Source: Alphaproteobacteria bacterium (GTDB taxonomy: Bacteria > Pseudomonadota > Alphaproteobacteria > RF32 > CAG-239). From it: 64,000 nt of DNA. Numbering within the stretch: the stretch's first letter is position 1; the number at the start of each line of letters is the position of its first letter. Positions 1 to 64,000 of the stretch are shown piece by piece. The position numbers were made by a program, and so were the translations under genes. The notes below the pieces were generated by a model, which saw only the letters and a list, made by a program, of their open reading frames with translations, was not told where the DNA came from and did no database searches. The stretch spans positions 41,375 through 105,374 of the forward strand of contig JAZLEQ010000042.1 of NCBI GenBank assembly GCA_045615365.1. The letters run 5' to 3'.

Positions 1-138
1 GCAACCTATTCTCCCATCCAAACAGAAAAAATCCCTAACAAATTTTTCGGCATGATAAAATCCAAACCTTCTGACGGATTTAAAATAAATAAAAAATTAG
101 GAGATTTTTTAAAAAACCTAAAAATTTAGTCAAAAAAC

Positions 139-167
139 TAGACAAAACAACATTTTGTTGTTATAAT
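139..167 (+). promoter_or_regulatory. candidate sigma70-type promoter for the 202-6210 operon
   Basis: TAGACA (139-144), 17-nt spacer, TATAAT (162-167), about 35 nt upstream of the ATG at 202. The spacer carries the inverted repeat ACAACA-TTT-TGTTGT (147-161), a possible operator. Confidence 0.35.
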
Positions 168-201
168 TACAAATATAAACAGTTTTACAAGGGGTTTAAT
201 C

Positions 202-2163
202 ATGAGTGAAGCAACAGACAAAATCCGCGGAAACGTTGCAAAAATCATAGAAAACAGGCCAACGAATCCTCATCCCAACAATAAAACACCTTCGGCAAAC
301 GTAAATACCACCGCAAACACAACCACAGCATCAAATTTCATTCGCGCTGCTGCAACCATGTATCGTGCCAAAACAAACCCGTCATTTCAAATGTCCGAAA
401 AGAGCAAAGATGACTACAATGCAGCACTCCAAGCCTATGCCGAAAAGCATGGAAAACCCCTTAACGATGTAAAAAAAGACACAACTCCTGAAGATATCAT
501 CAAATCATTCGCTCGCGATATTCAAAAAAATTCACAAAATTCCGAAGAAGCCACACAAATAATCAAAAAAGACATCGATTCGGCCTACAAAGACCATCCG
601 GACCAACCTGCTCCAACACCCCCTGCTCTTCAAGCAGCAGCCAATGTTCCTTATCTTACCGACAAACAATTTGAAGAAGCAGATGAAAAGACGCAAGAAG
701 AATATCTTGCAAGCTTAGACGGCTACGAAAAAGATCGCCTCACCGAACTTCTGAAAAACAAACAACAAAGCAAAACAAAAGATGAAGACAATGCCGCTAA
801 ACTCACAAACGATGAAGACAACCCGCTGCCTCATACGGAAGATGAAAAATTCAAAATTGAAGAAGGCGATATCATCAAATACCTGATGAAAGAGATAGTT
901 CTGGCTTCTGCCGCATGGGCAGGCAACAAGGCAGCCGGAATGATAGGAACATTTGGTTTTTATGTTGCCAGAGAAGCTTGGCACGCATATAAAAACCGCG
1001 AAAAAAACAACATTTCCGGATCTGCAAACGCTCAAACCAATCAAAATCAAAATCCGCCCCTGAGTCAGCCTCAAAATCAACCCCAAACTCAAGAACAAAA
1101 TCCAAAAGAACTTTTTGATGTTCTTACAAATGTTTCGCAAATAAGCTCAGAATTTAAAAACCTTTTTGACAAATACGAAAAAGGTTTTGATCTTGTTTTG
1201 ACCAATACCTTGGCGCTTATGCAACACAACGCTTATTTTGATGGAAACAAATATAAATACGCAAAAACTTTCAATTCTTCAAACAACAAATTAGCCGGCT
1301 TCTCCGCTTTTAATGTTAACGAAGAACAAAAAACAGAATGGAAAGATTTGCAAAAAGCCTATGACAAACAAAGGCTTGAATCCTTAAACAAAAAGTTAAA
1401 TCCGGAGCAAGATTCTGCCAAGCAACAACAAATAACCGATTGGTTTAACCAAGTAAATAAAAGTCACGAGGAAGCAATAAAAAACGAAAAGGATACCGTT
1501 TCATCCCCCTCTCTACCGACAGAATTTGAAAAAGCCTTAAAGGAAACAAACGAAGAAATTTCTCAAAAGATAGTCGTTTCTCTTCACAATCAAAAGCTTA
1601 AACGACAAAATGAGCTTTTTGCCTACATGTATGCATCATACAAAATAGTCGAGCTTAGTATAAACTCCCCTTCTGACCCCCGTCTCACACAAACAGAAAA
1701 TTTAGAAAAACTTCACAAACAACTGTTTGAAGAAGGTTCAATCATTTTCTGGAAAGCAGAAAAAAGACGTTTAAACGGAGAAAACATCCCCTCTCGCGAA
1801 ACAATGATTGAAAAAATGACTAAACTTGCCAAAGATTCTAAAGAGGCAAAAGAAAACAACGCTTCGTTCAACTTTCCATCTCTTGATCTGTCTTACAAAC
1901 CCAAAGACAATCAAGAAAAACAAACTCTTTTAGACTTTGCCCAAAACACAACCGTTATTGATTTTTACAAAAACGAATTAATAAATAAAAAAACTCACAT
2001 TCAAGAGCTTCAAACAATTTTTAACATGAATCAAGACCACGACACCAGAACCCTCTTAGATAAGATAAAAATACAACGAAATTCTTTAGAAACAGAACAA
2101 AATAATACAAAAATAGGTTCTTTCAAAATTAACGAACTGAAAACTAAAACGGTTGGTATGTAA
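202..2163 (+). CDS. hypothetical 653-aa low-complexity (K/N/Q/E-rich) protein with one central hydrophobic segment
   Basis: Long ORF with AAGGGG upstream of the ATG. One predicted TM-like stretch (LASAAWAGNKAAGMIGTFGFYVA) is followed by a QNQNPPLSQPQNQPQTQEQNP tract. No recognisable catalytic motif. Its stop overlaps the next start (TAATG at 2161-2165). Confidence 0.7.
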   Translation: MSEATDKIRGNVAKIIENRPTNPHPNNKTPSANVNTTANTTTASNFIRAAATMYRAKTNPSFQMSEKSKDDYNAALQAYAEKHGKPLNDVKKDTTPEDIIKSFARDIQKNSQNSEEATQIIKKDIDSAYKDHPDQPAPTPPALQAAANVPYLTDKQFEEADEKTQEEYLASLDGYEKDRLTELLKNKQQSKTKDEDNAAKLTNDEDNPLPHTEDEKFKIEEGDIIKYLMKEIVLASAAWAGNKAAGMIGTFGFYVAREAWHAYKNREKNNISGSANAQTNQNQNPPLSQPQNQPQTQEQNPKELFDVLTNVSQISSEFKNLFDKYEKGFDLVLTNTLALMQHNAYFDGNKYKYAKTFNSSNNKLAGFSAFNVNEEQKTEWKDLQKAYDKQRLESLNKKLNPEQDSAKQQQITDWFNQVNKSHEEAIKNEKDTVSSPSLPTEFEKALKETNEEISQKIVVSLHNQKLKRQNELFAYMYASYKIVELSINSPSDPRLTQTENLEKLHKQLFEEGSIIFWKAEKRRLNGENIPSRETMIEKMTKLAKDSKEAKENNASFNFPSLDLSYKPKDNQEKQTLLDFAQNTTVIDFYKNELINKKTHIQELQTIFNMNQDHDTRTLLDKIKIQRNSLETEQNNTKIGSFKINELKTKTVGM

Positions 2164-2636
2164 TGAAAAAAGCTCTCAAAATTCTAAACAAACTGCTGGT
2201 TTTGTCTTTTTGGACATTTATTTTCGTTTCCGTATTTAACAAACTAATTGTTATTATATGGAATTTTGATTTTCTGTCACAAAGGTCATGGCAAATTTTT
2301 CACGAATGGTTTATTACCAACAAAGGTGTTATAAACACTAAATCCGATGTTTTCCTGCTGATAACAATACTGTTGTTACCGATTCTTTGGCTGACAGGCT
2401 GTTTTTTCACAACCAAAATAAACTTTTTAAAACTTATTCTTACCATGTTTGACAAGCTTTTTGACAACTCAAAAAAATTTATTCCGGAAAGAATAGTTTT
2501 AAAAAACATCAAGAGCGAAGAAAAAGAACTTGAAGAAATAAAAAACGAAATAGAATCCTTCAAACCCAAAAAAACATCCTTAGCCTCCTCTTTGAGAGAA
2601 GAATTAACAAAAAAAATATCAGAAACAAAAAAATAA
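2163..2636 (+). CDS. small membrane protein, paralog of the N-terminal module of the next gene
   Basis: 157 aa with two hydrophobic segments and a charged coiled C-terminus. It shares an ordered set of motifs with ORF 2691-3956 (FW-IF, W-FD, W..W, G-VI, P-WLT, KIN-). Confidence 0.7.
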   Translation: MKKALKILNKLLVLSFWTFIFVSVFNKLIVIIWNFDFLSQRSWQIFHEWFITNKGVINTKSDVFLLITILLLPILWLTGCFFTTKINFLKLILTMFDKLFDNSKKFIPERIVLKNIKSEEKELEEIKNEIESFKPKKTSLASSLREELTKKISETKK

Positions 2637-2690
2637 CCTATTGTTAAACTTTTATAAGCTAATATAATAGAAAGAAAAATCGGGAGAATC

Positions 2691-3956
2691 TTGTTGAAAC
2701 CTTTACTGACATTACTAAAAGTCGCTGTTGTTGGCATTTTTTGGAGCATCTTTTTCATTGAAGGAATCCGTGTAATAATGCTCAACAACTGGTATTTCGA
2801 CATTTTTCGTCTGTCGCATTGGGTTCACGCATGGAAACTTTGGCAATCAGGTTGGGTTATAGACGACCCGAAAGAATGGGCATTTATTTTAATAGTTTTT
2901 TCTTTCATACCGGTTTGGCTCACCATATGGATTTCCCTAAGCAAAATAAATTGGGGTGCAATATTTGTCCTTTTAAGCAAAATTCCATTCAAAATCATAA
3001 ACAATCTTTTTGAAAAACAACTTAAGGTTTTAACAAACACCGCTTCGGTTAAGGTTGTCAAAAAGAAAAAATCATATAAACAGATTCGTCCTAAAAGTCT
3101 CTCAGGAGCCTTAGAAACTTCAAGTGCCAAGCCACAAACATCTTTTGAAAACAAACAACAACCGACTTTTCAACAAACACCAACATCTTCAACATACACC
3201 CCAACAACACAACCTGTTCAACAACCGGCTCAATCTTCTCAAACAAGCAGTTTTTCTCATTCTTTGTTTGATATGGACGACGACCCCATAATAGATTTTG
3301 ATTTGTTTGAAGAAAAAGAAACCTCAAAACAAGAATCGAAAGATTTTTCGGAAAAAAACAAAAAACAACATCAAGCACAACAAACTCCTCAAAAGAAGAA
3401 AACATCCGAAAAAAAACCAAACAATCAACAAACTCAAACTCCAAGGAACAAATCCGGCGAAGCCAATTCTTCTTTTGAAATCATCAAACAAAAAGGCTAC
3501 GACATCATCTCAGGAGCAACTATTGATAACACATTTATTGACTTTGTCGGTGTTTCCAAAGATGCAATTTGCATCTGCCTAAACGACAAAGAACCTGGTG
3601 ATTGGCTTGCTGACGAAGAACGCTTCAACGACGAAGAACCCCTATGGTTTTCCGAAAGTTCCCACCGCATTTCTCCTGTCAGAAAGATAGCTTTGGTGCG
3701 CGATGCTTTGGAAGAAAAACTCAAAAAAGCCGACCTTTCTTTCAATATTATTCCTTTTGTCATTGAACAAATAGGCAACATTATCAACGCAGAAGACATG
3801 CTCGATATATGGAAAGATTTAGGCATTAACGTAACCCGTATTGACAGAGGTTCCCCTCGTGAAATTCCTTTGTTTGCAAAAACTCTGGAAAAAGCAGAAT
3901 CTTCCGTAGATAAAAACGTATTTGAAAAAATCAAAAAAATATTAAGAAACAATTGA
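2691..3956 (+). CDS. membrane protein: paralogous N-terminal module, Q/P/T/K-rich linker, C-terminal NERD / PD-(D/E)xK-like domain (inferred)
   Basis: TTG start. The N-terminal 90 aa are homologous to ORF 2163-2636. The C-terminus (FIDFVGVSKDAICICLNDKEPGDWLADE...WFSESSHRISPVRKI) follows the D...(D/E)xK...W...SP(I/V)R order of NERD-type nuclease-related domains. The domain call is by eye only. Confidence 0.6.
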   Translation: MLKPLLTLLKVAVVGIFWSIFFIEGIRVIMLNNWYFDIFRLSHWVHAWKLWQSGWVIDDPKEWAFILIVFSFIPVWLTIWISLSKINWGAIFVLLSKIPFKIINNLFEKQLKVLTNTASVKVVKKKKSYKQIRPKSLSGALETSSAKPQTSFENKQQPTFQQTPTSSTYTPTTQPVQQPAQSSQTSSFSHSLFDMDDDPIIDFDLFEEKETSKQESKDFSEKNKKQHQAQQTPQKKKTSEKKPNNQQTQTPRNKSGEANSSFEIIKQKGYDIISGATIDNTFIDFVGVSKDAICICLNDKEPGDWLADEERFNDEEPLWFSESSHRISPVRKIALVRDALEEKLKKADLSFNIIPFVIEQIGNIINAEDMLDIWKDLGINVTRIDRGSPREIPLFAKTLEKAESSVDKNVFEKIKKILRNN

Positions 3957-3975
3957 TAAATCTTTAGAGGTTATA

Positions 3976-6210
3976 ATGGCTATACAAAAAGAAGGTGAAG
4001 AGTGGAAAGAATATAACAATGCCGTTCGTTGGATGTCTATTGTTGCAATCGTCTCTTTATTAATAACAATATTTTTTGCAATAACCGCCATGCCTTTAGC
4101 CTATTTGGTAGGAAAAGGTATTTCTGCAGACAGCCTTGAAGATGTTAAAAAATTTTTATTTCTAACCTTTAATAAGTCTGGTTTTTTATTCAATCGCTAC
4201 TGGATTTGGATGAAACAACTATACGAATATCGCGGTCCTTTTTCCTTAAGTTTATGGCTTCCGATAATTCCTGTAATAAGCTTTCCCGTAGGGCTGGTAT
4301 TAGGAATTATCACCAACCCATATCGTTTTCAATCAAACATACACGGTTCTGCTCGTTTGGCAGATTTTAACGACATCAAAAAAATGGGACTTTTTGATGG
4401 CTTTTGCGTAGTAATAGGCAAATTCAAAGGTCGCCTGCTGAAAATGAACGAAACATTATCCGTTCTATGCTGCGCACCTCCGGGAACAGGTAAAACCGTT
4501 GGGGTTGTTATGCCAACCATCTTTAATTCACAAGGGATGAGCATTGTCGTAAACGACCCCAAGCCTGAACTTTGTTTTTCAACATCAGGCGCTCGCGCCA
4601 AAGTCGGACCGGTATTTATCATCAACTGGGGTATGGAAGATAGTCCTGAAGAAGGCATCTACTACCCGAGTTGGAACCCGCTTTCCCCCGGAGCTGTTCC
4701 TGTTGTTCCGTCTGCTCGTGATATGTATGTCGATTCCATGTGCAATATTTTAGTTGAAGACCCAAAAGGCGGTGCCGATCCCCACTGGTCAAAAACAGGT
4801 CGTGCAGCCCTCACCGGCTTCATCCATTTTATAGTATCAAAATGCGAACGAGCTCGTGCTAACGATTATTTCATCGGCCGTGTTTTTGAAGGAAAGCTTG
4901 ATGAAGAAGATAAAAGAGTTTTGGAAGGATACTATACATCAATGGGAGATCCCATGGCCGTAAAAGCCCTGCAAAATCTTCGCTCAAACACTATAAACAT
5001 TGATAACTATGTGCCAATCGGAACATGGAATCTTCTGCCTGAAAAATGGATTGGACATGAAGCCTGTATTGCCATGATTCTTGAATGGATCACCGAAGCA
5101 CAAATCAAACAAGCCCAAGAAATCAAACGTCGTTTAGAAGAAGGCGACCAAATGGCAGCCATGGCCGACCCCATGCGCGACCTTTTGGAAGCAGCTGTTG
5201 ATGAATGCCGCAAATTTGGCTATTCACCTCGTTCAATAGTTGAATTAAGCCAACTAAGCTCCATGCCTGACAAAGAACGAGGTTCTGTTCTTTCCACTGC
5301 CTTTGCCGGTATCAACATTTTCAAAAACTCGGCGGTTGTGGCTCGCACAAGCTTCTCCGACATCATGTTCAAAGACTTGCGTGGCTTAAAAGACCCCATT
5401 ACCGGCGAATTCAAACCCATCACCGTATACCTTTCGGTTAACCAAGTTGATGCCAGAGCTTTGAGTGTTATTTCAGGAACATTTATTGACCTTATGTCAT
5501 CCTATCTCATTGCCAACACACCAAACTTTGTAAACCCAACCGACGGAAAAATGGGACCGTTTCCTTGTTTATTTGCAATGGACGAGTTTCCGGCCATGCC
5601 CAAACTCAAAGCGGTTATTGACGGACCGGCCGTAGGACGCGGACAAAAAGTTTCATACCTTCTCATCGGACAAGACTTAGGACAAATTTCCGGAAAATAC
5701 GGTAAAGACGATTTGGAAACAGTAATATCCACCACCGCTTGCAAAATCATTCTTTCGCAAAACAACGAGCAAACAGCCCAACGTTTTTCCAAAATGATTG
5801 GTAACAAAACCGTTCAAACATCTTCATATTCAAAAAATGAAGGTGGGTTCTCCAAAGCGGCCAATCCTTTTGCCAAAAACGTAAGCTATCAATTAACCGG
5901 TGTCTCACTCATTTCAACCACCCAACTTTTGAGCTTACCCACATCTAAACAGGTTGTATTAATGCAAAACTACATTGACCGCCCGATTATGGCCGATTCT
6001 CCTCGTTGGTATCTTGATCCTAAGATGAAAGCCTTGCGAGCTCTACCTCCGGCACCAAACGTCCCCGATTGGATTGTTGCCCAACGCGAAGACATCAACG
6101 ACGACATGCTCGCCAAACTCGGAATCGAATACGACCCCGAAAACGATAACGAAGATTTTTCAGAGTTTGAAGAAGACAAATACGAAGAAGAAACAGAAGA
6201 CCAAGCCTAA
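3976..6210 (+). CDS. virD4: type IV secretion system coupling protein, VirD4/TraG family
   Basis: 744 aa with N-terminal TM helices, [15 protein letters not shown], Walker [18 protein letters not shown], Walker B-like LFAMDEFP and an acidic C-terminal tail ([19 protein letters not shown]). RBS GAGG lies upstream. Confidence 0.9.
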
Positions 6211-6401
6211 TTTTCTTCTACGTTTTGTTCCTGAGAAAGCGCTTTTTCAAGCTCTTCCACGTCTTGTTCATCGATTCTTGTTGCTTCAAAGGTATATTTT
6301 TCGGAAAACCAATTACCCAAATCAATATCTGCACATCTTTTGCTGCAGAAAGGTTTGTATTTCAAATTTTCAACTTCTTTTTTACAAATAGGACACTTCA
6401 T
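6207..6401 (-). CDS. yacG: DNA gyrase inhibitor YacG (zinc-ribbon protein)
   Basis: 64 aa with CPICKK...[16 protein letters not shown], matching the YacG signature. It overlaps the rng-like stop by 4 nt and converges on the virD4 stop with a 4-nt overlap. Confidence 0.85.
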
Positions 6402-7558
6402 TTTTCAACTCTCCCCGTTCCACCGCAAGAAGCACATTCTTCGGTAAGCAAATCACGCAAAGTCGGTCTTTTTCTGGAGCGCACAATTTCCACATTACCT
6501 GCCCTGCTAAGCCCCAAAATTCTGGCTTTTTGCTCATCATTAGCCAAGTCTTCTTCTAAAATATCCATGCTTTTTTTCAAAAACTTATAATCAGACATCC
6601 CCGCAAAATCTATTATTATTTTTCCGGACAAATTGCGTAAAATAATTTGCTTTGCAATCTCTTTTGCAGCTTCCTGATTAAGCCTTCCCAATCCTCCCTG
6701 AGCCGAAACTTCTCCGCTGTCAACATCTATTGCCACAAAAGCTCTTGTTTCCTCAATAATTATTCTGCCTCCGCAATCAAGTTTAACTGTCTTTTGTAAA
6801 GCATCCTGCAACATTTCATCAATTCCTGCCTCATCAAAAGCTTTAGCACTGTAAACCACATTACAAACGTTTTTAAGCTCATTTTCCAACAAATGATTAT
6901 CAACAACAACCCTGTTTAAATTTTCAATATTTTTACCAATAAAATTATTCACCACATTTCCATTACAAGCAAGCAAAGTAGGTGCCTTACAATTTTTAGC
7001 TTTTTCCAACACATCTTCAAACTTTTTTTCCAAATATTTAATCTCGGAAACAATTTCTTCTTCCTTAGCATCCGAAGCAGCAGTCCTAATAGTCCACCCT
7101 CCTGTTTGAGTGTTTTCAATAACAATATTGGCAAGCTTTTCCCTTATATCATCATCTTCAATTTTAGCCGAAACATTAATTTCTTCACCATACGGCTTAT
7201 AAACCGACAAATTTCCGGCAAGTTGCAAAAAACGAGTAAGTCTTGCTCCTTTTTCAGCTCTTTTTTCTTGCAAGACTTGAACTATTACATTTTGTCCTTC
7301 ACAAGCGTTCAAATCTTCCAAATAATTTTCCTCAGCATTAATAAATGCATTTTTGTCATCACCAACATCAACAAAAAAACCTTCTTTTCCGTTTGCTGTC
7401 TGAATTTTTTTAACTATTTTACCTAAATAAATATTGCCTTCATTAACACCTTTTTCATCAATCACAAAAAATTCGCGCAATTCTTTTTTCAACAAACCAG
7501 CAACTTTAACAACACCATTGTTTTTGCTAACAACAATCTCATCAATCATATTAAACAA
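6398..7558 (-). CDS. ribonuclease E/G family protein (short alphaproteobacterial Rng-like form)
   Basis: S1-like N-terminus ([12 protein letters not shown]), catalytic-core motifs [16 protein letters not shown] and [10 protein letters not shown], and a C-terminal CASCGGTG. Confidence 0.85.
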
Positions 7559-8117
7559 CCCCTGCTCCGATTAACAAATTTCTTGTTTCATACAAAGGCA
7601 AACCGACAACACCACTATATGAACCGTTAATATTTTCCACAAAAGCGCCCAAAAGACCTTCAATTTTATAACCGGCACACCCCATCCATTCTTTTGACGC
7701 AACATATTCTTTAATTTCTTGTTTGCTTAGTTTTTTCATTTTTATTTTTGTAACATTAAGCCTTTCGGCAATTTTTCCATTTTTATCAACCACACAAACA
7801 GCGGTCAAAACCCTATGATTTCTACCCGACAAAAGCTCCATTACTTTTGTTTGTTCATCATCACTATATGATTTTTGAATAATTTTGCGTCCGCAAACAA
7901 TAACTGTATCCGCTCCTAAAACAGTTTGTTTATTTTTTTCAAAAACAAACAAAGCTTTTTCTCTAGCCATTCTTTTTACATATTGCGAAGGTTTTTCATT
8001 TGCCAGAGGGGTTTCATCAATATTTGCCGGTTCTGTTTTCATCGGAACAAAACCTATTTGTTCCAACAAAGCTTTTCTCTGCGGCGATTGCGATGCTAAA
8101 ATAAAATTTTTACTCAT
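7551..8117 (-). CDS. maf: Maf-like nucleoside triphosphate pyrophosphatase
   Basis: ILASQSPQRKALLEQIGF...GADTVI...GAYGI-type motifs (GCAGYKIEG). The start is set at the internal ATG 8117 (MSKNF...) rather than the track start 8174. Confidence 0.85.
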   Translation of the reverse strand: MSKNFILASQSPQRKALLEQIGFVPMKTEPANIDETPLANEKPSQYVKRMAREKALFVFEKNKQTVLGADTVIVCGRKIIQKSYSDDEQTKVMELLSGRNHRVLTAVCVVDKNGKIAERLNVTKIKMKKLSKQEIKEYVASKEWMGCAGYKIEGLLGAFVENINGSYSGVVGLPLYETRNLLIGAGVV

Positions 8118-8176
8118 ACCAAAAATCCAAACAAAAAAAGGGGATATTTCATCCCCTAAAAAATTAAAAACCAAAC

Positions 8177-8602
8177 TTATGCTTCATCGTCATAAGTTTT
8201 TTCCATTCTTTCATGACGTTCTTGAGCTTCAATAGAATAAGTTGTAACCGGACGAGCTTCCAAGCGTTCCAAACCGATAGGATCACCTGTTTCTTCACAA
8301 TATCCGTAAGAACCGTCTTCAATTCTTTTCAAGGCATCATCAATTTTAGAAATAAGTTTTCTTGCTCTGTCTCTGGTTCTAAGCTCCAAAGCTTTATCCG
8401 ATTCCAAAGAGGCTCTATCAATTTGGTCGGGCTGGTTCAATCCGCCCTGTTTCAAATCATCCAAAGTTCCCATAGACTGACCGATTAAAGACTTTTTCCA
8501 AAAAAGCAATTTTTGTCTGAAATACATCAAATGTTTTTCGCACATATACTCTTCATCAGCCGAAGGTCTGTAGTCCGGAGAAAGAACAACTTCACTATCC
8601 AT
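8177..8602 (-). CDS. dksA: RNA polymerase-binding transcription factor DksA (zinc-finger cysteines mostly absent)
   Basis: Coiled-coil region with a DxxDxA-like tip (DQIDRASLESD). The C-terminus reads GSYGYCEETGDPIGLERLEARPVTTYSIEAQERHE. Only the first of the four canonical Cys positions is retained. Confidence 0.88.
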   Translation of the reverse strand: MDSEVVLSPDYRPSADEEYMCEKHLMYFRQKLLFWKKSLIGQSMGTLDDLKQGGLNQPDQIDRASLESDKALELRTRDRARKLISKIDDALKRIEDGSYGYCEETGDPIGLERLEARPVTTYSIEAQERHERMEKTYDDEA

Positions 8603-8699
8603 AAAACAACTCCTTAAAAAACAATATCAAAATTTTCACTAAAGATATAATAAACAAATAAAATTTCAAGCAAAAACATTGCTTTTTCCTTTTATATTT

Positions 8700-9149
8700 C
8701 TACAACATCAACTTAGCTAATTCCACTTCAACTCTCAACTCTATTTCATCAATAATTTCTTTAAGTTTTTCATCTGTAGTTTCAGCATTTTTTTGCTTAA
8801 CCAAGCGTGATATTTCAATAAGTCTGTCTTTAGAAATTTCTCCAAGCAACAATCCGTCTCTTATTTCCTCAAGCTTATCCAGTAAAGTTTTACCCTTATT
8901 TATCAACTTTCTTTTTATAAGTTTTTCTTCCTCACCATCAACTGCTTGCGCCAAAAAAATAGCATCAACTGAAGTAATATTAGACGTTGTTTGCACTTGT
9001 GTTTCTTTTTTATCGGCAATTCCGCTCAAATAATCAGCAAAATTTTCACTTCCGCCCACTCTGTTTGCCGATCTTGTTTTTGAAACATCACTATTTTTTC
9101 TTATATCATTAACCTTAAACAAAAAAACATCCCCTAGAAAAAAGTCCAT
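8700..9149 (-). CDS. fliX: FliX-like class II flagellar assembly regulator (inferred)
   Basis: VDAIFLAQAV...RKLINKGKTLLDKLEEIRDGLLLGEIS...LKEIIDEIELRVEVELAKL matches my recollection of the FliX family pattern (LLALQ...RRRAV.RG..LLD.L..L..ALL.G...L.EIE.RA.VELAKL). An alternative TTG start at 9122 would remove the 16-nt overlap with the upstream gene. Confidence 0.55.
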   Translation of the reverse strand: MDFFLGDVFLFKVNDIRKNSDVSKTRSANRVGGSENFADYLSGIADKKETQVQTTSNITSVDAIFLAQAVDGEEEKLIKRKLINKGKTLLDKLEEIRDGLLLGEISKDRLIEISRLVKQKNAETTDEKLKEIIDEIELRVEVELAKLML

Positions 9150-9778
9150 TTTATACTATTATTATCACCATTTGAACAAGCGCCTGAAATATCACTTGGA
9201 TTAACCGGAAGAACAAAAGAATCTTCTTTTTTATTGTTTGGCAAGTCAAATGTTTTCTTATAAAGAGCTTCTTTTGTCGCATCTCCCTGAAAGTCTTTAT
9301 TTTTATTTAATTCTAATTTATACAAAATCAAAGAACCTTTTGTAGACCAATTCATACTGGCTAAGGTTCTGCAGGTTTTGTTTTTTAAACCGTCAAAAGT
9401 AATGGAATATCGTCCGTTAGCATCAACAACATTTCCATTCATATCAAGCACCTTCGCCTGTTCAACCACAACACTTCCTTTTCCGCTGTGAATCAGTTTA
9501 TTATTATTACACATTTTAAACGGAGCTAATTTATCTTTACATATATTTTCATCCGCATTTCCCGTAAACAAAGCTTTATAAGTTCCGTCAAACTGATATT
9601 TTGAAGTTATTGCTTTTTGTAAATCTCTTATTTCGGAAGATATCATAGACTGGTTAAACATATCAAAAACAGCGCCTATCATTTTTATAATAGATATTCC
9701 CAACATCGAAATAACCGTCAAAGTAGCCAAAGCCTCCATCATTGTGGCACCTTTTTGACTGTTTTTATGTAGAAACAT
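9134..9778 (-). CDS. type IV pilin / pseudopilin-like protein with a prepilin-type N-terminal signal
   Basis: The start at ATG 9778 is preceded by GGAGG. The N-terminus MFLHKNSQKG|ATMMEALATLTVISMLGISII has the basic leader, Gly, Glu at +5 and hydrophobic helix typical of prepilin peptidase substrates. C-terminal Cys residues are compatible with disulfide loops. Confidence 0.6.
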   Translation of the reverse strand: MFLHKNSQKGATMMEALATLTVISMLGISIIKMIGAVFDMFNQSMISSEIRDLQKAITSKYQFDGTYKALFTGNADENICKDKLAPFKMCNNNKLIHSGKGSVVVEQAKVLDMNGNVVDANGRYSITFDGLKNKTCRTLASMNWSTKGSLILYKLELNKNKDFQGDATKEALYKKTFDLPNNKKEDSFVLPVNPSDISGACSNGDNNSIKWTFF

Positions 9779-9926
9779 TTTTCCTCCTTGAAACAACTTC
9801 AATTATATTAACATTAAAAAACGATATAAACAACAAATTATGTAATTTTTTTCTTTTCTTTTTTCTTTTATGATTTTATAGTATATTTGTTTTTATTAAT
9901 AAACAAAAAATAAAAGGGAGACTTTA

Positions 9927-10466
9927 ATGTTAAAAAAATTAGGTTTATTAGCATTGTTCGGCACACTTTTCTGCACAAACGCCAATGCATTGGAATTCAG
10001 ACCTTATGTTGGTTTGCAATATAACTATTCAGAAATAGACGCTGAAGATGTTACTCCGGATATGAACTCATATTCTGTTATTCTCGGAACCGAATATAAC
10101 AGATATTTCGGCACTGAAATTTTTTATCAAAATTCTGATAAATCAAACGATTACTACAAAGGTGAAAAAGTAAAAACAGATTTTGCAGCCTATGGTTTGG
10201 ATGCATATGGATACCTTCCTTTAGGATGCGACAGAGTGTTTTCTTTATTAGCAACCGCAGGTATTGCTAATTATGATTTTGATATCACAACACCTGAAGA
10301 AAAAGGTGATGACAACGGCTTAGGATATCGTCTCGGTGCCGGTATTCAATATAGCCTTACCAACAACATTTCTTTCAGAGCAATCGGTCGCTATATCTGG
10401 TTAGATAAAGTTGACGGAGCCGACAACGCTCAAGAATACTCTTTAGGTGTAAAATACACTTTCTAA
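9927..10466 (+). CDS. small outer-membrane beta-barrel protein (OmpA-like/OMP_b-brl type)
   Basis: Signal peptide MLKKLGLLALFGTLFCTNANA, alternating aromatic/hydrophilic strands and a C-terminal YSLGVKYTF. RBS AAGGGAG. Confidence 0.75.
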   Translation: MLKKLGLLALFGTLFCTNANALEFRPYVGLQYNYSEIDAEDVTPDMNSYSVILGTEYNRYFGTEIFYQNSDKSNDYYKGEKVKTDFAAYGLDAYGYLPLGCDRVFSLLATAGIANYDFDITTPEEKGDDNGLGYRLGAGIQYSLTNNISFRAIGRYIWLDKVDGADNAQEYSLGVKYTF

Positions 10467-10486
10467 AACAAACAAAAAAATAAAAA

Positions 10487-10513
10487 AGGAAGATGATTAA
10501 ATCTTCCTTTTTT
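10487..10513 (+). terminator. rho-independent terminator
   Basis: AGGAAGAT (10487-10494), loop GATTAA, ATCTTCCT (10501-10508), followed by a T-run. Confidence 0.7.
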
Positions 10514-10568
10514 ATTTTTATCTGATATATTCATACCTATAATAACTTTTTTTTCCAAAGGATTACTC

Positions 10569-11039
10569 ATGAAAAAATTTTCATTTATATTTTTTTCCTT
10601 GTTTTTAATAGCTTCTTGTTCACCAAAAGATACTACTCAAGAAAAAACCAAAGAAGCCTCTGCTTCTCTTGATAAAGAAACTGTGTTTTCCTTTGATGTA
10701 AAAAACATTTCCGAAGGTTGCAATTCATCTTCTGATTTAATTTGCACAATTAATTTAGCCACCAAATGCACACTAAATCCCGACTTTTTGGAATGCCTGC
10801 AAAACAAAGACAGGTTGCCTTCTTTCGTATTCATGAAAGATGAAACTTTACAAAGACCAACCTTCCAAACATACAAAATAACCAAACTTGTTCCTCGTGC
10901 AGACGGAGCTGTAGAAGTTCACACTCAAAGTTCTTGCGACGGTAATTGGTTTGGATTGTGCAACGGAAATATTATCTATGTAATGAAGAATATCAATTCA
11001 ACATGGCAAATAACCGATATGTATGCTCTTGAGATATAA
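10569..11039 (+). CDS. hypothetical lipoprotein
   Basis: Lipobox LIASC after a hydrophobic signal (MKKFSFIFFSLFLIASCS). The mature part is Cys-rich. No recognised domain. Confidence 0.65.
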   Translation: MKKFSFIFFSLFLIASCSPKDTTQEKTKEASASLDKETVFSFDVKNISEGCNSSSDLICTINLATKCTLNPDFLECLQNKDRLPSFVFMKDETLQRPTFQTYKITKLVPRADGAVEVHTQSSCDGNWFGLCNGNIIYVMKNINSTWQITDMYALEI

Positions 11040-11041
11040 AA

Positions 11042-11332
11042 CTATTCAACCAACTTAAAAAAATCTCTGTTTTCTTTATTTGTTTCAATTTCAGAAACAT
11101 CATATTCAACAACAAACACTTTTCCTGAAAACATTTTAACCAAATCTTCTTCGGGAATAGTGTTTTTTGGAATTTTTTTTGTTTTAGCATATTGTTTTAT
11201 ATTTTTTTTATATTCTTTTTGTATGTTTTTATACTCCGGTGTTTTATCATCTGTTTTTTCAAAAGAAAAACTCTCACTGGAACCGACAATTAAAAACATT
11301 AAAACAAACAACAAATATTTCATTTTAATCAA
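11042..11332 (-). CDS. small secreted hypothetical protein
   Basis: 96 aa with signal peptide MKYLLFVLMFLIVGSSESFS and a Lys-rich mature part. Confidence 0.5.
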   Translation of the reverse strand: MIKMKYLLFVLMFLIVGSSESFSFEKTDDKTPEYKNIQKEYKKNIKQYAKTKKIPKNTIPEEDLVKMFSGKVFVVEYDVSEIETNKENRDFFKLVE

Positions 11333-11367
11333 CCTTACATTAACCTATTTTGTATAACATACATTAT

Positions 11368-12036
11368 ATGATTAAAAAGCTTTTTTTTGTATTAATTCTT
11401 GTTTTTTTATATATTTTTGCACCATCATTTTTTTATACCGATTGTGCAGAGGTTGCCGTTAACCCAAAAATAACCCTATATTCATCTTTTGGCAAATTAA
11501 AAACAGATACATCAAAAAACACCGATCAACTGACTGAATTGTCCGAAAAACTGCATCTTTTGGATAAAGACTACAAAACCCCCGGACTAACAACTATAAA
11601 AATCAATTTCAACATAGAAACCCAAACTTTCGGCTTCTTGTCAAAAAACAAAAAAATATGCGTAATTCCCAAAGAAGTAACTATTTTTCTTGCTATAGAT
11701 TCTCCAACAATTTATATATCCCGAGATTTAAGAAAAAACAGTTGTAAATACAACCTAACTTCGTACCATGAATTGACTCATCATCTGATAAACATAAAAA
11801 CTTTTGAATATTATCTTCCTCTTTTTAAGATTGCTGCAGAAAAAATAATAAAAGAAACCAAACCTTTAACAATATCAGATAAGAATCAAATAAATAAAGT
11901 AAGTTTTGAATTATCAAAACAATACAACAAAAAACTTTCACCTCTTGTAAAATACATAAACAAAGAGATGTTAAATCAACAAAAATTTTTAGACAACGAG
12001 CAAAACTACAAATATGAATCCGAAATTTGCAATTAA
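11368..12036 (+). CDS. hypothetical exported protein with an HExxH motif (possible Zn-metallopeptidase, DUF922-like by inference)
   Basis: N-terminal hydrophobic signal/anchor (MIKKLFFVLILVFLYIFAP) and SYHELTHHLIN (HExxH). The start is set at ATG 11368 rather than TTG 11350. Confidence 0.55.
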   Translation: MIKKLFFVLILVFLYIFAPSFFYTDCAEVAVNPKITLYSSFGKLKTDTSKNTDQLTELSEKLHLLDKDYKTPGLTTIKINFNIETQTFGFLSKNKKICVIPKEVTIFLAIDSPTIYISRDLRKNSCKYNLTSYHELTHHLINIKTFEYYLPLFKIAAEKIIKETKPLTISDKNQINKVSFELSKQYNKKLSPLVKYINKEMLNQQKFLDNEQNYKYESEICN

Positions 12037-12704
12037 TCTTTTTGTTTTTTAATTACATCTTCCAAAAAACTTTCGATTCCTTTGTAAGCATAATCTATAT
12101 ATTTTTTGTCTTTTGCCGAATTATTCTGATAATAAATTCTAACTGTTAACATACCTGTTTCTTTAGCAAATTCCAAATTAGAATAACTATCATCAACAAA
12201 TATACAATCATTCGGATTTTTATCTATTTTTTCACAAAACTTGTAATAAACATCGGCATTTTTATTTTTCTTAAAAACCCCAAAATCTTCAACAGAATAA
12301 AACTTATTCTTAAAAAATTCATAAATTTCCAAATGTTTCAATATTTTTTCCGAAGCATATCTGTCACTTGCCGTAAAAATATATTGATCAGCCTTAATTT
12401 TTTGCAATTTTTCCAACAAATTTTCATAAGGTATTATTTTTTCAACAGGTTTTCTTTTATGATAAGCCTTAAACAAATCTTCCGGTTTAATTCCATAATC
12501 TCTATAAAAAATTTCTCCGCCATCTCTGTAAATTTTATATGATTCGGTAACCATGTTTTTAACTTTTTCAACATCCATATCAAAACCCAAATCATAAACC
12601 AAAGCTTCAGCCATAGTCTTGTCTAACAAATCACAAAACCAATCTGTTTTTCCGTAAAGTGTTTCATCCAAATCATAAATTATAACATTTCTGCCGAAAA
12701 TCAA
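12033..12704 (-). CDS. HAD-superfamily hydrolase (pyrimidine 5'-nucleotidase-like)
   Basis: Motif I IIYDLDETLY, motif with TASDR, and a late FVDDS. TTG start preceded by AAGGAG. Confidence 0.75.
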   Translation of the reverse strand: MIFGRNVIIYDLDETLYGKTDWFCDLLDKTMAEALVYDLGFDMDVEKVKNMVTESYKIYRDGGEIFYRDYGIKPEDLFKAYHKRKPVEKIIPYENLLEKLQKIKADQYIFTASDRYASEKILKHLEIYEFFKNKFYSVEDFGVFKKNKNADVYYKFCEKIDKNPNDCIFVDDSYSNLEFAKETGMLTVRIYYQNNSAKDKKYIDYAYKGIESFLEDVIKKQKD

Positions 12705-12769
12705 AATTCCAACTCCTTAACAATTCATTTTTTAAAGGCTATAATAAAAATTATATCAAATCAACAAAA

Positions 12770-13459
12770 TTAAACATTCCAAATCGGATTTTTAATTTCA
12801 TTTTCCAAAAATGTTTTATGATTTTCTTCATAATTTTCACTTATATCAAAAATTCTCGGTTGCCTGAACAATTTTTCACTATTTCTATTTTCACTTATTG
12901 CAATTTTTTCTTTATTTTTTTTAGCATCCAAAAGCAAGCTTGGTTCTTTTCCGCCCAAAAGTTCCAAATAAACTTCAGCCAACAGTTCGGCATCAAGCAG
13001 AGCTCCGTGGAAAGTTCTGGCACTATTATCAATATTATATCTTTTACAAAGAGCGTCCAAAGAGCATCTTGCTCCCGGAAACATAGAACGAGCAATAGCT
13101 AATGTATCAATACAATCATCCCAATTAAGTTGTGGTTTTGAAAGTTGTTTTAATTCATAATTAACAAAATTCATATCAAAAGATGCATTATGAGCAACCA
13201 ACTTAGCATCCCCCACAAACTCCAACCATTCATCAGCCACTTTATCAAAAGTCGGATAATCTTTTAACATCTCATAAGTCAATCCGTGAACTTTCACAGC
13301 ATCCTCTGGAACATCTCTTTCCGGATTAATATATTGATGATAAGTTTTTCCGGTCGGCAAATGATTTACTAGCTCAACCGCACCTATTTCAATTAATCTG
13401 TCACCCTTATCATAATAAAAACCTGTGGTTTCCGTATCGAAAACAATTTCTCTGACCAT
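12770..13459 (-). CDS. dnaQ: DNA polymerase III subunit epsilon (3'-5' exonuclease)
   Basis: Exo I FDTETTG, Exo II LVAHNASFDMNF, Exo III HGALLDAELLAEVYLEL. Confidence 0.92.
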   Translation of the reverse strand: MVREIVFDTETTGFYYDKGDRLIEIGAVELVNHLPTGKTYHQYINPERDVPEDAVKVHGLTYEMLKDYPTFDKVADEWLEFVGDAKLVAHNASFDMNFVNYELKQLSKPQLNWDDCIDTLAIARSMFPGARCSLDALCKRYNIDNSARTFHGALLDAELLAEVYLELLGGKEPSLLLDAKKNKEKIAISENRNSEKLFRQPRIFDISENYEENHKTFLENEIKNPIWNV

Positions 13460-13461
13460 TT

Positions 13462-14043
13462 TTACAATTCCAATTCTTTTATAATTAATATCAATTCTCT
13501 TTTAAGCAAATTCATAGATTTATTCGTATCAACAACAAAATCCGCAAATTTTTTCTTATCCTCATTTTTCATCTGTAAATTATTAATTTTTTCAAAATCT
13601 TTTTCAGAAACATTATCTCTTTTCATAACTCTTTGTTTTTGAATTTCATAATCCACATCGGCTAAAATAACAGCATCACAATATTTATCCCATTTTTTTT
13701 CAAAAAGCAAAGCAGCATCAAGAAAAAATAAATAATTTTTTTTTGCTGTTGAATTTATTTTATTTTTAATTTTTCTATTCAAAAAAGGATAAATTAAATT
13801 TTCCAACTTATTAAGTTTTTCAACATCTGAAAACACCAAATTTCTAAGACATCTCTTATCTATATCCCCGTTTTTCACACACTCACTAAAATTTATTTTC
13901 AATTTTTCTAAGAATTTTTTATTATAATACAATGCTCTAACCCAAGCATCTATATCAAAAACCGCATACCCGAGTTTTTTAATTATCTTAGCAATCGTTG
14001 TTTTTCCGCAACCTATAGAACCGGTTATAGCAACCAACTTCAT
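13462..14043 (-). CDS. coaE: dephospho-CoA kinase
   Basis: P-loop VAITGSIGCGKTT with family-typical length and layout, immediately upstream of dnaQ. Confidence 0.88.
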   Translation of the reverse strand: MKLVAITGSIGCGKTTIAKIIKKLGYAVFDIDAWVRALYYNKKFLEKLKINFSECVKNGDIDKRCLRNLVFSDVEKLNKLENLIYPFLNRKIKNKINSTAKKNYLFFLDAALLFEKKWDKYCDAVILADVDYEIQKQRVMKRDNVSEKDFEKINNLQMKNEDKKKFADFVVDTNKSMNLLKRELILIIKELEL

Positions 14044-14521
14044 ATTATTATCCTACAATCAAAAGGTTAGACTACTTTTCCACAAACGGCTCAAAATCTG
14101 TGCATAAAAAACCGTTTTATAAAATTCATCTTATATTATTACACATATATAAAATTTAAAATCAACACTTATAAACAAGAGATTTTTTTATCCTCCCCTG
14201 TTGATAACAAAATTTCAAAAAAAATACTAAAATTTCTCTTTTCAATACTATTGTTATTAAAAAGCAAAAGGTTAACAAAAAATTAAAAAAGGATTCGCCA
14301 AAACTTATCGACAAGCATCAATCCTGTGCACAACTCAGATGATAAAAAATAATCCACAAGACTCACATCGATATACAAATAACAACAAAACTTTTTAAAT
14401 ATATTATTAGGCCCTTCGGGCTGTTAATAAAAATAATTGACATTTTTCAAAAAACAACCTATACCAAAATCAATAAATAAAAAAATTTATTTCTCAAAAC
14501 AATTTCCCAAAAAAGGTAACT
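14044..14521. other. candidate chromosomal replication origin (oriC)
   Basis: AT-rich gene-free gap between divergent coaE and rho. Five 9-mers lie within one mismatch of TTATCCACA: 14076-14084, 14099-14107 (rc), 14199-14207 (rc), 14305-14313 and 14350-14358. Two more have two mismatches (14188-14196, 14325-14333). TTAA-N7-TTAA occurs at 14272-14286. Gene orientation switches here. Confidence 0.55.
14437..14465 (+). promoter_or_regulatory. candidate rho promoter
   Basis: TTGACA (14437-14442), 17-nt spacer, TATACC (14460-14465), 57 nt upstream of the rho ATG. A short GC hairpin GCCC-TTC-GGGC lies at 14411-14421. Confidence 0.3.
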
Positions 14522-15775
14522 ATGAATTTAAAAGATTTAAAACAAAAATCTCCTGTTGAGTTATTAACTCAAGCAGAGAAACTTGGCATAGAAGACGCTT
14601 CTTCAATGCGCAAGCAAGACCTTATGTTTGCAATTCTCAAAAAAACAGTTGGAGAAGACGAAGCTATAACAGGTGAAGGTGTAATTGAAGTTATGCAAGA
14701 CGGCTTTGGATTCTTGCGTTCTTCAGAATCAAACTATCTGGCAGGTCCTGATGATATATATGTATCTCCCGCTCAAGTTAAAAAGTTTGGTCTAAGAACC
14801 GGCGATACAGTTGAAGGGGAAATTCGTGCACCCAAAGAAAACGAAAGATATTTTGCTTTGGTAGATATAAATAAGATTAATTTTGATAATCCTGAAAAAT
14901 CAAAATTGCGAGTAAATTTTGACAACCTCACACCATTATATCCGAATGAAAAACTGAATTTTGATATAATTTGCGGTGATAAAGATTATACCACCCGCGT
15001 TATAGACTTAATATCTCCGCAAGGAAAAGGACAAAGAGGTCTGATTGTAGCACCTCCTCGCACAGGTAAAACGGTGATGTTGCAAAATATAGCTCATGCT
15101 ATTGCAGAAAACCACCCTGAATGCTATTTAATGGTCTTATTGATAGATGAACGCCCTGAAGAAGTAACCGATATGACTCGCTCTGTTAAAGGCGAAGTTA
15201 TATCATCAACTTTTGATGAACCGGCAACACGTCACGTTCAAGTTGCTGAAATGGTTATTGAAAAAGCTAAAAGGCTCGTTGAAAATAAAAAAGATGTTGT
15301 AATTTTACTCGACTCAATCACCCGTCTTGGCAGAGCCTACAACACAGTTATTCCTTCATCAGGAAAAGTTTTAACCGGTGGTGTAGATGCCAATGCACTC
15401 CAAAGGCCTAAAAGGCTTCTTGGAGCCGCTCGCAATGTTGAAGAAGGCGGATCACTAACCATAATTGCAACCGCACTAATTGATACCGGTTCAAGAATGG
15501 ACGAAGTTATTTTTGAAGAATTTAAGGGAACAGGTAATTCTGAAATTATATTGGATAGAAAATTAACCGATAAGAGATTATTCCCAACCATTGATATAAC
15601 CCGTTCCGGCACCAGAAAAGAAGAACTTTTGGTAAATAAAGATATTCTTACCAAAATGTGGGTATTACGTCGTGTTCTTATGCAAATGGGAATGACCGAC
15701 GGCATGGAATTTTTGCTTGATAAATTAAAAGTCAGCAAAGATAATAACGACTTCTTTAATAACATGAATTCTTAA
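14522..15775 (+). CDS. rho: transcription termination factor Rho
   Basis: N-terminal [10 protein letters not shown]..., cold-shock-like RNA-binding domain (GFGFLR), P-loop PPRTGKT and [11 protein letters not shown]. Confidence 0.97.
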
Positions 15776-15780
15776 ACAAA

Positions 15781-15809
15781 AAAAAGCTCCTGAATTAGGA
15801 GCTTTTTTT
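15781..15809. terminator. bidirectional rho-independent terminator
   Basis: AGCTCCT (15785-15791), loop GAATT, AGGAGCT (15797-15803), flanked by an A-run and a T-run, between convergent rho and the HAD gene. Confidence 0.75.
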
Positions 15810-15810
15810 A

Positions 15811-16470
15811 TTAACTGAAATTTTTTATCAAAAATTCATTCACATCTTTCATATTATCAAAAACATGTTCTACAGGCATTTTTTTAATTTCTTCTTTATA
15901 ATAATCATTGCTATACTGAATAAAAGCAACAGGAGTCATTTTTGCACTTATAGCAGCTCTAAGCCCTGCTAATGAATCTTCCACCACAATACAATCTTTT
16001 GGTTCATATCCCATAGATTTTGCCGCCAATAAAAACAAATCAGGTTCAGGTTTTCCTACTTTAACCATATCCACCGTAAAAACTTTTTCTTCCGGAAAAT
16101 ATTTTCTGATACCCACACTTTCAATTTTTAATTTTGTTTTATTTTTAATTCCTCCGGTTGCAATACATTGTTCAAAATTTTTGTTATTAAAAATATCTTC
16201 AAGTCCGTCTGTTAACACAAAACCTTCTTCATATTTTTTTGCATCCATTGCCCAAACTTTTTTCCAAAAAGCATCATCAATATTTATTCCCAATTTTGCA
16301 AAAACAACTTTTTTATCATTATCGCTCATTCCGCCGATATTTTTAAAAGTATCAATCAAACTCCAATTTGTTCCGTAAGATTGATTCAAAACTTCCATTC
16401 TGTTAATCACCCAAAGTTTTTCTGTATCGGCAATAACACCGTCAAAATCCCAAATTATTAATTTTTTCAT
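15811..16470 (-). CDS. HAD-superfamily hydrolase (beta-phosphoglucomutase-like subfamily)
   Basis: IIWDFDGVIADTE motif I, ATGG, and VVEDSLAGLRAA. The start is set at ATG 16470 (MKKLII..., RBS AGAGGAAAA). Confidence 0.8.
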   Translation of the reverse strand: MKKLIIWDFDGVIADTEKLWVINRMEVLNQSYGTNWSLIDTFKNIGGMSDNDKKVVFAKLGINIDDAFWKKVWAMDAKKYEEGFVLTDGLEDIFNNKNFEQCIATGGIKNKTKLKIESVGIRKYFPEEKVFTVDMVKVGKPEPDLFLLAAKSMGYEPKDCIVVEDSLAGLRAAISAKMTPVAFIQYSNDYYKEEIKKMPVEHVFDNMKDVNEFLIKNFS

Positions 16471-16644
16471 ATTTTCCTCTAAAAAAACAGCTTCGCAGGA
16501 AGCCCACACAAAAGAATTTAGAAGATTCTATAATATATTGATTAAAAAAATATAAAAACCCTCTCTTGAGTCAAAAAAAAGCTTTTTTGTGCTTGCAAGA
16601 TTTTTCTAATGATTTTATAACTCTAAAACAAGAGGAAAAATCAA

Positions 16645-17976
16645 ATGACAAACAAAACCATATATGCTCTATCAACCGTAAACGGAAAATCCGGTGTTGC
16701 CATAATTCGTATATCAGGCGACAAAGCAATCAATGTTATAAGAAACATGACAGATATTTCTGTAGAAAATATAATTCCCAGAAAAGCCTATTTTTCAAAT
16801 ATTAAAGATTTATCGGGCAATCTGCTGGATAAAGCCCTGATTATGTATTTTTCTGCACCAAACTCTTTTACGGGAGAAGATATCGTAGAACTTCATCTTC
16901 ATGGTTCAAAAGCTGTCATATCATCAGTATTGGCTTGTTTGTCATCACTAGAAGATTTTCGTTTAGCCGAAGCCGGAGAATTTTCTAAAAGAGCGTTTTA
17001 TAACAACAAAATGGATTTAACCGAAGCCGAAGGTTTAGCAGATCTTATAGATGCTGAAACCTCCGAACAACAAAAATACGCATTAAGACAAATAGAAGGA
17101 AATCTAAAAAATCTTTATGACGGATGGCGAGAAGAACTCCTAAGAATAATGAGTCACCTTGAAGCATACATAGATTTCCCTGATGAAGACTTACCTTCTG
17201 ACATTATTGAAAATATGCAAAACACTGTATTTAAAATTAAAGAAGATATAAAAAAGCATCTTTCGGGTAATAATATTGGTGAAAGGCTGAGAGATGGCTT
17301 TAGAGTTGCAATTATAGGCGAACCTAATTCCGGCAAGTCATCGCTTGTAAATACCATTGTCGGCAGAGAGGCCGTAATTGTTTCAGACATAGCAGGAACA
17401 ACCCGTGACGCTATAGATATTCATCTTAATGTAAGAGGATATCCGATAATTATAACAGATACTGCAGGTTTGCGAAATACAGATGAATCTATTGAAAAGA
17501 AAGGAATAGAAATAGCTTACAAAAAAGCAAACGAAGCCGATTTTGTAATATGTTTATTTGATGCCGAAAAAACAATTCCGCAAGAGTTTTCAAATATTGC
17601 AGGAAACAAAAGCATTTATGTTGCCAACAAATGCGACAAACTATCTCAAGAAACAATAAGTTTGCTTAAAAATAAAGGTTATACAACCATTTCAGCAAAA
17701 CAAAATCAAGGAATTGAAGATATATTTGAAATTATAGGAAACAAGATATCTGAAGAATTTTCTTCAACTTCCGGATATTTAATAACTCGTCAACGTTATC
17801 AAGAAGCTTTAAGAAACACTGTTAATTGTTTGGAAAACTTTAATTTTGATAAAGAAATAGAGCTTTCAGCCGAAGATTTGCGATTAGCTTGTAGAGAGAT
17901 CGGAAAAATCACCGGAAGAATAGAGATAAATGAAATATTAGATAAAATTTTCGGCTCTTTTTGTATTGGGAAATAG
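16645..17976 (+). CDS. mnmE: tRNA modification GTPase MnmE
   Basis: [13 protein letters not shown]-domain [10 protein letters not shown] / DTAG / NKCD, and the C-terminal FCIGK motif. Confidence 0.95.
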
Positions 17977-17977
17977 A

Positions 17978-19825
17978 ATGTTAGAAGAATTTGATGTAAT
18001 AGTTGTCGGAGGCGGTCATGCCGGTTGTGAAGCGGCGGGCGCATCATCAAGAATGGGAGCAAAAACAGCTTTGATAACCCATAAAATATCAACAATAGGT
18101 GCAATGTCATGCAATCCTGCCATAGGTGGATTAGGAAAAGGACATTTAGTCAGAGAGATAGATGCTCTTGACGGATTAATGGCAAAAGTCATTGATAAAG
18201 CCGGAATACAGTTTCGCATGCTTAACCAATCCAAAGGCCCTGCTGTTAGAGGTCCGCGAGCACAAGCCGACAGAGAATTATATAAAAAACACATGTTAGA
18301 AGCTCTCAACGAGCAAGAAAACCTCACAATAATTGAAGCTTCTGCAGAAGGTCTTGTTTTTGAAGAAAACAAGATAAAAGGCATAATTTTATCTGACAAA
18401 ACGGTTATAAAATCCCAAGCTGTAATTTTAACTTCAGGAACATTTTTAAACGGACTTATATTTATAGGTCACGAAACAACGGTTGGTGGAAGGATAGATG
18501 ATGTTTCATGTTCCGGTATAACACCGTATTTAAAGCAAATGGGATTAAATTTAGGGCGCTTAAAAACAGGAACACCTGCCCGTTTGAACGGAAAAACCAT
18601 AAACTGGGATATTTTGGAAAAACAAGAAGGTGATGAAAAACCAACCCCCTTCTCTTTTCTAAACAAAGAAATTTCTAATCCGCAAATAAGTTGCTATATA
18701 ACCCACACCAACGAAGAAACTCATAAAATAATTCGTGACAACTTCAACAAGTGTGCCTTATTTTCCGGCTTAATTACCGGATTAGGCCCCAGATATTGTC
18801 CAAGCATAGAAGATAAATTAGTCAAATTTGCAGACCGCACATCTCACCAAATATTTTTGGAACCTGAGGGTTTGAACACAGATGTTGTTTATCCTAACGG
18901 GATTTCAACCTCCTTACCTGCAGATGTTCAAGATGCTTTCATTCACACTATGAAGGGCTTAGAAAATGTTGAAATTTTGAAACCCGCATATGCAATAGAA
19001 TATGATTATGTTGATCCTAAAGAATTAAACAATAAACTTGAATGTAAAAAGATAAAAAACTTGTTCCTTGCCGGTCAAATAAACGGAACAACAGGCTATG
19101 AAGAAGCTGCAGCTCAAGGATTGGTTGCAGGTATTAATGCGGCCCTAAAATCACAAAACAGTGACAAAGAATTTACTATTGACCGCTCAGAGGCATATAT
19201 TGGGGTTATGATAGACGATCTTATCACCAAAGGTGTTGACGAACCATATCGTATGTTTACCTCACGCTCTGAATACAGGCTTTATTTGCGCGCAGACAAT
19301 GCGGATATGCGTCTAACCGAAAAAGGATATCAAATAGGTTGTGTAAGTCCTTTAAGATACAGTGTATTTAAAGATAAAAAACAACAAGTAGAAGCTTTTA
19401 GAAAATTAAGCAACAACCTGTCTGTTTCGGCAAAAGACCTAAAATCTGTAAATTTAAATATAAAGCAAGACGGTTCTAAAAAGACTTGTTTTAATCTTTT
19501 ATCTTACCAAGATGTTTCACATGAAACACTATTAAACATATGGCCTGGTTTAGCAAATATTTCCAACGATGTTTTTGAACAAATAGAAATAGAAGCAAAA
19601 TATTCAGGCTATATAAAAAGACAGCTTGCTGATATTGAAGTTTTCAAGAAAGATGAAAATTTAAAAATAAGAGAAGATATTGACTATTCAAAAATAGGTG
19701 GACTTTCTCGTGAAATGATATTTAAGCTTTCATCGGTTAAGCCTTCAACCATAGGTGAGGCTTCTCGCATACCGGGAGTGACGCCTGCAGCCATAACAGC
19801 ATTACTTGGATATATAAAAAAATGA
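17978..19825 (+). CDS. mnmG: tRNA uridine 5-carboxymethylaminomethyl modification enzyme MnmG (GidA)
   Basis: [18 protein letters not shown] motif and [23 protein letters not shown] at 17978, two nt after the mnmE stop. Confidence 0.95.
19513..19528. promoter_or_regulatory. parS-like centromere site (15/16 to consensus)
   Basis: TGTTTCACATGAAACA versus consensus TGTTTCACGTGAAACA. It lies inside mnmG (encoding VSHET) and is identical to the copy at 21444-21459. Confidence 0.65.
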
Positions 19826-20433
19826 GTAAATTACCTGATATAAAACAAATGATATGTTTGTGGCAAGAAAGTCTTTCGGGGGTTCTTTCTTATGCAAGCG
19901 ATAAAATAAAAATAGATTATATTTATCATACAACGATTGTTGCAAAAACGGCTTCAATAATAGCTGAAAAAAGTGGTTTAGATAAAGAAAAAGCATATGC
20001 TTTGGGTTTGCTTCATGATTATGGTAAAATAAAAAACGAAAAACTCGGTATGCCTCATTTTTTAGAAGGATACTATCAAATGATGTCTTTAGGTTTTCCG
20101 GATATTGCAAAAATTTGCTTAACTCATAGTTTTCCCATAAAAGATTTTAGTTTCAAAGACTATACTTCGTATAATAAAAATTTTCTTTCTCAAACAAAAG
20201 AGTTGTTGTCAAAAATTGAGTTTGATTATTACGATCGTTTAATTCAATTTTGCGACATTATTTCTGAAGGCAAAGACCTTGTTAAATATGAAGCTCGTTT
20301 GGAGTGTATTCGTAACCGCTACAATCTGACCGACGAGCAAACAAAAAATTTGAAAGTTGGAGCCGAACAAAACAAAGCCTGTTTTGACAAGTTGTGCGGT
20401 TGTGATGTCTATACTCTGTTAAAGATATCTTAA
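19822..20433 (+). CDS. HD-domain phosphohydrolase (YqeK-like by inference)
   Basis: [12 protein letters not shown] (the HD dyad) plus an upstream His. 203 aa. ATGA overlap with the mnmG stop. Confidence 0.65.
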
Positions 20434-20471
20434 TTTGTTTATTATAGTTTTGCCAATCAAGGAGATTTTTT

Positions 20472-21290
20472 ATGCAAAACTGTAACTATCATTGTCACAC
20501 AAGCTTTAAGGGGATTTTTGACGGCAGAAACACACCCGACGAAATGATTTCCGCATACGAAGAAAAGGGTTTTTCCAAGATTGGAATCAGTAATCATTGT
20601 GTGTGTCATCCGACAATAGCCAAAATGCCTTTTATGAGTCCGCAATTTTTTTCAGACAACAATAAATTCGTTGATATATACAAAGAAAGTTTCGAATCGA
20701 TAGATGAGGCGGCCGCAAAACACTCCATAAAAGTATATAAAGGGTTGGAAGTTGATTTTTTTCCTTCAAAAGAGTGGCACCAATCCTTTGAATTTATAAT
20801 GAAAGAGCTAAATCCCGATTATATTATAGGCTCAACACACTTTATTCGCAGCAAAGCAGAAGATTTAATGTGTGGCATATATTTTCTAAACACCCTGCCC
20901 TCTTTAACAAAAGAGGAGAAGGATGAACTTTTGCGTAATTATTGGGAAAATATTTTAATGTCAATAAAAAGCGGTTATTTCAAATTTATAGCCCACATAG
21001 ACTATTGTTGCCAGTTTAATTTATGCACCGGTTCAGAATGGGATGAATATAAGTATAAAGTAATAGACGCTTTATATAAACACAATACCGCTTGCGAAAT
21101 AAACACGGGAGGTCTCCGACGTATTGGGCGCCCATTTCCTGATTGGTGGATGATAAAAGAGATGATAAAAAAAGAAATTCCTTTAATTATAAGCGACGAT
21201 GCTCATCAAACCTCACAAACAGCCTCTCATTTTGTTGAGGTTGAAAACAAATTGAAAGAACTTGGTTGTAAAAAACGTTTTTCTTTTTAA
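20472..21290 (+). CDS. PHP-domain phosphoesterase (histidinol-phosphatase HisJ-like family)
   Basis: N-terminal YHCHTSF (HxH), GISNHC, STHF, IAHIDY and SDDAH, the ordered metal-ligand motifs of PHP/HisJ enzymes. Confidence 0.7.
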   Translation: MQNCNYHCHTSFKGIFDGRNTPDEMISAYEEKGFSKIGISNHCVCHPTIAKMPFMSPQFFSDNNKFVDIYKESFESIDEAAAKHSIKVYKGLEVDFFPSKEWHQSFEFIMKELNPDYIIGSTHFIRSKAEDLMCGIYFLNTLPSLTKEEKDELLRNYWENILMSIKSGYFKFIAHIDYCCQFNLCTGSEWDEYKYKVIDALYKHNTACEINTGGLRRIGRPFPDWWMIKEMIKKEIPLIISDDAHQTSQTASHFVEVENKLKELGCKKRFSF

Positions 21291-21417
21291 GAGAAAGATT
21301 CAATATCAGGTGTTTAAGTTGTTGTTTTAAAATAAATTTTGTTTTTGTTGTAAATATGTGTTTATAACTGTTATTTTTTTATTTTAAATTTTTTATAAAA
21401 AATATAAAAAATAAATT

Positions 21418-22056
21418 ATGAAAAATATTGCAGAAAAATACAATGTTTCACATGAAACAATTACCGATTTAAACACCTACCACACTCTTCTTATTGAATG
21501 GCAGGAAAAGATAAATTTGGTTAGTGATTCAAGTTTGTTACAAGCAAAAACACGCCATTTTGAAGACTCTGTTCAGCTTTTTAAGTATATTCCAAAAGGC
21601 GCGGAAACCTTAATAGATTTTGGTTCTGGGGCTGGTTTTCCTGCTCTTGTTTTAGCAATAATTGCAAAAACAGAAACGCCGTATTTAAATATAAGCATGG
21701 TTGAGAGTATTAAGAAAAAAACAGTGTTTTTAAAAGAGGTCGCCGAAAAAACCGGAACAAAGGTTCAAATAATAAACGATAGAATCGAAAATGTTAAAAC
21801 TCAAAAGTTTGATGTTATAACTTCAAGAGCAATGACATCTCTTGATAATCTGTTGAATTATTCATACAGGTTTTGTTCAAAAAACACTGTTTGTATTTTT
21901 CCGAAAGGAAAAAAATATGCTGAAGAACTTTCACTTGCTCATAAAAAATGGAATTTTAAATGCTGTATTGAACCAAGCTCAATATCAGATGAAGGAAAAA
22001 TTTTAATTATAACCAAGCTATCAAAAAAAGGAGAAAATAAATGCCAAGAATTTTAG
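21418..22056 (+). CDS. rsmG: 16S rRNA (guanine527-N7)-methyltransferase RsmG (GidB)
   Basis: SAM motif IDFGSGAGFPALVLAI, TSRA, and position between mnmG and parA. Confidence 0.92.
   Translation: MKNIAEKYNVSHETITDLNTYHTLLIEWQEKINLVSDSSLLQAKTRHFEDSVQLFKYIPKGAETLIDFGSGAGFPALVLAIIAKTETPYLNISMVESIKKKTVFLKEVAEKTGTKVQIINDRIENVKTQKFDVITSRAMTSLDNLLNYSYRFCSKNTVCIFPKGKKYAEELSLAHKKWNFKCCIEPSSISDEGKILIITKLSKKGENKCQEF
21444..21459. promoter_or_regulatory. parS-like centromere site (15/16 to consensus)
   Basis: TGTTTCACATGAAACA inside the 5' end of rsmG (encoding VSHET). Identical to 19513-19528. Confidence 0.65.
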
Positions 22057-22817
22057 CTGTCGCAAACCGTAAAGGTGGTGTCGGTAAGACAACAACCGCC
22101 GTAAATGTTGCAACCGCTATGGCGGCTGCCGGTAAAAAAGTATTGTTGGTTGATCTTGATCCTCAAGGCAACGCAACAACATCAATGGGAATCGAGAAAA
22201 AAGGATCAATGAAGTCTTCATATGATGTATTAATCGGGGCTGCGCGACTGGCAGACGCAATAGTTTGGAGTGAAATTCCGGGTTTTTCATTAATTCCGTC
22301 ATCTGCTGATTTGGCTGCTGCCGAAATAGAGCTTGTTGATGTTGTAAAAAGAGAATTTTTATTAAAAAAAGCTTTAGAAAAAGATGCTGTAAATTATGAT
22401 TATGTTTTAATAGATTGTCCTCCTTCATTGAGTCTTGTAACAGTAAATGCGTTGGTTGCATCAGATGCTGTTATAATTCCTTTACAATGTGAGTTTTTGG
22501 CCTTGGAAGGAATTTCTGATTTAATAAAAAACATAAACACCATAAAAAAGAATTTTAATCCGTCGCTAACACTGCACGGGGTTGTTTTAACAATGTATGA
22601 TAAAAGAAACAACCTTACACAAATGGTTGAAGATGATGTTAGAAGTTTTTTCGGTAAAAAAGTATATGACACTGTAATTCCGCGCAATGTCAGAATTTCT
22701 GAAGCACCGTCGCATGGAAAACCTGTATTGCTATACGATTTTAAATGTTCGGGATCACAAGCTTATATCGGTTTAACCAAAGAAGTTTTGAAAAGAGAAA
22801 GAGAGTTGGCAGCATGA
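22041..22817 (+). CDS. parA: chromosome partitioning ATPase ParA
   Basis: Deviant Walker A ANRKGGVGKTTT, DLDPQGN, and IDCPPSL. Confidence 0.95.
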   Translation: MPRILAVANRKGGVGKTTTAVNVATAMAAAGKKVLLVDLDPQGNATTSMGIEKKGSMKSSYDVLIGAARLADAIVWSEIPGFSLIPSSADLAAAEIELVDVVKREFLLKKALEKDAVNYDYVLIDCPPSLSLVTVNALVASDAVIIPLQCEFLALEGISDLIKNINTIKKNFNPSLTLHGVVLTMYDKRNNLTQMVEDDVRSFFGKKVYDTVIPRNVRISEAPSHGKPVLLYDFKCSGSQAYIGLTKEVLKRERELAA

Positions 22818-23785
22818 TTGATGAAAAAAAGAAAAAAAGTCTGGGCAGAGGCTTAGAAGCCTTGCTGGGTGAAATGAATGAAGATGTGTTAAATGACGAA
22901 CTTAAAACAGTTACTCATGACACCAGTATAAATATTGACAGTATTACTGTCAGTCAGTTTCAACCGCGACGCGATTTTGATGAAAATGCCATAAATTCAT
23001 TGGCAGAATCAATCAAAGACAAAGGCGTTTTACAACCTCTGATAGTTCGTAAAAAAGAAAACGGATACGAACTTATTGCCGGTGAAAGACGCTTGCGTGC
23101 ATCAAAAATCGCCGGTTTACGGGAGGTTCCTGTAATTATTAAAGATTTAAGCGATCAAGAAGTTTTAGAAATAGCTTTGGTTGAAAATCTTATGCGAGAA
23201 AATCTTTCTCCGATAGAGGAAGCTTTAGCTTATCAAAATCTGATAGACGGCTTTTCACACACGCAGGAAAAAATAGCTAATATTGTAGGCAAGTCACGAA
23301 GTTATATAGCCAACACATTGCGTTTGCTTTCTTTGCCTGAAGAAATAAAATCTTTGGTTAGTGAAGGTAAACTTTCGGCTGGTCATGCTCGCTGTTTGGT
23401 GGGGCTTGACAACGCTTCAATTTTGGCCGATAAGATTATCAAAGAAGAACTGAATGTTCGTCAGGTTGAGGAACTCGTATCGCAACAAAAGAATTTTGAG
23501 AAAGAGCCGCAATCGTCTGAGTCAAAATCAAAAAAACCCGTAAAATCTTCCGATGTAACGGATATTGAACAAAATCTGAAAGAAAAGCTTGGTTTACGCA
23601 TAAAAATAACGCCAAGCAAACAAGGAGGAGGTAAGGTTGTTTTGCAATATTCATCTGTTGCGGAACTCGATATGATTGTAAACATATTAAACCAGAGAAA
23701 AAATCTTGAAATACCGGAACAAAACGCTGTATTTAAAGATGAAAGCCCGAAAAACGAAAAGTTTTCTATAAAATTTATTGAATAA
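22814..23785 (+). CDS. parB: chromosome partitioning protein ParB
   Basis: LGRGLEALL, GERRLRAS (arginine patch) and an HTH region QEKIANIVGKSRSYIANTLRLL. ATG 22814 overlaps the parA stop (ATGA). The track start 22745 is rejected. Confidence 0.95.
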   Translation: MIDEKKKKSLGRGLEALLGEMNEDVLNDELKTVTHDTSINIDSITVSQFQPRRDFDENAINSLAESIKDKGVLQPLIVRKKENGYELIAGERRLRASKIAGLREVPVIIKDLSDQEVLEIALVENLMRENLSPIEEALAYQNLIDGFSHTQEKIANIVGKSRSYIANTLRLLSLPEEIKSLVSEGKLSAGHARCLVGLDNASILADKIIKEELNVRQVEELVSQQKNFEKEPQSSESKSKKPVKSSDVTDIEQNLKEKLGLRIKITPSKQGGGKVVLQYSSVAELDMIVNILNQRKNLEIPEQNAVFKDESPKNEKFSIKFIE

Positions 23786-23803
23786 ACGAAGAAGGAACAA
23801 AAA

Positions 23804-24037
23804 ATGACAATACTTGAAAAGATGTTGGAAAACTGTGAAAAAGCAGGATACACAACAACCAAAAATGTTCAAAAAATAGCTAATGCAAAACAAATGATGT
23901 TTGGTGATGCGGAATGGCACAGATGCCCTTGCGACGGTAAAAATCCGGATCGTTATTGTATTTCGGATTTGTGTCGTTCGGACATAGAACGCGACGGAGA
24001 ATGTCACTGTCATTGTTATTGTAAAAAAGTAGGATAA
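23804..24037 (+). CDS. small Cys-rich protein, ferredoxin-thioredoxin-reductase catalytic-subunit-like (inferred)
   Basis: 77 aa with HRCPCDGKNPDRYCISDLCRSDIERDGECHCHCYC, which resembles the CPC...C...CHC cluster of FTR catalytic chains. A strong terminator follows. Confidence 0.4.
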   Translation: MTILEKMLENCEKAGYTTTKNVQKIANAKQMMFGDAEWHRCPCDGKNPDRYCISDLCRSDIERDGECHCHCYCKKVG

Positions 24038-24040
24038 ACA

Positions 24041-24067
24041 AAAAAAGCCCCTCGCGGGCTTTTTTTA
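24041..24067 (+). terminator. rho-independent terminator
   Basis: A-run, AGCCC / CTCGC loop / GGGCT (24046-24060), then T7. Confidence 0.75.
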
Positions 24068-24133
24068 TTTAATAATATATTTACCTAATTATAATAGACT
24101 TTCCTTATATCAATAAATTTTTGGAAAAAAGAA

Positions 24134-25090
24134 ATGGGATTCTTAAAAAAAATATTTATCAGCATGACCGCTATTTTTTTGATATTCGTGGGCGGAGCCG
24201 GAACTCAGAGTAATAATATCTTAGTTCAAGGTGGTGGTTTCTTAGGTCTTATTATAGGTTTTATGGCAATATACTTTTTTGCCAAAATGGCTTGGCGAGC
24301 AATGGGGTGTTTACCTTCAATTTTCATTGTTATAACCCTTATTATTTTTGTTTTATATGCAATAGGAGCTTTTTCCGGAGGCATTCAAAACACAAACGAC
24401 AACTTAAAAAGATTTTTAGGAAAAAATACTGTTTCGGCTCAAAATTTTACAGAAACAGCAAAAAAAGAAGAAACTCAAGCTCAAGAAGAATTTGTTGAAG
24501 ACGGAAACATAAATTTAGTCGGCGAAGATAATCATCCGATATTAAAAGAAAATTTTATTGAAAGTTTTTTTCCTGAAAAAGAAGAGGTTGTTTTAGAATT
24601 CAATCCGCTGAATTATCCTGCGGTTTTAGGTTATACACAAGTTGTTTCGGGAGATAGTTTTTACTTAAACAATATGTTTATAAAACTTTACGGGGTAGCA
24701 GCTCCGAAGGCAACACAAACATGTGCTGATGGTCAGGGCAGGGGATATAGGTGCGGACAACAAGCAATATCTTGGCTTAGCGGCTGGCTTGCAGAAAATC
24801 AGGTTAAATGCCATATTTTGCAAGAAATAGAAAGAGGTACATTTTCAGCAGTCTGTATGTTGGGATCATATGACATCGGGGCTGCATTGGTTAATTCCGG
24901 TTGGGCTGTTGCCGACACAAGACAAACAGAAGCGTATAAAGCATATCAAAATCAGGCTTCCGCAAATTATAGAGGCTTGTGGCAAGGTCGTTTTTATATG
25001 CCGTGGGATTGGGATAGAATCAAAATGCGCAAAAACAAAGTCAAAGTGATAAAAAAAGACAAAAAAAGAAAAAGTGTTTGGGGTTTTTAA
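24134..25090 (+). CDS. membrane-anchored thermonuclease (staphylococcal nuclease, SNase-like) family protein
   Basis: Three N-terminal TM segments, then VVSGDSFYL...IKLYGVAAP...YRCGQQA...GAALVNSGWAVA...ANYRGLWQG, the SNase-homolog pattern. Confidence 0.75.
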   Translation: MGFLKKIFISMTAIFLIFVGGAGTQSNNILVQGGGFLGLIIGFMAIYFFAKMAWRAMGCLPSIFIVITLIIFVLYAIGAFSGGIQNTNDNLKRFLGKNTVSAQNFTETAKKEETQAQEEFVEDGNINLVGEDNHPILKENFIESFFPEKEEVVLEFNPLNYPAVLGYTQVVSGDSFYLNNMFIKLYGVAAPKATQTCADGQGRGYRCGQQAISWLSGWLAENQVKCHILQEIERGTFSAVCMLGSYDIGAALVNSGWAVADTRQTEAYKAYQNQASANYRGLWQGRFYMPWDWDRIKMRKNKVKVIKKDKKRKSVWGF

Positions 25091-25106
25091 TGGATCGGGA
25101 TAAAAA

Positions 25107-25556
25107 ATGCAGGTAAACTTTTCATCTTTTTCAGAACAACAAACAAATGAAATTGCTGAAAAAATAGCAAAGATAGCACAAAAAGGCGATGTTTTTGCCC
25201 TTCATGGGAATTTAGGTGTGGGCAAAAGTGTTTTTGCCAGAGCTTTTATAAAAAAACTAACCCAAGCTGATGATGTTCCCAGCCCCACATTTACACTTGT
25301 TCAGGAATACGACGCCTCAGATTTCAAAATTTTTCATTTTGATTTATATCGTCTGAAAAACCCTGATGAAGTTTTTGAGATTGGTTTTGAAGAGGCAATA
25401 TACGGAGGGGTAAGTCTTTTGGAATGGCCTGAAAAGGCAAAGGGATGGATGCCTAAAGATGTTTTTGATGTTTTCATAACAACTAAGGGCGATGAAAGAA
25501 TCATAAGTATTGAAGCTTTTTCGGAAAACAAAATTTCGCGTTTGAGTAAAATATAA
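25107..25556 (+). CDS. tsaE: tRNA threonylcarbamoyladenosine biosynthesis ATPase TsaE
   Basis: LHGNLGVGKSVFARAF, SPTFTLVQEY, HFDLYRL, and LEWPE. Confidence 0.9.
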   Translation: MQVNFSSFSEQQTNEIAEKIAKIAQKGDVFALHGNLGVGKSVFARAFIKKLTQADDVPSPTFTLVQEYDASDFKIFHFDLYRLKNPDEVFEIGFEEAIYGGVSLLEWPEKAKGWMPKDVFDVFITTKGDERIISIEAFSENKISRLSKI

Positions 25557-25990
25557 TGAAGAAAAATATTCATGCAACCGCACTCAAAATAAAAACAAAA
25601 GGAATAATCATATTAGGATCTTCCGGTAAAGGCAAATCAGACCTTGCTTTACGCCTTATTTTGAATCAAAAAGCCAAGCTTATTGCAGACGATAGAGTTG
25701 ATATTGAAGTTTCATCAAAAAAAATTATGGCTTCTGCACCGAAAAACATACAGGGTTTGCTGGAAGTGAGAGGTGTTGGCATAGTTAGTGTCGGTTTTGT
25801 AAAAAAGGCAAAAATAAACATGATTGTATCTCTGGACGCAGAAAAAACAGAGCGCATGCCTGAGCCGGAATTTTATGATTTTTCAGGAGTAAAGGTTCCT
25901 CTTATAAGAATAAATCCGAAAGAAGTTTCGGCTCCCGAAAAGGTTTTGGCTGCGCTAAGTTTGTTGTGCGGATTTAAAAAAGTCGGTTGA
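25556..25990 (+). CDS. hprK: HPr kinase/phosphorylase, short C-terminal-domain-only form
   Basis: GIIILGSSGKGKSDLALRLI, LIADDRVDI, and LLEVRGVGIV. 144 aa, the truncated form I recall from alphaproteobacteria. Confidence 0.8.
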   Translation: MKKNIHATALKIKTKGIIILGSSGKGKSDLALRLILNQKAKLIADDRVDIEVSSKKIMASAPKNIQGLLEVRGVGIVSVGFVKKAKINMIVSLDAEKTERMPEPEFYDFSGVKVPLIRINPKEVSAPEKVLAALSLLCGFKKVG

Positions 25991-26051
25991 TTAATTATAA
26001 TCAAAAATATAGAATGTAATCAAAATGTTAACATAAGTAACGGGATTAGAG

Positions 26052-26846
26052 ATGTTGTTTTTACGCAAAATTGAAAAATTTTTACGCAAACAAGGAAGAC
26101 CTCTTGTCAATTTCACATTCAAGGTTGGAGAATTGTTTGTATTTGTTGCCCAAACTTTATACAATTGTTTAACACCTCCTTTTTATGGGCGCATTTTGTG
26201 GAATCAGGTTGTTGATATGGGGTTTTATTCTTTGCCTGTTGTCGGACTGACTACAATATTTGCGGGAATGGTTATTGCTTTACAAAGTTATTCCGGATTT
26301 GCCACTGTTGGCGCGGAAAGCATGGTTGCAAGCGTTGTTTTAATTTCTGTAACCAGAGAGTTGGCGCCTGTTTTGTCTGCCTTAATGGTTGCCGGCAGAA
26401 TAGGGGCTGCAATGGCTGCAGAAATAGGCACAATGCGTGTTACCGAACAAATTGATGCTCTGACAACCCTGTCAACTAATCCGTTTAAATATTTGGTTGC
26501 TCCAAGAATTTGGGCCGGTTTAATAGTTATGCCGATTTTGGTTTTGATAGGAGATGTTATAGGTATTTTTGGCGGCTATGTTGTAGGTGTTTACAAACTG
26601 GGATTTAATCCTGCAAACTATATCAACGCAACTATAAACGATTTGCAAGCTTTGGATATCACAACCGGTGTGGTAAAGGCTGCGGTTTTTGGTTTTATCA
26701 TTGCGTTGATGGGGTGCTATAACGGTTATAAATCTAAGGGAGGTGCGCAAGGTGTAGGGGCTGCTACAACTAACGCTGTTGTATCTTCTTCGATCCTTAT
26801 CTTAATATTTAACTATATTGTTACCGAGTTGTTTTTCTCAAAATAA
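26052..26846 (+). CDS. mlaE: MlaE-family ABC transporter permease
   Basis: Multi-TM protein with SVTRELAPVLSALMVAGRIGAAMAAEIGTMRVTEQIDAL, diagnostic of MlaE/YrbE. Confidence 0.88.
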   Translation: MLFLRKIEKFLRKQGRPLVNFTFKVGELFVFVAQTLYNCLTPPFYGRILWNQVVDMGFYSLPVVGLTTIFAGMVIALQSYSGFATVGAESMVASVVLISVTRELAPVLSALMVAGRIGAAMAAEIGTMRVTEQIDALTTLSTNPFKYLVAPRIWAGLIVMPILVLIGDVIGIFGGYVVGVYKLGFNPANYINATINDLQALDITTGVVKAAVFGFIIALMGCYNGYKSKGGAQGVGAATTNAVVSSSILILIFNYIVTELFFSK

Positions 26847-26857
26847 AGGTGTTTAAA

Positions 26858-27622
26858 ATGTCGGATGTAAAAATAAGCCTAAAAAACGTTTATAAATCTT
26901 TTGGAAAAAAGGCTGTTTTAAGAGGGGTTAACCTTGATATAAAAAAAGGTGAATCTTTAGTTGTTATTGGCGGTTCAGGCACGGGAAAATCCGTTCTTAT
27001 CAAATGCATTCAAGGCCTCTTAACACCGGAAGAAGGATCTATAAAGGTTGATAATAAAGAGGTTGTCGGCTTAGCAGAAAGCGAAAAAGAACTCCTTCAT
27101 TCAAAAATGGGAATGCTTTTTCAGGGAGGAGCTCTTTTTGACAGCTTGAAAGTTTGGGAAAATGTGGCCTTTGATTTGCTGGAAAACAAAGGATACAACA
27201 AAAAAGATGCCAAAAATGAAGCAATAAGAGTTTTGCGTTCGGTGGGTTTGGATCCTGATGTTGCCGATTTATCGCCTTCGGAGTTGTCCGGAGGAATGCA
27301 AAAGAGAGTTGGTTTGGCCCGAGCAATAATATCAAAGCCGGAAATAATATTTTTTGATGAACCGACAACCGGATTAGATCCTATTATGGCTGATGTTATC
27401 AACGATTTGATAGTTGAATCGGTGAAAGGTTTGGGGGCGACAGGTTTAACAATCACTCACGACATGGCTTCCGTTCGTAAAATTGCCGACAGAGTGGCCA
27501 TGCTTTATAAGGGCGAGATTATTTGGCAAGGAACGGTTAAAGAGATGGATGAAACAGAAAATCCATATGTTGTTCAGTTTATTAACGGAAAATCTCAAGG
27601 TCCCATAAAAACAGGAGTATAG
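26858..27622 (+). CDS. mlaF: MlaF-like ABC transporter ATP-binding protein
   Basis: Walker A GGSGTGKS, signature LSGGMQKRVGLARA, Walker B IIFFDEPT. The start is set at ATG 26858. Confidence 0.88.
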   Translation: MSDVKISLKNVYKSFGKKAVLRGVNLDIKKGESLVVIGGSGTGKSVLIKCIQGLLTPEEGSIKVDNKEVVGLAESEKELLHSKMGMLFQGGALFDSLKVWENVAFDLLENKGYNKKDAKNEAIRVLRSVGLDPDVADLSPSELSGGMQKRVGLARAIISKPEIIFFDEPTTGLDPIMADVINDLIVESVKGLGATGLTITHDMASVRKIADRVAMLYKGEIIWQGTVKEMDETENPYVVQFINGKSQGPIKTGV

Positions 27623-27624
27623 CT

Positions 27625-28998
27625 TTGGCTAAAAAAGACTTAAAGCAATATGTTTGTCAAAAATGCGGAGCCGTATATCCGAAGTGGCAAGGCAGATGTG
27701 ATGCTTGCGGTGAATGGAACAATATTCAGGAAGAAAACCTGAATGGCGGAGGTTTTTCAAACTTCAATCCTCGCAAGCAAAAAGGTAAAGAAATAGAATT
27801 TATGTCGCTGAGCGGAGAACAACAACCCTTAAATCGGGTTGTTACGGGAATAGGCGAATTAGACAGGGTTTGCGGCGGAGGTTTGGTTCCCGGTTCGGTT
27901 ATACTTGTGGGCGGAGATCCCGGAATAGGAAAATCAACACTTTTGCTTCAAACCTGTGCAAAAGTTTCCTCTTTGAAAGAAAATCATGAAGTTTTTTATA
28001 TATCGGGTGAAGAAGCTGTTGATCAGATAAGAATAAGAGCAAAAAGACTTGAGTTGGAAAAAACACCCGTAAAACTGGCTTCATGCACAGAAATAAAAGA
28101 TATTATTACCACTTTAGAAAAATCAAAAGCTTCGGTTGTTGTAATAGATTCCATACAAACTATGTATCTTGATGAAGTAGAGTCAACCCCCGGAAGCGTT
28201 ACACAGGTAAGAGCATGCAGCTACGAGCTTATAAAGCTTGCAAAAAGCAAAGGATTTACACTGTTTTTGGTTGGTCATGTAACCAAGCAAGGCGAAATAG
28301 CGGGGCCTCGTGTTTTAGAACATATGCTTGATACTGTTTTATATTTTGAAGGAGAAAGAGGTCATCACTTCAGAATTTTGAGAGCCGTAAAAAACCGTTA
28401 TGGCGCAACCGATGAAATAGGTGTTTTTGAAATGCAGGATAAGGGACTGGTTGAAGTGGCAAATCCTTCAGCTTTGTTTTTGGCAGAACGTCAGGGTAAT
28501 ATATCGGGATCTTGTGTATTTGCCGGAGTAGAAGGTTCCAGACCTGTTTTGGTAGAAATACAAGCTTTGGTCAGTCCTACAGGCTATTCAACTCCGAAAA
28601 GAGCTGTTGTCGGGTGGGATTCCGGCAGGCTCGCAATGGTTTTGGCGGTTTTAGAAGCCAGAGGAGGCATAAACTTAAGTTCTCAGGATGTTTACCTTAA
28701 TATAGCCGGAGGTCTTCGCATAACCGAACCCGCCGCGGATTTAGCAGTTGCTTTGGCTATAATATCTTCTTTGAAGAATAAGCCGTTGCCGGCAGATATG
28801 GTGATTTTTGGCGAAATAGGTTTGTCCGGAGAAATAAGAGCCGTTTCGCAGCCTTCGTTAAGACTGAAAGAGGCTAAAAAACTCGGATTTAACAGTGCAA
28901 TAATTCCTCAAGGGCGTTCAACCGACAAAAAATATTCTGTAAACATGGGTTTGCATGAGATGGGTAACGTTCAAAGGTTGATAAACTTGTTTGATTAG
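27625..28998 (+). CDS. radA: DNA repair protein RadA/Sms
   Basis: Zinc finger CQKCGAVYPKWQGRCDACGEWN, Walker A GGDPGIGKSTLLLQ, KNRYG, and a Lon-like C-terminus. TTG start. Confidence 0.93.
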   Translation: MAKKDLKQYVCQKCGAVYPKWQGRCDACGEWNNIQEENLNGGGFSNFNPRKQKGKEIEFMSLSGEQQPLNRVVTGIGELDRVCGGGLVPGSVILVGGDPGIGKSTLLLQTCAKVSSLKENHEVFYISGEEAVDQIRIRAKRLELEKTPVKLASCTEIKDIITTLEKSKASVVVIDSIQTMYLDEVESTPGSVTQVRACSYELIKLAKSKGFTLFLVGHVTKQGEIAGPRVLEHMLDTVLYFEGERGHHFRILRAVKNRYGATDEIGVFEMQDKGLVEVANPSALFLAERQGNISGSCVFAGVEGSRPVLVEIQALVSPTGYSTPKRAVVGWDSGRLAMVLAVLEARGGINLSSQDVYLNIAGGLRITEPAADLAVALAIISSLKNKPLPADMVIFGEIGLSGEIRAVSQPSLRLKEAKKLGFNSAIIPQGRSTDKKYSVNMGLHEMGNVQRLINLFD

Positions 28999-29007
28999 GA
29001 TTAAAAA

Positions 29008-29712
29008 ATGTATCAAATGAATAATGTTGACTATATAATTTTAGGTGTTGTGGTTGTTTCTGCGCTAATAGGTTTAAGCAGGGGATTAATTAAAGAAGTG
29101 TTGTCCATAACCGGATGGACTTTAGCTACAATATCAGTTATCTATATGCTGCCACACTTGATGCCTTTTATGCAAAAGATTGTAGAAAACGGAATTTTGG
29201 CCGGTGTTTTGACATCGTTGCTTATTTTTGTTGTTTTTTTCATTATTTGGGTTTGTTCAACGGGAGAGATAGTCGGAAAAATTCGCACAAGCAAACTAAA
29301 TGGTTTGGATCGGTTTTTAGGCTTGTTTTTCGGTATTATGAGAGCTTTTTTGCTGGTGGTTTTGTTTAATATAATGGTTGGTTGGATTATTCCTGAAGAC
29401 AAGCAAGAAGACTTCTTAAAAGAATCAAAATACTATAAATTGGCCGGATCGTTTGCCAAACCTCTCGAAGAAATGATACCTCAAGAAACTTTGGATATGA
29501 TAAAAAAACAAGCCGACATTGTAAACCAAAAGGTGAGTAACGAAGAGGAAGGCACAAAGGCAAAAGACGAAACACAAATTTTGTTTGAAAAATTAACCCG
29601 CCCGCAAATTAAAAAAGCAAGTGAAAACATTGAAAAAAAGACAGAACAATCAAAAGGATATAAAGATTCGGAAAGAGATAATCTGGATCGCTTGGTTGAA
29701 AGCGTTGAATAA
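29008..29712 (+). CDS. cvpA: CvpA-family membrane protein
   Basis: DYIILGVVVVSALIGLSRGLIKEVLSI plus four TM segments. It sits immediately after radA. A charged C-terminal extension is present. Confidence 0.8.
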   Translation: MYQMNNVDYIILGVVVVSALIGLSRGLIKEVLSITGWTLATISVIYMLPHLMPFMQKIVENGILAGVLTSLLIFVVFFIIWVCSTGEIVGKIRTSKLNGLDRFLGLFFGIMRAFLLVVLFNIMVGWIIPEDKQEDFLKESKYYKLAGSFAKPLEEMIPQETLDMIKKQADIVNQKVSNEEEGTKAKDETQILFEKLTRPQIKKASENIEKKTEQSKGYKDSERDNLDRLVESVE

Positions 29713-30234
29713 CTATCTTGTATGGGCTGCGCGTTCTCTTGTTCTTTGAGCCACATAAATTCGTTGATTTCTTTCTCTTTTCTTAAATTCGTCGGGAGTT
29801 TCTCTGTGGTTTGTTTTTAAGTCACGCAGCGAGCTGATGAGTTTTACCATTTCATTAACAGATTTTCCCGATGTTTTCTTTTTTAGTAAGTTTTGAACTT
29901 TTTCTGGAGTAAAAACTTTGTTCAAATCTGTTTTTTTTAGCAGTTTTTCAGATGCGATTATTTTGTTTATTTCAACCAACAAATCATCATCCCAATCATC
30001 ATCATCCAAGGCGTCTTTAATAAGCTTAATCAGGTAAGATTTAAAAATCTTACTCACGAGTTTTTGAAAATTAGATTTTGTTACTGTTTTATTATTTGCC
30101 GCATTCATCAACGCAAAAAACAACAACTTTTTAACACTTTGTTTTTGTTTTGAAAATAGTTCAAAATTGCAATTTATGCCTTCTTTTATAAGCGACAAGA
30201 TATTGTTTTTTTCGTTTTCGAAGCTGTCAGCCAT
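29713..30234 (-). CDS. hypothetical protein (acidic DDDDWDDD patch, basic C-terminal tail)
   Basis: ORF starting at ATG 30234, 1 nt after the rppH stop codon. No recognisable domain. Confidence 0.5.
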   Translation of the reverse strand: MADSFENEKNNILSLIKEGINCNFELFSKQKQSVKKLLFFALMNAANNKTVTKSNFQKLVSKIFKSYLIKLIKDALDDDDWDDDLLVEINKIIASEKLLKKTDLNKVFTPEKVQNLLKKKTSGKSVNEMVKLISSLRDLKTNHRETPDEFKKRERNQRIYVAQRTRERAAHTR

Positions 30235-30235
30235 T

Positions 30236-30703
30236 TTATTTTTCTCCAATAAAATCGGCAAAATAATTTATAACTTTTTTATAAACATCTTTTTTAAATT
30301 CAACAATTCTGTCAATAGCTTCTTTGGGTTCAACCCATTCAAAAGATTTAAATTCTATTTCTTCCGGATTAACAAAAAAGTTTATTTCGTTATCTTCGCC
30401 CAAAAACTCAAACAAGAACCAAACTTGTTCTTGTCCGCAAAATCCTCTTTTGTTGTTTCTTATCAAATCAGACGGCAGATCATATCTGACAAAGAAAGGT
30501 GTTTTGGTAACAAATTTGGTGTTTGTAATTCCGGTTTCTTCGAACAATTCTCTTGTTGCTGCGTCAAAAAGATTCTCGTTTTCGTTAACCCCGCCTTGAG
30601 GAAACTGCCATGCCAAACCTTTTTGATCTGCTCGTGCAAAAACCAAAACTTTATCTTTTTTAAAAACAACAATTCCCACGTTTTTACGATATTTTTTTTT
30701 CAT
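30236..30703 (-). CDS. rppH: RNA pyrophosphohydrolase RppH (Nudix)
   Basis: YRKNVGIVVF and Nudix box QFPQGGVNENENLFDAATRELFEETGI. Confidence 0.9.
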   Translation of the reverse strand: MKKKYRKNVGIVVFKKDKVLVFARADQKGLAWQFPQGGVNENENLFDAATRELFEETGITNTKFVTKTPFFVRYDLPSDLIRNNKRGFCGQEQVWFLFEFLGEDNEINFFVNPEEIEFKSFEWVEPKEAIDRIVEFKKDVYKKVINYFADFIGEK

Positions 30704-31890
30704 TATTCAACAACCAAATTAGAAACAGGAACCAAAGCAAAGGGTTTTTTGATATCAACATTTTTAGCTTCTTCATAAGAAACCTGAGGAGAAAAAGTTT
30801 TTATCCAATTATACAATTCTATTATAATAAAAGGCTTCGGATCAGCAACAATCATAACCTGACCTTTATTAAAAGCAATTGTTTCTGCTTTTTCCAAAAC
30901 TTTTTTAACCAAATCTTTATCAATATCTTTATCTATAACAATATCGGCTTTTCTATGAGCTAAGCCTTCAGTTTTTACTATATCCAACACACCGTCGTTT
31001 GTTGCATCAATAACAAGTAATCCTCTATTTTTTGCTTCCAAGAAAAGATTTTGTGCAACCAAAATGTTTGTTTTGTCAATATATCCGTCCTTAAAGACCA
31101 CACCGCCCAAAGGAGCCTTTGCCGAAATACTTTTTTTGAATCGTTCAAGCAATTCTTCTTTTGGCAATGATCTGCTTAGCGATAAAGGGCCTTTATCTTC
31201 TTTGTAAAAATCTTTGGACGACAATAGTATATCGACATATGTTTCATGACCGGTTTCGCGTGATTTTATAATATTTTTGTTAATATCCAAAGAATAAGGG
31301 GTAAAGCTCATTGAAATTTCCGAATCAAACGCTTCTGCAACCTTCGACACGGTGTTAAAATCCATACCCAAGCCGCTTAATATTATAGATACTTTCTTAA
31401 AATTGGGTTCTGTTTTAACAAAGTTTCCGTAAGCAACCCATGGCAACAAGCCCTCTGCAGATTTTTTTGGCAAAGTCAGGTTGTTTTCGGTTGTTTCTAA
31501 AAGATCGTCGTTTGCCGTTACGAATTTAAGCTCTGCAGTCGGGGATTTTCCTTGCAGAGTAAAAACGGTTGGAACATTTTGCAGTAACTTTTCCAAAGAA
31601 AACTTTTCTTTATTTTTTGTTTTTTTTGTAATGATGTTTTCTTCGTTTGCATCCACCAAAATTTCTTTTGAGTTTTCCGCTTTTTTAAAAACCAACTTGT
31701 TAGGAAGTGTAAGCACGATGTGAGGAGCTGTTTCTTTTTTGTTTTCATATAAAAGCTTATCAATCTTCGATGCGTATATGGGTTCGCTTTTTTCTTCTGC
31801 AACCCACCATCCCACACCTAAAGTAAAGGCAATGATTACCAAAAAAACAGTTATAAGCTTGTCATATTTTTCAATTTTATCTCTTAACAT
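30703..31890 (-). CDS. divergent polysaccharide deacetylase family protein (YibQ-like)
   Basis: N-terminal TM, then VSIILSGLGMD...MSFTPYS...GHETYVDIL...GLLVIDATN, the ordered YibQ-family pattern. It sits between ctpA and rppH. Confidence 0.65.
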   Translation of the reverse strand: MLRDKIEKYDKLITVFLVIIAFTLGVGWWVAEEKSEPIYASKIDKLLYENKKETAPHIVLTLPNKLVFKKAENSKEILVDANEENIITKKTKNKEKFSLEKLLQNVPTVFTLQGKSPTAELKFVTANDDLLETTENNLTLPKKSAEGLLPWVAYGNFVKTEPNFKKVSIILSGLGMDFNTVSKVAEAFDSEISMSFTPYSLDINKNIIKSRETGHETYVDILLSSKDFYKEDKGPLSLSRSLPKEELLERFKKSISAKAPLGGVVFKDGYIDKTNILVAQNLFLEAKNRGLLVIDATNDGVLDIVKTEGLAHRKADIVIDKDIDKDLVKKVLEKAETIAFNKGQVMIVADPKPFIIIELYNWIKTFSPQVSYEEAKNVDIKKPFALVPVSNLVVE

Positions 31891-31898
31891 GTCTAACC

Positions 31899-33164
31899 TT
31901 ATTTTGAAGAAGTATAAACATTAAGCGCTTTAACCAAATCAACTGCGCGGGACAATTGATAATCTTTTCTCCAGTCTTTTTCTTCGGGGGAAGATTTATT
32001 TTTTTCTTTTGTTTCAATTGTCTCATTTTTCAGAGCATTTTTATATTCCGCTTCACTAAACTCGAATTCATCCTTAAATTCTTCAATTTTTGCATGATGA
32101 ACTACCACATCAGGTTCGATACCTGTTGCCTGAATAGATTTTCCCGAAGGAGTATAGTAGCGAGCGGTCGTAACTCTCATAGCCCCATAATTTCCTAAAG
32201 GAACTATGGTCTGAACACTACCTTTTCCAAAGGATTTTTCACCCAAAATAACAGCTCTTTTGTGGTCTTGCAGAGCTCCTGCAACAATTTCCGACGCCGA
32301 AGCCGAGCCGTTATTTATAAGAACAACTATAGGTAAGCCGTTAGTAATATCTTTTCCTTTTGCCGAATAGCGAACGGTGTCTTCTTCATTACGTGAACGA
32401 GTTGAAACAATTTCTCCCTGATTAAGGAAAAGGCTTGAAACCGCAACTGCCTGATCTAAAAGACCTCCCGGGTTGTTTCTTACATCTAAAACAATACCTT
32501 TAAGCTGTTTTTTACTTTCTTTTTCGAAGGCTTTTTTAATGTCTTTATCTACATCTTCCGAAAAAGAACCTATACGCAAATAAAGAACATTTTCATCTTT
32601 TATTTCACTTTTAACGGATCTTGTTTTAATTTCTTCTCTTTTCAAGGTAACTTCAAAAGGTTTCTCGTTAATTCTTCTGATTGTAAGCTTTACTTTTGTT
32701 CCCGGCTTGCCTCTCATTTTATCAACAGCTTCGTTCAAAGTCATGCCGATAATGGTTTCACCGTCAATATTTGTAATATAGTCTCCGGGTTTGAGGCCGG
32801 CTTTAAAAGCGGGGGTATCATCAATAGGAGAAACAATCTTAACCACACCTTGTTCCATAGTTATTTCAATACCTAAACCGCCAAATTTTCCTTTTGTTTG
32901 TTCGTTCATGTATTTGAAATCTTTTTTATCCAAATATCCTGAGTGAGGATCTAAAGAAACCAACATCCCGTTTATGGCCGATTCAATAAGTTTTTTATCG
33001 GAAACCTCTTCCACATAAGTAGCTTTTGTTCTTTCCAAAACTTCTCCAAACAGGTTTAACAACTCATAAGAATTAAATTCTTCGGTTTCAACCTCTTTTG
33101 CGCAAAGAACATTGGTTGATAAAAAAACGGATAATAAGCTAACTGAAACAAATTTTTTTAACAT
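31899..33164 (-). CDS. ctpA: carboxy-terminal processing protease (S41)
   Basis: Signal peptide, PDZ (GGLGIEI...SPIDDTPAFKAGLKPGDYI), catalytic NNGSASASEIVAGALQD, and K in FGKGSVQ. Confidence 0.92.
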   Translation of the reverse strand: MLKKFVSVSLLSVFLSTNVLCAKEVETEEFNSYELLNLFGEVLERTKATYVEEVSDKKLIESAINGMLVSLDPHSGYLDKKDFKYMNEQTKGKFGGLGIEITMEQGVVKIVSPIDDTPAFKAGLKPGDYITNIDGETIIGMTLNEAVDKMRGKPGTKVKLTIRRINEKPFEVTLKREEIKTRSVKSEIKDENVLYLRIGSFSEDVDKDIKKAFEKESKKQLKGIVLDVRNNPGGLLDQAVAVSSLFLNQGEIVSTRSRNEEDTVRYSAKGKDITNGLPIVVLINNGSASASEIVAGALQDHKRAVILGEKSFGKGSVQTIVPLGNYGAMRVTTARYYTPSGKSIQATGIEPDVVVHHAKIEEFKDEFEFSEAEYKNALKNETIETKEKNKSSPEEKDWRKDYQLSRAVDLVKALNVYTSSK

Positions 33165-33179
33165 TTTATTTTCCTTGTC

Positions 33180-34406
33180 TTAGAGTTTAAACCATGCTTC
33201 GGGATTCAGCGGTTGATTGTTTTTTCTTATTTCAACATAAAGCTCCGATTCCGGAGAGTTTGCTGTTTTTCCTATAGGCTCGCCGGCCAACAGCATTTGC
33301 CCTAAATCAACATCAATAACACCCATGCCTGCGTGGAGAGTCAAATACTCCCCTCCGTGATCAATAATTATCATGTTTCCATACCCCCTAAAAGGTCCGG
33401 CAAACACCACATTTCCGTCAAAAGGAGATACAACTTGAGCGCCTGCTCTTGTTGCTATTGTTATACCTTTAGTCGAAACACCTTTATTTTTTCTTTCTCC
33501 ATAGTGAGAAACAATACTTCCTCGAGCCGGAAGAGGCAAAGATCCTTTTGCTTTAACAAAATCGGCTGATGTTTTTGTTATATATCCGCTTTCCTTTTTT
33601 ATCAAGTCATGTTGTTGTTTTTCCGCCAACTTTCTTTTTTCTTCTTCTTTGCGTCTTTTTTCCTCTTCTTTTTTTGCTTTTTCTTTTCGCTGTCTTTCAA
33701 GTTGTGTTAACAGGTCGCGAATATCTTGTGCCTGACTTGTGAGTTTATCGACGTTCTTTTTGGTTTTTTCGCTTTTTTTCTCAATGGAGTTTCTCAGTTC
33801 TTTTTTATGTTTTACCAGACGGGCAATTCTTTGATGTTCTTCCTGAACAATATTTTTTTGTTGAGAAATTTCAGCTATTTTTATTTCTATTTTTTTCTTT
33901 TTTTTGGTTATTTCGTTTAAGTCTTCTTTGATTTTGTTTGTGTTTATTTCCAAAAAAGGAATTGTTTCTCTTAAGATCATGGCGCTTCTTATTATATCAA
34001 CAGGTTTCATTGGTTGAACCAACAAAGATTCTGTCGGGCGTAAAGCTAAAGTTTGCAGAGCAGTCAGTGTTTTGACTAATTCGTCGTCATATTTTGAAAA
34101 ACCGGCCTCGGCTATTTCGAGTTCGTTTTTTAAAACATTCAACTGCCGTTCCATGGCCGAAAGTTTATCCTCGTTGTTTTGCAGTTTTTTTGCAGTCTTA
34201 ACCATTTCTCTGGTAACAGAAGACAATTCCATGGAAATTTGGGTGGCCTGAGCTTGAAGTTTTTTGTGTTCCATGCTTTCCTGCAAAACTTTTTGTTCCA
34301 TTTTTTTTAGTTCGGCATCAGACACATTAACAGCGCCGGCGGTGTTTTGAAAAGCCAAGAACACCGCTGCAAAAACACTGTATTTAAACAAGCTCTTTAT
34401 AATCAT
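33180..34406 (-). CDS. murein hydrolase activator EnvC-like (coiled-coil plus M23/LytM domain)
   Basis: Signal peptide, long K/E/Q coiled coil, and a C-terminal LytM domain (GITIATRAGAQVVSPFDGNVVFAG...GNMIIIDHGGEYLTLHAGM). Confidence 0.85.
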   Translation of the reverse strand: MIIKSLFKYSVFAAVFLAFQNTAGAVNVSDAELKKMEQKVLQESMEHKKLQAQATQISMELSSVTREMVKTAKKLQNNEDKLSAMERQLNVLKNELEIAEAGFSKYDDELVKTLTALQTLALRPTESLLVQPMKPVDIIRSAMILRETIPFLEINTNKIKEDLNEITKKKKKIEIKIAEISQQKNIVQEEHQRIARLVKHKKELRNSIEKKSEKTKKNVDKLTSQAQDIRDLLTQLERQRKEKAKKEEEKRRKEEEKRKLAEKQQHDLIKKESGYITKTSADFVKAKGSLPLPARGSIVSHYGERKNKGVSTKGITIATRAGAQVVSPFDGNVVFAGPFRGYGNMIIIDHGGEYLTLHAGMGVIDVDLGQMLLAGEPIGKTANSPESELYVEIRKNNQPLNPEAWFKL

Positions 34407-34409
34407 GTT

Positions 34410-35942
34410 TTATCTTTTTAATAAAGAAGCTCCGGTCATTTCTTTCGGTTGTTTGATGTTTAACAAATCAAGCATTGTCGGAGCAATATCAGCCAAACAG
34501 CCGTCATTCATTGCTTTAACACCGCTTTTATCATTAACCAAAACGGCTTGAACTTTACCTACCGTATGAGCAGTATATGGTTGTCCGGTATTTTCATCAA
34601 CCATTTTTTCGGCATTGCCGTGGTCTGCCGTAACAATTAACACACCGCCGACATTTTTAATTGCTGCTTCAACTTTACCCAAACATTCATCAACAGCTTT
34701 AACAGCTTTTAACGCTGCATCAATAATTCCTGTGTGGCCGACCATATCACCATTGGCAAAGTTACAAATAATCACATCAAACTTTTGGTTTTCAATAGCT
34801 TTAACCAGTTCGTCGGTAACTTCATACACACTCATTTCTGGTTTTAAATCATATGTTGCCACTTTTGGGCTTGCAATCAGGATTCTTTCTTCGCCATCAA
34901 ATTCTTTTTCTTCTCCGCCATTAAAAAAGAATGTAACATGGGCATATTTTTCGGTTTCTGCGATTCTCAGTTGAGTTAAACCTTCTTTTGCGATAACTTC
35001 ACCCAAGATATTTGTTAGGGCTTCCGGAGGGAAAATTGTTTCCATAAAACGATTATGGTCAACAGAATATTCCGTCATCCCGACGCTGTGAGACAATTTA
35101 ACGATTTTTTTTCTTTCAAATCCGTTGAAGTCTTTGTCGGCCAATGCATACAAAATTTCGCGGGCACGGTCTGCGCGGAAGTTTGCCATCAAAACCGCGT
35201 CTCCGTCGTTCATTCCTTCATAGTTGCCTATAACTGCCGGAATAACAAATTCATCAGTCACTTTTTCTTTGTATGATTCTTTAATGGCTTCGTCAGATGT
35301 TGCAAACCTTTTACCGTTTGCCAAAACCAAATTATCGTAAGCCAATTCAACTCTATCCCAACGTTTATCTCTGTCCATTGCGTAAAAACGGCCTTCAATT
35401 GTTGCAATTTTTACATTGTTCAGTTTTGCAATATCTTGTTCCAGCTTTTGCAAATATTCTTCAGCAGAAGAGGGAGGTGTATCTCTTCCGTCCAAGAATG
35501 CGTGGATTCTTACCTCAACACCCGCATCGCTGACTATTTTGGCTAAAGCGACAATATGATTTTGCATAGAGTGAACGCCACCTGGAGACATTAAGCCCAT
35601 TAAATGACAAGTTTTACCGTTTGCTTTAAGGTCGGTAATCATTTTTTGCAAAACGACATTTTGTGCTAAAGAGCCGTTTGCAATAGCCTGATCGATTTTG
35701 GGTAAATCTTGCATAACTACTCTGCCGGCCCCGAGGTTTGTGTGTCCTACTTCGGAATTTCCCATTTGTCCTGCTGGCAAGCCAACGGCAAGCCCCGACG
35801 TTTCAACAAAACTGTGCGGACATTCCTTCAACAAACGATGCCAATTTGGAGTTTCACCATTTTCAATAACATTATCCGGAGTAATTTTTTCTCTATAACC
35901 CCAGCCGTCTAAAATAAGCAACATAACAGGTTTTTGTTTCAT
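34410..35942 (-). CDS. gpmI: 2,3-bisphosphoglycerate-independent phosphoglycerate mutase
   Basis: LLILDGWGY, MGNSEVGHTNLGAGR, FLDGRDT, and TADHGNAE. Confidence 0.95.
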   Translation of the reverse strand: MKQKPVMLLILDGWGYREKITPDNVIENGETPNWHRLLKECPHSFVETSGLAVGLPAGQMGNSEVGHTNLGAGRVVMQDLPKIDQAIANGSLAQNVVLQKMITDLKANGKTCHLMGLMSPGGVHSMQNHIVALAKIVSDAGVEVRIHAFLDGRDTPPSSAEEYLQKLEQDIAKLNNVKIATIEGRFYAMDRDKRWDRVELAYDNLVLANGKRFATSDEAIKESYKEKVTDEFVIPAVIGNYEGMNDGDAVLMANFRADRAREILYALADKDFNGFERKKIVKLSHSVGMTEYSVDHNRFMETIFPPEALTNILGEVIAKEGLTQLRIAETEKYAHVTFFFNGGEEKEFDGEERILIASPKVATYDLKPEMSVYEVTDELVKAIENQKFDVIICNFANGDMVGHTGIIDAALKAVKAVDECLGKVEAAIKNVGGVLIVTADHGNAEKMVDENTGQPYTAHTVGKVQAVLVNDKSGVKAMNDGCLADIAPTMLDLLNIKQPKEMTGASLLKR

Positions 35943-36028
35943 TTTTTTATTTCCTTTTTTTCTGATATTTTCAATTTTTTACCATTATATATAATTATTT
36001 CCAAACTAAAAGCACTATTTTTACTCTT

Positions 36029-37810
36029 TTAAAGCATAATTTTTTTCCAAATTCTTGCCGGCAATCCCGATCCGTAAACATCTTTCATTGGAGAATTATC
36101 ATCATTACCCACCCAAACTCCACAGATAAGTTCATCATCAAAACCGATAAACCAAGCATCGCGATTATCTTGAGATGTTCCTGTTTTTCCGAAGGCTTCA
36201 CGATTGAGTTTTGCAAAGCGTCCGGTTCCGGTTTTTAGCACTTCTCGCATTATTTTTTTCATAAAAACGGTATGTTCCTTATCAAACACGCGCAAACCGT
36301 TTGTTTTTTCTCTTTGATAAAGCTGCATTCCTTCGCGTGAATATATTTCTTCCACCCCATAAGGCCAAACAGCGATTCCTCCATTGGCAATTGATGCATA
36401 TGCGGTGGTCATATCAATAAGTTTCACATCGGAAGTTCCCAAAGCCAAAGATAAATCATTGTTCAAATTTGTTGAAATGCCGGCTTTTCGCGCTGTTTTG
36501 ATGATGTTGTTTATGCCGATATTTTTAGCCAAAAGAACGGTTGCGGCGTTGAGCGATTTTGCAAAAGCAAACCTCAAAGAAACATCACCGTAAAACTTCT
36601 TATCATGATTTTCCGGTTCCCAGTCTTCAATTTTTACGGGTTTATCTTCAATAACGGATTCGGGGGTATAGCCTTGTCTGAAAGCTGTCAGATAAACAAA
36701 GGTCTTAAAAGCAGACCCCGGTTGGCGCAAAGCTTGAAAAGCTCTGTTGAATTGACTTTTTCCGTAATCAACTCCACCGACCAAAGCCTTTATTGCGCCG
36801 TTTTTATCCATAATCACAACAGCACCGTTAGTAACGTTGGAGTCTTTTGCTTTTTCAATTTCTTCGCGCAAAATAACAGAAGCTTTTTCTTGCAATTCCT
36901 GATCGAGGGTTGTTAATGCATAGATGTCTGTTTCCTGTTCGTTGATGAGCGATTTTATTTCATCATAAGCCCAATCGGCAAAATATGCACCGAACTTAAC
37001 TTTTGCGTTTTTTTCTTTTCCTAAAGATTGTTTAAGGGCTTGGTTAACTCCGTTTTCATCAAGAAGATTATTCTTAAGCATAATTTGCAACACAACGGAA
37101 GCTCTTTCCAAGGCGCGTGATTTGGAGGCAATAGGATTATATCGTGATGGCGCTTTTAACATTCCGGCTAAAACCGCGCCTTCCAAAATGTTTAGGTCGC
37201 GAGAAGTTTTTTGAAAATATTTTTGAGAGGCAGCTTCGATTCCGTATGCTCCGTTTCCGAAATAAACTCTGTTGAGGTAGAGGGTAAGGATTTGATTTTT
37301 TTCAAATTTTTTCTCAAGCCAAAAGGCTAAAAACAACTCTTGAACTTTTCTTGAAATGGTCTTTTTGTTGGTTAAAAAAAGATTTTTAGCCACTTGTTGG
37401 GTGATAGTGCTGCCACCTTGAGCGTATCTGCCGGCAAAAATGTTTGCCAGCATTGCGCGAGTAAAAGAAATTGTGTCAAACCCGAAGTGTTCATAAAATC
37501 GTTTATCTTCCGTAAACACTATTGCGTCAACAACATATTGCGGCAGTTCCTCCGCATTAATAATCTCGGAATAGACTGTTCCGAAACTGTGTATTTCGTT
37601 GCCGTTTTCGGCCAAAATAGTTGTTGAGGGCAATCTGGTGCGGTTAATTGCTTCGTCCATATTTGGAATTGTTAGAATGCAGTAAATTAAATACCCTGAA
37701 AGCAAACAAAAACCGATAAAGCATATTTTTAATATCTTATAGGCCGGACTTTTCTTAAATTTTGAAAGCCTATTCTTTTTTGCTTTTGTTTTTTTCTTTT
37801 TTTTTGCCAT
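36029..37810 (-). CDS. class A penicillin-binding protein (GT51 glycosyltransferase plus transpeptidase)
   Basis: TM anchor, EDKRFYEHFGFD, GGSTITQQVAKN and RKVQE (GT51). SAFK (QPGSAFKTFVY), SLN and KTGTS (transpeptidase). Confidence 0.9.
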   Translation of the reverse strand: MAKKKKKTKAKKNRLSKFKKSPAYKILKICFIGFCLLSGYLIYCILTIPNMDEAINRTRLPSTTILAENGNEIHSFGTVYSEIINAEELPQYVVDAIVFTEDKRFYEHFGFDTISFTRAMLANIFAGRYAQGGSTITQQVAKNLFLTNKKTISRKVQELFLAFWLEKKFEKNQILTLYLNRVYFGNGAYGIEAASQKYFQKTSRDLNILEGAVLAGMLKAPSRYNPIASKSRALERASVVLQIMLKNNLLDENGVNQALKQSLGKEKNAKVKFGAYFADWAYDEIKSLINEQETDIYALTTLDQELQEKASVILREEIEKAKDSNVTNGAVVIMDKNGAIKALVGGVDYGKSQFNRAFQALRQPGSAFKTFVYLTAFRQGYTPESVIEDKPVKIEDWEPENHDKKFYGDVSLRFAFAKSLNAATVLLAKNIGINNIIKTARKAGISTNLNNDLSLALGTSDVKLIDMTTAYASIANGGIAVWPYGVEEIYSREGMQLYQREKTNGLRVFDKEHTVFMKKIMREVLKTGTGRFAKLNREAFGKTGTSQDNRDAWFIGFDDELICGVWVGNDDNSPMKDVYGSGLPARIWKKIML

Positions 37811-37941
37811 TTCAGCCCCCTGATATCTGAATTTTTACACATGATAACAAAAAAGATTAAACAAATTTTTAATTGGGTAAAATCTTTTTAATACTTTGCG
37901 AAATTTCAATAACGATATATATTAAAAAACAACGATAATTT

Positions 37942-40689
37942 ATGGGAAAGAACATGGCAGAAAAAATTTGTTTAATTGATGGTTCCGGCTATATTTTCAG
38001 AGCTTTTTACGGACTTCCGCCTCTTAATGCTCCTGACGGAACACCTGTTAATGCGGTTTATGGTTTTACCAATATGTTTATGCGCTTAACAACCAAAATA
38101 AAATGCGATTATTGTTTGGTTTTGTTTGATGCCAAACGTCAAAATTTTCGCAATGAAATTTTTGCAGCCTATAAGGGAACAAGAAAAGAAACTCCGGAAG
38201 AATTAATACCTCAGTTTCCCATAATAAGAGAGGCGGTAAAGGTCTTAAACATCAGTTTTTTGGAGATGGAAGGTTATGAAGCTGACGATCTTATAGCAAC
38301 CTATGCCGAAAAAGCTTTGGCTCAAGGCATGGAGGTTGTTGTTGTTTCGGGAGATAAAGACTTAATGCAGCTGATTCGTCCTAATGTTGAGTTCTACGAC
38401 CCGATGAAAGACAAATTCTTTACACCTGATGATGTGAAGGAAAAATTTGGTGTTTTTCCTGAGAAGGTTGTTGATGTTCAAGCTTTGTCAGGAGATAGTA
38501 TTGACAATGTGCCGGGGGTTCCGGGAATAGGTCCCAAAACGGCAGCTCAGTTGGTTGAAGAGTATGGTTCTCTTGAGGGAATAATAAGCCATGCTCACGA
38601 GATTAAGCAGGAAAAAAGACGTCAAACCATTTTAGACAATGTTGAAAATGCTCGCATATCTCTACAGCTTGTAACCCTTAAAAAAGATGTTCCCGTTGAA
38701 AAAGAAATTAAGGACTTTCATTGTTGTTGTCCTGATTTGCAAATTCTTAAAGATTTTGTTGAAAAATACGGGTTCAACTCTTTGAAAAATCGTGTTGAGA
38801 AGTGGTATGTTGAGAGGTGTTCGCAAAAAGGTGTTTTGCCGGCTCCTAAGGTTGTTCAAAAAAAATATACCACGGTTAATGATGTCGATTCGTTGAAAGC
38901 GCTTTGTTCAAGGATTCGTTCAACCGGAAAAATGGCTATAAGTGTTGTTTCTGATGGAGGCGACCATGTTTTTAATCATCTTCAAGGAATGGCAATAGCG
39001 GTGGATGAGGGTGAAGCTTATTTCATTCCCCAAAACGAAGAAACTTGTTCAAATGAAGATTTGTTCGGTTTTTCTTCCAAACAAAAGCAAATTTCCAAAG
39101 AGATGTTTGTTTCTTATTTGAAGCCGTTGTTTGAAGGAAAATCCATATTAAAAATAGGACACAATATTAAAAATGCCATGCATTTTATTTCTAAGAGTTT
39201 TGGTGAAACAGCGTTTTTCCCCTATGATGACATTGCTGTCATTTCTTATTGTTTGGATAGCTCCGAACACTCGCATGACTTAAAAACATTAAGCGAAATG
39301 TTTTTGTCTGAAAGCATTCAAACATTAGATGATTTGCTGGGCAGCGGAAAAAACAGACAAAATTTTTGCGATGTTGATGTTGAAAAAGCTCAAGAATTTT
39401 TGGCATCGGCTGCAGACTACACTCTAAGATTGCATGGTTTGTTGAAAGAGCGTCTGATTAAAGAAAAAAAGGTTTCGGTTTATGAAGAATTTGACAGACC
39501 TTTGGTGCAAACTCTTTACAACATGGAAAACAGAGGAATAAAAGTGAATTCCGGAGAATTGCGCAACTTAAGTGAGTGGTTTGATAAAAGAATATCTGTA
39601 ATTGAGAAAGAAATATTTGCTCTTGCCGGCGAAGAATTTAATGTCGGTTCTCCTAAACAGGTTGGTGAAATACTTTTTTCTAAAAAAGGAATAAAAGGCA
39701 AAAAAACATCAACCGGAGCCTGGGCAACAGGCGCTGATGTTTTGGAAGGTTTGGCAGAGGAAGGAGAGGTTTTGGCTTCAAAAATTTTGGATTGGCGAGA
39801 GGTAAGTAAGTTAAAATCAACCTATACCGATTCTTTATTCGCTTTGTTGGATAAAGAGGGAAGGGTGCATACAACCTATAGTCAGATAACCGCTAATACC
39901 GGACGTTTAGCATCAACGAATCCTAATCTGCAAAACATACCTATCCGCAGTGAAGATGGTAAAAAAATTCGCTCATGTTTTGTTGCACAAAAAGGACATA
40001 AGCTTATTTCCTGCGATTATTCTCAAGTTGAACTGCGTTTGTTGGCGGATGTTGCCGATGTAAAAAAACTCAAACAGGCATTTGCTGAAGGTATAGATGT
40101 TCATACAGCTACTGCATCGCACGTTTTTGGGGTTAAACCGGAAAATGTAGATGCTGATTTGCGCCGCCATGCCAAAGCTATTAATTTTGGAATTGTCTAT
40201 GGTATGTCAGCTTTTGGCTTATCAAAAAGCATAGGAGTTTCAACCGGCGAAGCTAAAAACTACATAGATGCATATTTTGCCCAAATGCCGGAGATTAAAG
40301 ATTATATGGAAAAAACTATTGCTTTTGCCCATGCAAATGGTTTTGTTGAAACTCCTTTCGGTCGTAAATGTTCTGTTTTAGGGATAAACGATTCTAATAA
40401 GCGAGTGGTTGCCAATGCGGAAAGAGCTGCGATAAATGCTCCCATTCAGGGAGGAGCTGCTGATATCATAAAACTGGCAATGAATAAAATAGAAGGCGTT
40501 TTGCAAGAAAAGGGGTTAAAGGCAAGAATGCTCCTGCAAATACACGATGAACTTGTTTTTGAAGTTCCTGATGACGAAGTTGAAGAAGTCTTGATGTTGG
40601 TAAAATATCATATGGAAAACATCATCGATTCGCCTGTTTCCTTCAAGGCAGAGGCCGGTGTCGGAAACACATGGACTGAAGCTCACTAA
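37942..40689 (+). CDS. polA: DNA polymerase I
   Basis: 5'-nuclease LIDGSGYIFRAFY, pol motifs DYSQVELRLLA, RRHAKAINFGIVYG and QIHDELVFE. An alternative start lies at ATG 37954. Confidence 0.96.
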   Translation: MGKNMAEKICLIDGSGYIFRAFYGLPPLNAPDGTPVNAVYGFTNMFMRLTTKIKCDYCLVLFDAKRQNFRNEIFAAYKGTRKETPEELIPQFPIIREAVKVLNISFLEMEGYEADDLIATYAEKALAQGMEVVVVSGDKDLMQLIRPNVEFYDPMKDKFFTPDDVKEKFGVFPEKVVDVQALSGDSIDNVPGVPGIGPKTAAQLVEEYGSLEGIISHAHEIKQEKRRQTILDNVENARISLQLVTLKKDVPVEKEIKDFHCCCPDLQILKDFVEKYGFNSLKNRVEKWYVERCSQKGVLPAPKVVQKKYTTVNDVDSLKALCSRIRSTGKMAISVVSDGGDHVFNHLQGMAIAVDEGEAYFIPQNEETCSNEDLFGFSSKQKQISKEMFVSYLKPLFEGKSILKIGHNIKNAMHFISKSFGETAFFPYDDIAVISYCLDSSEHSHDLKTLSEMFLSESIQTLDDLLGSGKNRQNFCDVDVEKAQEFLASAADYTLRLHGLLKERLIKEKKVSVYEEFDRPLVQTLYNMENRGIKVNSGELRNLSEWFDKRISVIEKEIFALAGEEFNVGSPKQVGEILFSKKGIKGKKTSTGAWATGADVLEGLAEEGEVLASKILDWREVSKLKSTYTDSLFALLDKEGRVHTTYSQITANTGRLASTNPNLQNIPIRSEDGKKIRSCFVAQKGHKLISCDYSQVELRLLADVADVKKLKQAFAEGIDVHTATASHVFGVKPENVDADLRRHAKAINFGIVYGMSAFGLSKSIGVSTGEAKNYIDAYFAQMPEIKDYMEKTIAFAHANGFVETPFGRKCSVLGINDSNKRVVANAERAAINAPIQGGAADIIKLAMNKIEGVLQEKGLKARMLLQIHDELVFEVPDDEVEEVLMLVKYHMENIIDSPVSFKAEAGVGNTWTEAH

Positions 40690-40777
40690 AAGTCGGAAAA
40701 AACATAGGAAAACTTTAAATTTTGCTTTGGTTTTTAAGGCAAAATGTTGTATGTTTTATCCAATAATTTATTGATAA

Positions 40778-43225
<2,448 letters not shown>

Positions 43226-43237
43226 CAAGATTCAAAC

Positions 43238-43272
43238 AAAAGCCCTGATTTTCTAAATTTCAGGGCTTTTTT
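43238..43272 (+). terminator. rho-independent terminator after gyrB
   Basis: AGCCCTGA (43241-43248) / TCAGGGCT (43260-43267), then T-run. Confidence 0.75.
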
Positions 43273-43276
43273 ATAA

Positions 43277-43313
43277 TAAAAACCCTCTAATCAAAAAGAT
43301 TAAAGGGTTTTTG
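43277..43313 (-). terminator. rho-independent terminator after tsf
   Basis: AACCCTCTAATC (43281-43292) pairs with GATTAAAGGGTT (43298-43309) with one mismatch. A T-run follows on the minus strand. Confidence 0.6.
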
Positions 43314-43340
43314 TTTGTATTTTTTTCTTAAAGAAAAAGA

Positions 43341-44267
43341 TTATTTTGCTAATTGAGCAGCAACTTCAGATGCAAAATCTTCTTCTTTCTTTTGCAAGCC
43401 TTCACCGAGTTTGAATCTTACAAAGTTAACCAATTTAATTTCTGTTCCCAATTCTTTTGCGGCATCAGCAATAACTTGTTTAACTTTTTTATCCGGATCC
43501 ATAATATAAGCTTGTTCTTCCAAGACAACTTCGTCGTAATATTTACGAACACGACCTTCAACCATTTTCTCAATGATATTTTCGGGCTTGCCGGAAGCTT
43601 TAGCTTGTTCTGCAAAAATAGATTTTTCGTGTTCAACTGCAGCAGCATCAACGGAAGCAGTATTCAAGAACAGTGGAGCAGAAGCTGCAATATGCATAGC
43701 AACGTGTTTACCCAATTCTTCAAGTTTAGCTTTGTCAGCTGTTGATTCTAAAGCAACCAAAACACCGATTTTGCCGAGATTATCGCCACAGCAATTGTGC
43801 AAGTAAGAAGCAACAACACCATTGTTAACTTCAAGCATTGCAGCGCGGCGCAAATTCATGTTTTCGCCGATTTTTGCAATCATGTCTGTCAGGCGTTCTT
43901 CAAAAGTTTTGTTGCATTTTGGGCAATTAAAAGCTTTCATATCGCAAACTTCGCCTGAAGTCATCAAAGCAACTTTAGCTGCGTCAGCAACATATTCTTT
44001 GAAGATATCGTTTTTAGCAACGAAGTCTGTTTCTGAGTTAACTTCGGCAATAGCACCTTTGTTGCCCTCAACATAAACTGAAACCAAACCTTCGGCAGCA
44101 ATACGACTTGCTTTTTTAGCGGCAGAAGCCAAACCTTTTTTGCGCAACCAATCTACGGCTTCATCCATATTTCCGTTTGTTTCAACCAAAGCTTTTTTGC
44201 AATCAAGCATACCGGCACCGGTTGATTCTCTAAGCTCTTTTACTTTTGCGGCAGTAATCTCTGTCAT
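43341..44267 (-). CDS. tsf: translation elongation factor Ts
   Basis: ITAAKVKELRESTGAGMLDCKKAL and the family-typical remainder. Confidence 0.96.
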   Translation of the reverse strand: MTEITAAKVKELRESTGAGMLDCKKALVETNGNMDEAVDWLRKKGLASAAKKASRIAAEGLVSVYVEGNKGAIAEVNSETDFVAKNDIFKEYVADAAKVALMTSGEVCDMKAFNCPKCNKTFEERLTDMIAKIGENMNLRRAAMLEVNNGVVASYLHNCCGDNLGKIGVLVALESTADKAKLEELGKHVAMHIAASAPLFLNTASVDAAAVEHEKSIFAEQAKASGKPENIIEKMVEGRVRKYYDEVVLEEQAYIMDPDKKVKQVIADAAKELGTEIKLVNFVRFKLGEGLQKKEEDFASEVAAQLAK

Positions 44268-44298
44268 TTTTTAAACCCTCTACAATTTTTAATTGGCT

Positions 44299-44322
44299 GG
44301 CGGCACTTTTGAATGTGCCGCC
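44299..44322 (-). other. GC-rich intercistronic stem-loop between rpsB and tsf
   Basis: GGCGGCAC (44299-44306), 8-nt loop, GTGCCGCC (44315-44322). No clear T-run on the minus strand, so an attenuator or processing site is more likely than a full terminator. Confidence 0.4.
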
Positions 44323-44354
44323 TGATTAGATAATATTTTGATTAAAGAAAAGAA

Positions 44355-45155
44355 TTATTCTTCGCTTTTTTCAGCTGCTTTTTTAGATGTTCTTTTTTTA
44401 GCAGGTTTAGCGGCTTCTTCTTTACCTTCAACCATTTCTTCAACTTTAACGCCTTGAGCAGCGATTTGAGCTTGCATACCGTCCAAAACAGAAGCAGAAA
44501 TCATTTCTGCATAGAATTGGATGGCGCGAATGGCATCGTCGTTACCCGGAACAGGCAAATCAACAACTTCCGGATCAGCGTTTGTGTCGCAAATACCGAT
44601 AACCGGTATACCCAACTTTTTAGCTTCTTTAATGGCCAAAAGTTCTTTGCATGTATCAATAACGAAAACCAAATCAGGTTGTCCGCCCATATTCATGATA
44701 CCGCCGAGTTCGAGTTGAAGTTTTTCTTGTTCCTTTTTCATACCTTGTAATTCTTTTTTGGTATAGCCGGCAACATCGTCTTTTTCAAACATTTCATTCA
44801 ATTTAACCAAGCGATTAATTGATTTGTGAACTGTTTTCCAGTTTGTTAACATGCCGCCCAACCAACGTTGATTTACATAGTATTGACCACAACGTTCAGC
44901 ATTTTCTTTGATGATATCTTGAGCTTGACGCTTTGTAGCAACAAACAAAACTTTTCCGCCTTGAGCGGCAATCTCTCTTGTTGTAGCCATAGCTGTATAA
45001 AGCATAGGATATGTTTTTTGCAAATCAATGATGTGAACATTGTCTTTTTTTCCGTAGATATACGGAGCCATTTTAGGATTCCAACGACGAGCGTGGTGTC
45101 CGAAATGAACGCCGGCTTCAATCATTTGGCGTAAAGTAAATTTAGGAAGAGTCAT
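44355..45155 (-). CDS. rpsB: 30S ribosomal protein S2
   Basis: MIEAGVHFGHHARRWNPKM and the family-typical remainder, with a Lys/Glu-rich C-terminal tail. Confidence 0.97.
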   Translation of the reverse strand: MTLPKFTLRQMIEAGVHFGHHARRWNPKMAPYIYGKKDNVHIIDLQKTYPMLYTAMATTREIAAQGGKVLFVATKRQAQDIIKENAERCGQYYVNQRWLGGMLTNWKTVHKSINRLVKLNEMFEKDDVAGYTKKELQGMKKEQEKLQLELGGIMNMGGQPDLVFVIDTCKELLAIKEAKKLGIPVIGICDTNADPEVVDLPVPGNDDAIRAIQFYAEMISASVLDGMQAQIAAQGVKVEEMVEGKEEAAKPAKKRTSKKAAEKSEE

Positions 45156-45437
45156 TTTTTTATCCTTTTTTTTCGGTTAAACCTCCGCAGATTCTGACAA
45201 AACCTGATTTCTCAAGCACCGAAGCGAAATAAATTCCGCTAAAAACCTGCGTGTGAAATTAAAAATCGCCACCATTGACGATTTCGCTACTCTTTCTACA
45301 CACAAATTCTTTAAAAATCAAGAGTTTTTTGCAAAAAAAAGATTTGTTGACTTATCAAAGATTGCTCTTGTTTATTTTAAGGTTTTGTTTTAATTTAAGC
45401 CTTGGAATACAAAGCTTTTGAAAGAATAGAGAATAAA

Positions 45438-47426
45438 ATGTCGGATTTATTTGATGCAACCAAAAATGAAACAAAAGAATATAGCGCTCAATCTATTGAA
45501 GTTTTAGAGGGTTTGGAGCCTGTCAGGCATCGTCCCGGAATGTATATCGGCGGAACGGACGAAACAGCGCTTCACCATCTTGTGGCTGAAATCTTAGATA
45601 ACTCAATGGATGAGGCTGTTGCCGGTCATGCTAATCATATTGATGTTGTGATGCATGAAGACTATTCTGTCAGCATTGTTGATAACGGACGAGGAATACC
45701 TGTTGATGCGCACCCGAAATATCCTAACAAATCAGCATTGGAAGTGATTTTAACAATGCTTCACTCCGGCGGAAAATTTGGTGGTGGTGCATACAAAGTT
45801 TCCGGCGGGTTGCATGGTGTTGGTTTGTCGGTTGTTAATGCTTTGTCTGAAAAGTTAGTTGTTGAAATTGCCCGAGACAAAAAGCTCTATTGCCAAGAAT
45901 ATGCCAAAGGAATCCCTCAAGGTCCGCTGGAATTAATAGGTAATGCGCCAAATCGCAGAGGAACATCTATAACATTTAAACCTGATCCGGAAATTTTTGG
46001 TGCTAACTCAAATTTACAGCCAAACCGCATTTTCCGCATGGCTCGTTCCAAAGCCTTTCTCTTTAAAGGGGTTAAAATAAATTGGCGCTGCGCTCCGGAT
46101 ATATTGGGTGAGGGTGAAGCAACACCTGTTGAGACAGAACTTTGCTTTCCTAACGGAATTTTAGATTTCTTAAATTATCAGGTTGGTTCAAAAGCAACAA
46201 TAAATCGTCGTCCTTTTGCAGGTGAGGCCGATTTGGACAATGATGAAGGCAAGGTTGAATGGGCAATCACATGGCCTGAAGATGAAAACGGTTTTTGCTA
46301 TTCCTATTGCAACACCGTAATAACCCCATTTGGTGGAACTCACGAAGCCGGTTTTAAGTCTGCTTTGTTGAAAGGGCTTAAAGAATATGGTGAAATGACC
46401 AATAACAAAAAAGCCGCTGCCGTAACCGCAGAAGACTTTTTGAGTGATGCGTCAATTATGCTTTCGGTTTTCATTCGTGACCCACAATTTCAAGGGCAAA
46501 CCAAAGATAAACTCACTTCTTCAAAAGCAACCAAATTAGTTGAAGCGGCTGTTAAAGATTCGTTTGATCATTGGCTTTCATCTGACTTGGAAAATGCAGC
46601 TGCGCTATTGGAATATGTAATTGAGAGAGCAGAAGCCAGAAAAAAGAAGAAGGAAGAAAAAGAAAAAGTGCGCAAAACACCCACTAAAAGGCTTCGTCTT
46701 CCCGGAAAATTGGCTGATTGTTCGCAAAGCTCATCTGAAAATACTGAACTTTTCATCGTTGAGGGAGATTCTGCAGGCGGCTCCGCAAAGCAAGGCAGAG
46801 ATAGAGTTACTCAGGCGATTTTGCCTCTAAGAGGAAAGATTTTGAACGTGGCCAGCGCTTCTTTGGAAAAAATCACTCAAAACCAAGAAATTAAGGATAT
46901 GATTGAGGCTTTGGGGTGTGGCACAAAAGATAATTATAAAGAAGAAAACCTGCGTTATGAAAAAATAATCATAATGACAGATGCCGATGTTGATGGCGCT
47001 CATATTGCATCGTTGCTCATGACCTTTTTCTACCAACATATGCCGCAGCTTATTGCTAATGGTCACTTATATATAGCAACCCCTCCGCTCTACAAAATAG
47101 CAGTTGGCGGCAAAAACTATTATGCGCTTGATGATGAAGATAAAGACAAAATCTTAGCCAAGGTTGTAAAGGGAAATCAAAAACCTGATATCAGCCGTTT
47201 TAAAGGGTTGGGTGAAATGAGTGCTCTTCAGCTTAAAGAAACCACCATGGACAAGAAAAATCGTATGCTTTTAAGAGTAATGATTCCATCGACCGTAACC
47301 GAAGAAGGCAAAGAGGAAGCATTTGAAACTCGTCGTCAGGTTGAAAGATTGATGGGTAAAAATCCGGAACTGCGTTTCAAATTCATAATTGAGCGCGCAA
47401 AATTTGTAAGCGACTTAGACATTTAA
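45438..47426 (+). CDS. parE: DNA topoisomerase IV subunit B
   Basis: [58 protein letters not shown] and DADVDGAHI. It lacks the GyrB-specific insertion. The start is set at ATG 45438. Confidence 0.9.
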   Translation: MSDLFDATKNETKEYSAQSIEVLEGLEPVRHRPGMYIGGTDETALHHLVAEILDNSMDEAVAGHANHIDVVMHEDYSVSIVDNGRGIPVDAHPKYPNKSALEVILTMLHSGGKFGGGAYKVSGGLHGVGLSVVNALSEKLVVEIARDKKLYCQEYAKGIPQGPLELIGNAPNRRGTSITFKPDPEIFGANSNLQPNRIFRMARSKAFLFKGVKINWRCAPDILGEGEATPVETELCFPNGILDFLNYQVGSKATINRRPFAGEADLDNDEGKVEWAITWPEDENGFCYSYCNTVITPFGGTHEAGFKSALLKGLKEYGEMTNNKKAAAVTAEDFLSDASIMLSVFIRDPQFQGQTKDKLTSSKATKLVEAAVKDSFDHWLSSDLENAAALLEYVIERAEARKKKKEEKEKVRKTPTKRLRLPGKLADCSQSSSENTELFIVEGDSAGGSAKQGRDRVTQAILPLRGKILNVASASLEKITQNQEIKDMIEALGCGTKDNYKEENLRYEKIIIMTDADVDGAHIASLLMTFFYQHMPQLIANGHLYIATPPLYKIAVGGKNYYALDDEDKDKILAKVVKGNQKPDISRFKGLGEMSALQLKETTMDKKNRMLLRVMIPSTVTEEGKEEAFETRRQVERLMGKNPELRFKFIIERAKFVSDLDI

Positions 47427-47437
47427 GAAGGTGATTT

Positions 47438-48382
47438 ATGAAAGTTTCCGCAATATTGTTGTCATTGCTTGTTGTTGCCATTTGGGGTATAAATCCGGCA
47501 ATAAGTAAGCTCGGCATGGAAGAAATTCCCACATTTACATTTTTGACAATAAGATATGCGGTGATTGCTTTGGCGTTTCTTCCTTTTGCTCGTCCGACCA
47601 AAAAAGAGCTTATTCAGTTGTTTTTTGTTGCCATAAGTTCTAATGTTATAACCAATATCATGAGCTATATTTCCTATGTTGAACTTTCTCCTTCAGCGAG
47701 CACACTTTTAGCCCAAACGGAAGGTCCGATTTCTGTTTTAATGGCTTGTGTTTGGGCAAAAGAACGCATAAATATGAAACAAGGCTTCGCTCTTTTGCTT
47801 TCGTTTATCGGCGTTGTTGTCATTATGGGCATTCCGCAAATGAGCTTGTATGGTGCAACATTAATGTTGGTTTCCAGATTCTTTTGGGGAATATGCCAGC
47901 TCATATTTAAAAGCACAAAACATATGCCGGTAACAGCCTTTTTGGCTTATTCATATTTGTTTGCCGTTCCGTTTATGGCTTTTGGCTCCATATTTGTCGA
48001 ACACTACGATTATAGTCAACTTGCAAATGTAAATTGGAATAAAGCCGGTTGGACTTTGGCCTATGAAATAGTGATTCTGTCTGTAGCAATGGTTTTGTGG
48101 CAAAAACTCATTGCGACAAACGGGGTTAATAAGGTTGCGCCCTTTTGCACATTAAGAATTATATTCGGTATAGCAGCCGGAATGCTGATGTTTAACGACC
48201 CGCTCAATTGGCAAACCGTTTTAGGGTCAATTTTAATAACATTTGGTGTGATTTTAACTATGCGAGAATTTACCATAATATTAAAAGCACGCACAAAATC
48301 GGTTATAATATACCGCAATGCACACCATATATTTATGGAAAGAAAATTAAAAAGAATATCCTTAAGAAAGAGACACAGATGA
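47438..48382 (+). CDS. EamA/DMT-family transporter
   Basis: About 10 TM segments with duplicated EamA-like halves. The N-terminus is MKVSAILLSLLVVAIWGINPAISK. Confidence 0.75.
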   Translation: MKVSAILLSLLVVAIWGINPAISKLGMEEIPTFTFLTIRYAVIALAFLPFARPTKKELIQLFFVAISSNVITNIMSYISYVELSPSASTLLAQTEGPISVLMACVWAKERINMKQGFALLLSFIGVVVIMGIPQMSLYGATLMLVSRFFWGICQLIFKSTKHMPVTAFLAYSYLFAVPFMAFGSIFVEHYDYSQLANVNWNKAGWTLAYEIVILSVAMVLWQKLIATNGVNKVAPFCTLRIIFGIAAGMLMFNDPLNWQTVLGSILITFGVILTMREFTIILKARTKSVIIYRNAHHIFMERKLKRISLRKRHR

Positions 48383-48849
48383 TTAGAAAAAGCAAAGAAT
48401 CCGATAATGAAAAAATATTGAGCATTTGGTTAAAGTGTTCGCAACAATCACATAGTTTTGTCAGTAATGAATATTGGCAGGAAATGTTGCCGATAGTTGA
48501 GAAATACTATCTTCCAAATACCGATAGTTTTGTTTTTGAGGATAAACACCAAGTAAAAGCTTTTATGAGTATTATAGATGATAAATATATCGGAGCACTG
48601 TTTGTTGATCCGGCATATCAAAACCAAAAAATAGGATTGAAACTGATAAACTATGCTAAAAAGATATATCCGGAACTGAGTTTAAAAGTTTTTGCCAAAA
48701 ATACTGACGCACTTCGTTTTTATCAAAACAACGGCTTTAAGATTGTTGCAGAACAAACAGATGAAAGCACAAAAGAAGAAGAACTTTTAATGTCTTGGTG
48801 TATGGAATGCAAAACCGGTTTTGCTAAAAGACATCCGGAGGATTCGTAG
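48379..48849 (+). CDS. GNAT-family N-acetyltransferase
   Basis: IGALFVDPAYQNQKIGLKLINYA (acetyl-CoA Q/RxxGxG/A motif) and RFYQNNGF. ATG 48379 overlaps the upstream stop (ATGA). The longer track ORF from 48208 is rejected. Confidence 0.8.
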   Translation: MIRKSKESDNEKILSIWLKCSQQSHSFVSNEYWQEMLPIVEKYYLPNTDSFVFEDKHQVKAFMSIIDDKYIGALFVDPAYQNQKIGLKLINYAKKIYPELSLKVFAKNTDALRFYQNNGFKIVAEQTDESTKEEELLMSWCMECKTGFAKRHPEDS

Positions 48850-48865
48850 GCCTTTTAAATTTTTC

Positions 48866-48902
48866 TTGACTTTGAAAGTTTTTTTTATTACTTTCAAGTC
48901 AA
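48866..48902 (+). other. imperfect inverted repeat just upstream of tRNA-Ala
   Basis: TTGACTTTGAAAGT (48866-48879), 10-nt T-rich loop, ACTTTCAAGTCAA (48890-48902). It may terminate the GNAT operon or act as a tRNA processing or regulatory element. Confidence 0.3.
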
Positions 48903-48907
48903 CCTTT

Positions 48908-48983
<76 letters not shown>

Positions 48984-48994
48984 ATTTAAGATTC

Positions 48995-49019
48995 AGCCCG
49001 TTTGAAACGGGCTTTTTTT
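48995..49019 (+). terminator. rho-independent terminator after tRNA-Ala
   Basis: AGCCCGTTT / G / AAACGGGCT (48995-49013), then T7. Confidence 0.75.
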
Positions 49020-49302
49020 GTGCCTGAAAAGGGGGGATGAAAGCTAAGTTGTAAAGGCTCTTGTGATGAATTGGAATGTTTATTTGAAAAAGCCCATTTA
49101 CCACAACTCATTCGCAATTTTTTGGAAAAGAAAGCAAAAGTGCTATTTGAGCATATGAACCAACCCAAACTTGGCTTTGCTAGGCAATCCATAAAAAAGG
49201 CATAACTTTGCGCCTTTTTCGTTTCGTATCTTTATCCGCTAGGCAATTTTGATGAGGCCTATTGGGATATCTATGAGGGTTGTCAGGCATTTTTAGAGAG
49301 TA

Positions 49303-50265
49303 TTAGTAATTGTCATATTTGACGTATTTTTCTGTTTTGGTAGGAACTTCAAATTGCTTTTTTAATTCATCAAAATGCTTTAAATTATACTCTGCAATTG
49401 CACCTTTTCTAGCACTAATCCGTTGTTTCAAAATGTCATCTGGCACATTCAAAAAATGTATAACAGGATTGAATCCCAAGTCCTTTGCCCTTTGTGTTGC
49501 TTCATCCCGACTAAGCTTTGTCCAAAATCCCATATCGAAAATAATGGATTTCCCTTTTTGGGTATATTCTTCTGCTTTTTTCCACAGATACTCTATGGTT
49601 TCAGAAAAACATTTGCTCCAATTTTGTTCGTATTCTTTTTTGGAAAACAATTTCATACACCATTCATCGGTATTGAGGTGAATTGCCCCCGTTTCTTTGG
49701 AGAGTTTTTGAGAATAAGTCGTTTTACCAGCTCCCAAAAATCCACAAATAAGGTAGCATTCAGGTTTGTTCAAAAATCCTTTAATAATCTCAGCAGTTTC
49801 TTCGGGTGTTTGGTTGTCATTGTTGATGATAAAGTCGGAGTATGGACGATTTTGATATCCTTCCTCATACATCTCTTTGATTCTGTTTCGTTCCCAATCA
49901 TCCAGTTCCCGTTCGCCTCGATTCTTTAAACATTCTTCCAAACTGGGTGCAAGGGTCACATTTATAAAACGAGTATTTTCATCCGCCATAGATGACCATG
50001 TTTTATAACTATTTTCACTGATGGGATAGGCAAATATAATCGTTTCGTATTGACGAGATTGTTTCAATGCTAAGAGTGTTTCATTTAGGCGTTTTTGACG
50101 TTCTGCCCAACCATCCTGTATAGAAAGTCCCAATTTTGCTTCCTCTTCGTCACTCATCAACTCATCCACTTCAATAAAAGTGGCATTGGGCAACAGATTT
50201 ACCAAAATCTTGGAAACTGTTGTCTTGCCTGAATTGATTGGTCCATTAATATTCAGTATTAACAT
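49303..50265 (-). CDS. tandem double P-loop kinase-like (AAA_33 / zeta-toxin / CPT-like) protein
   Basis: Two Walker A motifs about 170 aa apart, NINGPINSGKTT and ICGFLGAGKTT, each followed by a small nucleotide-kinase-like domain of about 150 aa. Confidence 0.65.
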   Translation of the reverse strand: MLILNINGPINSGKTTVSKILVNLLPNATFIEVDELMSDEEEAKLGLSIQDGWAERQKRLNETLLALKQSRQYETIIFAYPISENSYKTWSSMADENTRFINVTLAPSLEECLKNRGERELDDWERNRIKEMYEEGYQNRPYSDFIINNDNQTPEETAEIIKGFLNKPECYLICGFLGAGKTTYSQKLSKETGAIHLNTDEWCMKLFSKKEYEQNWSKCFSETIEYLWKKAEEYTQKGKSIIFDMGFWTKLSRDEATQRAKDLGFNPVIHFLNVPDDILKQRISARKGAIAEYNLKHFDELKKQFEVPTKTEKYVKYDNY

Positions 50266-50421
50266 TAAAACTCCTTGTGATTGCTTTCATCCTAACCAAA
50301 CCGCATATAAAAGTCAATCCTTTGGGAGACGATAAGCGACACTGTTTTTGCATACAAGTCATCTACAAAAAGGGCAAAAAGTAAATGAATTTATGCTGGT
50401 TTCCGTAGAAAATGAAAAAAT

Positions 50422-50435
50422 CTCCACCAATTTAA
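50422..50435 (+). repeat. direct repeat copy 2 (attR-like)
   Basis: CTCCACCAATTTAA, identical to the last 8 nt of tRNA-Ala plus the 6 nt downstream. Confidence 0.6.
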
Positions 50436-50466
50436 AAAAGCTCACTTAAAATAAGTGATCTTTTTT
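50436..50466. terminator. bidirectional terminator hairpin
   Basis: TCACTTA (50442-50448), loop AAA, TAAGTGA (50452-50458), with T-runs on both strands. It lies downstream of the minus-strand DMT gene and just beyond repeat copy 2. Confidence 0.55.
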
Positions 50467-50498
50467 ATTCTGCTCTTTTCAGGTTCTTAACAAAAAAC

Positions 50499-51359
50499 TT
50501 ATTTCATTATGATTATCGGTAGAGCTAAAGCAATCGCAATAAGCCCGAAAGTGAGTTGACTTTTCAAACTTTGCTCTTTGTATTTTATTGCTGATATGAC
50601 CATAACTACCGGCACAGAAAGTCTTAAAAACACAGCCACAATCGAAACCGGTAAGATATTGATGGACGCATAAATTACAAAAAACTCTGATATAGTATAG
50701 AAAACACCCGCACATACAATAATCTTGTTTGTAAATATCGGTTTAAGATCGTTTGTTGAAAAATCTTTAATCAAACAAAAAGCAAACATTGCAACAGAAG
50801 AAACAAACAAATGAGCATACCACCCGACTTGTGGAATCGTCAAGTGGTCGCAAACCGTATACGATGCCATTATCAAAGTTGTTACTGCAAAAAATATTTT
50901 TTCCTTATAAGAAAGCCTTTTAGCATCACCTTTTTGTAAAAACAAATATCCGAGAATTCCAAAACCGGCAATACACAAGACCTTAATTAAACCAAGATTT
51001 TCATGAAAAAACAAATTATTTGCAATCGCTCCGAAAGCTAAAGCAATAAAGCTTAAAAAAACCGAAGAGGACGTGCTTTTTTTATTAATTATCTGTTGCA
51101 AAGAAATCAGATAAAACAATGACACACCTTTATAAACGCTAAGCAAAATATAGGGCGACATCAATACATTTTTTCCGTTAAATTCCAAATTATGTCCTAG
51201 TAAAGGAAAAGACAATACCAACCCTATTACAAGCCATGAACTTGTAAATGTTGCGGATAGTTTTGCCGGAAATTTTTTAGCCGCAGGTTTGTATAGGAAA
51301 GGTCTGACAGTCCAAGAAAACAAAAGTAAAAAACCGACAAATATCTGAAAAAGCCCCAT
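50499..51359 (-). CDS. DMT/EamA-like polytopic membrane transporter
   Basis: About 10 hydrophobic segments. The start is set at ATG 51359 (RBS GGAGAG). Confidence 0.6.
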   Translation of the reverse strand: MGLFQIFVGFLLLFSWTVRPFLYKPAAKKFPAKLSATFTSSWLVIGLVLSFPLLGHNLEFNGKNVLMSPYILLSVYKGVSLFYLISLQQIINKKSTSSSVFLSFIALAFGAIANNLFFHENLGLIKVLCIAGFGILGYLFLQKGDAKRLSYKEKIFFAVTTLIMASYTVCDHLTIPQVGWYAHLFVSSVAMFAFCLIKDFSTNDLKPIFTNKIIVCAGVFYTISEFFVIYASINILPVSIVAVFLRLSVPVVMVISAIKYKEQSLKSQLTFGLIAIALALPIIIMK

Positions 51360-51493
51360 AGTTCTCTCCGATACTGAAAACTTACCGGCAATATTACACA
51401 AAAGATTTAAATTTTTGCTAAAATTATTTTTACTTTATTGAAAGGTTTTTACATTATAACAGATTAGCAAATAACATACTAGGATAAGTTCTA

Positions 51494-52702
51494 ATGAAAA
51501 ATATTCAACAAACACCCCGCGGAATGCGCCAAACAATAGTTTTATGCGGCAACACAAATGCAGGTAAATCCTCGCTTATAAATGCAATTACCGGTCAGGA
51601 AATATCAATAGTTTCTCCTATTGCCGGAACAACAACCGACATAGTTGCCAAGGCCTACGAACTTTTACCGTTCGGTCCGGTAACATTCATTGATACTGCA
51701 GGGATAGATGACGATTCCTCTCTTGGAAAGCAACGCGTAGAAGCAACACAAAAAGCCTTGAGAAAAGCCGATGTTGTTCTTTGGGTTATTGGTGAAACCG
51801 GCTTAAATGATAAAGACAAACAGTTTTTTGAAGAGCTCAAACAGTCACAAACCCCTCTTTTGGTTGTTTTTAACAAAACAGATATATCGCCAGTAAAAGA
51901 CGCCGACAAACAGTTTTTTGCTGATAACAATAGAACTTATGTTTGTGTTTCTGCTTCTGCCAAAACGGGCATAGATGAACTTAAAGAAAAATTGGTGGAA
52001 ATTTTAAGTCTCCAAGCAAAAGAAGAAACTTTGTTGGGAGGTTTGGTTGAAGAAGGCGAAAAAGTTATTTTGGTTGCCCCCATAGATTCTTCCGCACCGA
52101 AAAATCGCCTTATTTTACCGCAAGTTCAAGTTTTAAGAGAGCTTTTGGATAAACACTGTATTGCAACCGTTGTTCAACCGCAAGAATTAAAAGCCTCAAT
52201 TTTAGCACAAAAAGAAACACCAAAACTTATAATAACCGATTCTCAAGCCATAAAAGAAGTTGAAAAAATTGTTCCGGAAAATATCCCTTTGACAACTTTT
52301 TCAATTCTTTTTGCTCGTTCTAAAGGCGATATCAACATTTTAATTCAAGGCGCTAAAAAAATTGACGAACTTCAAGATGGCGATAAAATCCTAATCGCCG
52401 AAGCTTGTTCTCACCATGCACAAGACGATGATATCGCAAAAGTAAAAATACCGAATTTAATCAGCAAATATACTTCAAAAAACTTAAAATTTGAATTTTG
52501 TTCCGGCTGCGATTTTCCTTCCGACTTAGAAGATTATGCCATGGTTATACATTGTGGAGGCTGTATGATAACTCGCAAAGACATGAATTCTCGCCTGAAT
52601 GAATGTATCAAAAGAGGAGTGGCTGTTACAAACTATGGAATTGCTATTTCCAAAGCAACTCGAGTTTTGGATCGTGTAATAATGCCTTTAAGGGTTGAAT
52701 AA
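51494..52702 (+). CDS. hydF: [FeFe]-hydrogenase H-cluster maturation GTPase HydF
   Basis: G1 GNTNAGKSS, G2 TTD, G3 DTAG, G4 NKTD and G5 SAS. The C-terminal FeS motif is CSH-x45-HCGGC, fitting the HydF signature CxH-x(44-53)-HCxxC. Confidence 0.8.
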   Translation: MKNIQQTPRGMRQTIVLCGNTNAGKSSLINAITGQEISIVSPIAGTTTDIVAKAYELLPFGPVTFIDTAGIDDDSSLGKQRVEATQKALRKADVVLWVIGETGLNDKDKQFFEELKQSQTPLLVVFNKTDISPVKDADKQFFADNNRTYVCVSASAKTGIDELKEKLVEILSLQAKEETLLGGLVEEGEKVILVAPIDSSAPKNRLILPQVQVLRELLDKHCIATVVQPQELKASILAQKETPKLIITDSQAIKEVEKIVPENIPLTTFSILFARSKGDINILIQGAKKIDELQDGDKILIAEACSHHAQDDDIAKVKIPNLISKYTSKNLKFEFCSGCDFPSDLEDYAMVIHCGGCMITRKDMNSRLNECIKRGVAVTNYGIAISKATRVLDRVIMPLRVE

Positions 52703-52703
52703 G

Positions 52704-53876
52704 ATGCTTAGAAGAAATATTATACTTTTTAAATTACAAAATTTATTTAACGGTTTGTGGCTTTTTGCCGCGTTAGCAGTTGTATATTTTGAGAGCATAA
52801 CCAAATCCTATGCGGTTGCGATGTTGGTTTTTGCGGTTATAAATATATCGCAAAGTTTAGCAGAAATTCCTTGTGGAATATATTCCGACAGAATAAGTCG
52901 TAAAAGAACTTTGGTAATCGGTTCGGTTTGTGTTTTGTTAAACATGATTTTATGGGCCGTAGCCGGAACGTTTAACTCTGTTGGTTTGTTGTTTGCGGGG
53001 TCAATATTGCGAGGTGTAGGTTTAGCATTCAAATCCGGAACGGATAGCGCTATGATTTACGAAACTCTGCAACAAATCAAGGCACGTAAGTTGTTTTTGG
53101 TTGTATTGTCTAAAATTAGCTCTTTTTACCAACTTGGCGCTCTGGTTGCCGCATTCATTTCAACAGTTTTTATTTTCTATTTTTCATTAAAAGCGCTGGT
53201 TTGGTTGGCAATAGTTCCATACGCAGGATCTGTTGTTGTAAATTGCCTGATGATAAATCCTAAAAACCGTTTTGAAAAAAGCTTAAATTGCAAACAACAA
53301 ATAGCAAAAAGCATAAAGACTTTTGTTAAAAACAAAAAACTCCGTAAATATGCAATTCTTCATATTTTAAATGTTTCTGTTGCTAATTCTGTTTTTCGTT
53401 TTGAAGCTTCATACTATGAGCAACTTGTTCCATTATTCTTGGTAAATATAGCTCGTGCAATTCAACATTGCACCGGCTGGATAAGCTATTGTTTGGTTCA
53501 ACTTTTTGGCAAAATAAATGTTATAAAACTACTATGTTATTCAACTTTGGGTAGTGCCATTATACGTTTGCTGGGTTTGCTTTTAAACAATGCTGTTTCA
53601 CCGTTTGTGATGTCTGCCCAAAACTTATTTTACGGAACGGCGGCTTCGTCTTCAGTCACAATTTTGCAAAAAGAGTATTCAAGTTCTCTCAGAGCAACCT
53701 TGGATTCCATAATAGGTCTTTTTGGAGGGGTTGGTGTAGGCATTATCGGCTTTTTAATGGGGCTGATCGCAGATATTTCATCTCCCAGAATTGTTTTGTT
53801 TATATGTGTGTGTTTATCGGTTGGAATATCACTAAGTTATAGAAGGCTTTTTAAGACTGCGCGAACAAGAAAATAA
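52704..53876 (+). CDS. MFS-type transporter
   Basis: About 12 TM segments and a GIYSDRISRKR loop 2-3 motif. ATG 52704 lies 1 nt after the hydF stop. Confidence 0.75.
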   Translation: MLRRNIILFKLQNLFNGLWLFAALAVVYFESITKSYAVAMLVFAVINISQSLAEIPCGIYSDRISRKRTLVIGSVCVLLNMILWAVAGTFNSVGLLFAGSILRGVGLAFKSGTDSAMIYETLQQIKARKLFLVVLSKISSFYQLGALVAAFISTVFIFYFSLKALVWLAIVPYAGSVVVNCLMINPKNRFEKSLNCKQQIAKSIKTFVKNKKLRKYAILHILNVSVANSVFRFEASYYEQLVPLFLVNIARAIQHCTGWISYCLVQLFGKINVIKLLCYSTLGSAIIRLLGLLLNNAVSPFVMSAQNLFYGTAASSSVTILQKEYSSSLRATLDSIIGLFGGVGVGIIGFLMGLIADISSPRIVLFICVCLSVGISLSYRRLFKTARTRK

Positions 53877-53944
53877 GGACATATTGTTTTTCTCAAAAAA
53901 GTAATTATATAAACATTGCTTCAAACAAAATTTAGGAGAAAAAC

Positions 53945-54322
53945 ATGAAAAAACTCTTGGCTGTTCTTTTGTGTTGCAGTGTTGTATTTCCGGCGCTGGC
54001 TAAAAAACACAATAAAGGTTTCGTCTTTATACCCGAAAACGTTACCATTGAAAGCGTTGAAAACGTTAAAACAAAATCCGATGATACAATCGTTGTAATG
54101 CAAGGTCAAATTGCAAAAGCGCTTGGTGATGAAAAATATTTGTTTACGGACAAAACCGGCGAAATAATTATTGAAATAGACAATGAAGATTTTGATGGTA
54201 TGACCGTAAGTGCAGGTGAAATTATTGAAATAACCGGCGAGGTTGACAAAGATATGATGAAACCGGCAAAGGTTGATGTTAAGTCAATAAAGAAAGTTAA
54301 AGAAAAAACTCATAAAAAATAA
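53945..54322 (+). CDS. YgiW/YdeI-family periplasmic OB-fold (BOF) stress protein
   Basis: Signal peptide plus VVMQGQIAKALGDEKYLFTDKTGEIIIEIDNEDFDG...EITGEVDKD, the family pattern. Confidence 0.8.
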   Translation: MKKLLAVLLCCSVVFPALAKKHNKGFVFIPENVTIESVENVKTKSDDTIVVMQGQIAKALGDEKYLFTDKTGEIIIEIDNEDFDGMTVSAGEIIEITGEVDKDMMKPAKVDVKSIKKVKEKTHKK

Positions 54323-54326
54323 TAAT

Positions 54327-54354
54327 AAAGCCCTCTTGAGAAAGAGGGCTTTAT
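54327..54354. terminator. bidirectional rho-independent terminator
   Basis: AGCCCTCTT (54329-54337), loop GAGA, AAGAGGGCT (54342-54350), between convergent ygiW-like and cca. Confidence 0.75.
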
Positions 54355-55587
54355 TTATATTGCATCTTTAATTTCCTCACTGATTTGCAGCAGTTCATCT
54401 TTAGATAATTCAAAACCGGATTCCAACCAAAGAGCCTCAAGTTTTTTCAAAAGAGTTCCTACTTCTGAAGGAACAGCAATTTTCATGTCTAAAAGATCTT
54501 TTCCTTTTATTGGAAACACAGGTTCATCCATGTTTTTTATATTTTCATAAACTTTTGCCAAGTCAGAAGGAATTAAACGATTTTTTGCAACCAAAGTAAG
54601 CAATTTTGCTTTTGTGAAATCAACACTTTGTTCATAGACAATTTTAGCTAAATTCTGTTTATTGTAAAAATATTCAAGCGAGCAATCTTCTGTAGCCAAT
54701 GCGGTAAAAAGCTCTTTTTGTTGACGTGAAAATTTCAGTCTGTTAGCCAAGTTTTCAGCCAAAGCCTTTGAAGGACGATAGATTATAAAAAACTTAATTA
54801 AAGCCATATCGTCAATATTGTTTTTTTGCAAAAAGTCATCAATAAATTCCAGGTCATCCAAATATTGAGCATCGGGCAAAACATAGCTTAAAATGCCATT
54901 TTCTTGCATAAGTTTGTATGTGTGACAAACATTGGGAGTTAAAAGGATTTTGAACAATTCTTCACGAATACCTTCCATAGGTTCGTTTTTTAAGCCTTTG
55001 CAATTTTCAACACAGGCATCAAAAGATTTTTTATGAGGCTCTTTAATTCCATACATGGAATAGAAGCGAAAATATCGCAAAATTCTTAAATAATCTTCTT
55101 TAATTTTTTGCTGAGGCAATCCTATAAATCTTACAAAGCCTCGCTCCAAGTCTTCAACACCGTTATAATAATCAAAAACATTGCCTTTTTCGTCGGCATA
55201 AACCGCATTGATTGTCAAATCGCGTCTGGCTGCGTCTTCTTCCCAGTTGTCGGTAAACACAAGCTCCGGCATTTCATTCTTGACAACATATTTTGAAAGA
55301 GAGCTAACTTCAACCACTTTACCGCCAGCAACAACACCCACCGCTCCTTGTTTAATTCCCAAGGGCACTGTTTCAATATCGGCATCTCCGCAAGCTTCAA
55401 CCAACTCTTCCGGCGATAAATCTGTTGCAAGGTTTAAATCCGAACTTTTTATCCCTTTAAGAGCATCTCTGACAGCACCTCCGACAAACCTTAAAACACC
55501 GCCATTGTTTGCAACAATGTCAAAAAGATGCAAAATTTCTTTATCTATACCCAGCTTTGCAATATCTAAATAGTTATCTCTGATCAT
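54355..55587 (-). CDS. cca: CCA tRNA nucleotidyltransferase / poly(A) polymerase family protein
   Basis: LRFVGGAVRDALKG, DLNLATDL, RDLTINAVY, and RILRYFRF. Confidence 0.88.
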   Translation of the reverse strand: MIRDNYLDIAKLGIDKEILHLFDIVANNGGVLRFVGGAVRDALKGIKSSDLNLATDLSPEELVEACGDADIETVPLGIKQGAVGVVAGGKVVEVSSLSKYVVKNEMPELVFTDNWEEDAARRDLTINAVYADEKGNVFDYYNGVEDLERGFVRFIGLPQQKIKEDYLRILRYFRFYSMYGIKEPHKKSFDACVENCKGLKNEPMEGIREELFKILLTPNVCHTYKLMQENGILSYVLPDAQYLDDLEFIDDFLQKNNIDDMALIKFFIIYRPSKALAENLANRLKFSRQQKELFTALATEDCSLEYFYNKQNLAKIVYEQSVDFTKAKLLTLVAKNRLIPSDLAKVYENIKNMDEPVFPIKGKDLLDMKIAVPSEVGTLLKKLEALWLESGFELSKDELLQISEEIKDAI

Positions 55588-55687
55588 TGAGTTGAACTTT
55601 CTTAAAAATTTTTTTTGAAATTAACAGTTTTTATATATTTTGCAATTATAATTATCATAAATTTAATTAAATTGTGAGTATATTGTG

Positions 55688-56191
55688 ATGAAAAAATATT
55701 TGTTTTTTAGTCTGTTAGCTGTTTTGAGTTTTGTTTCTGCGGCTTTCGCCAATGCTCCTACCGTTTTGGGAGAATATGGTGATTGGGTTGCTTATTACTA
55801 TCGCGATGCTGCAGGTCCCGTATGTTATATGGCTTCAACTCCGAAAAAAGATGAGGGCAAATACACCCAACGCGGTGATATTTATGTTGTTGTAACGCAT
55901 CGTCCTAACGAAAAAAGTTATGATGTTATAAATATTAATGCCGGTTATACATACAAAAGCAAGAGTGAGGCTCAAATAAAAATCGGCGCTAAAACTTTTT
56001 ACTTGTTTACCGATGCAAACAAAGCTTGGACTAAAAAAACCGAAGATGACAAAGCTTTGGTTGAGGCAATGAAAAAAGGCTCAAGAATGATTGTTGACGG
56101 CGTTTCTTTTAAAGGCACAAAAACCAAAGACACTTATTCGTTAAACGGTTTCACATCAGCTTATAAAGCAATATCAAACAAGTGTAAATAA
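55688..56191 (+). CDS. invasion-associated locus B (IalB)-like periplasmic protein
   Basis: Signal peptide, then GDWVAYYYRD..GPVCYMAS...ALVEAMKKGSRMIVDGVS.KGT...YSLNGFTSAYKAISNKC, matching the IalB-family layout as I recall it. It sits upstream of rlmN. Confidence 0.55.
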   Translation: MKKYLFFSLLAVLSFVSAAFANAPTVLGEYGDWVAYYYRDAAGPVCYMASTPKKDEGKYTQRGDIYVVVTHRPNEKSYDVININAGYTYKSKSEAQIKIGAKTFYLFTDANKAWTKKTEDDKALVEAMKKGSRMIVDGVSFKGTKTKDTYSLNGFTSAYKAISNKCK

Positions 56192-56192
56192 T

Positions 56193-57257
56193 ATGAAAGA
56201 GCTAATCGGATTATCAAAAGAAGAAGTTGCTGAAGAAGTAGCATCTTTGGGCGAAAAACCTTTTAGGGCTAAACAACTTTGGCAATGGATTTACTTTAAA
56301 GGCGAAACTGATTTTGCCAAAATGAGCAATTTATCCAAAGAATTGCGAGCTAAATTGCAACAAAACTATACTATCAGTCGCCCGAAAATTGTAACGGAAC
56401 AACTTTCAAGCGACAAAACAAGAAAATGGCTATTGGAGTTTTCTGACGGTCAACGTATTGAAACCGTGTATATTCCTGAAGAAGATCGAGGAGCTGTTTG
56501 TGTTTCAACTCAAGTCGGATGTGCGGTGGGGTGTAAATTTTGCCATACAGGCAGTCAAAAAATCACTCGCAATCTGACTGCCGGAGAAATTGTTTCACAA
56601 TTTATGGTTGCTCGCGATGCTTACGGTGAATGGCCTTCACCCACTAACGAAACACGATATTTGTCGAATATTGTAGTTATGGGAATGGGGGAGCCGCTGC
56701 ATAATAAGGACGAAACTTTTAAGGCGCTAAAAATTTTATCGGATGGTGATGGAATAGCTATTTCTAAACGCCGTATAACATTATCAACCTCAGGAATTGT
56801 TCCAAACATAGAGGCTGTTGCCAAGGAGTTAGGCGTTAAACTGGCTATAAGCCTTCATGCTCCAAACAATGAAAAACGTTCGCAAATAATGCCTATAAAC
56901 AATCGTTATAAAATAGAAGAAGTATTGCAAGCTTGTCAAAAATATCAAGCCATTATGGGCATGAGCCGAATGATTACTTTTGAATATCTGATGCTGGACC
57001 ATTTTAACGATACCATGGACGACGCCAAAGAACTTGTCGCTTTGATGAAAAAATACAATCTGGGTGCCAAGTTTAACTTGATACCTTTTAACCCTTGGCC
57101 GGGGTGCGACTACAAACCCAGTTCCAACAACAGAGTCCATGCATTTTCGCGATACCTTGAATCTTGCGGATATGAAGCACCCATAAGGGTTGCTCGCGGG
57201 CAAGATATCTTAGCTGCTTGCGGACAGTTGAAAAGTAAGAAAAATCAAGAAAACTAA
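56193..57257 (+). CDS. rlmN: 23S rRNA / tRNA (adenine-C2)-methyltransferase RlmN (radical SAM)
   Basis: FRAKQLWQWIY, CxxxCxxC as CAVGCKFCHTG, GMGEPL, and ACGQL. Confidence 0.95.
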   Translation: MKELIGLSKEEVAEEVASLGEKPFRAKQLWQWIYFKGETDFAKMSNLSKELRAKLQQNYTISRPKIVTEQLSSDKTRKWLLEFSDGQRIETVYIPEEDRGAVCVSTQVGCAVGCKFCHTGSQKITRNLTAGEIVSQFMVARDAYGEWPSPTNETRYLSNIVVMGMGEPLHNKDETFKALKILSDGDGIAISKRRITLSTSGIVPNIEAVAKELGVKLAISLHAPNNEKRSQIMPINNRYKIEEVLQACQKYQAIMGMSRMITFEYLMLDHFNDTMDDAKELVALMKKYNLGAKFNLIPFNPWPGCDYKPSSNNRVHAFSRYLESCGYEAPIRVARGQDILAACGQLKSKKNQEN

Positions 57258-57871
57258 ATATTAAGCCTATAACCGCCTTCAATGGTGCAAATGAGTTGCG
57301 CATCTTCATTGTCTTGCTCAACTTTTTGTCGTAGGCGGTATATGTGTGTTTCAACAGTATGTGTTGCCACATCTGCAGCATACTCCCAAACTTCCTGTAT
57401 AAGCTCGTTTTTGTTTACAACCACATCTTTGTTCTTATAAAGATATTTTATTATGGCAACTTCTTTTTCCGTAAGTTTTATTTCTGTGTTATTTCTTTTG
57501 TTTAAAATTGTTTTCGATGCAGGGTGTAAAACATAGCAGTTAAATTCTAAAATACCATCGTCTGAATTTTCAAAAATATTTATTGACGACTTAAGCAAAT
57601 CCAAAAATTCGTTCAAATCCAACGGTTTTTTAATTATTTGGTTAGGTTTAATGTCAGAAATTTCTTCTTTTGAAGTCAATAGAATAATAGGAGCTTTTAT
57701 TTTTTCTTTTTTTTGTTGTTTAATCAAATTCAAGTTTTCATCAACAACAACAACCTCAGCAGTTTCTACGCTTTCTTCAAAAACATTAAAATCGCTTAAA
57801 TGATGATTGATTTGGTTTATAAGATCTTCTTTGAAAACATTGTTTTCTGACAACAATAAAACATTAGTCAT
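57254..57871 (-). CDS. OmpR-family winged-helix regulator with an atypical receiver domain
   Basis: The C-terminus LTEKEVAIIKYLYKN...THTVETHIYRLRQKV...GGYRL is trans_reg_C. The receiver keeps D (VVVVDEN), T (LLTSK) and K (KKP), but the N-terminal acidic pair is SENN instead of (D/E)D. Confidence 0.75.
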   Translation of the reverse strand: MTNVLLLSENNVFKEDLINQINHHLSDFNVFEESVETAEVVVVDENLNLIKQQKKEKIKAPIILLTSKEEISDIKPNQIIKKPLDLNEFLDLLKSSINIFENSDDGILEFNCYVLHPASKTILNKRNNTEIKLTEKEVAIIKYLYKNKDVVVNKNELIQEVWEYAADVATHTVETHIYRLRQKVEQDNEDAQLICTIEGGYRLNI

Positions 57872-58944
57872 TAAAAATAAACTCCTGCTCCTGCAACAAA
57901 CGCATATCCGCTTTTTTTATCATCATTACCGTTGAAGTCAACATAAGATGATGCAACAAAGACATTAACATTTTTATTTAACTGTAATTGAGTTGAAAAG
58001 ACAACAATTTTATTTTCGTTATCTGAAATGGAGGATTCGCTTTCAAAATAAGTTAAGGCTGAAGAAATCGGACCGAATTCATGCCCGATACCCACATTCC
58101 ATGCACTGCCTTCACGATAATCGTCAAATCCTATCCTCATAAAATGATCCGGATGCGCATTATTTTCTCCATCAACATAAGTTTTATGAAATCCGCCGCC
58201 CAAAATCCAATTACCTTTATTTATTCTTAGGGAATACGAAAATTCTTTGTCGTTTTCATGATATTGTGCATATCCGAAAGATGCTTGAGTTTTAAACATT
58301 CCCCAGTCAAAATCGTTATAAACGGCACCGGCAAAACCGTTTTTATGAGCATATTTTGCATGTTTATTGATTAAGCCTCTGCGATTATATGCATCGGGGG
58401 TATAAGAAAAACCTATGGCTGTTCCGAAAAATTCCGGAGAAATATAATTAAATTTTGCAGCCACACCATCAGTATTTATTTCGGTTGACGGAAGAGTTGC
58501 AAAGTAGGTTTCTTTCGAGTTTCTTTTCCAGTTGGGATTCGCAATAAAATCAACCACATCAAAATTGTTTTTCACGGCACCGGTGTTTGGAGCGCTGTTG
58601 TGAAAAAGATATGCAACATTGTAAACCTGTCCCAACATTATCTGACCGGCACGTGAATCAAAAACTCCATAAACTTCTTCTCCCCAGCGGCCTTGATTAT
58701 AGCTATGCATTTCTCTATCGATTCCGCCATTTAAATTAAAGTTCAGGCTTAAGTTGTTGCCGTCAAAGTCATATATAACAGCAGAACTTAGATTTGTTTT
58801 TCCGATACCGTGATTGTGCTTTTTTATATTGCTCCAACCATAAAGAGCTTGTGCGTCAAATTCAAGTTCATAACTCCATTCTCCTGCAATAACATTATGT
58901 GTCCAAAACAGGCATATGAATAAAAGCGCAAATCTTTTCATCAA
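57871..58944 (-). CDS. outer-membrane porin-like beta-barrel protein
   Basis: Signal peptide MMKRFALLFICLFWTHNVIAGEW, an aromatic-rich alternating pattern, and the terminal GAGVYF. Confidence 0.6.
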   Translation of the reverse strand: MMKRFALLFICLFWTHNVIAGEWSYELEFDAQALYGWSNIKKHNHGIGKTNLSSAVIYDFDGNNLSLNFNLNGGIDREMHSYNQGRWGEEVYGVFDSRAGQIMLGQVYNVAYLFHNSAPNTGAVKNNFDVVDFIANPNWKRNSKETYFATLPSTEINTDGVAAKFNYISPEFFGTAIGFSYTPDAYNRRGLINKHAKYAHKNGFAGAVYNDFDWGMFKTQASFGYAQYHENDKEFSYSLRINKGNWILGGGFHKTYVDGENNAHPDHFMRIGFDDYREGSAWNVGIGHEFGPISSALTYFESESSISDNENKIVVFSTQLQLNKNVNVFVASSYVDFNGNDDKKSGYAFVAGAGVYF

Positions 58945-59020
58945 GTTTCTTTCATAAAAAAATACTTGTTATTTGCTTTAATATATACGGATATTTTTGC
59001 TTTTTCAACGATAAAAAGGC

Positions 59021-59827
59021 TTAAACAGACAATTCAATCATAACCGGAACATGGTCGGACGGGCGTTCTTTGCTGCGAAATTCTTGCAATATTTTTGCCG
59101 AAACCAACCTGTCTTCAATATTAGGCGAAACCCAAACATGATCCAATCTTCTGCCTTTGTTGTTTTTTTGCCAGTTAGGGTTGCGATAACTCCACCATGA
59201 AAAAATTTTTTCCGGTTCTTTATAAAACTTGCGAACTGCATCAACAAAGTTTAGAGAGTTAAACAATCGTGTAATTCGTTCTACTTCTATAGGCGTGTGA
59301 GAAACAATTTTCAGAAGTTGTTTGTGATTCCAAACATCGTTTTCGCTGGGAGCCACATTAAAATCGCCGCACAAAATCATTTTTTTATTTTTAAGTGTTT
59401 CTTTGTTTTGTTCAAAATGTTCGCTGATATCATCCATAAAACAGAGTTTGTGCGCAAAAGACAAATTAATCACCGGATCCGGAATATCTCCGCCTGCCGG
59501 AATATAAATGTTATTTATTTCAATATCGTCAAATATTTCTGCGCAAATATGACGAGCATCTTTTTTGCCGACCCAGTCTTTTTTTGTAAAATTTTTAAGA
59601 GAATGTTTAGACAAGATTGCCACACCGTTATATCCGGCCATTCCGTAGAGAGCTATATGCTTAAACCCTAAATTCTTTAATTCATCAAAAGGGAAATCTT
59701 CTTCTTTAGCCTTAACTTCCTGCAAGCAAACCACATCGGGAGCATATAATTCTGCTAATTGCTTCAAAGCCTCCATTCTTATTCGAACGGAATTAACATT
59801 CCAAGTAACTAATTTTATAGAGTTCAT
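59021..59827 (-). CDS. xthA: exodeoxyribonuclease III
   Basis: TWNVNSVR, CLQEVK, GDFNVAP, and SDHVPV. Confidence 0.93.
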   Translation of the reverse strand: MNSIKLVTWNVNSVRIRMEALKQLAELYAPDVVCLQEVKAKEEDFPFDELKNLGFKHIALYGMAGYNGVAILSKHSLKNFTKKDWVGKKDARHICAEIFDDIEINNIYIPAGGDIPDPVINLSFAHKLCFMDDISEHFEQNKETLKNKKMILCGDFNVAPSENDVWNHKQLLKIVSHTPIEVERITRLFNSLNFVDAVRKFYKEPEKIFSWWSYRNPNWQKNNKGRRLDHVWVSPNIEDRLVSAKILQEFRSKERPSDHVPVMIELSV

Positions 59828-60439
59828 TTATTTTTTCTTTTTAAAATTTCTGGAAGATGATTTTTTGTTTTTAAACTTAAAAACATCGTCATCAATGTCT
59901 TCATCTTTTTTTGTTTCATATAAAGAAACGCTAACCTCAACACTTTGCGGGTCAACAATTTTCCATTGTTTTAATTCCATAGGGCTGTTTGAGAACACCA
60001 AAGTAATCGGCCCCAAATTACCTTTTTCGGCATAATCTAAAGTTATAGATGTTGAGCCGCTGTCTTGATAAAAATCTGATACTTTAATTTTTTTACCGTC
60101 TATTTTCACATCGTTTGAAAGAATCATTGAAGCCGGAATATCATTATAATCGATATGAGTAACCTGATCCAAATCCGGATCATTATAAATAATATAATTT
60201 CCGTCACCCACAATCAAAACGTTTGTCGGTTCGGCATATTCCATGCGAATTTTGTTTGGTTTTTTTATAAAAAGTTTGCCTTCGGCAGAAGCTCCGTTTG
60301 ACGCCATTTGCACAAAAGTTGCTTCCAGTGATTTGATGTTATTCAGATAATTTTCAATTTTTTGCAAATTTTCAACTGATTGAGCTTTTGCTTCAAAACT
60401 CAAAAACATTCCCAAGGATAGCGCCAAAAATTTTTTCAT
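59828..60439 (-). CDS. lolA: outer-membrane lipoprotein carrier LolA-like protein
   Basis: Signal peptide, then LNNIKSLEATFVQ...GKLFIKKPNKIRMEY. Confidence 0.8.
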   Translation of the reverse strand: MKKFLALSLGMFLSFEAKAQSVENLQKIENYLNNIKSLEATFVQMASNGASAEGKLFIKKPNKIRMEYAEPTNVLIVGDGNYIIYNDPDLDQVTHIDYNDIPASMILSNDVKIDGKKIKVSDFYQDSGSTSITLDYAEKGNLGPITLVFSNSPMELKQWKIVDPQSVEVSVSLYETKKDEDIDDDVFKFKNKKSSSRNFKKKK

Positions 60440-60511
60440 TCCAAACCTCTATTTAAGTAAAACAATGCTTCTAATATAATTATTTTGTTCTATAAGTCCA
60501 CACTAAAAGTG

Positions 60512-60537
60512 CACCCCTGTCAAAAACGACAGGGGTG
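60512..60537. other. strong GC stem-loop (possible terminator of the small ORF)
   Basis: CACCCCTGTC (60512-60521), loop AAAAAC, GACAGGGGTG (60528-60537). Confidence 0.5.
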
Positions 60538-60566
60538 GAATATTTAATATATATTTTTTTGTTTGC

Positions 60567-60731
60567 TTAATAGTCGCCGCATCCGCACCCGCAATCATTG
60601 GACGATGATGAAGGTTTGGACTGTGATGAACTTTTAGATTCGTTTTTTTTTGCAAGCTTAGCGCTTTTTGAAGACGATGAGGCTGAAGCGCTCATTTTCT
60701 TTGGTGAAGGTTCTCTCATATCTTTACACAT
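60567..60731 (-). CDS. unannotated small ORF: Ser/Lys-rich peptide ending in NDCGCGCGDY
   Basis: Hand translation of the minus strand gives MCKDMREPSPKKMSASASSSSKSAKLAKKNESKSSSQSKPSSSSNDCGCGCGDY, then stop. AAGGAG lies 11 nt upstream of ATG 60731, and an in-frame ATG at 60740 would give 57 aa. The ORF is below the 60-aa cut-off of the supplied track. It sits in a 384-bp gap and a GC hairpin follows. Confidence 0.45.
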   Translation of the reverse strand: MCKDMREPSPKKMSASASSSSKSAKLAKKNESKSSSQSKPSSSSNDCGCGCGDY

Positions 60732-60823
60732 AACAAACATACTCCTTATAAAATTTTTAAAAAGCTTATAAAAGCAATAAAGAGATAGTTATTTTGCAAG
60801 AATAAACAACCTAGCCATTAATA

Positions 60824-61744
60824 CTACATATTTCGAGGTTTAAAAACTCCATCTTCAAAACCTTGAATTTGTTTGTTTTCTTCTGACATTTGTAAACGCA
60901 TTAAAGATAATGCCACATATTCTTTTTCTTTTTCAATGCCGATGAAGTGCCTATTAAGTTTTTTTGCAACTACTGCAGTGGTGCCTGAGCCTAAAAACGG
61001 GTCAAATACGACATCGCCCTCATTTGAAGAGGCCAAAATCAATTTTGCAATAAGCTTTTCCGGTTTTTGTGTCGGATGGTTTGTGTTTTCGCTCATCGAC
61101 CAAAAGGGAATGGAAATATCTGTCCAAACATTAGACGGATGAGTTAAACGCATTTTTTGTTTGTCTTTTTCAAACCAATCTTTTGGTGATCCTTTTGTAT
61201 CTCTGTATGGAGCTATAACCGGACGCAAGATTTTAACATTATCCAGATTGAAAGTATATTCCTTACCTTTGGTAAAAAACCAAATATCTTCCAAACAATT
61301 TTTCCAGTTGTTTTTAGCGCCTCTGCCTTTTTCTCTTTCCCATGAAATTCGATTTTGCAATAAAAAATATTTTCCTGCTATATATGGAATTACAACAGAT
61401 GTTTTCCAATCCGAACAAATATAAACAGACGCATTATCTTTTAGAATTCGGCTTGTTTTTTTTAGCCATTTATCCAACCATTTTGCATATTCATCATCTT
61501 TCATCTCCTTAAACACCGACGATCCGAAGTTTTTTGTCAGGTTGTATGGCGGATCAACAATCATCAAGTCCACGCAACTATCAGGAATTTTATCCATTGC
61601 GGTAAGAGCATCTTGCCAAATCACCGTATCAATAATTTCTTCCAAATTTTTTCTTTTTTTCAGTTTGTTTGCCTCAGAAGAAAGTTTTGAAATTTGCCTT
61701 TGGTTTAGAGTAATAGTTTTGTTTCTGTTGTTTTTGGAAGACAA
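60824..61744 (-). CDS. orphan beta-class DNA methyltransferase (N6-adenine or N4-cytosine, DPPY type)
   Basis: Motif IV IVDPPYNL precedes motif I VVFDPFLGSGTTAVVA, and HPTQKPEKL is present. The TTG start directly abuts the HPr stop. No restriction endonuclease gene is adjacent. Confidence 0.85.
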   Translation of the reverse strand: MSSKNNRNKTITLNQRQISKLSSEANKLKKRKNLEEIIDTVIWQDALTAMDKIPDSCVDLMIVDPPYNLTKNFGSSVFKEMKDDEYAKWLDKWLKKTSRILKDNASVYICSDWKTSVVIPYIAGKYFLLQNRISWEREKGRGAKNNWKNCLEDIWFFTKGKEYTFNLDNVKILRPVIAPYRDTKGSPKDWFEKDKQKMRLTHPSNVWTDISIPFWSMSENTNHPTQKPEKLIAKLILASSNEGDVVFDPFLGSGTTAVVAKKLNRHFIGIEKEKEYVALSLMRLQMSEENKQIQGFEDGVFKPRNM

Positions 61745-62020
61745 CTAATCTTCTCCGAATTTATTATCGATTAATTTCTCCAAAGCTTCTAAAGCCTCAT
61801 TTGCCTGATTTCCGGAAACAGAAATTTTAATGGTTGTTCCTTTTGACGCGGCTAGCATCATCAAACCCATAATTGAACAACCGTTCACGCATTGTCCGAT
61901 TCTTTCAACTTCAACAACCGCATCAAACGGCTCCACCGTTTTAACAAAGGCGGCAGCTGCTCGTGCGTGTAAGCCTTTAATATTTTTAATTTCTAATTCT
62001 TTGGTTAATTTTTGTGTCAT
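61745..62020 (-). CDS. ptsH: HPr-family phosphocarrier protein (NPr-like)
   Basis: NIKGLHARAAAAFV (active-site His) and CSIMGLMMLAASKG (regulatory Ser region). Confidence 0.9.
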   Translation of the reverse strand: MTQKLTKELEIKNIKGLHARAAAAFVKTVEPFDAVVEVERIGQCVNGCSIMGLMMLAASKGTTIKISVSGNQANEALEALEKLIDNKFGED

Positions 62021-62021
62021 C

Positions 62022-62420
62022 TTATTTTCCTAATAATTGCGATGCGATATTAATATATTTTTTTCCGGCTTCTTGCGCGCCTTCAACTGTTGCTTTCATA
62101 TCACATTCCTTACGCAGGCTTGCGATTTTAATAAGCATAGGCAAATTAATTCCTGCCAAAATTTCAACATTTGCTCTATCCATCATTGATAATGCGAGGT
62201 TTGATGGAGTTCCTCCAAACATATCGGTCAACAATATCACACCGTCGCCGCCGTCAACCTCTCTCACTTTTGCCAAAATTTCTTCTCTTCTCATTTCCAT
62301 ATCGTCTTCCGGACCGATACAAACCCCGCAAACCCGTTCCTGAGGGCCCACGACATGTTGCATTGCCGAAATAAATTCATTCGCCAGGTTGCCGTGTGTA
62401 ACCAAAACTAAACCAATCAT
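62022..62420 (-). CDS. PTS EIIA component, mannose/fructose family
   Basis: MIGLVLVTHGNLANEF (active-site His) and LLTDMFGGTPSN. Confidence 0.88.
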   Translation of the reverse strand: MIGLVLVTHGNLANEFISAMQHVVGPQERVCGVCIGPEDDMEMRREEILAKVREVDGGDGVILLTDMFGGTPSNLALSMMDRANVEILAGINLPMLIKIASLRKECDMKATVEGAQEAGKKYINIASQLLGK

Positions 62421-62858
62421 CTAAGACCTCTCTTGTTTTACAACATCTTCGCCGTTAACCCAAATTTTAACCGCTCCGAAACTCTTAAGGAGTTCATCGC
62501 GATTTTTGGCTCTTACCAATTCGTCTGCTCGAGTTTGTTTGCCGGCAAATACAATTTCTTCCACATTTTCTACAGGAACACCATACACTCTTTCCACCAT
62601 TTTACCTTTAAGCTCAACAATCATCACAAATTCCGATTCTGCCAAAGGTTCAACAGTTTCCGGATGAATATTATCAAGTTTAACGGCCAAATGTGCATCT
62701 CTTTTCAAAAGGGCTGTTTTTTTGCCGTCAAATTCCAAAACCGGATTATCCGGCAAGCCTGATCTTGCATCAATAAAAATGGCCAATTCACCATATTTAT
62801 TTTCAATAATCTCAAAAAAATCTTGTTTTTCAATAAGAGTATAATATTGTGTTTCCAT
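62421..62858 (-). CDS. hypothetical protein, first gene of the EIIA-HPr-methyltransferase operon
   Basis: 145-aa ORF abutting EIIA with no gap. No recognisable motif. Confidence 0.55.
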   Translation of the reverse strand: METQYYTLIEKQDFFEIIENKYGELAIFIDARSGLPDNPVLEFDGKKTALLKRDAHLAVKLDNIHPETVEPLAESEFVMIVELKGKMVERVYGVPVENVEEIVFAGKQTRADELVRAKNRDELLKSFGAVKIWVNGEDVVKQERS

Positions 62859-62942
62859 ATTCGTCTGCTTTCAGATATTGCTCAAATACTAATTCTATGC
62901 TATAACATTATCATTAAACTGTCAATTTTAGGTTAATATTCT

Positions 62943-64000
62943 ATGCAAAAAACTGCTTTGAAATTTATTTGGCACTATATAAAAAGCTTCAGATTTATAA
63001 TTTTTTCGGCAATTTTTTTGGCTTTTACAGCTCGCGGGCTTATGCAAGCCGGCGTTTATTATTTAGCCAAAGTTTTTGACTGGGCGGCAACAAACACAAA
63101 TTCAGCTGATTATTGGAATCATATGATTATACTTTTTTGCGTTTGCTCCGGTTTATCCATATTCGGCCAAAGTTTGCAGACAATAAGTTTATATGTTTTA
63201 AGTCGCCTGATTCCGCATTTGCGATCTATAATAATTAAAGACACGTTCGATTACGTTAATAAGCAATCAATTTCATATTTCACTAACGAAATGGCCGGCA
63301 ACATATCCAATAAATTTAACCAACTTCAAAGCGGTGTTGTTGATTTCTTTTTCCAAATGGGTAATTCTATGTTAGATTTTTGCTACCTCATAATAACCAT
63401 GACAATTTTAGGTTGGGTAAATTGGATTTTAGGATGTGTTGCGGTTGTTTGGTCTTTATTAATGTTTGTTTTCGGTAAATATTACGGGTCCAAAAGAGCA
63501 GAGCTTTCTCGTAAAACTTCTGAAAAACAAAGCTTTTCAAATGGTGCAATAATCGATTCTATTGCCAACTATTCGGAGATTAAAAGTTTTTCCAACTATA
63601 AATTTGAGCGAGCAAATTTATTGAAATCACTTCGCCAGTGGCGTCATACAGAAGCGTATGAGCTAAAACAGAAAAACATCATAATGTTTTGTTTGGGATT
63701 TATATCGGAAATATCGGCAATAATGTTTATGTTTTTGAGTGTTGTTTTGTTTTATTTCAAACTAATAAACTTAACCGAATTTTTCTTTACCATCACAACA
63801 ATAGGACGATTAAGCGGGCTTGTTTTCGGAGTAAACTGGTCGGTAAACAACCTTTCGCGCATTGTCGGGCAAATAAATTCTGCGTTAGAAACTCTTTCGG
63901 TTGAGCCTGAAATTATCGATTCTGAAGATGCTGTGGAGTTAAAAACCAAAAAAGCGCAAATAGATTTTAGCAATGTCAATTTTTCATACGATGGTAATAC
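62943..64000 (+). CDS. ABC exporter, fused permease/ATPase (MsbA-like), 3'-truncated by the window edge
   Basis: Not in the ORF track because it has no stop. Hand translation from ATG 62943 is open to position 64000. It has six-TM-type hydrophobic segments and ends in ...SVEPEIIDSEDAVELKTKKAQIDFSNVNFSYDGN, the typical entry into an ABC nucleotide-binding domain. Confidence 0.8.
   Translation, partial: MQKTALKFIWHYIKSFRFIIFSAIFLAFTARGLMQAGVYYLAKVFDWAATNTNSADYWNHMIILFCVCSGLSIFGQSLQTISLYVLSRLIPHLRSIIIKDTFDYVNKQSISYFTNEMAGNISNKFNQLQSGVVDFFFQMGNSMLDFCYLIITMTILGWVNWILGCVAVVWSLLMFVFGKYYGSKRAELSRKTSEKQSFSNGAIIDSIANYSEIKSFSNYKFERANLLKSLRQWRHTEAYELKQKNIIMFCLGFISEISAIMFMFLSVVLFYFKLINLTEFFFTITTIGRLSGLVFGVNWSVNNLSRIVGQINSALETLSVEPEIIDSEDAVELKTKKAQIDFSNVNFSYDGN

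Follow-up and report, generated by a model that had tools for sequence, protein, structure and literature searches.

A VirD4 coupling-protein gene conserved with paralogous membrane partners in uncultured gut Alphaproteobacteria

Described coupling-protein loci and the window VirD4

In the rvh system of the Rickettsiales, virD4 closes a virB8-B9-B10-B11-virD4 operon. In Dot/Icm systems (DotL-DotM-DotN-IcmS/W-LvgA), the gene directly upstream of the gene for the type IV coupling protein (T4CP) encodes a membrane protein with N-terminal transmembrane (TM) helices and a cytoplasmic C-terminal domain; small cytoplasmic partners are encoded alongside, and the recognition of acidic motifs is a theme. 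Here we compare these systems with a VirD4 gene that follows three genes, P1, P2, and P3, in the window, that is, the whole 64-kb stretch of DNA that was analyzed.

The window VirD4 resembles the T4CPs of P-type VirB/D4 systems in matching PF02534, PF12696, and PF10412 and in having two N-terminal TM helices, Walker A and B motifs, an all-alpha domain, and an acidic C-terminal tail; it differs from them in lying outside any virB operon and in always being preceded by P2 and P3. Unlike the T4CPs of mobile elements, the VirD4 of the RF32 lineage is chromosomal, core, and far more conserved. With rvh the system shares vertical inheritance in an alphaproteobacterial clade, probably an organization in several scattered chromosomal islands and, in sister lineages, a duplicated VirB8 and multiple tandem VirB6-like genes; however, virD4 is grouped here with P1, P2, and P3, and the hosts are apparently gut bacteria with flagella (flagellar genes such as fliX are in the window) rather than obligate intracellular ones. 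The likeness to Legionella Dot/Icm is one of analogy only: P3, a TM-anchored protein with a cytoplasmic C-terminal domain, is encoded directly upstream of VirD4, small cytoplasmic partners are encoded nearby, and acidic motifs occur here too, whereas the C-terminal domain of P3 is restriction-endonuclease/NERD-like and the T4CP is type IVA-like rather than DotL. P3 had no match among PDB sequences, and DotM was not among its Foldseek matches.

The four-gene block and its conservation in RF32

A sequence-only reading had described four co-directional genes, and the ORF check returned all of them where it had placed them on the forward strand: P1 (positions 202–2163, 653 aa), P2 (2163–2636, 157 aa), P3 (ORF 2691–3956), and VirD4 (3976–6210, 744 aa). 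The tight junctions were also borne out (a TAATG overlap between P1 and P2, 54 nt between P2 and P3, and 19 nt between P3 and VirD4), as was the tail-to-tail overlap with yacG (6207–6401, reverse strand; PF03884 at 6e-18), a convergent neighbor outside the system whose stop codon overlaps that of VirD4 (6208–6210). For P3, the TTG at 2694 is the more likely start than 2691; translation from this codon begins with MKPLL, matching the homologs, and a Shine-Dalgarno sequence, GGGAGA, lies at 2683–2688. Beyond yacG are rng, maf, dksA, and fliX, and the housekeeping genes of the surrounding region include rho, mnmE, mnmG, rsmG, parA, and parB. At the other end, positions 1–128 (forward strand) are the 3′ end of a conserved, co-directional gene, U300; the translation, which ends in IPNKFFGMIKSKPSDGFKINKKLGDFLKNLKI before the stop codon, fits the C-terminus of the U300 family. 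Because the window starts inside U300, the cluster runs past the window edge.

Upstream of P1 is a sigma-70-type promoter (139–167, forward strand), TAGACA-17-(TG)TATAAT, with an extended −10 element and 11 of 12 consensus positions matched. Promoter-like sites are not in excess in the region (18, vs 13.6 ± 3.5 by chance); however, the −35 and −10 hexamers are kept at the same place of the U300-P1 gap in nearly all related RF32 species while the spacer diverges, so we regard the promoter as real. The inverted repeat that had been noted in the spacer (6 bp, AACAAC..GTTGTT) is not conserved. A candidate internal promoter, TTGTTA-16-TATAAT (2641–2668, forward strand; 10 of 12 positions), lies in the P2-P3 gap of the window. 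The proposed transcription unit, tightly linked and with non-VirB partners for VirD4, is supported.

The arrangement is not unique to one genome: P2, P3, and VirD4 are adjacent and collinear in 85 of 85 related loci, P2 itself being found in all 85. The hosts are RF32-like metagenome-assembled genomes, for example, ‘Proteobacteria bacterium CAG:495’ and ‘Candidatus Scatocola’. The median junctions across species are 2 nt (P1-P2), 60 nt (P2-P3, taken over 80 loci), and 15 nt (P3-VirD4). The conservation of VirD4 across RF32 species (72–88% identity) equals that of DksA (79–93%); the corresponding range for Rng is 48–62%.

U300, which precedes P1 in 74 of 81 loci, encodes a soluble protein of ∼300 aa with an acidic motif, DDFDxLLDDF, at the N-terminus and a basic C-terminus (net charge +5.3, vs a background of 0.5 ± 2.8); in a distant locus (L088), a P1-like gene and a P3 homolog likewise follow a U300 homolog. 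P1 is a hypervariable coiled-coil or low-complexity protein that evolves very fast: its orthologs are 432–755 aa long with almost no invariant residues, and they are either 24–31% identical to it or similar only in the central ∼40 aa. The one short conserved motif is central (GD.I..YLM and a hydrophobic stretch, about residues 221–250). A database search with P1 gave only two matches, and the protein has no match in Pfam, NCBIfam, or PDB sequences.

VirD4 and its paired membrane proteins

The assignment of the fourth gene to the VirD4/TraG family is secure, with matches to PF02534 (4e-58), PF12696 (4e-22), and PF10412 (5e-15) at 197.8, 78.9, and 55.7 bits, vs gathering thresholds of 20.1, 22, and 20.5. 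The Walker A motif APPGTGKT (4474–4497) and the DEFP of the Walker B motif LFAMDEFP (5566–5589) are invariant in 76 homologs, the N-terminal TM helices span residues 20–38 and 95–113, and the acidic C-terminal tail (about 6121–6207) gives the last 30 aa a net charge of about −11; all of these features are on the forward strand, and they mark VirD4 as an intact T4CP-family ATPase. VirD4 falls under every NCBIfam subfamily cutoff (PRK13897/PRK13850, IncP TraG, CD1115, and others; the best score is 138 vs 250 bits, and VirD4 PRK13897 gives 132.6 bits vs a cutoff of 728). The closest annotated relative, 35.6% identical over 81% of the length, is encoded by an Erythrobacter aureus plasmid (NZ_CP031358) and belongs to a canonical virB4-virB11-virD4 operon.

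P2 and P3 are paralogous inner-membrane proteins with two TM segments each, previously undescribed, that are paired with VirD4. As the sequence-only reading had claimed for all three upstream products, neither resembles a VirB protein, a relaxase, or a coupling-protein adaptor in Pfam, NCBIfam, or PDB sequences. An alignment, an AF2 model, and a TM scan show that P3 has TM helices at residues 5–23 and 65–83, a basic juxtamembrane motif (VKVVKKKKSYK.IRP), a disordered linker that is rich in Q, P, T, and K and in which FDFDLF is an acidic motif, and a globular domain at the C-terminus. By sequence comparison (BLASTP E 8e-6; hhalign probability 98.3%, E 2.6e-14 over 109 columns), P2, which has two predicted TM segments and is without the linker and the NERD-like domain, is a truncated paralog of the N-terminal domain of P3; sister lineages have two full-length P3 paralogs instead of P2. 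The P3 family has no entry in Pfam or NCBIfam, and its homologs number 1040 when clustered at 90% (371 representatives when clustered at 50%); among gut Alphaproteobacteria, the genomes of 181 species contain P3 relatives.

The C-terminal domain of P3 (3447–3956, forward strand) is a cytoplasmic, divergent NERD/restriction-endonuclease-fold domain. The AF2 model (pLDDT 95.3, pTM 0.90) has a predicted PD-(D/E)xK core of the order alpha-beta-beta-beta-alpha-beta. Foldseek found no similarity of the domain to DotM or any known T4CP adaptor; the top matches are NucS (E 0.015, probability 1.0), AF1548, Card1, R2 RLE, EndoMS, and Bax1, for which the E-values are all weak and the fold class is consistent. 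The domain has the same fold order as NERD (PF08378), a family in which TM-anchored architectures are common, and gives nearly full-length sub-threshold profile matches to it (25 of 65 family members, best E 7.3e-5; the window protein scores 16.1 bits vs the gathering threshold of 22.1). It departs from NERD in this sub-threshold score, in the replaced lysine, in a family-specific, invariant insert, GDWLADEE.FN.E.PLWFSE..H..SP (which is followed in the family by INAEDM..W...V.V.R.), and in the linkage to VirD4. In the alignment of 65 members, the catalytic D...(D/E)-x-K triad is incomplete: D284 is kept in 53 and D299 in 54, K300 is the variable ‘x’ position, and the canonical lysine is replaced by glutamate (E301, 38 members) or glutamine (7 members). 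The domain also occurs in unrelated architectures (TPR-Roc-TIR and AAA+ proteins) and is therefore not confined to type IV secretion.

Sister lineages and the role of the block

A search of the 64-kb window and of the 10 kb on either side of each RF32-type locus found no VirB gene, and to this extent VirD4 is the orphan that it had been called. In the sister lineages, VirD4 is 57–67% identical and still preceded by P3; in addition to RF32, four lineages (L089, L171, L090, and a second gut lineage, L092–L109) have P3 as the gene just before VirD4, and the pair is conserved across lineages with only 56–62% identity between their VirD4 proteins. VirB6/TrbL-like genes adjoin P3 homologs or the whole module in L088, L090, L092, and L105, although these calls are near threshold (PF04610, 26.1–33 bits vs a gathering threshold of 25.9, with a match in L172 slightly under it). 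In L096, the module is 6–9 kb from two VirB8 genes (76.6 and 41.3 bits) and a VirB9/CagX gene (47.9 bits). Duplicated VirB8, several VirB6 paralogs, and scattered islands are thus seen across L096, L092, L105, L090, and L088; the P3 homologs of L086 have neither VirD4 nor VirB6 close by. Because sister modules lie beside VirB6-like, VirB8, and VirB9 genes, VirD4 is most likely not a true orphan but one of several islands that make up a dispersed type IV system.

In the sister lineages, and in 31 of 81 RF32 loci, VirD4 is followed by genes for an HNH-like protein (c19) and then a SUKH immunity-type protein (c21); the pair is absent from the window, in which VirD4 abuts yacG. The profile support for the pair is weak (E 0.064 and E 0.0058). 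c19 aligns with the pyocin AP41 DNase at its HNH motif, with the general-base histidine of colicin-type HNH domains apparently substituted, and c21 matches SUKH-fold structures and Pfam families. Nuclease-like and SUKH genes right after virD4 recall the bacteria-killing T4SS of Xanthomonadales (X-Tfe/X-Tfi); however, no XVIPCD signal domain was seen here, and the pair is conserved over deep divergence rather than polymorphic.

On balance, we lean toward the view that a type IV secretion system, dispersed like that of the Rickettsiales, has in these four genes the core of its ‘coupling-protein island’, which is inherited vertically and has P2 and P3 as membrane partners; the operon would probably be the substrate-receptor part, with the remaining genes elsewhere in the genome. 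By analogy with, but without homology to, DotM in the Legionella DotL complex, P2 and P3 may join the TM domain of VirD4 to form a membrane receptor platform. The NERD-like domain of P3 and the acidic/aromatic motifs of P3 (FDFDLF) and U300 (DDFDxLLDDF) would then bring substrates or adaptors to the ATPase or keep them there. A recruitment or membrane platform was one of the roles suggested by the sequence-only reading, and it fits the two-TM proteins P2 and P3 and the position of P3 beside VirD4 in RF32 and the four other lineages; the other suggested role, cargo, could apply to the hypervariable P1, which may instead be an exposed accessory protein. The HNH-like and SUKH proteins may be a cognate effector/immunity (or adaptor) pair that is missing beside VirD4 in the sub-lineage of the window. 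The genes for the channel (VirB4, B6, and B8–B11) would be found at other places in the genome, as they are in the scattered vir-homolog systems of the Rickettsiales. The acidic tail of VirD4 and the basic C-terminus of U300 also speak for this view. Against it count the VirB-free surroundings of the RF32 loci, the P3 homologs of L086, the wider occurrence of the P3 domain and its lack of likeness to DotM or other adaptors, the near-threshold VirB6-like calls, and the missing HNH/SUKH pair of the window.

An unlikely alternative is that VirD4 with P2 and P3 (and VirB6-like proteins in some lineages) works by itself as a translocase or DNA-handling motor of the inner membrane, across or along which it might, for example, move DNA or protein; the role would be housekeeping-like, and a classical VirB channel would be unneeded. 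The core syntenic block in a housekeeping-gene region, the very strong purifying selection, the VirB-free ±10 kb around RF32 loci, and a partner linkage that is conserved more tightly than any VirB linkage speak for such a machine; the VirB genes that adjoin sister modules and the canonical, operon-encoded closest annotated relative speak against it, and to our knowledge every T4CP works with a VirB4-containing channel.

It is rather improbable that the block processes or transfers DNA, with the membrane-tethered NERD-like domain of P3, joined in sister lineages by the HNH-like protein, nicking or binding DNA and passing it to VirD4, P3 being an unconventional relaxase-like partner in DNA export or exchange. 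T4CPs are relatives of DNA translocases, MOB_C relaxases are restriction-endonuclease-like, and NERD was originally described as related to DNA processing; these points favor the idea, as do the HNH motif of c19 and the restriction-endonuclease fold of P3 with its largely conserved D...D-x-E/Q motif, which we take to resemble BamHI/BglII variants. However, the canonical catalytic lysine is missing and E301 is present in just 38 of 65 members, the core chromosomal position is fixed, with no oriT, relaxase, or mobile-element hallmarks, a SUKH partner is better suited to toxin/immunity logic, and the same P3 domain occurs in conflict-system architectures. We give a small chance to the broader proposition that the VirD4-P2/P3 module (with VirB6-like proteins where they occur) is a self-sufficient, VirB4-independent device for translocation, or that the NERD-like domain is a new class of T4CP receptor or nuclease coupling DNA or nuclease effectors to the ATPase; if either were true, an entire order of gut Alphaproteobacteria would have, as a fixed core trait, a type IV coupling-complex architecture that had gone unrecognized.

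A role of the T4CP-like ATPase and the nuclease-like proteins in anti-phage defense or conflict is very improbable: the occurrence of the P3 domain in proteins of conflict-system type (TPR-Roc-TIR and AAA+) and the classic toxin/immunity pairing of HNH with SUKH would suit it, but P1, P2, P3, VirD4, U300, c19, and c21 match no PADLOC anti-phage model, and a fixed position, universal presence in the lineage, and high conservation are the opposite of defense-island behavior.

To the sequence-only reading, the block looked like an accessory insertion where core synteny ends. We find this view scarcely credible, whether the block is taken as recently acquired or as a conjugative-element remnant. 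T4CPs being usually encoded on mobile elements and the slightly higher GC of virD4 than its neighbors (GC 0.43, GC3 0.40) could be cited for it, but the GC3 barely exceeds the range of gyrB, parE, and radA, no integrase, relaxase, repeats, or tRNA was seen, and all related genomes that were examined show vertical conservation of the block. The supposed core, yacG-rng-maf, is in fact the variable flank, present in 38 of 85 loci, whereas the constant flank is upstream, where the block lies behind genes for an rpoH-like sigma factor and rluD in all related species. Its divergence tracks that of the neighboring core genes; the block is a chromosomal operon of uncultured gut Alphaproteobacteria, and its conservation is ancient.

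Gene order, promoter and conservation of the VirD4 block

The ORF map places four co-directional genes on the plus strand where the sequence-only reading had put them: P1 (202-2163, 653 aa), P2 (2163-2636, 157 aa), P3 (2691-3956, 421 aa) and VirD4 (3976-6210, 744 aa). The junctions are as tight as that reading described, that is, P1 and P2 overlap in TAATG, and gaps of 54 nt and 19 nt separate P2 from P3 and P3 from VirD4; the tail-to-tail ending is also correct, the VirD4 stop codon sharing bases with that of the convergent yacG, beyond which the window annotation gives rng, maf, dksA and fliX. The C-terminus of U300, a conserved gene co-directional with P1, occupies positions 1-128 and is cut by the window edge. 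Because P3 homologues begin with MKPLL and a Shine-Dalgarno sequence (GGGAGA) lies at 2683-2688, P3 probably starts at the TTG at 2694. Beside fliX is a 222-aa ORF (9134-9802, minus strand) whose N-terminus resembles that of type IV prepilins (..KGATMMEALATLTVISMLG..). The ORF is conserved across 32 related loci, and its L004 orthologue carries weak Bundlin/PilS Pfam marks.

The plausible promoter proposed ahead of P1 (TAGACA-17-TATAAT, 139-167, plus strand) is the best plus-strand match in the region, where consensus promoter matches as a class are not enriched. The corresponding intergenic gap keeps both hexamers in nearly all related species, with a spacer that drifts, so we regard the promoter as genuine; the small inverted repeat that had been noted in its spacer is not kept among these species. 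A promoter-like site (TTGTTA-16-TATAAT, 2641-2668, plus strand) in the P2-P3 gap suggests that P3 and virD4 may be transcribed separately as well.

The identification of the last gene as a VirD4/TraG ATPase is secure (PF02534, 4e-58; PF12696; PF10412). The protein scores under every cutoff of the curated NCBIfam subfamilies, and its profile finds one weak Cag-beta match and nothing else in the PDB; the family is known, and VirD4 is divergent within it. In related loci it is 72-88% identical to the window copy, and it is an intact type IV coupling protein (T4CP) under strong constraint, with a very acidic C-terminal tail (net charge -11).

In a scan of one genome per species, relatives of P3 occur in 181 species. 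All 80 fetched loci are from gut or rumen MAGs, labeled Alphaproteobacteria bacterium, 'Proteobacteria bacterium CAG:495', 'Candidatus Scatocola', or uncultured Azospirillum or Azospirillaceae. P2, P3 and VirD4 are adjacent and collinear in 85 of the 85 loci examined; P1 precedes them in an invariant block that, by ORF clustering, reads rpoH-like sigma factor (-), rluD (-), DUF6476 (+), U300 (+), P1, P2, P3, VirD4. The downstream flank yacG-rng-maf-dksA-fliX is present in only 38 of the 85 loci; therefore, the sequence-only reading of the block as an accessory insertion at the edge of core synteny is wrong. The block itself is core, and the rearrangements are on its downstream side. The pairing of a T4CP with these membrane proteins is a core chromosomal trait of abundant uncultured gut Alphaproteobacteria. 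Identity to the window proteins is 79-93% for DksA, 58-73% for Maf, 48-62% for Rng, 43-63% for P3 and 22-49% for P2; P1 is 24-31% identical to its orthologues or recognizable only by a central motif of ~40 aa.

Two upstream neighbors were considered and set aside. DUF6476 (~95 aa, 5' of U300) is linked in RF32 only and missing from the sister-lineage module, so we treat it as a neighbor and not as a module member. A pair of genes 5' of rpoH-rluD in 57 loci (e.g., L001 1650-4129, L004 1872-4477 and L019 2365-4985), adjoining a GGDEF protein, was examined as possible P1/P2 paralogues; the larger product (~680 aa) is a protein-kinase-like membrane protein (PF00069 at 3e-8, C-terminal TM helix), and the overlapping gene encodes a multi-TM protein of ~160 aa; the two show no relationship to P1 or P2. 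In one species, U300-P1-P2 is tandemly duplicated ahead of the regular U300-P1-P2-P3-VirD4 block (L028 4542-10534).

The P2/P3 membrane family, P1 and U300

The sequence-only reading found no likeness to known type IV secretion system (T4SS) components in the three products upstream of VirD4, and we agree: P1, P2 and full-length P3 have no match in Pfam, NCBIfam or the PDB sequences. P2 is paralogous to the N-terminal ~110 residues of P3 (BLASTP E 8e-6; hhalign 98.3% probability, E 2.6e-14), and each comprises two TM helices joined by a loop rich in aromatic residues and followed by a basic juxtamembrane motif; two paralogous membrane partners are encoded directly upstream of VirD4 in every genome of the lineage examined. 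By the positive-inside rule, the linker and C-domain of P3 are predicted to be cytoplasmic. The linker (residues 119-258) is disordered and of biased composition, with a conserved acidic/aromatic FDFDLF motif.

The full-length P3 model returned only noise in Foldseek, so the C-domain (residues 253-421) was instead modelled alone with a diverse alignment (pLDDT 95.3, pTM 0.90). Its matches (NucS, AF1548, Card1, R2 RLE, EndoMS, Bax1, VC1899 and N.BspD6I) all have the PD-(D/E)xK fold, but every E-value is weak (best 0.015); a DotM-like fold was ruled out by the same search. The NERD family (PF08378) is matched sub-threshold by 25 of 65 family members (best E 7.3e-5); the window domain reaches 16.1 bits (cutoff 22.1) and covers nearly the whole profile. 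D284 and D299 are largely conserved, Glu or Gln occupies the canonical Lys position, and conservation is highest in a block specific to the family, GDWLADEE.FN.E.PLWFSE..H..SP. From sequence and model, the C-domain appears to be a divergent NERD or nuclease-fold domain that may be catalytic.

At the 90% cluster level the P3 family, absent from Pfam and NCBIfam, has 1040 homologues, every one of them from a metagenome or MAG; at 50% clustering it has 371 representatives. The C-domain is also found in giant TPR-[domain]-Roc/COR GTPase-TIR proteins, a TPR-[domain]-GHKL-like protein, a fusion to a CbbX-like AAA+ ATPase and tandem duplicates, so it is a mobile domain that is not exclusive to type IV secretion; P0222 (1513 aa), P0242 (1565 aa), P0261 (1802 aa), P0283 (529 aa), P0256 and P0274, which have such other architectures, carry the GDWLADEE..PLWFSE..SP block.

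The U300 profile has no match in the PDB, and its C-terminus is unusually basic (+5.3 vs a background of 0.5 +/- 2.8). The C-terminal charge of P1 was rejected as a secretion signal because it is not distinctive, 23.5% of other ORFs being equally or more basic.

Distant loci, c19-c21 and VirB genes

In 31 of 81 RF32 loci, the genes c19 and c21 come next after VirD4 and share its strand. The pair, which also occurs in other lineages (e.g., L019 14100-15096, L051 13588-14596, L089 11285-12366, L090 9846-11372 and L092 12376-13884 overall), overlaps (median -26 nt). c19 (~190 aa) has an invariant MWEWS/MWDWS N-terminus, a variable Pro-rich middle and a C-terminal motif that aligns to the pyocin AP41 DNase at its HNH motif (E 0.064). 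c21 (~150 aa) has sub-threshold SMI1_KNR4/SUKH Pfam matches, and its profile finds two SUKH structures, 2icg (E 0.0058) and 2prv. The pair stays linked to VirD4 across lineages in which VirD4 is only ~60% identical, which is unusually stable for a toxin/immunity pair. The sub-lineage of the window is without c19 and c21, and they have been lost at this site.

The P3-VirD4 pairing likewise persists across lineages at this ~60% VirD4 identity. L089 and L171 have P3, VirD4 (56-59% identical to that of the window), c19 and c21; the high-GC L090 has two VirB6-like genes (-), then P3a, P3b, VirD4 (60%), c19 and c21. L088 encodes U300-like, P1-like and P3 proteins with VirB6-like paralogues on the flanks and no VirD4 nearby, L172 has P3 with two VirB6-like paralogues 6-8 kb off, and in L086 P3 comes after the atp operon, in surroundings that lack both VirD4 and VirB6. 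Scanning metagenomes with a VirD4 alignment identified a second gut lineage (GC 0.45-0.58, VirD4 57-67% identical) with the order two to three VirB6-like genes (-), then U300-like, P1-like, P3a, P3b, VirD4, c19, c21; the VirB6-like genes match PF04610 at 33 and 29.5 bits (threshold 25.9). Downstream of the module, this lineage encodes DUF1189 membrane proteins on the other strand (up to 64 bits; L092 13881-15466, L096 13830-14984, L105 13926-14744), and L096 has a DUF5665 protein there as well.

The nearest annotated plasmid relative, an Erythrobacter aureus plasmid, encodes a VirD4 (35.6% identical) in a canonical virB4..B8-B9-B10-B11-virD4 operon. With its VirB proteins as probes, we searched the window together with the 172 fetched loci (2.85 Mb overall) and obtained matches only in L096, a locus of the second gut lineage. 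There, 6-9 kb upstream of P3a-P3b-VirD4-c19-c21, are two VirB8 genes in tandem (76.6 and 41.3 bits) and a single VirB9/CagX gene (47.9 bits). In sister lineages, the module thus lies near VirB6, VirB8 and VirB9 genes. The vir-homologue systems of Rickettsiales are characterized by a duplicated VirB8, several VirB6 paralogues and dispersed islands.

A proposed receptor platform and its alternatives

We favor, with somewhat better than even confidence, a coupling-protein receptor platform of a dispersed T4SS, best classed as a type IVA complex of a coupling protein and new accessory subunits. P2, P3 and the TM domain of VirD4 would form the platform in the inner membrane; substrates or adaptors would be recruited by the NERD-like domain of P3 in the cytoplasm and by acidic linear motifs in both P3 and U300. 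The acidic VirD4 tail (-11) and the basic U300 C-terminus (+5.3) suggest an electrostatic contact. Candidate roles are cargo or an exposed accessory factor for the hypervariable P1, and an effector/immunity or adaptor pair for c19 and c21; the channel genes would be encoded in other parts of the genome.

Type IVA coupling proteins are usually pictured alone or with soluble adaptors, and it is mainly from the type IVB DotL system that a dedicated complex of membrane partners is known; the proposed platform would be analogous, not homologous, to DotM-DotL of the Legionella type. What is new is the obligatory association of VirD4 with the P2/P3 family, the P3 family itself (widespread, unannotated, a TM-anchored divergent NERD tied to VirD4 or VirB6 in several lineages) and the extended module U300-P1-P2/P3-VirD4-c19-c21. 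Across deep divergence, a T4CP is locked to a membrane family that is new and widespread and has a nuclease-fold domain. Narrow searches of the searchable literature (orphan VirD4, RF32 secretion, SUKH with coupling protein) returned no description of the VirD4-P2/P3 module. If the receptor platform is correct, it would carry the DotM-type principle over to type IVA systems, provide a handle on secretion by these gut bacteria (with P1 and the HNH-like protein and its SUKH partner as candidates) and define a new T4SS-associated family to seek in Rickettsiales-like systems.

The window contains no VirB gene, the remainder being housekeeping genes that include rho, mnmE, mnmG, rsmG, parA, parB, radA, polA, gyrB and parE; that VirD4 and its partners are a VirB-independent machine is, with VirB genes beside the module in sister lineages, unlikely. 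A role of the nuclease-fold partners in DNA processing or DNA transfer seems rather unlikely and is partly compatible with the receptor platform. Although the other architectures that contain the P3 C-domain are typical of conflict systems, a defense system is very improbable, given the absence of a PADLOC match and the fixed core synteny. A recent mobile insertion is scarcely credible: horizontal transfer was rejected because the GC3 excess is weak (virD4, 0.40, barely over the range of gyrB, parE and radA) and the block is universally conserved.

The window also contains the run rho, mnmE, mnmG, an HD-domain-like gene, rsmG, parA, parB (14522-23785), 8-18 kb from the VirD4 block; we take the order rho-mnmE-mnmG-...-parA-parB to be typical of the vicinity of the alphaproteobacterial replication origin, so the block may lie near the origin.

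Follow-up and report, generated by a model that had tools for sequence, protein, structure and literature searches.

Tandem membrane-protein genes, one encoding a NERD-like domain, lie upstream of a VirD4-type coupling protein gene in gut Alphaproteobacteria

Genes at the locus and the shared membrane module

Near one end of the window (the whole 64-kb stretch of DNA analysed here) we find a tandem pair of genes encoding a 157-aa and a 421-aa protein, and a gene for a VirD4/TraG-type coupling protein (T4CP) that begins 19 nt downstream of the 421-aa gene (Table 1). A sequence-only reading of this DNA had described the tandem pair, and both ORFs are present as claimed, with a minor correction to the start of the longer one. 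The second TTG of this ORF lies 7 nt after GGGAG and yields MKPLL, as in homologues, and because of this spacing and agreement we consider it the more likely start. The ATG of the short gene overlaps the stop of the preceding ORF (TAATG), whose 653-aa product is fast-evolving, with 24-30% identity over full-length matches, and has no match in Pfam or NCBIfam. In the window lineage only, the 653-aa gene probably belongs to the same operon.

Table 1. Positions in the window of the features discussed in the text, with the evidence for each
Feature	Length	Position	Strand	Evidence and remarks
Low-complexity K/E/Q/N-rich protein	653 aa	202..2163	+	ORF; translationally coupled to short paralog
Short paralog	157 aa	2163..2636	+	ORF, hhalign, hydropathy
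Long paralog	421 aa	2691..3956 (start more likely TTG 2694)	+	ORF, homologues, AF2, hydropathy
NERD-like / PD-(D/E)xK-fold domain (predicted)	residues 259-421 of the long paralog	3465..3953	+	AF2, Foldseek, Pfam, hhalign, conservation
VirD4/TraG-type T4CP	744 aa	3976..6210	+	Pfam, hydropathy, pairing, conservation, clade identity

The N-termini of the two tandem proteins align with 28% identity over 90 residues (BLASTP, E = 8e-6), in agreement with the earlier claim that roughly the first 90 aa are shared. Profiles of the module built from related loci (78 short-paralog and 82 long-paralog sequences) match as well (hhalign 98.7%, E = 1.7e-16, score 98.5, 98 columns). Because the controls, which consisted of 20+ column-shuffled profiles, one reversed profile and the TM region of the coupling protein, score only 8-19, TM composition is not the cause of this match. 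By these comparisons, the membrane modules of the short and long genes are paralogous. The description of this module as Trp-rich is also borne out: hydropathy places two hydrophobic segments in each paralog, at ~5-32 and ~59-86, and the loop between them holds five tryptophans in the long protein (residues 33-62) and three in the short one.

The short paralog is predicted to form a two-TM hairpin, N-in, whose loop is rich in Trp and Phe, and it carries a conserved RIVLKN.K.S motif. It lacks the NERD-like domain and ends, as had been noticed, in a charged helix-like tail rich in K and E. In 77 of 80 genome loci the long gene has a paralog upstream of it. A second lineage carries a tandem of two full-length copies upstream of the T4CP gene. 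This recurrent duplication suggests a hetero-oligomer.

The long paralog consists of the TM hairpin module (residues 1-117), a polybasic stretch (SVKVVKKKKSYKQIRP), a linker (120-258) and a C-terminal domain (~259-421). The linker is disordered (pLDDT <50) and K/Q/S/T/P-rich, much as the sequence-only reading had it, but it is ~140 aa long rather than 200; conserved FSHSLF and DFDLF motifs lie inside it. The long-paralog family comprises at least 380 clusters at 50% identity and currently carries no annotation. Pfam, NCBIfam and PADLOC gave no match for either the 157-aa or the 421-aa protein, and PDB sequence searches with the 421-aa protein and two profiles (A2 and A3) returned chance matches only. 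The exact 421-aa protein is absent from the contig index. A tblastn search against plasmids found no relative of it, which argues that this is not a plasmid-borne accessory gene.

A predicted restriction-endonuclease-like domain remotely related to NERD

In the full-length AF2 model of the long paralog a key loop is of low confidence. This was resolved by modelling the C-terminal domain by itself (residues 259-421) with a more diverse alignment, which gave a pLDDT of 95 and a pTM of 0.89. The predicted core is restriction-endonuclease-like, with the order alpha-beta-beta-beta-alpha-beta (helix 261-267, strands 271-278, 281-289 and 292-299, helix 329-346, strand 352-359), in line with the nuclease fold that had been proposed. 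Foldseek agrees: every PDB match of known fold at a probability of at least 0.3 is restriction-endonuclease-like / PD-(D/E)xK, one further match in that set (3fov) being a protein of unknown function, and in BFVD the domain matches a "Nuclease-related domain protein" with probability 0.95 and TM-score 0.50. The E-values of the structural matches are weak, at 0.005 or above.

The nuclease-related domain, NERD (PF08378), has pXO1-01 of Bacillus anthracis as its prototype. The proposed resemblance to NERD stands as a remote kinship and falls short of a direct match, since the window 421-aa protein does not match Pfam NERD even at E up to 1, nor Pfam DUF2726. Among 62 diverse family members, 20 match Pfam NERD at E up to 0.1 (best 2.9e-5), and the member P0246 reaches 21.7 bits, just below the gathering score of 22.1 bits. 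DUF2726 is not among the families listed for these 62 members either; its sole trace is a BFVD structural match at rank 46 (probability 0.14). In hhalign, the family is colinear with canonical NERD over 151 columns, with a weak E-value of 0.006, and 1 of 60 block-shuffles attained the observed score. Taken together, the profile matches and structural models show a domain with a predicted restriction-endonuclease-like fold, remotely related to NERD. Fusion proteins of the TPR-Roc-COR-TIR and AAA+ kinds contain this domain too, and the more distant family members P0246 and P0237 are standalone proteins without a T4CP, which implies that the activity of the domain is not intrinsically bound to a T4CP.

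The C-terminal string that the sequence-only reading had quoted is present, and conservation in the family is highest there: 33 of the 34 positions of D299-K332 are invariant in 45 homologues. Besides D284 and D299, the domain contains the invariant block GDWLADEERFNDEEPLWFSESSHRISPV, followed by QIGNIINAEDM with the invariant N366. W319, S328, P329 and N366 (kept in 100% of members) are invariant across the family, and W305, A307 and E309 (98%) are nearly so.

The proposed DKE triad, read as a (D/E)xK motif, did not survive this comparison. D284, which aligns with the invariant D68 of NERD (strand 2, IDH motif), is present in the window protein and in 76% of members; the other 24% have S, N, P, A, G or Q at this position and retain all other motifs. 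The His that follows this Asp in NERD is Phe or Tyr in the family. E81-x-K83 of NERD aligns to L-N-D at residues 297-299, placing Asp299 at the position of the lysine. Across the family these residues read x-hydrophobic-Asp, with the Glu position variable and often hydrophobic, and D or E is found at 299 in 87% of members. An alternative register for E-x-K would use K300, which is Lys in 10 of the 62 diverse members. E301 is Glu in 25 of them (40%), and both residues are conserved solely among the closest relatives. What is kept is the G-W...W...N-P signature, with G303-D-W305, W319 and S328-P329 invariant or nearly so and the Asn replaced by Ser. The alignments show that the usual catalytic lysine has been lost in the family. 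Nuclease activity is doubtful because the triad is unsupported, the E-x-K lysine has become Asp299 and D284 is so often substituted. Nevertheless, the retention of D284 and D299 in most members, together with the near-invariant E309, would leave room for a non-canonical metal site and catalysis. DNA processing or sensing at the membrane, as originally suggested, may be the role of the protein.

Pairing with the coupling protein and chromosomal surroundings

The sequence-only reading had also linked the 421-aa protein to the adjacent translocation ATPase, and this link is very strong: wherever the downstream sequence of a related locus extends far enough (141 of 141), the T4CP gene directly follows the long gene in the same orientation. 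At least three chromosomal contexts that are unrelated to one another contain the pair (yacG/rng/maf/dksA, lolA/rpmI-rplT-pheST and hupB). Literature searches on NERD plus T4SS, on RF32/CAG-239 secretion and on orphan VirD4 returned nothing pertinent, and in the literature searched we found no account of the pairing.

The T4CP matches T4SS-DNA_transf (4e-58), TraG-D_C (3.9e-22) and TrwB_AAD_bind in Pfam. It has Walker A (PPGTGKT) and Walker B (LFAMDEF) motifs, N-terminal TM segments at ~15-47 and ~89-115 by hydropathy, and an acidic C-terminal tail; its closest solved structure is Cag5 (E = 0.0017). The median identity of the T4CP across the order is 80%, compared with 84% for DksA. T4CPs encoded beside distant family members are 55-60% identical to that of the window (the NERD-like proteins of these members are 29-31% identical), whereas the closest plasmid VirD4 proteins reach only 31-36%, and this difference argues for a co-inherited clade. 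By sequence identity, then, the T4CP forms a distinct, highly conserved clade.

We found no virB genes in the window, and none within 10 kb of the module in 166 of 167 related loci. The single remaining locus (L122), from a lineage with a full-length upstream paralog, encodes VirB8, VirB8 and VirB9 at a distance of 5-8 kb from the module. Downstream of the T4CP gene, 31 of 80 species have a toxin/immunity-like pair, X (HNH-like by eye) and Y (SUKH-like). The small ORFs beside the plasmid VirD4 genes of Microvirga and Erythrobacter are, by eye, unrelated to the membrane module.

Proposed role and comparison with known systems

Coupling proteins determine what type IV secretion systems export. 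We give about even credence to the 421-aa protein being an inner-membrane accessory subunit of the T4CP, with a remodelled and possibly non-catalytic NERD-derived domain. An N-in/C-in two-TM hairpin with its Trp-rich loop facing the periplasm would anchor the protein beside the two-TM domain of the T4CP, and we infer that the two proteins make physical contact. The polybasic stretch and the ~140-aa flexible linker would tether the cytoplasmic domain near the ATPase entrance. This domain appears to have retained the NERD scaffold (strand-2 Asp, G-W, W, x-P) without the E-x-K lysine, and to have acquired an acidic block (WLADEE...PLWFSE...SP) and an Asn that are both invariant. Instead of acting as a canonical nuclease, it would most likely bind or recruit a substrate, either protein or nucleic acid, or regulate the T4CP. 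The shorter, 157-aa paralog would probably co-assemble with the long protein or compete with it for the same membrane site. The module as a whole would be one part of a type IV secretion system (T4SS) that is chromosomal and vertically inherited and whose remaining genes lie elsewhere in the genome. We rejected a defence system as the primary reading, given the lack of a PADLOC match, the synteny with core genes and a conservation typical of vertical inheritance.

Three other explanations have to be weighed against an accessory subunit. The domain could be an active, non-canonical nuclease that is tethered at the T4CP and nicks or trims DNA or RNA leaving or entering through the channel, its metal site being formed by D284, D299 and the invariant E309, as in lysine-less PD-(D/E)xK variants such as BamHI. 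The predicted restriction-endonuclease-like fold, the frequencies at which D284, D/E299, E309 and N366 are kept, the presence of E301 two residues past D299 in the window clade, and the effector-domain position that the domain occupies in TPR-Roc-COR-TIR proteins would all fit. We nevertheless think this unlikely, since the canonical lysine is gone, the Glu position of E-x-K is variable, D284 is substituted in members that keep every other motif, and most members lack E301. Moreover, in the literature searched, nuclease activity is undemonstrated for any NERD protein. Alternatively, the pair might act without a T4SS channel, as a housekeeping inner-membrane device for DNA translocation or surveillance in which a T4CP hexamer is the pump and the NERD-like protein the DNA handler, serving DNA uptake, export or the exclusion of incoming DNA. 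A T4CP conserved like DksA, set among core genes, separate from plasmid VirD4 proteins and almost always without virB genes within 10 kb is what such a device would lead one to expect. However, T4SS genes of Rickettsiales are well known to be scattered, so the absence of virB genes nearby is weak evidence. The VirB genes of L122, the occurrence of the nearest characterised T4CP relatives, which are VirD4 proteins, in complete virB clusters, and the negative PADLOC result also speak against a T4SS-free device, as does the toxin/immunity-like pair, which fits an effector-secreting T4SS. We regard such a device as quite improbable.

Least of all do we favour the idea that both membrane proteins serve envelope biology or cell division, with the T4CP merely an operon neighbour. 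The staphylococcal protein SmdA does share this general layout, a degenerate NERD domain included (PMC9040797), and standalone members of our family sit amid housekeeping genes. Yet adjacency in every one of the 141 loci, across several lineages and contexts and with a dedicated T4CP clade that diverges in step, is hard to explain without functional coupling, and we consider this explanation very improbable.

A bolder proposal, which we hold only tentatively and think rather unlikely, is that in this order of gut Alphaproteobacteria and some relatives the core pair, a VirD4-clade motor and a lysine-less tethered NERD-derived protein, constitutes a previously unknown coupling complex. Such a complex could represent a new class of T4CP substrate receptor, or a T4SS-independent inner-membrane machine for nucleic-acid translocation or surveillance. 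To our knowledge, dedicated membrane adaptors of coupling proteins are known mainly from the Dot/Icm system of Legionella. A VirD4-type motor with an obligatory, co-evolving membrane partner bearing a nuclease-derived domain, in uncultured gut Alphaproteobacteria, would extend the range of coupling complexes by a new kind, offer a testable role for NERD, a poorly understood domain, and indicate that secretion or DNA handling is a core function of a gut lineage that is abundant yet unstudied.

The Dot/Icm protein DotM/IcmP (~380-420 aa) has N-terminal TM helices and a cytoplasmic domain, is the partner of the coupling protein DotL and recruits substrates; its gene comes directly before that of the coupling ATPase. 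The apparent likeness of DotM to the 421-aa protein lies in gene position and in this TM-plus-cytoplasmic-domain layout alone. DotM is absent from the top 50 listed Foldseek PDB matches of both models and from the PDB sequence searches, and we rejected homology to DotM/IcmP for want of structural or sequence matches; the window T4CP is also VirD4-like and not DotL-like. The closest annotated relatives of the window T4CP are the VirD4 proteins of alphaproteobacterial virB/virD4 clusters, including plasmid clusters such as those of Erythrobacter aureus and Microvirga, which share its domains, TM topology and Walker motifs. Unlike these cluster genes, the window T4CP gene is chromosomal, is not beside virB11, shows housekeeping-like conservation and is always preceded by a gene for a TM-anchored NERD-like protein.

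Compared with NERD itself, the window domain is predicted to share the alpha-beta-beta-beta-alpha-beta core, including ~30 residues inserted between strand 3 and helix 2, and shows the equivalences D68=D284, G87-W=G303-D-W305, W98=W319 and N111-P112=S328-P329. The invariant NERD residues H69, E81, K83, Q115, N116 and H119 are not retained in the window family, which has its own invariant WLADEE...PLWFSE block and Asn366. The window family also combines the domain with a two-TM module, and its genes always lie beside that of a T4CP. [quoted passage not shown] It differs from the window protein in being monocistronic, from Firmicutes, with one TM helix and no T4CP partner. Compared by architecture, from its description, it resembles the window protein as a membrane-anchored, cytoplasmic and degenerate NERD-like domain, and it offers a precedent for such a protein with a non-nuclease role (PMC9040797).

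A membrane module shared by tandem paralogs

Four same-strand genes stand at the start of the window. The first ends in a stop codon that overlaps the second's start codon (TAATG), 54 nt separate the short from the long paralog, and 19 nt separate the long paralog from the gene for the coupling protein (T4CP), which has GAGG 5 nt ahead of its ATG. The likely start codon of the long paralog is the second of two adjacent TTGs (2694), which is preceded at 7 nt by GGGAG and gives an N-terminus, MKPLL, that matches homologues. Downstream of the T4CP gene, yacG, rng, maf, dksA and fliX lie on the opposite strand, and the remainder of the window encodes rho, mnmE, mnmG, radA, polA, gyrB and parE. The whole stretch is alphaproteobacterial and chromosomal, with ~35% GC. 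Every related genome record is a MAG from gut or rumen that carries the label Alphaproteobacteria (e.g. 'Proteobacteria bacterium CAG:495', 'Candidatus Scatocola'); these belong to GTDB order RF32.

Positions of the features discussed, in the window and in related loci (L-handles)
Feature	Locus	Positions	Strand	Size
Low-complexity K/E/Q/N-rich protein	window	202-2163	+	653 aa
Short paralog	window	2163-2636	+	157 aa
Long paralog	window	2691-3956	+	421 aa
Linker motifs (long-paralog residues 118-210)	window	3050-3320
T4CP	window	3976-6210	+	744 aa
Overlap of T4CP and yacG stop-codon regions	window	6207-6210
TM protein, then acidic protein	L002	6087-7281		95 aa, 301 aa
Two VirB8 paralogs and VirB9/CagX protein	L122	2059-5282	-
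X/Y gene pair	L041	14073-15114
X/Y gene pair	L098	13299-14449
X/Y gene pair	L122	13527-15014

Translational coupling links the first gene to the short paralog, and in one related locus (L026) the two are tandemly duplicated as a unit. Its product is without a family match and evolves very fast (24-30% identity over full-length matches), with one conserved hydrophobic patch, GDIIKYLMKEIVLASAAWAGNKAAG..., in its K/E/Q/N-rich sequence. In close relatives the gene string opens with a TM protein that has a weak DUF6476 match (4.8e-5, slightly below the cut-off), followed by an acidic protein without a match; in those relatives the two lie upstream of the point where the window begins. At its other end, the T4CP gene is convergent with yacG.

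The sequence-only reading held that the short and long paralogs share a Trp-rich membrane module, and this was borne out. Over 90 residues their N-termini are 28% identical (E 8e-6). Profiles of the two, built from related loci with 78 sequences for the short and 82 for the long form, match in hhalign over 98 columns with a probability of 98.7% (score 98.5, E 1.7e-16). Because the controls, comprising more than 20 column-shuffled profiles, one reversed profile and the T4CP's own TM region, score only 8-19, the similarity is not a by-product of TM composition, and the two proteins are paralogs. Each has two hydrophobic segments (~5-32 and ~59-86), a basic N-terminus and a neutral, Trp-rich inter-TM loop, and in the long paralog residues 85-140, which follow TM2, carry a strong excess of basic charge (13 K/R vs 1 D/E). 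By the positive-inside rule, this charge distribution suggests an N-in/C-in TM hairpin whose Trp-rich loop would face the periplasm.

AF2 models the long paralog as four helices (residues 2-117), a disordered stretch (120-258) and a folded C-terminal domain. Within the otherwise disordered and variable linker, close homologues conserve three short motifs, ASVKVVKKKKSYKEIRP, FSHSLF and DFDLF(E/D); Pro134, in the first of these, is >90% conserved across the wide long-paralog family. The short paralog carries a RIVLKN.K.S motif after its TM hairpin that is possibly related to them, and we regard all four as candidate docking motifs.

The short paralog is found in 77 of the 80 genome loci of the order; two lineages (P0153, P0160) have no paralog upstream. 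One lineage has two full-length TM-NERD-like copies in tandem ahead of the T4CP (L116, L119, L121, L122, L124-L127, L130-L132, L138-L140, L151 and L160), and there the signature motif has decayed in the upstream copy (SVWTANET...PFW...SP). Taken together, the short paralog and the tandem lineage argue that the membrane-anchored partner has been duplicated repeatedly and that its upstream copy decays or is shortened; BLAST gave no orthology call between the short paralog and the tandem lineage's upstream copy. Such recurrent duplication would fit a hetero-oligomer or a regulatory decoy. In four of the tandem loci (L138-L140, L160) an extra ORF of ~317 aa separates the second copy from the T4CP.

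Fold and candidate catalytic residues of the C-terminal domain

The long paralog belongs to a large, unannotated family, with >1000 matches in a 90%-identity database and 380 representatives at 50% clustering. In a Pfam scan of 62 diverse members, NERD (PF08378) was matched by 20 (best E 2.9e-5) and every other family by at most two; one family member reached 21.7 bits against a NERD gathering cut-off of 22.1. A domain-only AF2 model, made from an alignment of 53 diverse sequences, is confident (pLDDT 95, pTM 0.89) and runs helix, three strands, three short extra strands, helix, strand, helix, strand. As modelled, this is a restriction-endonuclease core with an insertion following strand 3. 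Foldseek found no close solved structure (best E 0.07, TM score 0.43, AF1548), and all PDB matches of known fold at a probability of at least 0.3 were PD-(D/E)xK proteins, namely Card1, VC1899, the R2 endonuclease domain, EndoMS and N.BspD6I. Hjc resolvases fell slightly under 0.3, and 3fov, a protein of unknown function, scored 0.41. A search with the full-length model agreed. Among predicted viral structures the top matches had probabilities of 0.95-0.99 and included a 'Nuclease-related domain protein' (TM score 0.50).

We also aligned the family profile with that of canonical NERD, represented by pXO1-01 (Pfam NERD 2e-33) and 32 relatives. The alignment spans 151 colinear columns (E 0.006) and scores 24.7, vs a mean of 12.7 (sd 2.1) for column-shuffled controls; 1 of 60 block-shuffled controls attained the observed score. 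These lines of evidence are each weak to moderate, but they agree, and from them we place the domain as a remote derivative of NERD. The earlier description of it as NERD-like is upheld by the fold, the 20 members and the remote profile match, but not by the window protein itself, which has no match in Pfam or NCBIfam.

In the alignment, NERD D68 pairs with D284, G87-W with G303-D-W305, W98 with W319, N111-P112 with S328-P329, and E81-x-K83 with residues 297-299, which are L-N-D in the window protein and variable-hydrophobic-Asp in the family. Because the segment aligned to E81-x-K83 ends in Asp, Asp299 replaces the catalytic lysine. An alternative ungapped register puts a lysine at K300, which is invariant among close relatives only; of 62 diverse members, 10 have Lys there. 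D284 is kept by 76% of members (otherwise S, N, P, A, G or Q), and members with D284 substituted retain all other motifs. The DKE triad pointed out earlier is thus confined to close relatives and is not a family-wide catalytic motif. The invariant residues are W319, S328, P329 and N366, with W305, A307 and E309 at least 95% conserved.

A canonical PD-(D/E)xK mechanism is unlikely on these residues. Cleavage may still be served by a putative non-canonical acidic site built from D284, D299 and E309. We favour binding over cleavage as the domain's probable activity.

Other architectures occur in the family. Distant members stand alone amid housekeeping genes with altered motifs (e.g. NWMANEE, DWVVDET). 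The NERD-derived domain also appears within TPR-X-Roc-COR-TIR giants (P0205 and P0225, 1513 and 1565 aa), N-terminal to an AAA+ ATPase (P0270, 529 aa) and as a tandem duplicate in soluble proteins (P0240, P0259); arrangements of this sort are typically seen in systems for conflict or signalling.

The coupling protein and the secretion question

The neighbouring 744-aa protein is a VirD4/TraG-type coupling protein, with matches to T4SS-DNA_transf (4e-58), TraG-D_C and TrwB_AAD_bind, Walker A and B motifs and a pair of TM segments at the N-terminus. Among solved structures its closest relative is Cag5 (E 0.0017), not DotL. We sampled loci encoding a long-paralog relative, 80 from genomes at species level and 80 from metagenomes, and counted those with at least 800 nt of sequence downstream. 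The juxtaposition with a translocation ATPase, first noticed in the window, recurs in all of them: a T4CP lies directly 3' on the same strand at 141/141 loci. The pair's chromosomal neighbourhoods differ (yacG-rng-maf-dksA, lolA/rpmI-rplT-pheST or hupB). At loci of distant family members, the T4CPs share 55-60% identity with the window T4CP; the NERD-like proteins there share only 29-31% with their window counterpart. Among plasmid VirD4 proteins the nearest, which come from complete virB4-B8-B9-B10-B11-D4 clusters, share 31-36% with the window T4CP. Median identity within the order is 84% for DksA, 80% for T4CP, 66% for Maf, 54% for RNase G, 52% for the long paralog and 33% for the short paralog. 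The T4CP is thus conserved at housekeeping level and forms a distinct, dedicated, vertically inherited clade that strictly co-occurs with a TM-NERD-like protein.

A search for virB homologues came up empty in the 64-kb window and, to a distance of 10 kb, at 166 of the 167 related loci. The sole T4SS structural genes near any of the 167 are those of L122, where genes for two VirB8 paralogs and for a VirB9/CagX protein ending in a SPOR domain lie 5-8 kb upstream of the module, with housekeeping genes (carboxylesterase, DEAD-box helicase) in between. This scattered, duplicated arrangement resembles the Rickettsiales vir homologue system.

Two conserved genes, X and Y, lie 3' of the T4CP at 31 of 80 species-level loci and at many loci from metagenomes; the window lacks them. 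The X protein combines a Pro-rich, variable N-terminus with a conserved C-terminal domain (~190 aa) that is without a Pfam hit and by eye HNH-like (N.H[IV]K.P.D..G....F.N[LM]..I....P.H..[IL]H); Y (~145-155 aa) gives weak, sub-threshold SUKH/SMI1_KNR4 matches (1.7e-4 to 0.04). From sequence, X/Y looks like a toxin/immunity pair and may represent a T4SS effector.

Proposed mechanism and precedents

We propose that the TM hairpins of both paralogs would associate with the T4CP TM domain in the inner membrane, and that the polybasic segment and flexible linker would position the NERD-derived domain at the ATPase's cytoplasmic mouth. There its task could be to bind a nucleic-acid or protein substrate or to regulate the motor, presumably in secretion. 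What is unexpected is the strict pairing, together with a coupling protein conserved at housekeeping level; the function is our inference. The NERD-T4CP pairing is not described in the literature searched, the long-paralog family is unnamed in all sources seen, and no relative was found on plasmids.

The long paralog combines known kinds, a NERD-derived domain by class and a T4CP accessory protein by its likely function. In the latter respect we propose DotM, which serves DotL, as its analogue, not its homologue. Its nearest functional precedent is SmdA of S. aureus, a degenerate NERD protein tethered to the membrane, whose function requires membrane anchoring and conserved NERD residues and for which no nuclease role is known (PMC9040797).

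Follow-up and report, generated by a model that had tools for sequence, protein, structure and literature searches.

A probable chromosomal replication origin between coaE and rho in an uncultured gut alphaproteobacterium

The coaE–rho spacer and its chromosomal setting

The window analysed, a stretch of 64,000 nucleotides whose numbering is used throughout, belongs to a genome assembled as a 48-contig MAG. At positions 14044-14521 it contains a 478-bp spacer that is ORF-free, has 75% A+T and separates the divergent genes coaE and rho. An earlier note, made from the letters of the window, had already described this gap as AT-rich and devoid of ORFs, and both statements hold. The order of genes after rho is mnmE, mnmG, rsmG, parA and parB. 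The same note had every gene from 14522 to 29712 running rightward, which is wrong for a HAD-family hydrolase gene on the minus strand. The neighbouring features are as follows:

12770..13459, minus strand: dnaQ (DNA polymerase III epsilon); TIGR01406, 279.6 bits
13462..14043, minus strand: coaE (dephospho-CoA kinase), the left flank; TIGR00152, 139 bits (cutoff 65.6)
14522..15775, plus strand: rho, the right flank; TIGR00767, 691.7 bits
15811-16509, minus strand: HAD-family hydrolase gene, with the same orientation kept in relatives
19513..19528, unstranded: parS-like site TGTTTCACATGAAACA inside mnmG, conserved in the relatives G004 and G020
21444..21459, unstranded: second, identical parS-like site (TGTTTCACATGAAACA) inside rsmG, conserved in G004 and G020
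22041..23785, plus strand: parA-parB partition operon

The coaE–rho junction, with a gap length of 458-504 bp, is kept in 19 of 19 congeners, and junction and gap are also found in G025, from another family of the order. The arrangement persists although coaE identity among those relatives is just 57-71%. Within the genome, only two sites lie within 2 mismatches of the parS consensus, at 5 and 7 kb from the gap and beside parAB.

The genome encodes DnaA and DciA, a CtrA ortholog (401 bits; cutoff 350), GcrA (124.7 bits), IHF-alpha (117.6; cutoff 111), IHF-beta (126.9; cutoff 115) and two Xer-type recombinases. A CcrM-like methylase matches the CcrM model over its full length (E=1.5e-180), yet its 600 bits fall below the cutoff of 830. 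Neither hemE nor DUF299 (CC0001/COG1806) was found in the whole genome, which is 99.9% complete. This absence agrees with the earlier idea of a compacted Caulobacter junction, as does the presence of CtrA, GcrA, the CcrM-like methylase, IHF, ParAB and parS. The putative origin is a Caulobacter-type neighbourhood from which hemE and DUF299 have been deleted, so that coaE and rho directly abut it.

The assemblies lack rRNA operons and contain gaps. No 16S gene was found in four MAGs, and the orientation of rRNA operons is thus unusable as a marker of fork direction.

DnaA boxes and other elements of the spacer

The spacer carries a total of five DnaA boxes with one mismatch to the consensus TTATCCACA and four with two mismatches:

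14076..14084, plus strand: DnaA box TTTTCCACA, 1 mismatch; 5 congeners have a perfect TTATCCACA here, column conservation 1, 1, 0.9, 0.95, 0.5, 0.5, 1, 1, 1
14099..14107, minus strand: DnaA box TGTGCATAA (reverse complement TTATGCACA), 1 mismatch; conservation highest of all boxes, with 8/9 columns at least 0.95
14169..14177, plus strand: DnaA-like box TTATAAACA, 2 mismatches; TTA...ACA invariant in 20 species
14188..14196, plus strand: weak DnaA-like box TTATCCTCC, 2 mismatches; ATCCACA or ATTCACA in several congeners, column conservation 0.6-0.95
14199..14207, minus strand: DnaA box TGTTGATAA, 1 mismatch; TGT..ATAA conserved
14305..14313, plus strand: DnaA box TTATCGACA, 1 mismatch
14325..14333, minus strand: DnaA-like box TGTGCACAA, 2 mismatches; moderate conservation
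14350..14358, plus strand: DnaA box TAATCCACA, 1 mismatch; a conserved A5 run stands just before it
14422-14430: DnaA box TGTTAATAA, 2 mismatches, part of a plus-strand module resembling a basal unwinding system (BUS); conserved

The five one-mismatch boxes lie at the coordinates and on the strands that had been reported for them, while the boxes with two mismatches had been undercounted as two. None of the boxes inside this genome's gap is a perfect consensus box.

The array stands far above the background. Genome-wide, 549 boxes per 1.6 Mb correspond to 0.16 per 478 bp, and ORF-free gaps hold 0.25 per 478 bp; the initial chance expectation of about 0.1 was near enough to these measured values. 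Among 2000 dinucleotide shuffles of the gap, the mean was 0.175 boxes and the highest count 3, so that five was never attained. The gap ranks first among the 169 gaps that are free of ORFs and measure 300 bp or more, and it is the densest box cluster of the 1.6-Mb genome. It is also the top cluster in the whole genome of G004 and on a 394-kb contig (C1) of G020. A second cluster in the window, at 32545-32934, was discarded as a chance occurrence: it lies inside a ctpA-like peptidase gene whose orthologs have no boxes.

Furthermore, the conserved columns of the gap coincide with the boxes. Conservation in the columns of the TTAT-NN-ACA boxes is 0.89 versus 0.63 elsewhere, a difference reached by 0 of 20000 permutations. 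Positions 5-6 of the box are unconstrained in the alignment of 20 species, and freedom at these two positions is a known degeneracy of DnaA boxes. The box sites therefore appear to be under purifying selection. AT-rich spacers do raise the chance rate of AT-rich motifs, but a chance motif cluster is excluded by the shuffle and permutation tests.

The vicinity of dnaA offers no competing cluster. By synteny, dnaA lies 48-68 kb from the gap on the rho arm, and the 7.7 kb at the end of contig C38, where the gene is located, contain no box with at most one mismatch. The oriC reading of the earlier note is thus supported, as no DnaA-box cluster elsewhere in the genome, dnaA vicinity included, beats the gap.

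Several other elements are found between or beside the boxes:

14057..14069, plus strand: IHF-consensus match AATCAAAAGGTTA, within the coaE leader
14110..14165, unstranded: candidate unwinding region DUE-L, AT-rich, between boxes 2 and 3; partly conserved, including the conserved AAAATTTAA
14272..14286, unstranded: CtrA-type motif TTAACAAAAAATTAA (TTAA-N7-TTAA), overlapping no DnaA box
14370..14410, unstranded: DUE-R, a second AT-rich stretch of low stability, with the conserved block GATATACAAATAACAAC and the TAT TAT TAG trios
14402..14430, plus strand: BUS-like module, with trios TAT TAT TAG (14402-14410), an 11-nt GC-rich hairpin spacer GCCCTTCGGGC (14411-14421) and the box TGTTAATAA
14437..14465, plus strand: probable rho promoter, with TTGACA (14437-14442), 17 nt and TATACC (14460-14465)

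The least stable 30-mer within 13001-16000 is 14132-14161 (-26.6 kcal/mol), inside the gap. Either AT-rich stretch may serve for opening, if one of them does. In this genome, 14402-14430 matches the BUS rule (DnaA box with at most 2 mismatches, spacer of at most 16 bp and at least 3 NAN trios; PMC8287927). The three-trio run is lost in most congeners, and the chance rate of the rule is high in AT-rich DNA.

The CtrA-type motif is present where the earlier note had placed it, at 14272-14286. In an alignment of 20 species, 12 have its exact form at the corresponding position and 14 the looser TTWW-N7-TTWW. Taken alone it is not significant, with a P of about 0.2 in shuffles. Putative CtrA control of the gap would depend on a single motif, versus five sites in the Caulobacter origin. 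For the IHF match, 5 of 20 species have the exact sequence and 16 of 20 its core, TCAR-N4-5-TTR; alone it is likewise not significant (P about 0.11). GANTC occurs twice against 1.2 expected, without enrichment. Rfam and terminator scans of the gap gave nothing, and no known sRNA was found there.

The -35 element of the rho promoter, TTGACA, is invariant in 20 species, with TATAAA or TATATA as the -10 element in relatives; a strict consensus promoter scan missed this promoter. Such an invariant TTGACA-N17-TATAxx element within the gap, together with the missing perfect box and the gapped assemblies devoid of rRNA operons, would suit a different role for the spacer. The gap could be a DnaA-regulated divergent promoter or a DnaA-titrating locus (datA-like), with the true origin elsewhere, perhaps at an unassembled junction. 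This is very unlikely, given that nine conserved boxes over 360 bp far exceed the needs of promoter regulation and that three genomes hold no other cluster of similar density. Moreover, the gap lies at or near a skew step, neighbours the parS pair and parAB and has a dif-like site roughly opposite it, all of which favours this spot.

Strand composition, the terminus and the two arms

Plain cumulative GC skew on the contig has its minimum at 16.9 kb and is confounded by gene strand, and it was replaced by strand-independent and GC3 skew. In G004, G020, G016, G011 and G017, GC3 skew measured independently of strand changes stepwise at the gap. In the genome under study, the GC3 switch lies no more than about 5 kb from the gap, in the interval that ends at about 19.8 kb, and the segment from rho to mnmG is still at R3 = -0.28. 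The check by skew that accompanied the original oriC proposal thus came out in its favour, with a compositional strand switch at the gap in five relatives and close to it here.

The step has the sign of an origin, with the plus strand C-rich to the left of the gap and rho to the right. In G004, a near-complete relative, the only other major skew step carries a conserved dif-like site. This site was found by a core-pattern search, after counting mismatches to E. coli dif had given nothing clear; it is at C4:79808 in G004, and the genome under study has its dif-like site at C18:12028. Gap and dif-like site split the 1.46 Mb of G004 into about 750 and 713 kb (8 contigs, order inferred). A skew step alone marks either pole of a chromosome, but the origin-type sign at the gap and the dif-like site at the other step make it extremely improbable that the spacer is a terminus, a fork barrier or, in view of the tests above, a chance cluster.

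The step is one-sided, from about -0.2 to -0.45 to about 0, rather than a classical -/+ flip. Six species, examined over up to 330 and 540 kb, have R_GC3 values of -0.2 to -0.45 on the coaE arm, and on the rho arm their values stay near 0 (-0.15 to +0.19). The near-zero skew of the rho arm holds whichever of the three codon positions is taken, which indicates that the zero is an equilibrium. Gene orientation follows the same pattern: the share of co-oriented genes is 57.4% for the coaE arm (p=3.5e-6) and 50.4% for the rho arm (p=0.87), and the arms differ at p of about 0.01, with species that are not independent samples. The block from rho to parB has a fixed orientation in 20 species, yet it shows no skew. 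Bidirectional departure of forks from the gap is therefore half supported, the rho arm having neither skew nor orientation bias.

Several simple causes of the one-sided pattern were rejected. Ongoing re-equilibration of the rho arm after an inversion does not fit R values of about 0 at all three codon positions, also in species with saturated synonymous divergence. Flip-flop inversion of this arm is ruled out by rho-mnmE and the following genes, which adjoin the gap in the same orientation in 20/20 species. A MAG chimera would not explain a boundary that recurs on the 394-kb and 531-kb contigs of other species, with the skew state tracking location.

It is possible, although doubtful, that the origin itself is asymmetric, which would be a variant of the oriC reading and not its denial. 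A fork of fixed direction would always enter the coaE arm, and the rho arm would be copied either way about equally often. Unidirectional initiation in roughly half of the cycles may be the cause, in which case a single fork would run past dif and copy the rho arm in the reverse direction. Skew on the coaE arm only in six species, the equilibrium zero of the rho arm, the never reoriented but skewless rho-to-parB block and the one-armed co-orientation bias all point in this direction, and experiments in V. cholerae provide a precedent for unidirectional initiation at a chromosomal oriC (PMC11551766). However, that precedent is mostly lethal, and loss of DciA, the known cause of unidirectional initiation, was rejected here because DciA is present. 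The near-exact 50:50 balance in several species would lack an explanation, the species in the orientation test are not independent, and about 250 other chromosomes with asymmetric skew have no accepted cause (PMC8941118), so that a purely mutational one could apply.

Two alternately used initiation sites, the gap and a second about 350-450 kb away, would divide the chromosome into four arcs of skew 0, +, 0 and -. Such a model predicts a (-|0) step at the origin without a direct -/+ flip, and no flip was found in any contig. It was promising on the arc lengths of G004 and was dropped when synteny showed the apparent boundary at about 520 kb of C1 to be a small island. The model requires equal skewed arcs and these would measure 521 versus 218 kb; the skewed DNA of G004 can be joined into one arc, with contigs C3 and C18 of the present genome bridging the pieces; and no second origin-type boundary with a box cluster was found. 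Two sites are thus highly unlikely.

Proposed initiation and comparison with known systems

Taken together, the gap at 14044-14521 is very probably the DnaA-dependent chromosomal oriC of this uncultured gut alphaproteobacterium, as judged from sequence. Its neighbourhood fits the published context of alphaproteobacterial origins and the in-silico criteria used for them (PMC6393856, PMC1914354). DnaA would bind the roughly nine TTAT-NN-ACA boxes over about 360 bp, and the duplex would open in an adjacent A+T-rich stretch, at 14110-14165 or 14370-14410. DnaB would then be loaded with DciA, and forks would depart toward coaE and toward rho, while ParB on the two parS sites 5-7 kb away would segregate the new origins. 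The CtrA-type site in the middle of the array, the invariant rho promoter at its right edge and the two GANTC sites may give a Caulobacter-style cell-cycle machinery handles on initiation.

Assignment of oriC would provide coordinate zero, a replichore map and a cell-cycle control region for widespread uncultured Alphaproteobacteria of gut and rumen. A Caulobacter-type origin would have outlived the loss of both canonical flanking genes, and searches keyed to hemE or DUF299 would miss it. The one-armed imprint is conserved, with skew and co-orientation on one replichore and neither on the other, and its boundaries are the DnaA-box array and the dif-like site. Asymmetric skew is a catalogued and unexplained anomaly, which could be tested in this genus thanks to its roughly 25 sequenced species and plentiful metagenomic reads. 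If the origin is indeed asymmetric, the genus would offer a stable, naturally occurring mixture of unidirectional and bidirectional chromosome replication, in which the rho arm, half of the chromosome, had no net replication direction over evolutionary time. It would also give a mechanistic explanation for the 'asymmetric skew' chromosomes of SkewDB.

The closest known system is the Caulobacter crescentus origin, Cori (PMC6393856). Both share the coaE/dnaQ ... rho-mnmE-mnmG-rsmG-parAB neighbourhood, a mostly imperfect DnaA-box array (2 G-boxes and 5 W-boxes in Cori), a TTAA-N7-TTAA motif, an IHF-like site, GANTC sites, an AT-rich region and an edge promoter, as well as encoded CtrA, GcrA, CcrM-like methylase, IHF and DciA. 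However, Cori is flanked or overlapped by hemE and DUF299, whereas this genome lacks both. Its five CtrA sites span the origin, one of them overlapping a DnaA box, in contrast with one site that overlaps none in the gap, and the gap boxes are nearer the E. coli consensus (TTAT-NN-ACA) than those of Cori. The lack of GANTC enrichment and of a known sRNA in the gap are further differences.

The gap also shows the features by which origins were predicted in Wolbachia, Rickettsia, Ehrlichia and Anaplasma (Ioannidis et al. 2007, PMC1914354): an intergenic region of >300 bp, unique in its genome, with DnaA, CtrA and IHF motifs, A+T above average, extra-conserved sites and a skew shift. Its few CtrA sites resemble those of several Rickettsiales. 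The boundary genes differ, being hemE, COG1806 or COG1253 in those predictions and coaE and rho here, and nine DnaA boxes compare with 2-4. In the BUS-like module, the box TGTTAATAA, the 11-nt GC-rich spacer and TAT TAT TAG, with a proximal trio 3'-GAT-5', are like the basal unwinding system (PMC8287927).

As for the one-sided skew, V. cholerae ori1 after DciA depletion (PMC11551766) may be a parallel, being a DnaA-dependent chromosomal origin that reliably starts just one of its replichores. That case is engineered and mostly lethal, whereas this genome keeps DciA, and any link between the two would be by analogy. Finally, the asymmetric chromosomes of SkewDB (PMC8941118) also have one strongly skewed and one nearly skewless replichore. 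Unlike in those cases, the asymmetry described here has a mapped DnaA-box origin and a dif-like site as its anchor points. It is seen at third codon positions irrespective of gene strand and is conserved in six species of one genus, with the orientation bias lost on the unskewed arm.

Content and conservation of the coaE–rho spacer

The spacer at 14044-14521 between coaE and rho (the gap) is very probably the oriC of the chromosome. As described in the earlier note, it is AT-rich (75% A+T) and holds no ORF; a scan for Rfam families, terminators and ORFs returned none. The five 9-mers reported there were all recovered, coordinates included, within one mismatch of TTATCCACA, while the boxes with two mismatches number four rather than two (14169, 14188, 14325 and 14422). 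Conserved TTAT-NN-ACA elements occur nine times, in both orientations, spanning 14076-14430, and the CtrA-type motif TTAA-N7-TTAA is found at 14272-14286. Within the surrounding 3 kb, DNA stability is lowest at 14132-14161, between boxes 2 and 3. Another A+T-rich stretch (14370-14410), taken with the box at 14422-14430 and the GC-rich spacer before it, follows the published rule for a basal unwinding system (BUS) in the source genome (PMC8287927); its run of DnaA-trios is not conserved, and the match counts as weak evidence.

The source assembly (1.603 Mb, 48 contigs, 36.6% G+C, rated 99.9% complete) contains 8 perfect and 541 one-mismatch boxes, equivalent to 0.16 per 478 bp, and 2000 dinucleotide-preserving shuffles of the gap gave a mean of 0.175 boxes and a maximum of 3. 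The gap is the densest DnaA-box cluster of this genome. With its five boxes it ranks first of 169 ORF-free gaps of at least 300 bp (runner-up, 3 in 844 bp), and it is the only one of them that also bears CtrA and IHF motifs. It is also the top cluster in the whole genome of G004, a near-complete congener, and in the 394-kb contig of a second congener, G020. No better cluster lies beside dnaA, a possibility raised in the earlier note: the surrounding 7.7 kb of contig C38 has no box within one mismatch.

The second-ranked cluster, four DnaA-like boxes on the same strand at 32545-32934, was rejected as chance, being inside a ctpA-like S41 peptidase gene whose orthologs in G004 and G020 are boxless.

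Uncultured MAGs labelled 'Alphaproteobacteria bacterium', recovered from gut, faecal and rumen metagenomes, are the nearest relatives of the source genome, and the genome set includes at least 24 species of its genus. All 19 congeners examined have the coaE–rho junction with 458-504 bp between the two genes, as does a genome of another family of the same order (G025); seven other alphaproteobacterial families lack it. Since CoaE identity among species is only 57-71%, neutral DNA would be expected to be scrambled. In the 20-species alignment of the gap, however, conservation concentrates in the boxes, whose columns average 0.89 where the box has one mismatch and 0.84 where it has two, against 0.63 elsewhere (permutation 0/20000). 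In every box positions 1-4 and 7-9 hardly vary and positions 5-6 change freely, which is the known degeneracy of the DnaA box. In 12 of the 20 species an exact CtrA-type motif stands at the aligned position. A GC-rich hairpin (14411-14421) and a block, GATATACAAATAACAAC, are conserved too, as is an invariant TTGACA, 17 nt, TATAxx immediately upstream of rho, which is probably the rho promoter.

Flanking genes, partition sites and protein set

The minus-strand flank comprises coaE and dnaQ, and the plus-strand flank rho, mnmE, mnmG, an HD hydrolase, a PHP phosphatase, rsmG, parA and parB. The earlier description of all genes in 14522-29712 as rightward needs one correction, the first of the following features:

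15811-16509, minus strand: HAD-family hydrolase gene between rho and mnmE, orientation kept in relatives
19513-19528: parS-like site within mnmG, at most two mismatches from the parS consensus
21444-21459: parS-like site within rsmG, identical to the one in mnmG, at most two mismatches from the consensus

The hydrolase gene is tandemly duplicated in G020, and no other gene right of the gap has a skew so close to that of the left arm (GC3 -0.40). The parS-like pair lies a short way upstream of parAB, at 5 and 7 kb from the gap on its right-hand side, and comprises the only sites of the genome within two mismatches of parS. The pair occupies the same places in G004 (the only two of that genome, each with two mismatches) and in G020 (both perfect consensus matches).

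The source genome encodes DnaA (on C38), DciA (51.6 bits), CtrA (NCBIfam equivalog, 401 bits vs cutoff 350), GcrA, IHF-alpha, IHF-beta and HU, as well as a full-length CcrM-like methylase (E=1.5e-180, under the clade-specific cutoff). The CtrA sequence used as a query served only as a search probe, as did the dif consensus used below; the NCBIfam model then confirmed the CtrA hit. By synteny, dnaA belongs to the half of the chromosome leaving the gap on the rho side (the rho arm). It lies 68 kb away in G020, 48 kb away in G004 and at least 56 kb away in the source genome, where the interval crosses the junction of C38 with C42, the contig whose positions 41375-105374 form the window.

Strand skew and the two poles

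The raw cumulative GC skew of the contig has its minimum at window position 16871. Raw skew tracks gene strand, and it was therefore split into a transcription-linked part, in which the coding strand has G > C and which is about 0 at third codon positions, and a strand-independent part, R; R and third codon positions (R_GC3) were used instead. In the source genome R takes discrete values, with |R_GC3| of 0.36-0.50 in skewed DNA and R near 0 at all three codon positions in unskewed DNA. On a map with rho at the right, R is negative on the coaE side, where the plus strand is rich in C and A, and near 0 on the rho side. The negative sign is lagging-type, as expected left of an origin.

Five relatives show a skew step at the gap: the coaE and rho sides differ as -0.27 to -0.45 (over 202 kb) against -0.01 to +0.19 (over 192 kb) in G020 and as |0.14-0.27| (over 330 kb) against 0.00 ± 0.05 (over 188 kb) in G004, and the step is likewise present in three further congeners (G016, G011 and G017). 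The step is one-sided. In the source genome, pooled R_GC3 (-0.445 for 6398-14043, -0.276 from rho to mnmG and +0.081 for 19822-29712) places the switch zone at 14.0-19.8 kb (14044-19825), and the gap forms the left end of this zone.

The composition of the spacer itself is left-arm-like in every species, with C clearly outnumbering G on the rho-right plus strand of all 20 orthologous gaps and of the source gap (36 G vs 84 C).

The genomes compared are draft MAGs without rRNA operons: no 16S rRNA gene was found in the whole genomes of four (source, G004, G020, G016), and unassembled operons are probably behind some contig breaks. All eight contigs of G004 (1.46 Mb) were analysed; ~744-750 kb are skewed and ~713-716 kb unskewed. 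Skew state is kept block by block between G004 and the source genome, with few exceptions. It tracks location, not gene, as seen in C11:1200-6326, which is strongly skewed while its orthologs in G004 and G020 lie on the unskewed rho arm (R_GC3 ~0). Furthermore, contigs C3 and C18 of the source genome bridge skewed contigs of G004, so the skewed DNA can form one arc. A model with two origins and four arcs was rejected because the skewed DNA fits one arc.

The only other major within-contig step is of terminus type (G004 C4, ~72-80 kb; source C8, ~30.8 kb). This step carries a dif-like site that is present at orthologous places in both genomes:

Source C18:12028-12055: TTGTCGCATAA-TATATA-TTATGGATACT, at the terminus-type skew boundary
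G004 C4:79808: TTGTCGCATAA-TATAGA-TTATGTATATT, at the orthologous position

Two Xer-type recombinases are encoded. Given these findings, the dif-like site and the gap behave as two poles of balanced replichores, on the inferred contig order of G004.

The shared form of the dif-like site is TTGTCGCATAA-N6-TTATG..., and the ~36-kb segment carrying it is inverted between the source genome and G004, with skew sign unchanged. Upstream of the window, C42:285-24176 is a 24-kb unskewed block interrupting the skewed coaE arm; it carries large genes on one strand, of 3.5, 3.6, 2.5 and 2.1 kb, for which the map shows no G004 orthologs, and is probably an inserted island. Smaller unskewed islands (6-9 kb) occur in skewed C18 and C3. 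Conversely, C38:7137-13687, which carries the best XerD-like gene (C38:12806-13666), is a small skewed island in unskewed DNA; as its G020 orthologs are on the skewed arm, it is probably a recent translocation retaining its old composition.

The one-armed imprint and the probable origin

Across a normal origin the skew changes from -r to +r. In six species the coaE side has -r and the rho side ~0, and over the chromosome halves |R_GC3| is 0.2-0.5 on the coaE side while the rho side is ~0 at all codon positions. This zero also holds in species with saturated synonymous divergence and is thus an equilibrium. Inversion scrambling, arm flip-flop and half-way re-equilibration are excluded by it, the more so because the rho-to-parB block is unskewed though its orientation beside the gap never changes.

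Gene orientation, which records selection and does not depend on mutation bias, agrees with the skew. A fork leaving the gap would run with 57.4% of the coaE-arm genes (571/995, p=3.5e-6), as against 50.4% of those on the rho arm (282/559, p=0.87); the arms differ at p about 0.01, for species that share ancestry. In the simplest replicative reading, the rho arm would be copied about equally in both directions, e.g., by frequent unidirectional initiation toward coaE. Such initiation has been documented at the chromosomal origin of V. cholerae depleted of DciA (PMC11551766), but DciA is encoded here, and we consider this reading rather unlikely. SkewDB lists ~250 chromosomes with such asymmetry, called hard to explain (PMC8941118); one-armed skew is thus catalogued but unexplained. 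It is this conserved imprint, rather than the origin itself, that moderately raises interest.

The assignment of the gap as oriC is supported by general origin features examined in silico: the box cluster, the conservation of its boxes, the skew step and the roughly opposite dif-like site. We infer binding, opening and firing there: DnaA would oligomerise on the box array and open one A+T-rich stretch (14132-14161 or 14370-14410), DnaB would then be loaded with the assistance of DciA, and the duplicated origin region would be captured by ParB-parS. CtrA may act as a competitor at the central motif, and transcripts started at the rho promoter may influence opening, by analogy with hemE transcription in the Caulobacter crescentus origin (Cori).

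Judged by its sequence, the gap element would work like Cori and the predicted Rickettsiales origins. Genes hemE and DUF299 flank Cori in Caulobacter and the origin in Rickettsia (PMC6393856, PMC1914354). The gap differs in lacking these flanks because both genes are gone: the earlier note had seen no hemE or CC0001-like gene, and hemE and DUF299 are missing from the whole genome. It also has one CtrA motif, compared with five in Cori. The origin itself is ordinary, an element of a known kind.

Follow-up and report, generated by a model that had tools for sequence, protein, structure and literature searches.

A small gene between a methyltransferase gene and lolA

In the window, i.e., the whole 64,000-nucleotide stretch of DNA analyzed here, a DNA methyltransferase gene and lolA are separated by a gap of 384 bp (60440-60823). 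A preliminary description had placed in this gap a minus-strand open reading frame (ORF) of 54 aa, or 57 aa from an upstream ATG, together with an AAGGAG, all of which are present. The stem-loop that it had noted after the stop codon is there as well, and was measured here at 11 pairs (7 G-C) beginning 29 nt past the stop. The features of the gap and its borders are as follows:

60824-61744, minus strand: DNA methyltransferase gene
60782-60813, minus strand: candidate promoter, i.e., a conserved block TAGGTTGTTT, a spacer and TATCTC; its putative parts are a -35 TTGTTT (60809-60804), a 16-nt spacer and a -10 TATCTC (60787-60782)
60764-60775, minus strand: short hairpin GCTT-TTAT-AAGC in the 5' UTR, lying after the candidate promoter and before the Shine-Dalgarno sequence; weak here and stronger in relatives
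60742-60747, minus strand: Shine-Dalgarno sequence AAGGAG, at a spacing of 10 nt before the ATG at 60731
60567-60731, minus strand: small protein gene, 54 codons plus a TAA stop (from the ORF, its homologues, dN/dS and frame openness)
60512-60537, minus strand: intrinsic terminator hairpin CACCCCTGTCG-TTTT-TGACAGGGGTG, predicted by terminator scan and fold to end the transcript of the small gene
60473-60500, minus strand: promoter-like site before lolA, TGGACT, 16 nt and TATATT (promoter scan)
59828-60439, minus strand: lolA

The product of the small ORF is MCKDMREPSPKKMSASASSSSKSAKLAKKNESKSSSQSKPSSSSNDCGCGCGDY, running 54 aa from the ATG at 60731 to a stop that ends at 60567. It opens with MCKDMRE, continues through KMSAS and a Ser/Lys-rich disordered body, and closes on D-C-G-C-G-C-G-D-Y. 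A second ATG lies upstream at 60740 and would give the 57-aa form. We dropped that start and consider the 54-aa start to be the real one, because AAGGAG stands 10 nt from the ATG at 60731 versus 1 nt from the ATG at 60740, and because the N-termini of the homologues are all M-C or M-S-C. An AGGAG-type Shine-Dalgarno sequence precedes the ORF in all 58 distinct homologous loci at a spacing of 6-11 nt. On the opposite strand, a 57-aa ORF (60598-60771, plus) was discarded as not conserved.

The elements flanking the small gene recur in related loci. The terminator hairpin was called by the terminator scan and had a fold z of -2.9; hairpins of -10 kcal/mol or lower follow the stop in 53/58 homologous loci with differing stem sequences, which points to covariation. 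Upstream, a block of the form GGT[TA][GC]T…CTTA(C/A)(T/A)T lies ~70-95 nt before the ATG in 30/58 loci, and the consensus promoter scan did not call the candidate promoter at 60782-60813. Between block and gene, 5'-UTR hairpins of -5 kcal/mol or lower occur at the equivalent place in 39/58 loci, with stems unrelated in sequence. Past the terminator, a TTTACT/TGGACT…TATAT element is conserved across the genus, and the promoter-like site of lolA, as read from the sequence, delimits the transcription unit of the small gene on its downstream side. By these predicted signals, the small gene is a transcription unit of its own, equipped with a Shine-Dalgarno sequence and a terminator, and a separate promoter-like site stands before lolA. 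The earlier alternative that the region is just the 5' UTR of lolA is unlikely, since the conserved terminator and the promoter-like site separate the ORF from lolA. A search against Rfam returned no family reaching its gathering score.

Conservation of the small protein and its Cys-Gly-Cys motif

Homologous ORFs of 32-60 aa lie between the methyltransferase gene and lolA in 60/70 related lolA loci, and the order methyltransferase-ORF-lolA was identical in 16/16 loci of the genus. Across the order, the small ORF was found in 79/283 genomes, covering 53 of the 56 species of its own genus and six other genera. Genomes of this lineage measure 1.2-1.7 Mb. The preliminary description had named a frame not conserved in related genomes as a ground for refutation; instead, the frame is open in 58/58 distinct loci, while any other frame is open in at most 13. 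The comparison of substitution rates among relatives that it had proposed gave a dN/dS of 0.05-0.39 in clean close pairs (0.33 pooled), i.e., purifying selection, and all indels among the homologues are in frame. Taken together, these sequence comparisons indicate that the amino acid sequence of the small protein is under purifying selection within one family of uncultured gut alphaproteobacteria. The ORF is almost certainly a real gene, and the initial proposal, a gene missed by annotation whose small product has a functional Cys-Gly motif at its C-terminus, is borne out by conservation, synteny, dN/dS and codon-level evidence.

The ORF is absent from 3 of the 56 genus species and from four loci (L034, L036, L046 and L085), and we therefore regard the gene as dispensable; in lineages that lack it, lolA is retained directly behind the methyltransferase gene. 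A special linkage of the ORF to lolA was considered and rejected: the methyltransferase gene is upstream in most divergent loci too, as expected from plain conserved gene order. No paralogue of the small gene was found in the genome. An apparent second copy in another genome (G018) proved to be this syntenic locus again, placed on a different contig; this metagenome-assembled genome (MAG) is probably a mixture of strains.

Searches for known relatives returned the family itself. No Pfam or NCBIfam family scored above threshold with any of the several members scanned, a profile search of the PDB gave only a chance match to Prp16, and none of the three revealed similarity to metallothioneins, phytochelatins or CxC sites. 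A word-based homologue search had no match when started from the single peptide and, when started from the family alignment, retrieved 18 proteins, none with a name and each belonging to this family. Exhaustive searching of 1.84 billion protein representatives with hmmsearch gave 12 matches, again confined to the family, and no distant relative among them. The family is thus represented in databases by only 12-18 proteins, none of them named, and automated gene callers rarely call the small ORF.

Among the 56 members compared, Cys-Gly-Cys is present in all (56/56), with GCGC in 51 and CGCGC in 5. This motif, usually G-C-G-C, is the sole universally invariant element; its last Cys is followed by a short tail of 2-5 residues that differs among members in length and identity, and the final residue is Y in 40 members, K in 7, R in 4, E in 4 and N in 1. 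At the codon level, the two Cys of the core are encoded by TGC/TGT in ratios of 44/15 and 45/14, and the Gly by GGT (32), GGC (20), GGA (5) and GGG (2). An invariant set of residues for which either Cys codon and any of the four Gly codons is used indicates, at the sequence level, that C-G-C is the functional center of the peptide. Most members have three Cys (45/56), with four in 4 and two in 7. A Cys stands at residue 2-3 in 46/56; in several members without this N-terminal Cys (L023, L080/81 and L082), the third Cys appears as a CGCGC(G) repeat or internally.

Cys makes up 6.0% of residues and ILVFW 1%. The maximum 11-residue Kyte-Doolittle hydropathy is 0.26 or lower in all 56 members, none of which has a signal peptide, a membrane segment or an Arg cluster. 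AlphaFold2 gave the peptide no secondary structure (pTM 0.13). The peptide is thus predicted to be extremely hydrophilic, disordered and without an export signal and, since it has no hydrophobic segment, cytoplasmic.

Candidate functions of the peptide

The peptide probably acts through its thiols, putatively in metal binding or redox chemistry. The metal-binding suggestion of the preliminary description stays viable and is our leading guess, if a tentative one: a putative thiolate metal-binding tail on a small metal buffer or chaperone. The working part would be the Cys-Gly-Cys thiols, with the Ser/Lys/Asn-rich body as a flexible spacer and the genus-level M(S)CKDMRD and KMSAS as possible short docking motifs for a partner. 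Kept reduced in the reducing cytoplasm of a gut anaerobe, the thiols would chelate a thiophilic metal or cluster, i.e., Cu(I), Zn(II), Ni(II) or Fe/Fe-S, possibly with two peptides bridged, and the peptide would act as a small buffer or chaperone for it. Its spaced thiols would then be a gene-encoded version of the alternating Cys found in phytochelatins and of the CxC units that metallothioneins carry. The CxC unit is a metal site in metallothioneins, at the N-terminus of HypB (CxxCGC), in CooC and in CCS. At least three Cys in 49/56 members, with the third relocated in several members that lack the N-terminal one, also speak for metal binding. A CGC disulfide with an E°' of -0.167 V should stay reduced in the bacterial cytoplasm. 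We accordingly expect reduced thiols there from this potential, which is the one quoted for the free CGC disulfide (10.64898/2026.01.27.701630). Against a metal-binding role stand the lack of any metal-related gene beside the small ORF, the seven of 56 members with two Cys only, a Cys content of 6% that is far below that of metallothioneins, and the loss of the gene in some lineages, i.e., its dispensability. In favor of such a role, a simple motif scan of the genome detected no HMA-type GMxCxxC metallochaperone (CopZ) and no CPC-type heavy-metal P-type ATPase (CopA).

By analogy, the strict Gly between the Cys would fit redox-active CGC sites (MauE, the PDI-mimic peptide and DUF4266) at least as well as a metal site. 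A redox-active CGC disulfide is the main rival to the metal-binding tail, possible but rather unlikely: the arm would switch between the dithiol form and a disulfide closed in a strained 11-membered ring and serve as a minimal thiol-disulfide shuttle, an isomerase-like catalyst or an oxidative-stress sensor, with a partner docking on the N-terminal motifs. There are several precedents for such chemistry. H-Cys-Gly-Cys-NH2 (E°' = -0.167 V) catalyzes disulfide formation, cleavage and rearrangement, and CXC peptides encoded genetically can stand in for PDI in yeast (10.64898/2026.01.27.701630). The active site of MauE is a CGC in a disordered loop, is experimentally required, and has mostly Gly or Ala at the X position (10.64898/2026.03.05.709764), and the C-terminal CXC of DUF4266 has been proposed to cycle its redox state (10.1101/2021.01.07.425746). 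The X position is Gly in 100% of the mini-proteins, and the genome encodes both thioredoxin and thioredoxin reductase. However, all of these precedents act in oxidizing compartments (periplasm, ER) and the mini-protein lacks an export signal; a high-potential disulfide would also be a poor carrier in the strongly reducing cytoplasm of an anaerobe. The one candidate reductase examined, a 77-aa Cys-rich protein, counts against a redox role as well, being found in 175/283 genomes and 19 genera versus 79 genomes and seven genera for the peptide. This FTR-like mini-protein, itself encoded in the window, was rejected as a co-occurring partner, with no association across the 283 genomes. Pfam does not recognize it as FTR.

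The remaining explanations can be weighed against the same data. Gly-Cys is a classic azoline-forming substrate, and the preliminary description had suggested a RiPP precursor. In such a precursor, a Ser/Lys-rich leader would present a GCGC(G) core to tailoring enzymes from other loci, which would turn it into thiazoles, thioethers, thioamides or lanthionines. Size and layout fit this proposal (the N-terminal motif and the Cys/Gly C-terminus are conserved and the part between them varies), and one member has a very weak match (E = 0.15) to the putative bacteriocin family YxzE. The maturases, on the other hand, do not: neither YcaO nor MNIO/DUF692 was detected in this 99.9%-complete genome by searches with positive controls, LanC was found in 0/41 genomes by a search run without one, and the genome's sole rSAM/SPASM protein, which is unique to it, is encoded in an island that is specific to this genome and flanked by duplicated RNase H genes, and occurs in 0/24 sister species searched, most of which have the peptide. 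The gene is also monocistronic, no protease, exporter or immunity gene accompanies it in any of 60 loci, and the genomes are just 1.2-1.7 Mb. We consequently regard a RiPP precursor as disfavored and quite improbable. Of a similarly low probability is a Cys attachment site, whereby the C-terminal Cys or the Cys at position 2 would be acylated, prenylated or conjugated to a cofactor or protein and would tether the peptide to a membrane or partner. C-terminal Cys motifs are indeed lipid-attachment or sorting sites in the MYXO-CTERM class, where the signal combines a Cys motif, a transmembrane helix and an Arg cluster on Sec-exported proteins (10.1101/2023.06.07.544157), and the Cys at residue 2-3 in 46/56 members would offer a further site. 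This tripartite architecture is absent here. The preliminary description had listed a lipidation-mimic tail among its options; having neither a signal peptide nor a membrane segment, the peptide falls outside the known Cys-based sorting signals. The 2-5 residues after the last Cys differ in number and identity, unlike a CaaX box, and no candidate transferase was found.

A regulatory leader and a chance ORF are two further readings. Translation of a Cys/Gly/Ser-rich leader or uORF could control terminator read-through into lolA-xthA, in keeping with an ORF that in every locus immediately precedes lolA on its strand, followed by a terminator hairpin in 53/58. Yet selection acts on the amino acids along the whole peptide, N-terminal motifs included; the fold yields the terminator only, with no alternative antiterminator pairing; a conserved promoter-like site intervenes between terminator and lolA; lolA stays behind the methyltransferase gene where the ORF is lost; and no Rfam leader family reached its gathering score, all of which make a regulatory leader very unlikely. 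More improbable still is a non-functional ORF kept open by chance or by its low-complexity composition. That composition, the rarity with which gene callers report the ORF (12-18 database members, none named) and its loss in some lineages would be compatible with such an ORF, but the frame is open in 58/58 loci against at most 13 for the others, all loci carry a Shine-Dalgarno sequence, dN/dS is well below 1, the motif is invariant where synonymous sites are free to vary, and every indel is in frame.

Small proteins are systematically missed in annotation, and this gene was missed in almost every MAG of a family of widespread, uncultured gut alphaproteobacteria from humans, ruminants and other animals. 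The mini-protein offers a clean case, combining strong signs of coding selection with an invariant three-residue chemical motif and, as predicted, no fold. If the metal-binding or redox tail is real, an unfolded peptide would be nature's minimal carrier of vicinal-thiol chemistry, so far shown mainly with designed peptides, and it would also shed light on the equally uncharacterized DUF4266 proteins. Even if its function turned out to be mundane, the result is a new, well-defined family of small proteins whose exact gene boundaries annotation pipelines could take up.

Comparison with known Cys-Gly-Cys systems

The mini-protein resembles several known systems in part. With metallothioneins, phytochelatins and the HypB, CooC and CCS sites it shares the C-x-C-x-C spacing on a small flexible carrier, with three thiols in most members; the soft-metal-chelating C-x-C pattern of metallothioneins and phytochelatins appears in its sequence as C-G-C (56/56), whereas its 2-4 Cys (6.0% of residues) compare with a metallothionein Cys content of typically at least 15%. 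Gly-Cys-core RiPP precursors (microcin B17-type TOMMs, SCIFF/ranthipeptides and methanobactin/MNIO substrates) are likewise small, with a Cys/Gly-rich C-terminus and a conserved N-terminus, but the searches above turned up no cognate maturase for the mini-protein in its genome or lineage, and its gene is monocistronic without tailoring or export neighbors. The sorting signals processed by myxosortases (MYXO-CTERM, JDVT-CTERM, etc.) likewise place a conserved Cys motif close to the C-terminus, in many cases as two Cys close together; they are tripartite and sit on Sec-exported proteins, while the mini-protein has no hydrophobic segment and continues for 2-5 residues past the last Cys. The CXC redox catalysts, i.e., the PDI-mimic CGC peptide, engineered CXC-linker peptides and the MauE loop, similarly have Cys-Gly-Cys on an unstructured segment as their sole functional chemistry, with Gly or Ala preferred at X; they act in oxidizing compartments or in vitro, in contrast to a mini-protein without an export signal.

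The closest known likeness is to DUF4266 (Pfam PF14086), which comprises small lipoproteins of ApbE/DUF3570/thioredoxin-like clusters, sometimes with DsbD. Both are ~50-90 aa long and most conserved at a glycine-flanked C-terminal Cys-Gly-Cys, and 27/56 members gave sub-threshold matches to the C-terminal end of the DUF4266 Pfam profile; the window's own peptide did not match it. Alignments of the two by hhalign covered only the last 10 columns, at 50% probability. Members scored at most 20 bits against the profile (best genomic score, 19.4), below its gathering threshold of 27 bits, versus 65-83 bits for true DUF4266 proteins. The conserved ends read GGGCGCN (invariant) in DUF4266 and (S/G)GCGC(G/S/N) in the mini-protein family; DUF4266 stops exactly at …GCGCN, and the mini-proteins carry 2-5 variable residues beyond the last Cys. 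A lipobox Cys within a lipoprotein signal peptide, PWER…LA…M and H(I/V)YFSKE are features of DUF4266 that do not occur in the mini-protein; maximum 11-residue hydropathy is at least 1.92 in 12 canonical DUF4266 proteins versus at most 0.26 in the mini-proteins. DUF3570 was found in 0/41 genomes of the lineage versus 6/6 control genomes with canonical DUF4266, where it is directly adjacent, and no canonical DUF4266 occurs among the same-class genomes listed. With four of five defining features failing (score, lipoprotein signal, core motifs and DUF3570 cluster), we rejected membership in DUF4266; judging from sequence, the two are probably convergent or share the motif at most. A bolder and unlikely proposal is that the mini-protein is the natural, gene-encoded counterpart of the synthetic CGC catalysts, a free-standing unfolded peptide that would hold a CGC dithiol, its sole catalytic group, on a flexible Ser/Lys spacer, dock on client or partner proteins through its short N-terminal motifs, and perform thiol-disulfide exchange or metal/cluster hand-over in the cytoplasm, with the GGGCGCN of DUF4266 as an independent invention of the same device.

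The reading frame upstream of lolA

The preliminary description had placed an unannotated minus-strand ORF with an AAGGAG Shine-Dalgarno sequence (SD) and a downstream stem-loop between a methyltransferase gene and lolA. All three elements are present, arranged as follows:

Features of the small-ORF locus
60824-61744, minus strand: N6/N4 DNA methyltransferase gene (PF01555, E = 4e-49)
60440-60823: 384-bp intergenic gap between the methyltransferase gene and lolA, holding the small ORF
60782-60813, minus strand: block TAGGTTGTTT…CTTA(C/A)(T/A)T, right after the methyltransferase stop, common to 30 of 58 loci
60809-60804 and 60787-60782, minus strand: candidate weak -35/-10 pair, TTGTTT, 16 nt, TATCTC
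60747-60742, minus strand: SD AAGGAG of the small ORF
60731 to 60567 including stop, minus strand: small ORF of 54 aa, product MCKDMREPSPKKMSASASSSSKSAKLAKKNESKSSSQSKPSSSSNDCGCGCGDY
60537-60512, minus strand: hairpin of 11 bp with 7 G-C pairs, starting 29 nt past the small-ORF stop
Between hairpin and lolA: conserved promoter-like element, TGGACT or TTTACT, 16-17 nt, TATATT
59828-60439, minus strand: lolA (PF03548, E = 3e-28)

An alternative 57-aa start at 60740 would be spaced just 1 nt from the SD, and relatives show no equivalent start, hence we consider the 54-aa form to be the real one.

Reading-frame conservation and codon substitution among relatives, both raised in the preliminary description, were in keeping with a coding sequence: the frame was open in all 58 distinct loci (0-13 for the five other frames), and dN/dS ranged from 0.05 to 0.39 in close pairs, with a pooled value of 0.33. 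In each of these loci, the ATG was preceded by an AGGAG-type SD at a spacing of 6-11 nt, and length differences among homologues were all in frame. Both motif cysteines were 100% conserved with codons split between TGC and TGT (44/15 and 45/14), while the glycine between them, also 100% conserved, used all four codons (GGT 32, GGC 20, GGA 5, GGG 2). An invariant Cys-Gly-Cys encoded by varying codons, combined with low dN/dS, indicates a constraint on amino acids and not on RNA or DNA. Overall, these comparisons make it very probable that the small ORF is a real protein-coding gene.

In 53 of 58 loci, a strong hairpin came after the stop; its stem sequences differed among lineages, which points to covariation. 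The upstream block, which combines TAGGTTGTTT or TAGGTTCTATTGTTTT, ~15 nt, and then CTTACTTC or TCTTAAAT, may represent a weak promoter or a regulator site, and in 39 of 58 loci a small hairpin, whose sequence varies, separates it from the SD. No Rfam family accounts for the small-ORF region. We infer that the small gene would form a self-contained monocistronic unit with a putative promoter of its own. An attenuator leader peptide was rejected: no antiterminator appears in the fold, a promoter-like site of its own precedes lolA, and lolA is kept where the ORF is lost.

Distribution across related genomes

The genome holding the window (G000; 1.6 Mb, ~35% GC, 99.9% complete) belongs to the RF32/CAG-239 group of GTDB, a lineage without, to our knowledge, any cultured member, so that all evidence is comparative. 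Related loci retrieved with LolA derived from uncultured gut Alphaproteobacteria MAGs from humans (including Hadza and Nepali samples), sheep, roe deer, water deer, rabbit, chicken, and others, with “Proteobacteria bacterium CAG:495” among them. The gene order HPr, methyltransferase, small ORF, lolA, xthA was identical in all 16 first-fetched loci of the genus, in which the proteins flanking the small ORF were 65-86% identical to the window's, and a homologous ORF of 32-60 aa was found directly upstream of lolA in 60 of 70 lolA loci from named MAGs.

Searching for similar peptides, as previously suggested, indicated that the family is limited to this lineage. A profile search detected it in 79 of the order's 283 genomes, including 53 of the 56 species of its own genus and carriers in six further genera of the same family, and did not find it in the remaining 17 genera of the order; among 1.84 billion representative proteins, the family profile returned just 12 proteins, each of them a member of this family. 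The small gene is dispensable in some lineages: loci L034, L036, L046, and L085, as well as three of the 56 species, have cleanly lost it. Judging from these searches, the ORF represents a lineage-restricted and so far unnamed small-protein family.

Several further observations were made around these loci. Another MAG, G018, carries the xthA, lolA, small ORF, methyltransferase, and HPr region twice (contigs C36 and C38; loci L112 and L002) with differing small-ORF sequences; this MAG probably mixes two related strains or species. Locus L082, on a 391-kb contig (JAISVX010000001.1) with the title “MAG: Lactobacillaceae bacterium”, has an alphaproteobacterial-type EIIA-HPr-methyltransferase-small ORF-lolA locus, and its taxonomic label is probably wrong. 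In one divergent clade (L080, ~480-620; L081, ~2203-2343), another small ORF, MSLREKSASCCSRETKSASSQSSKGSCKNTSSGSKSCMK, comes in tandem after the GCGC peptide gene. It is Ser/Lys-rich, contains Cys, and has an AGGAG of its own; it may be a duplicate that diverged and lacks the CGC motif. Finally, a 145-aa protein with no Pfam or NCBIfam match (62421-62858, minus strand) heads the EIIA(Man)-HPr-methyltransferase gene string, and is kept with the same neighbors in L112, L033, and L081.

Peptide properties and candidate functions

Among members, Ser accounts for 28% of residues, Lys for 14%, and Asn for 10%; Ile, Leu, Val, Phe, and Trp together amount to only 1%, and net charge ranges from -2 to +7. 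Since the most hydrophobic 11-residue window of any member reached only 0.26, they include no signal peptide or membrane segment, and the peptide is predicted to be cytoplasmic. AlphaFold2, run on the 56-sequence alignment, yielded no secondary structure (pTM 0.13, mean pLDDT 60). C-G-C is the sole invariant element, extended to G-C-G-C in 51 of 56 members and followed by 2-5 variable residues after the last Cys. Conserved islands within the genus (N-terminal M(S)C(K/N)DMRD, KMSAS, and a terminal Tyr) are absent from distant genera, which keep a Ser/Lys/Asn-rich spacer and then GCGC, e.g., MATTKSSSSKSSSSASSTKKSGCGCGCGSKKK and MSNKNTSKTASSSENSTNNSNNTSKTGCGCGKNK. Most members (45 of 56) have three cysteines, with four in 4 and just two in seven; several lack the N-terminal Cys and carry the third elsewhere, as a CGCGC repeat or internally. 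What selection maintains is a Cys-Gly-Cys flanked by glycine, close to the C-terminus of a soluble and flexible peptide.

A RiPP-type precursor, proposed in the preliminary description, is disfavored. Neither YcaO nor MNIO/DUF692 was detected in G000 in searches with a working control, LanC was not found in 41 genomes in a search without positive control, and no protease or exporter adjoins the small ORF in any locus. The single radical SAM/SPASM protein of G000 matched no named family above cutoff and is genome-specific, i.e., absent from all 24 sister species searched. The gene for this 370-aa protein lies with that of a DUF218 protein at C7:43940-47107 of G000 (L091 1-3168), between a truncated and a full copy of one RNase H gene, both starting MRCDMMKAYCDSSFDEK; the arrangement resembles an insertion in which the target became duplicated. 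A known Cys-type sorting signal was also rejected: tripartite signals of this type depend on a transmembrane helix together with an Arg cluster (10.1101/2023.06.07.544157), and the peptide has neither.

Three invariant residues most likely point to a thiol-based role, either metal binding or redox. These are the two established chemistries for a Cys-Gly-Cys unit. CxC units bind metals in metallothioneins, phytochelatin-type alternating Cys, the HypB CxxCGC site, CooC, and CCS. On the redox side, the CGC tripeptide (E°' = -0.167 V) acts as a PDI mimic, and in yeast, encoded CXC peptides can stand in for PDI (10.64898/2026.01.27.701630), while the DsbB-like MauE needs a CGC located in a disordered loop as its active site (10.64898/2026.03.05.709764). 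In a peptide predicted to be cytoplasmic in a gut anaerobe, such a high-potential disulfide should stay reduced. Given this reduced cytoplasm, and with three thiols usual and their placement flexible, we ranked thiolate metal binding first and a redox-active or sensing CGC as a somewhat less likely second, and tentatively favor the former: the peptide thiolates would bind metal as a buffer or chaperone, possibly by bridging two peptides.

Simple motif scans of G000 detected neither an HMA-type chaperone (GMxCxxC) nor a CPC-type heavy-metal ATPase. The only P-type ATPase they identified is of the ICSDKTGT type (e.g., C2:51633-54290) and, lacking CPC or CPH, is not a heavy-metal pump; thioredoxin (WCGPC) and thioredoxin reductase (CATC) were also detected, with no clear glutaredoxin. 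Within the window, a 77-aa protein with 9 Cys (CPC…C…C…CHCHCYC) is encoded after parB (23804-24037, plus strand). Found in 175 of the order's 283 genomes and 19 of 24 genera at 67-95% identity, and with no Pfam ferredoxin-thioredoxin reductase match and only a weak, sub-threshold one to DGF-1_N, it is a conserved, uncharacterized Cys-rich mini-protein in its own right. We rejected it as a partner: the two do not co-occur, and it is also found in the three genus species without the peptide.

Comparison with DUF4266 proteins

Sub-threshold matches to the C-terminal end of Pfam DUF4266 were obtained for 27 of 56 members (best E = 6e-5, ≤20 bits for a cutoff of 27). DUF4266 is encoded with ApbE, a flavinylated DUF3570, a thioredoxin-like protein, and sometimes DsbD, and redox cycling has been proposed for its C-terminal CXC (10.1101/2021.01.07.425746). 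Canonical members were collected from 28 of the phylum's 401 genomes. These lipoproteins carry a lipobox and the motifs PWER..LA..M and HIYFSKE, and they invariably end in GGGCGCN. Their genes adjoin that for DUF3570 in 6 of 6 genomes; none of the 41 genomes of the peptide's lineage contains DUF3570. Profile-profile comparison aligned only the last 10 columns, with 50% probability. Based on these sub-threshold scores, the 10-column alignment, and the absence of DUF3570, the peptide family has the DUF4266 motif in common but is not a member, and this likeness is probably convergent. Instead, the peptide family is a stand-alone analogue of DUF4266, predicted to be cytoplasmic, and as such would add a new, free-standing form to the poorly understood small proteins with a C-terminal CXC tail.
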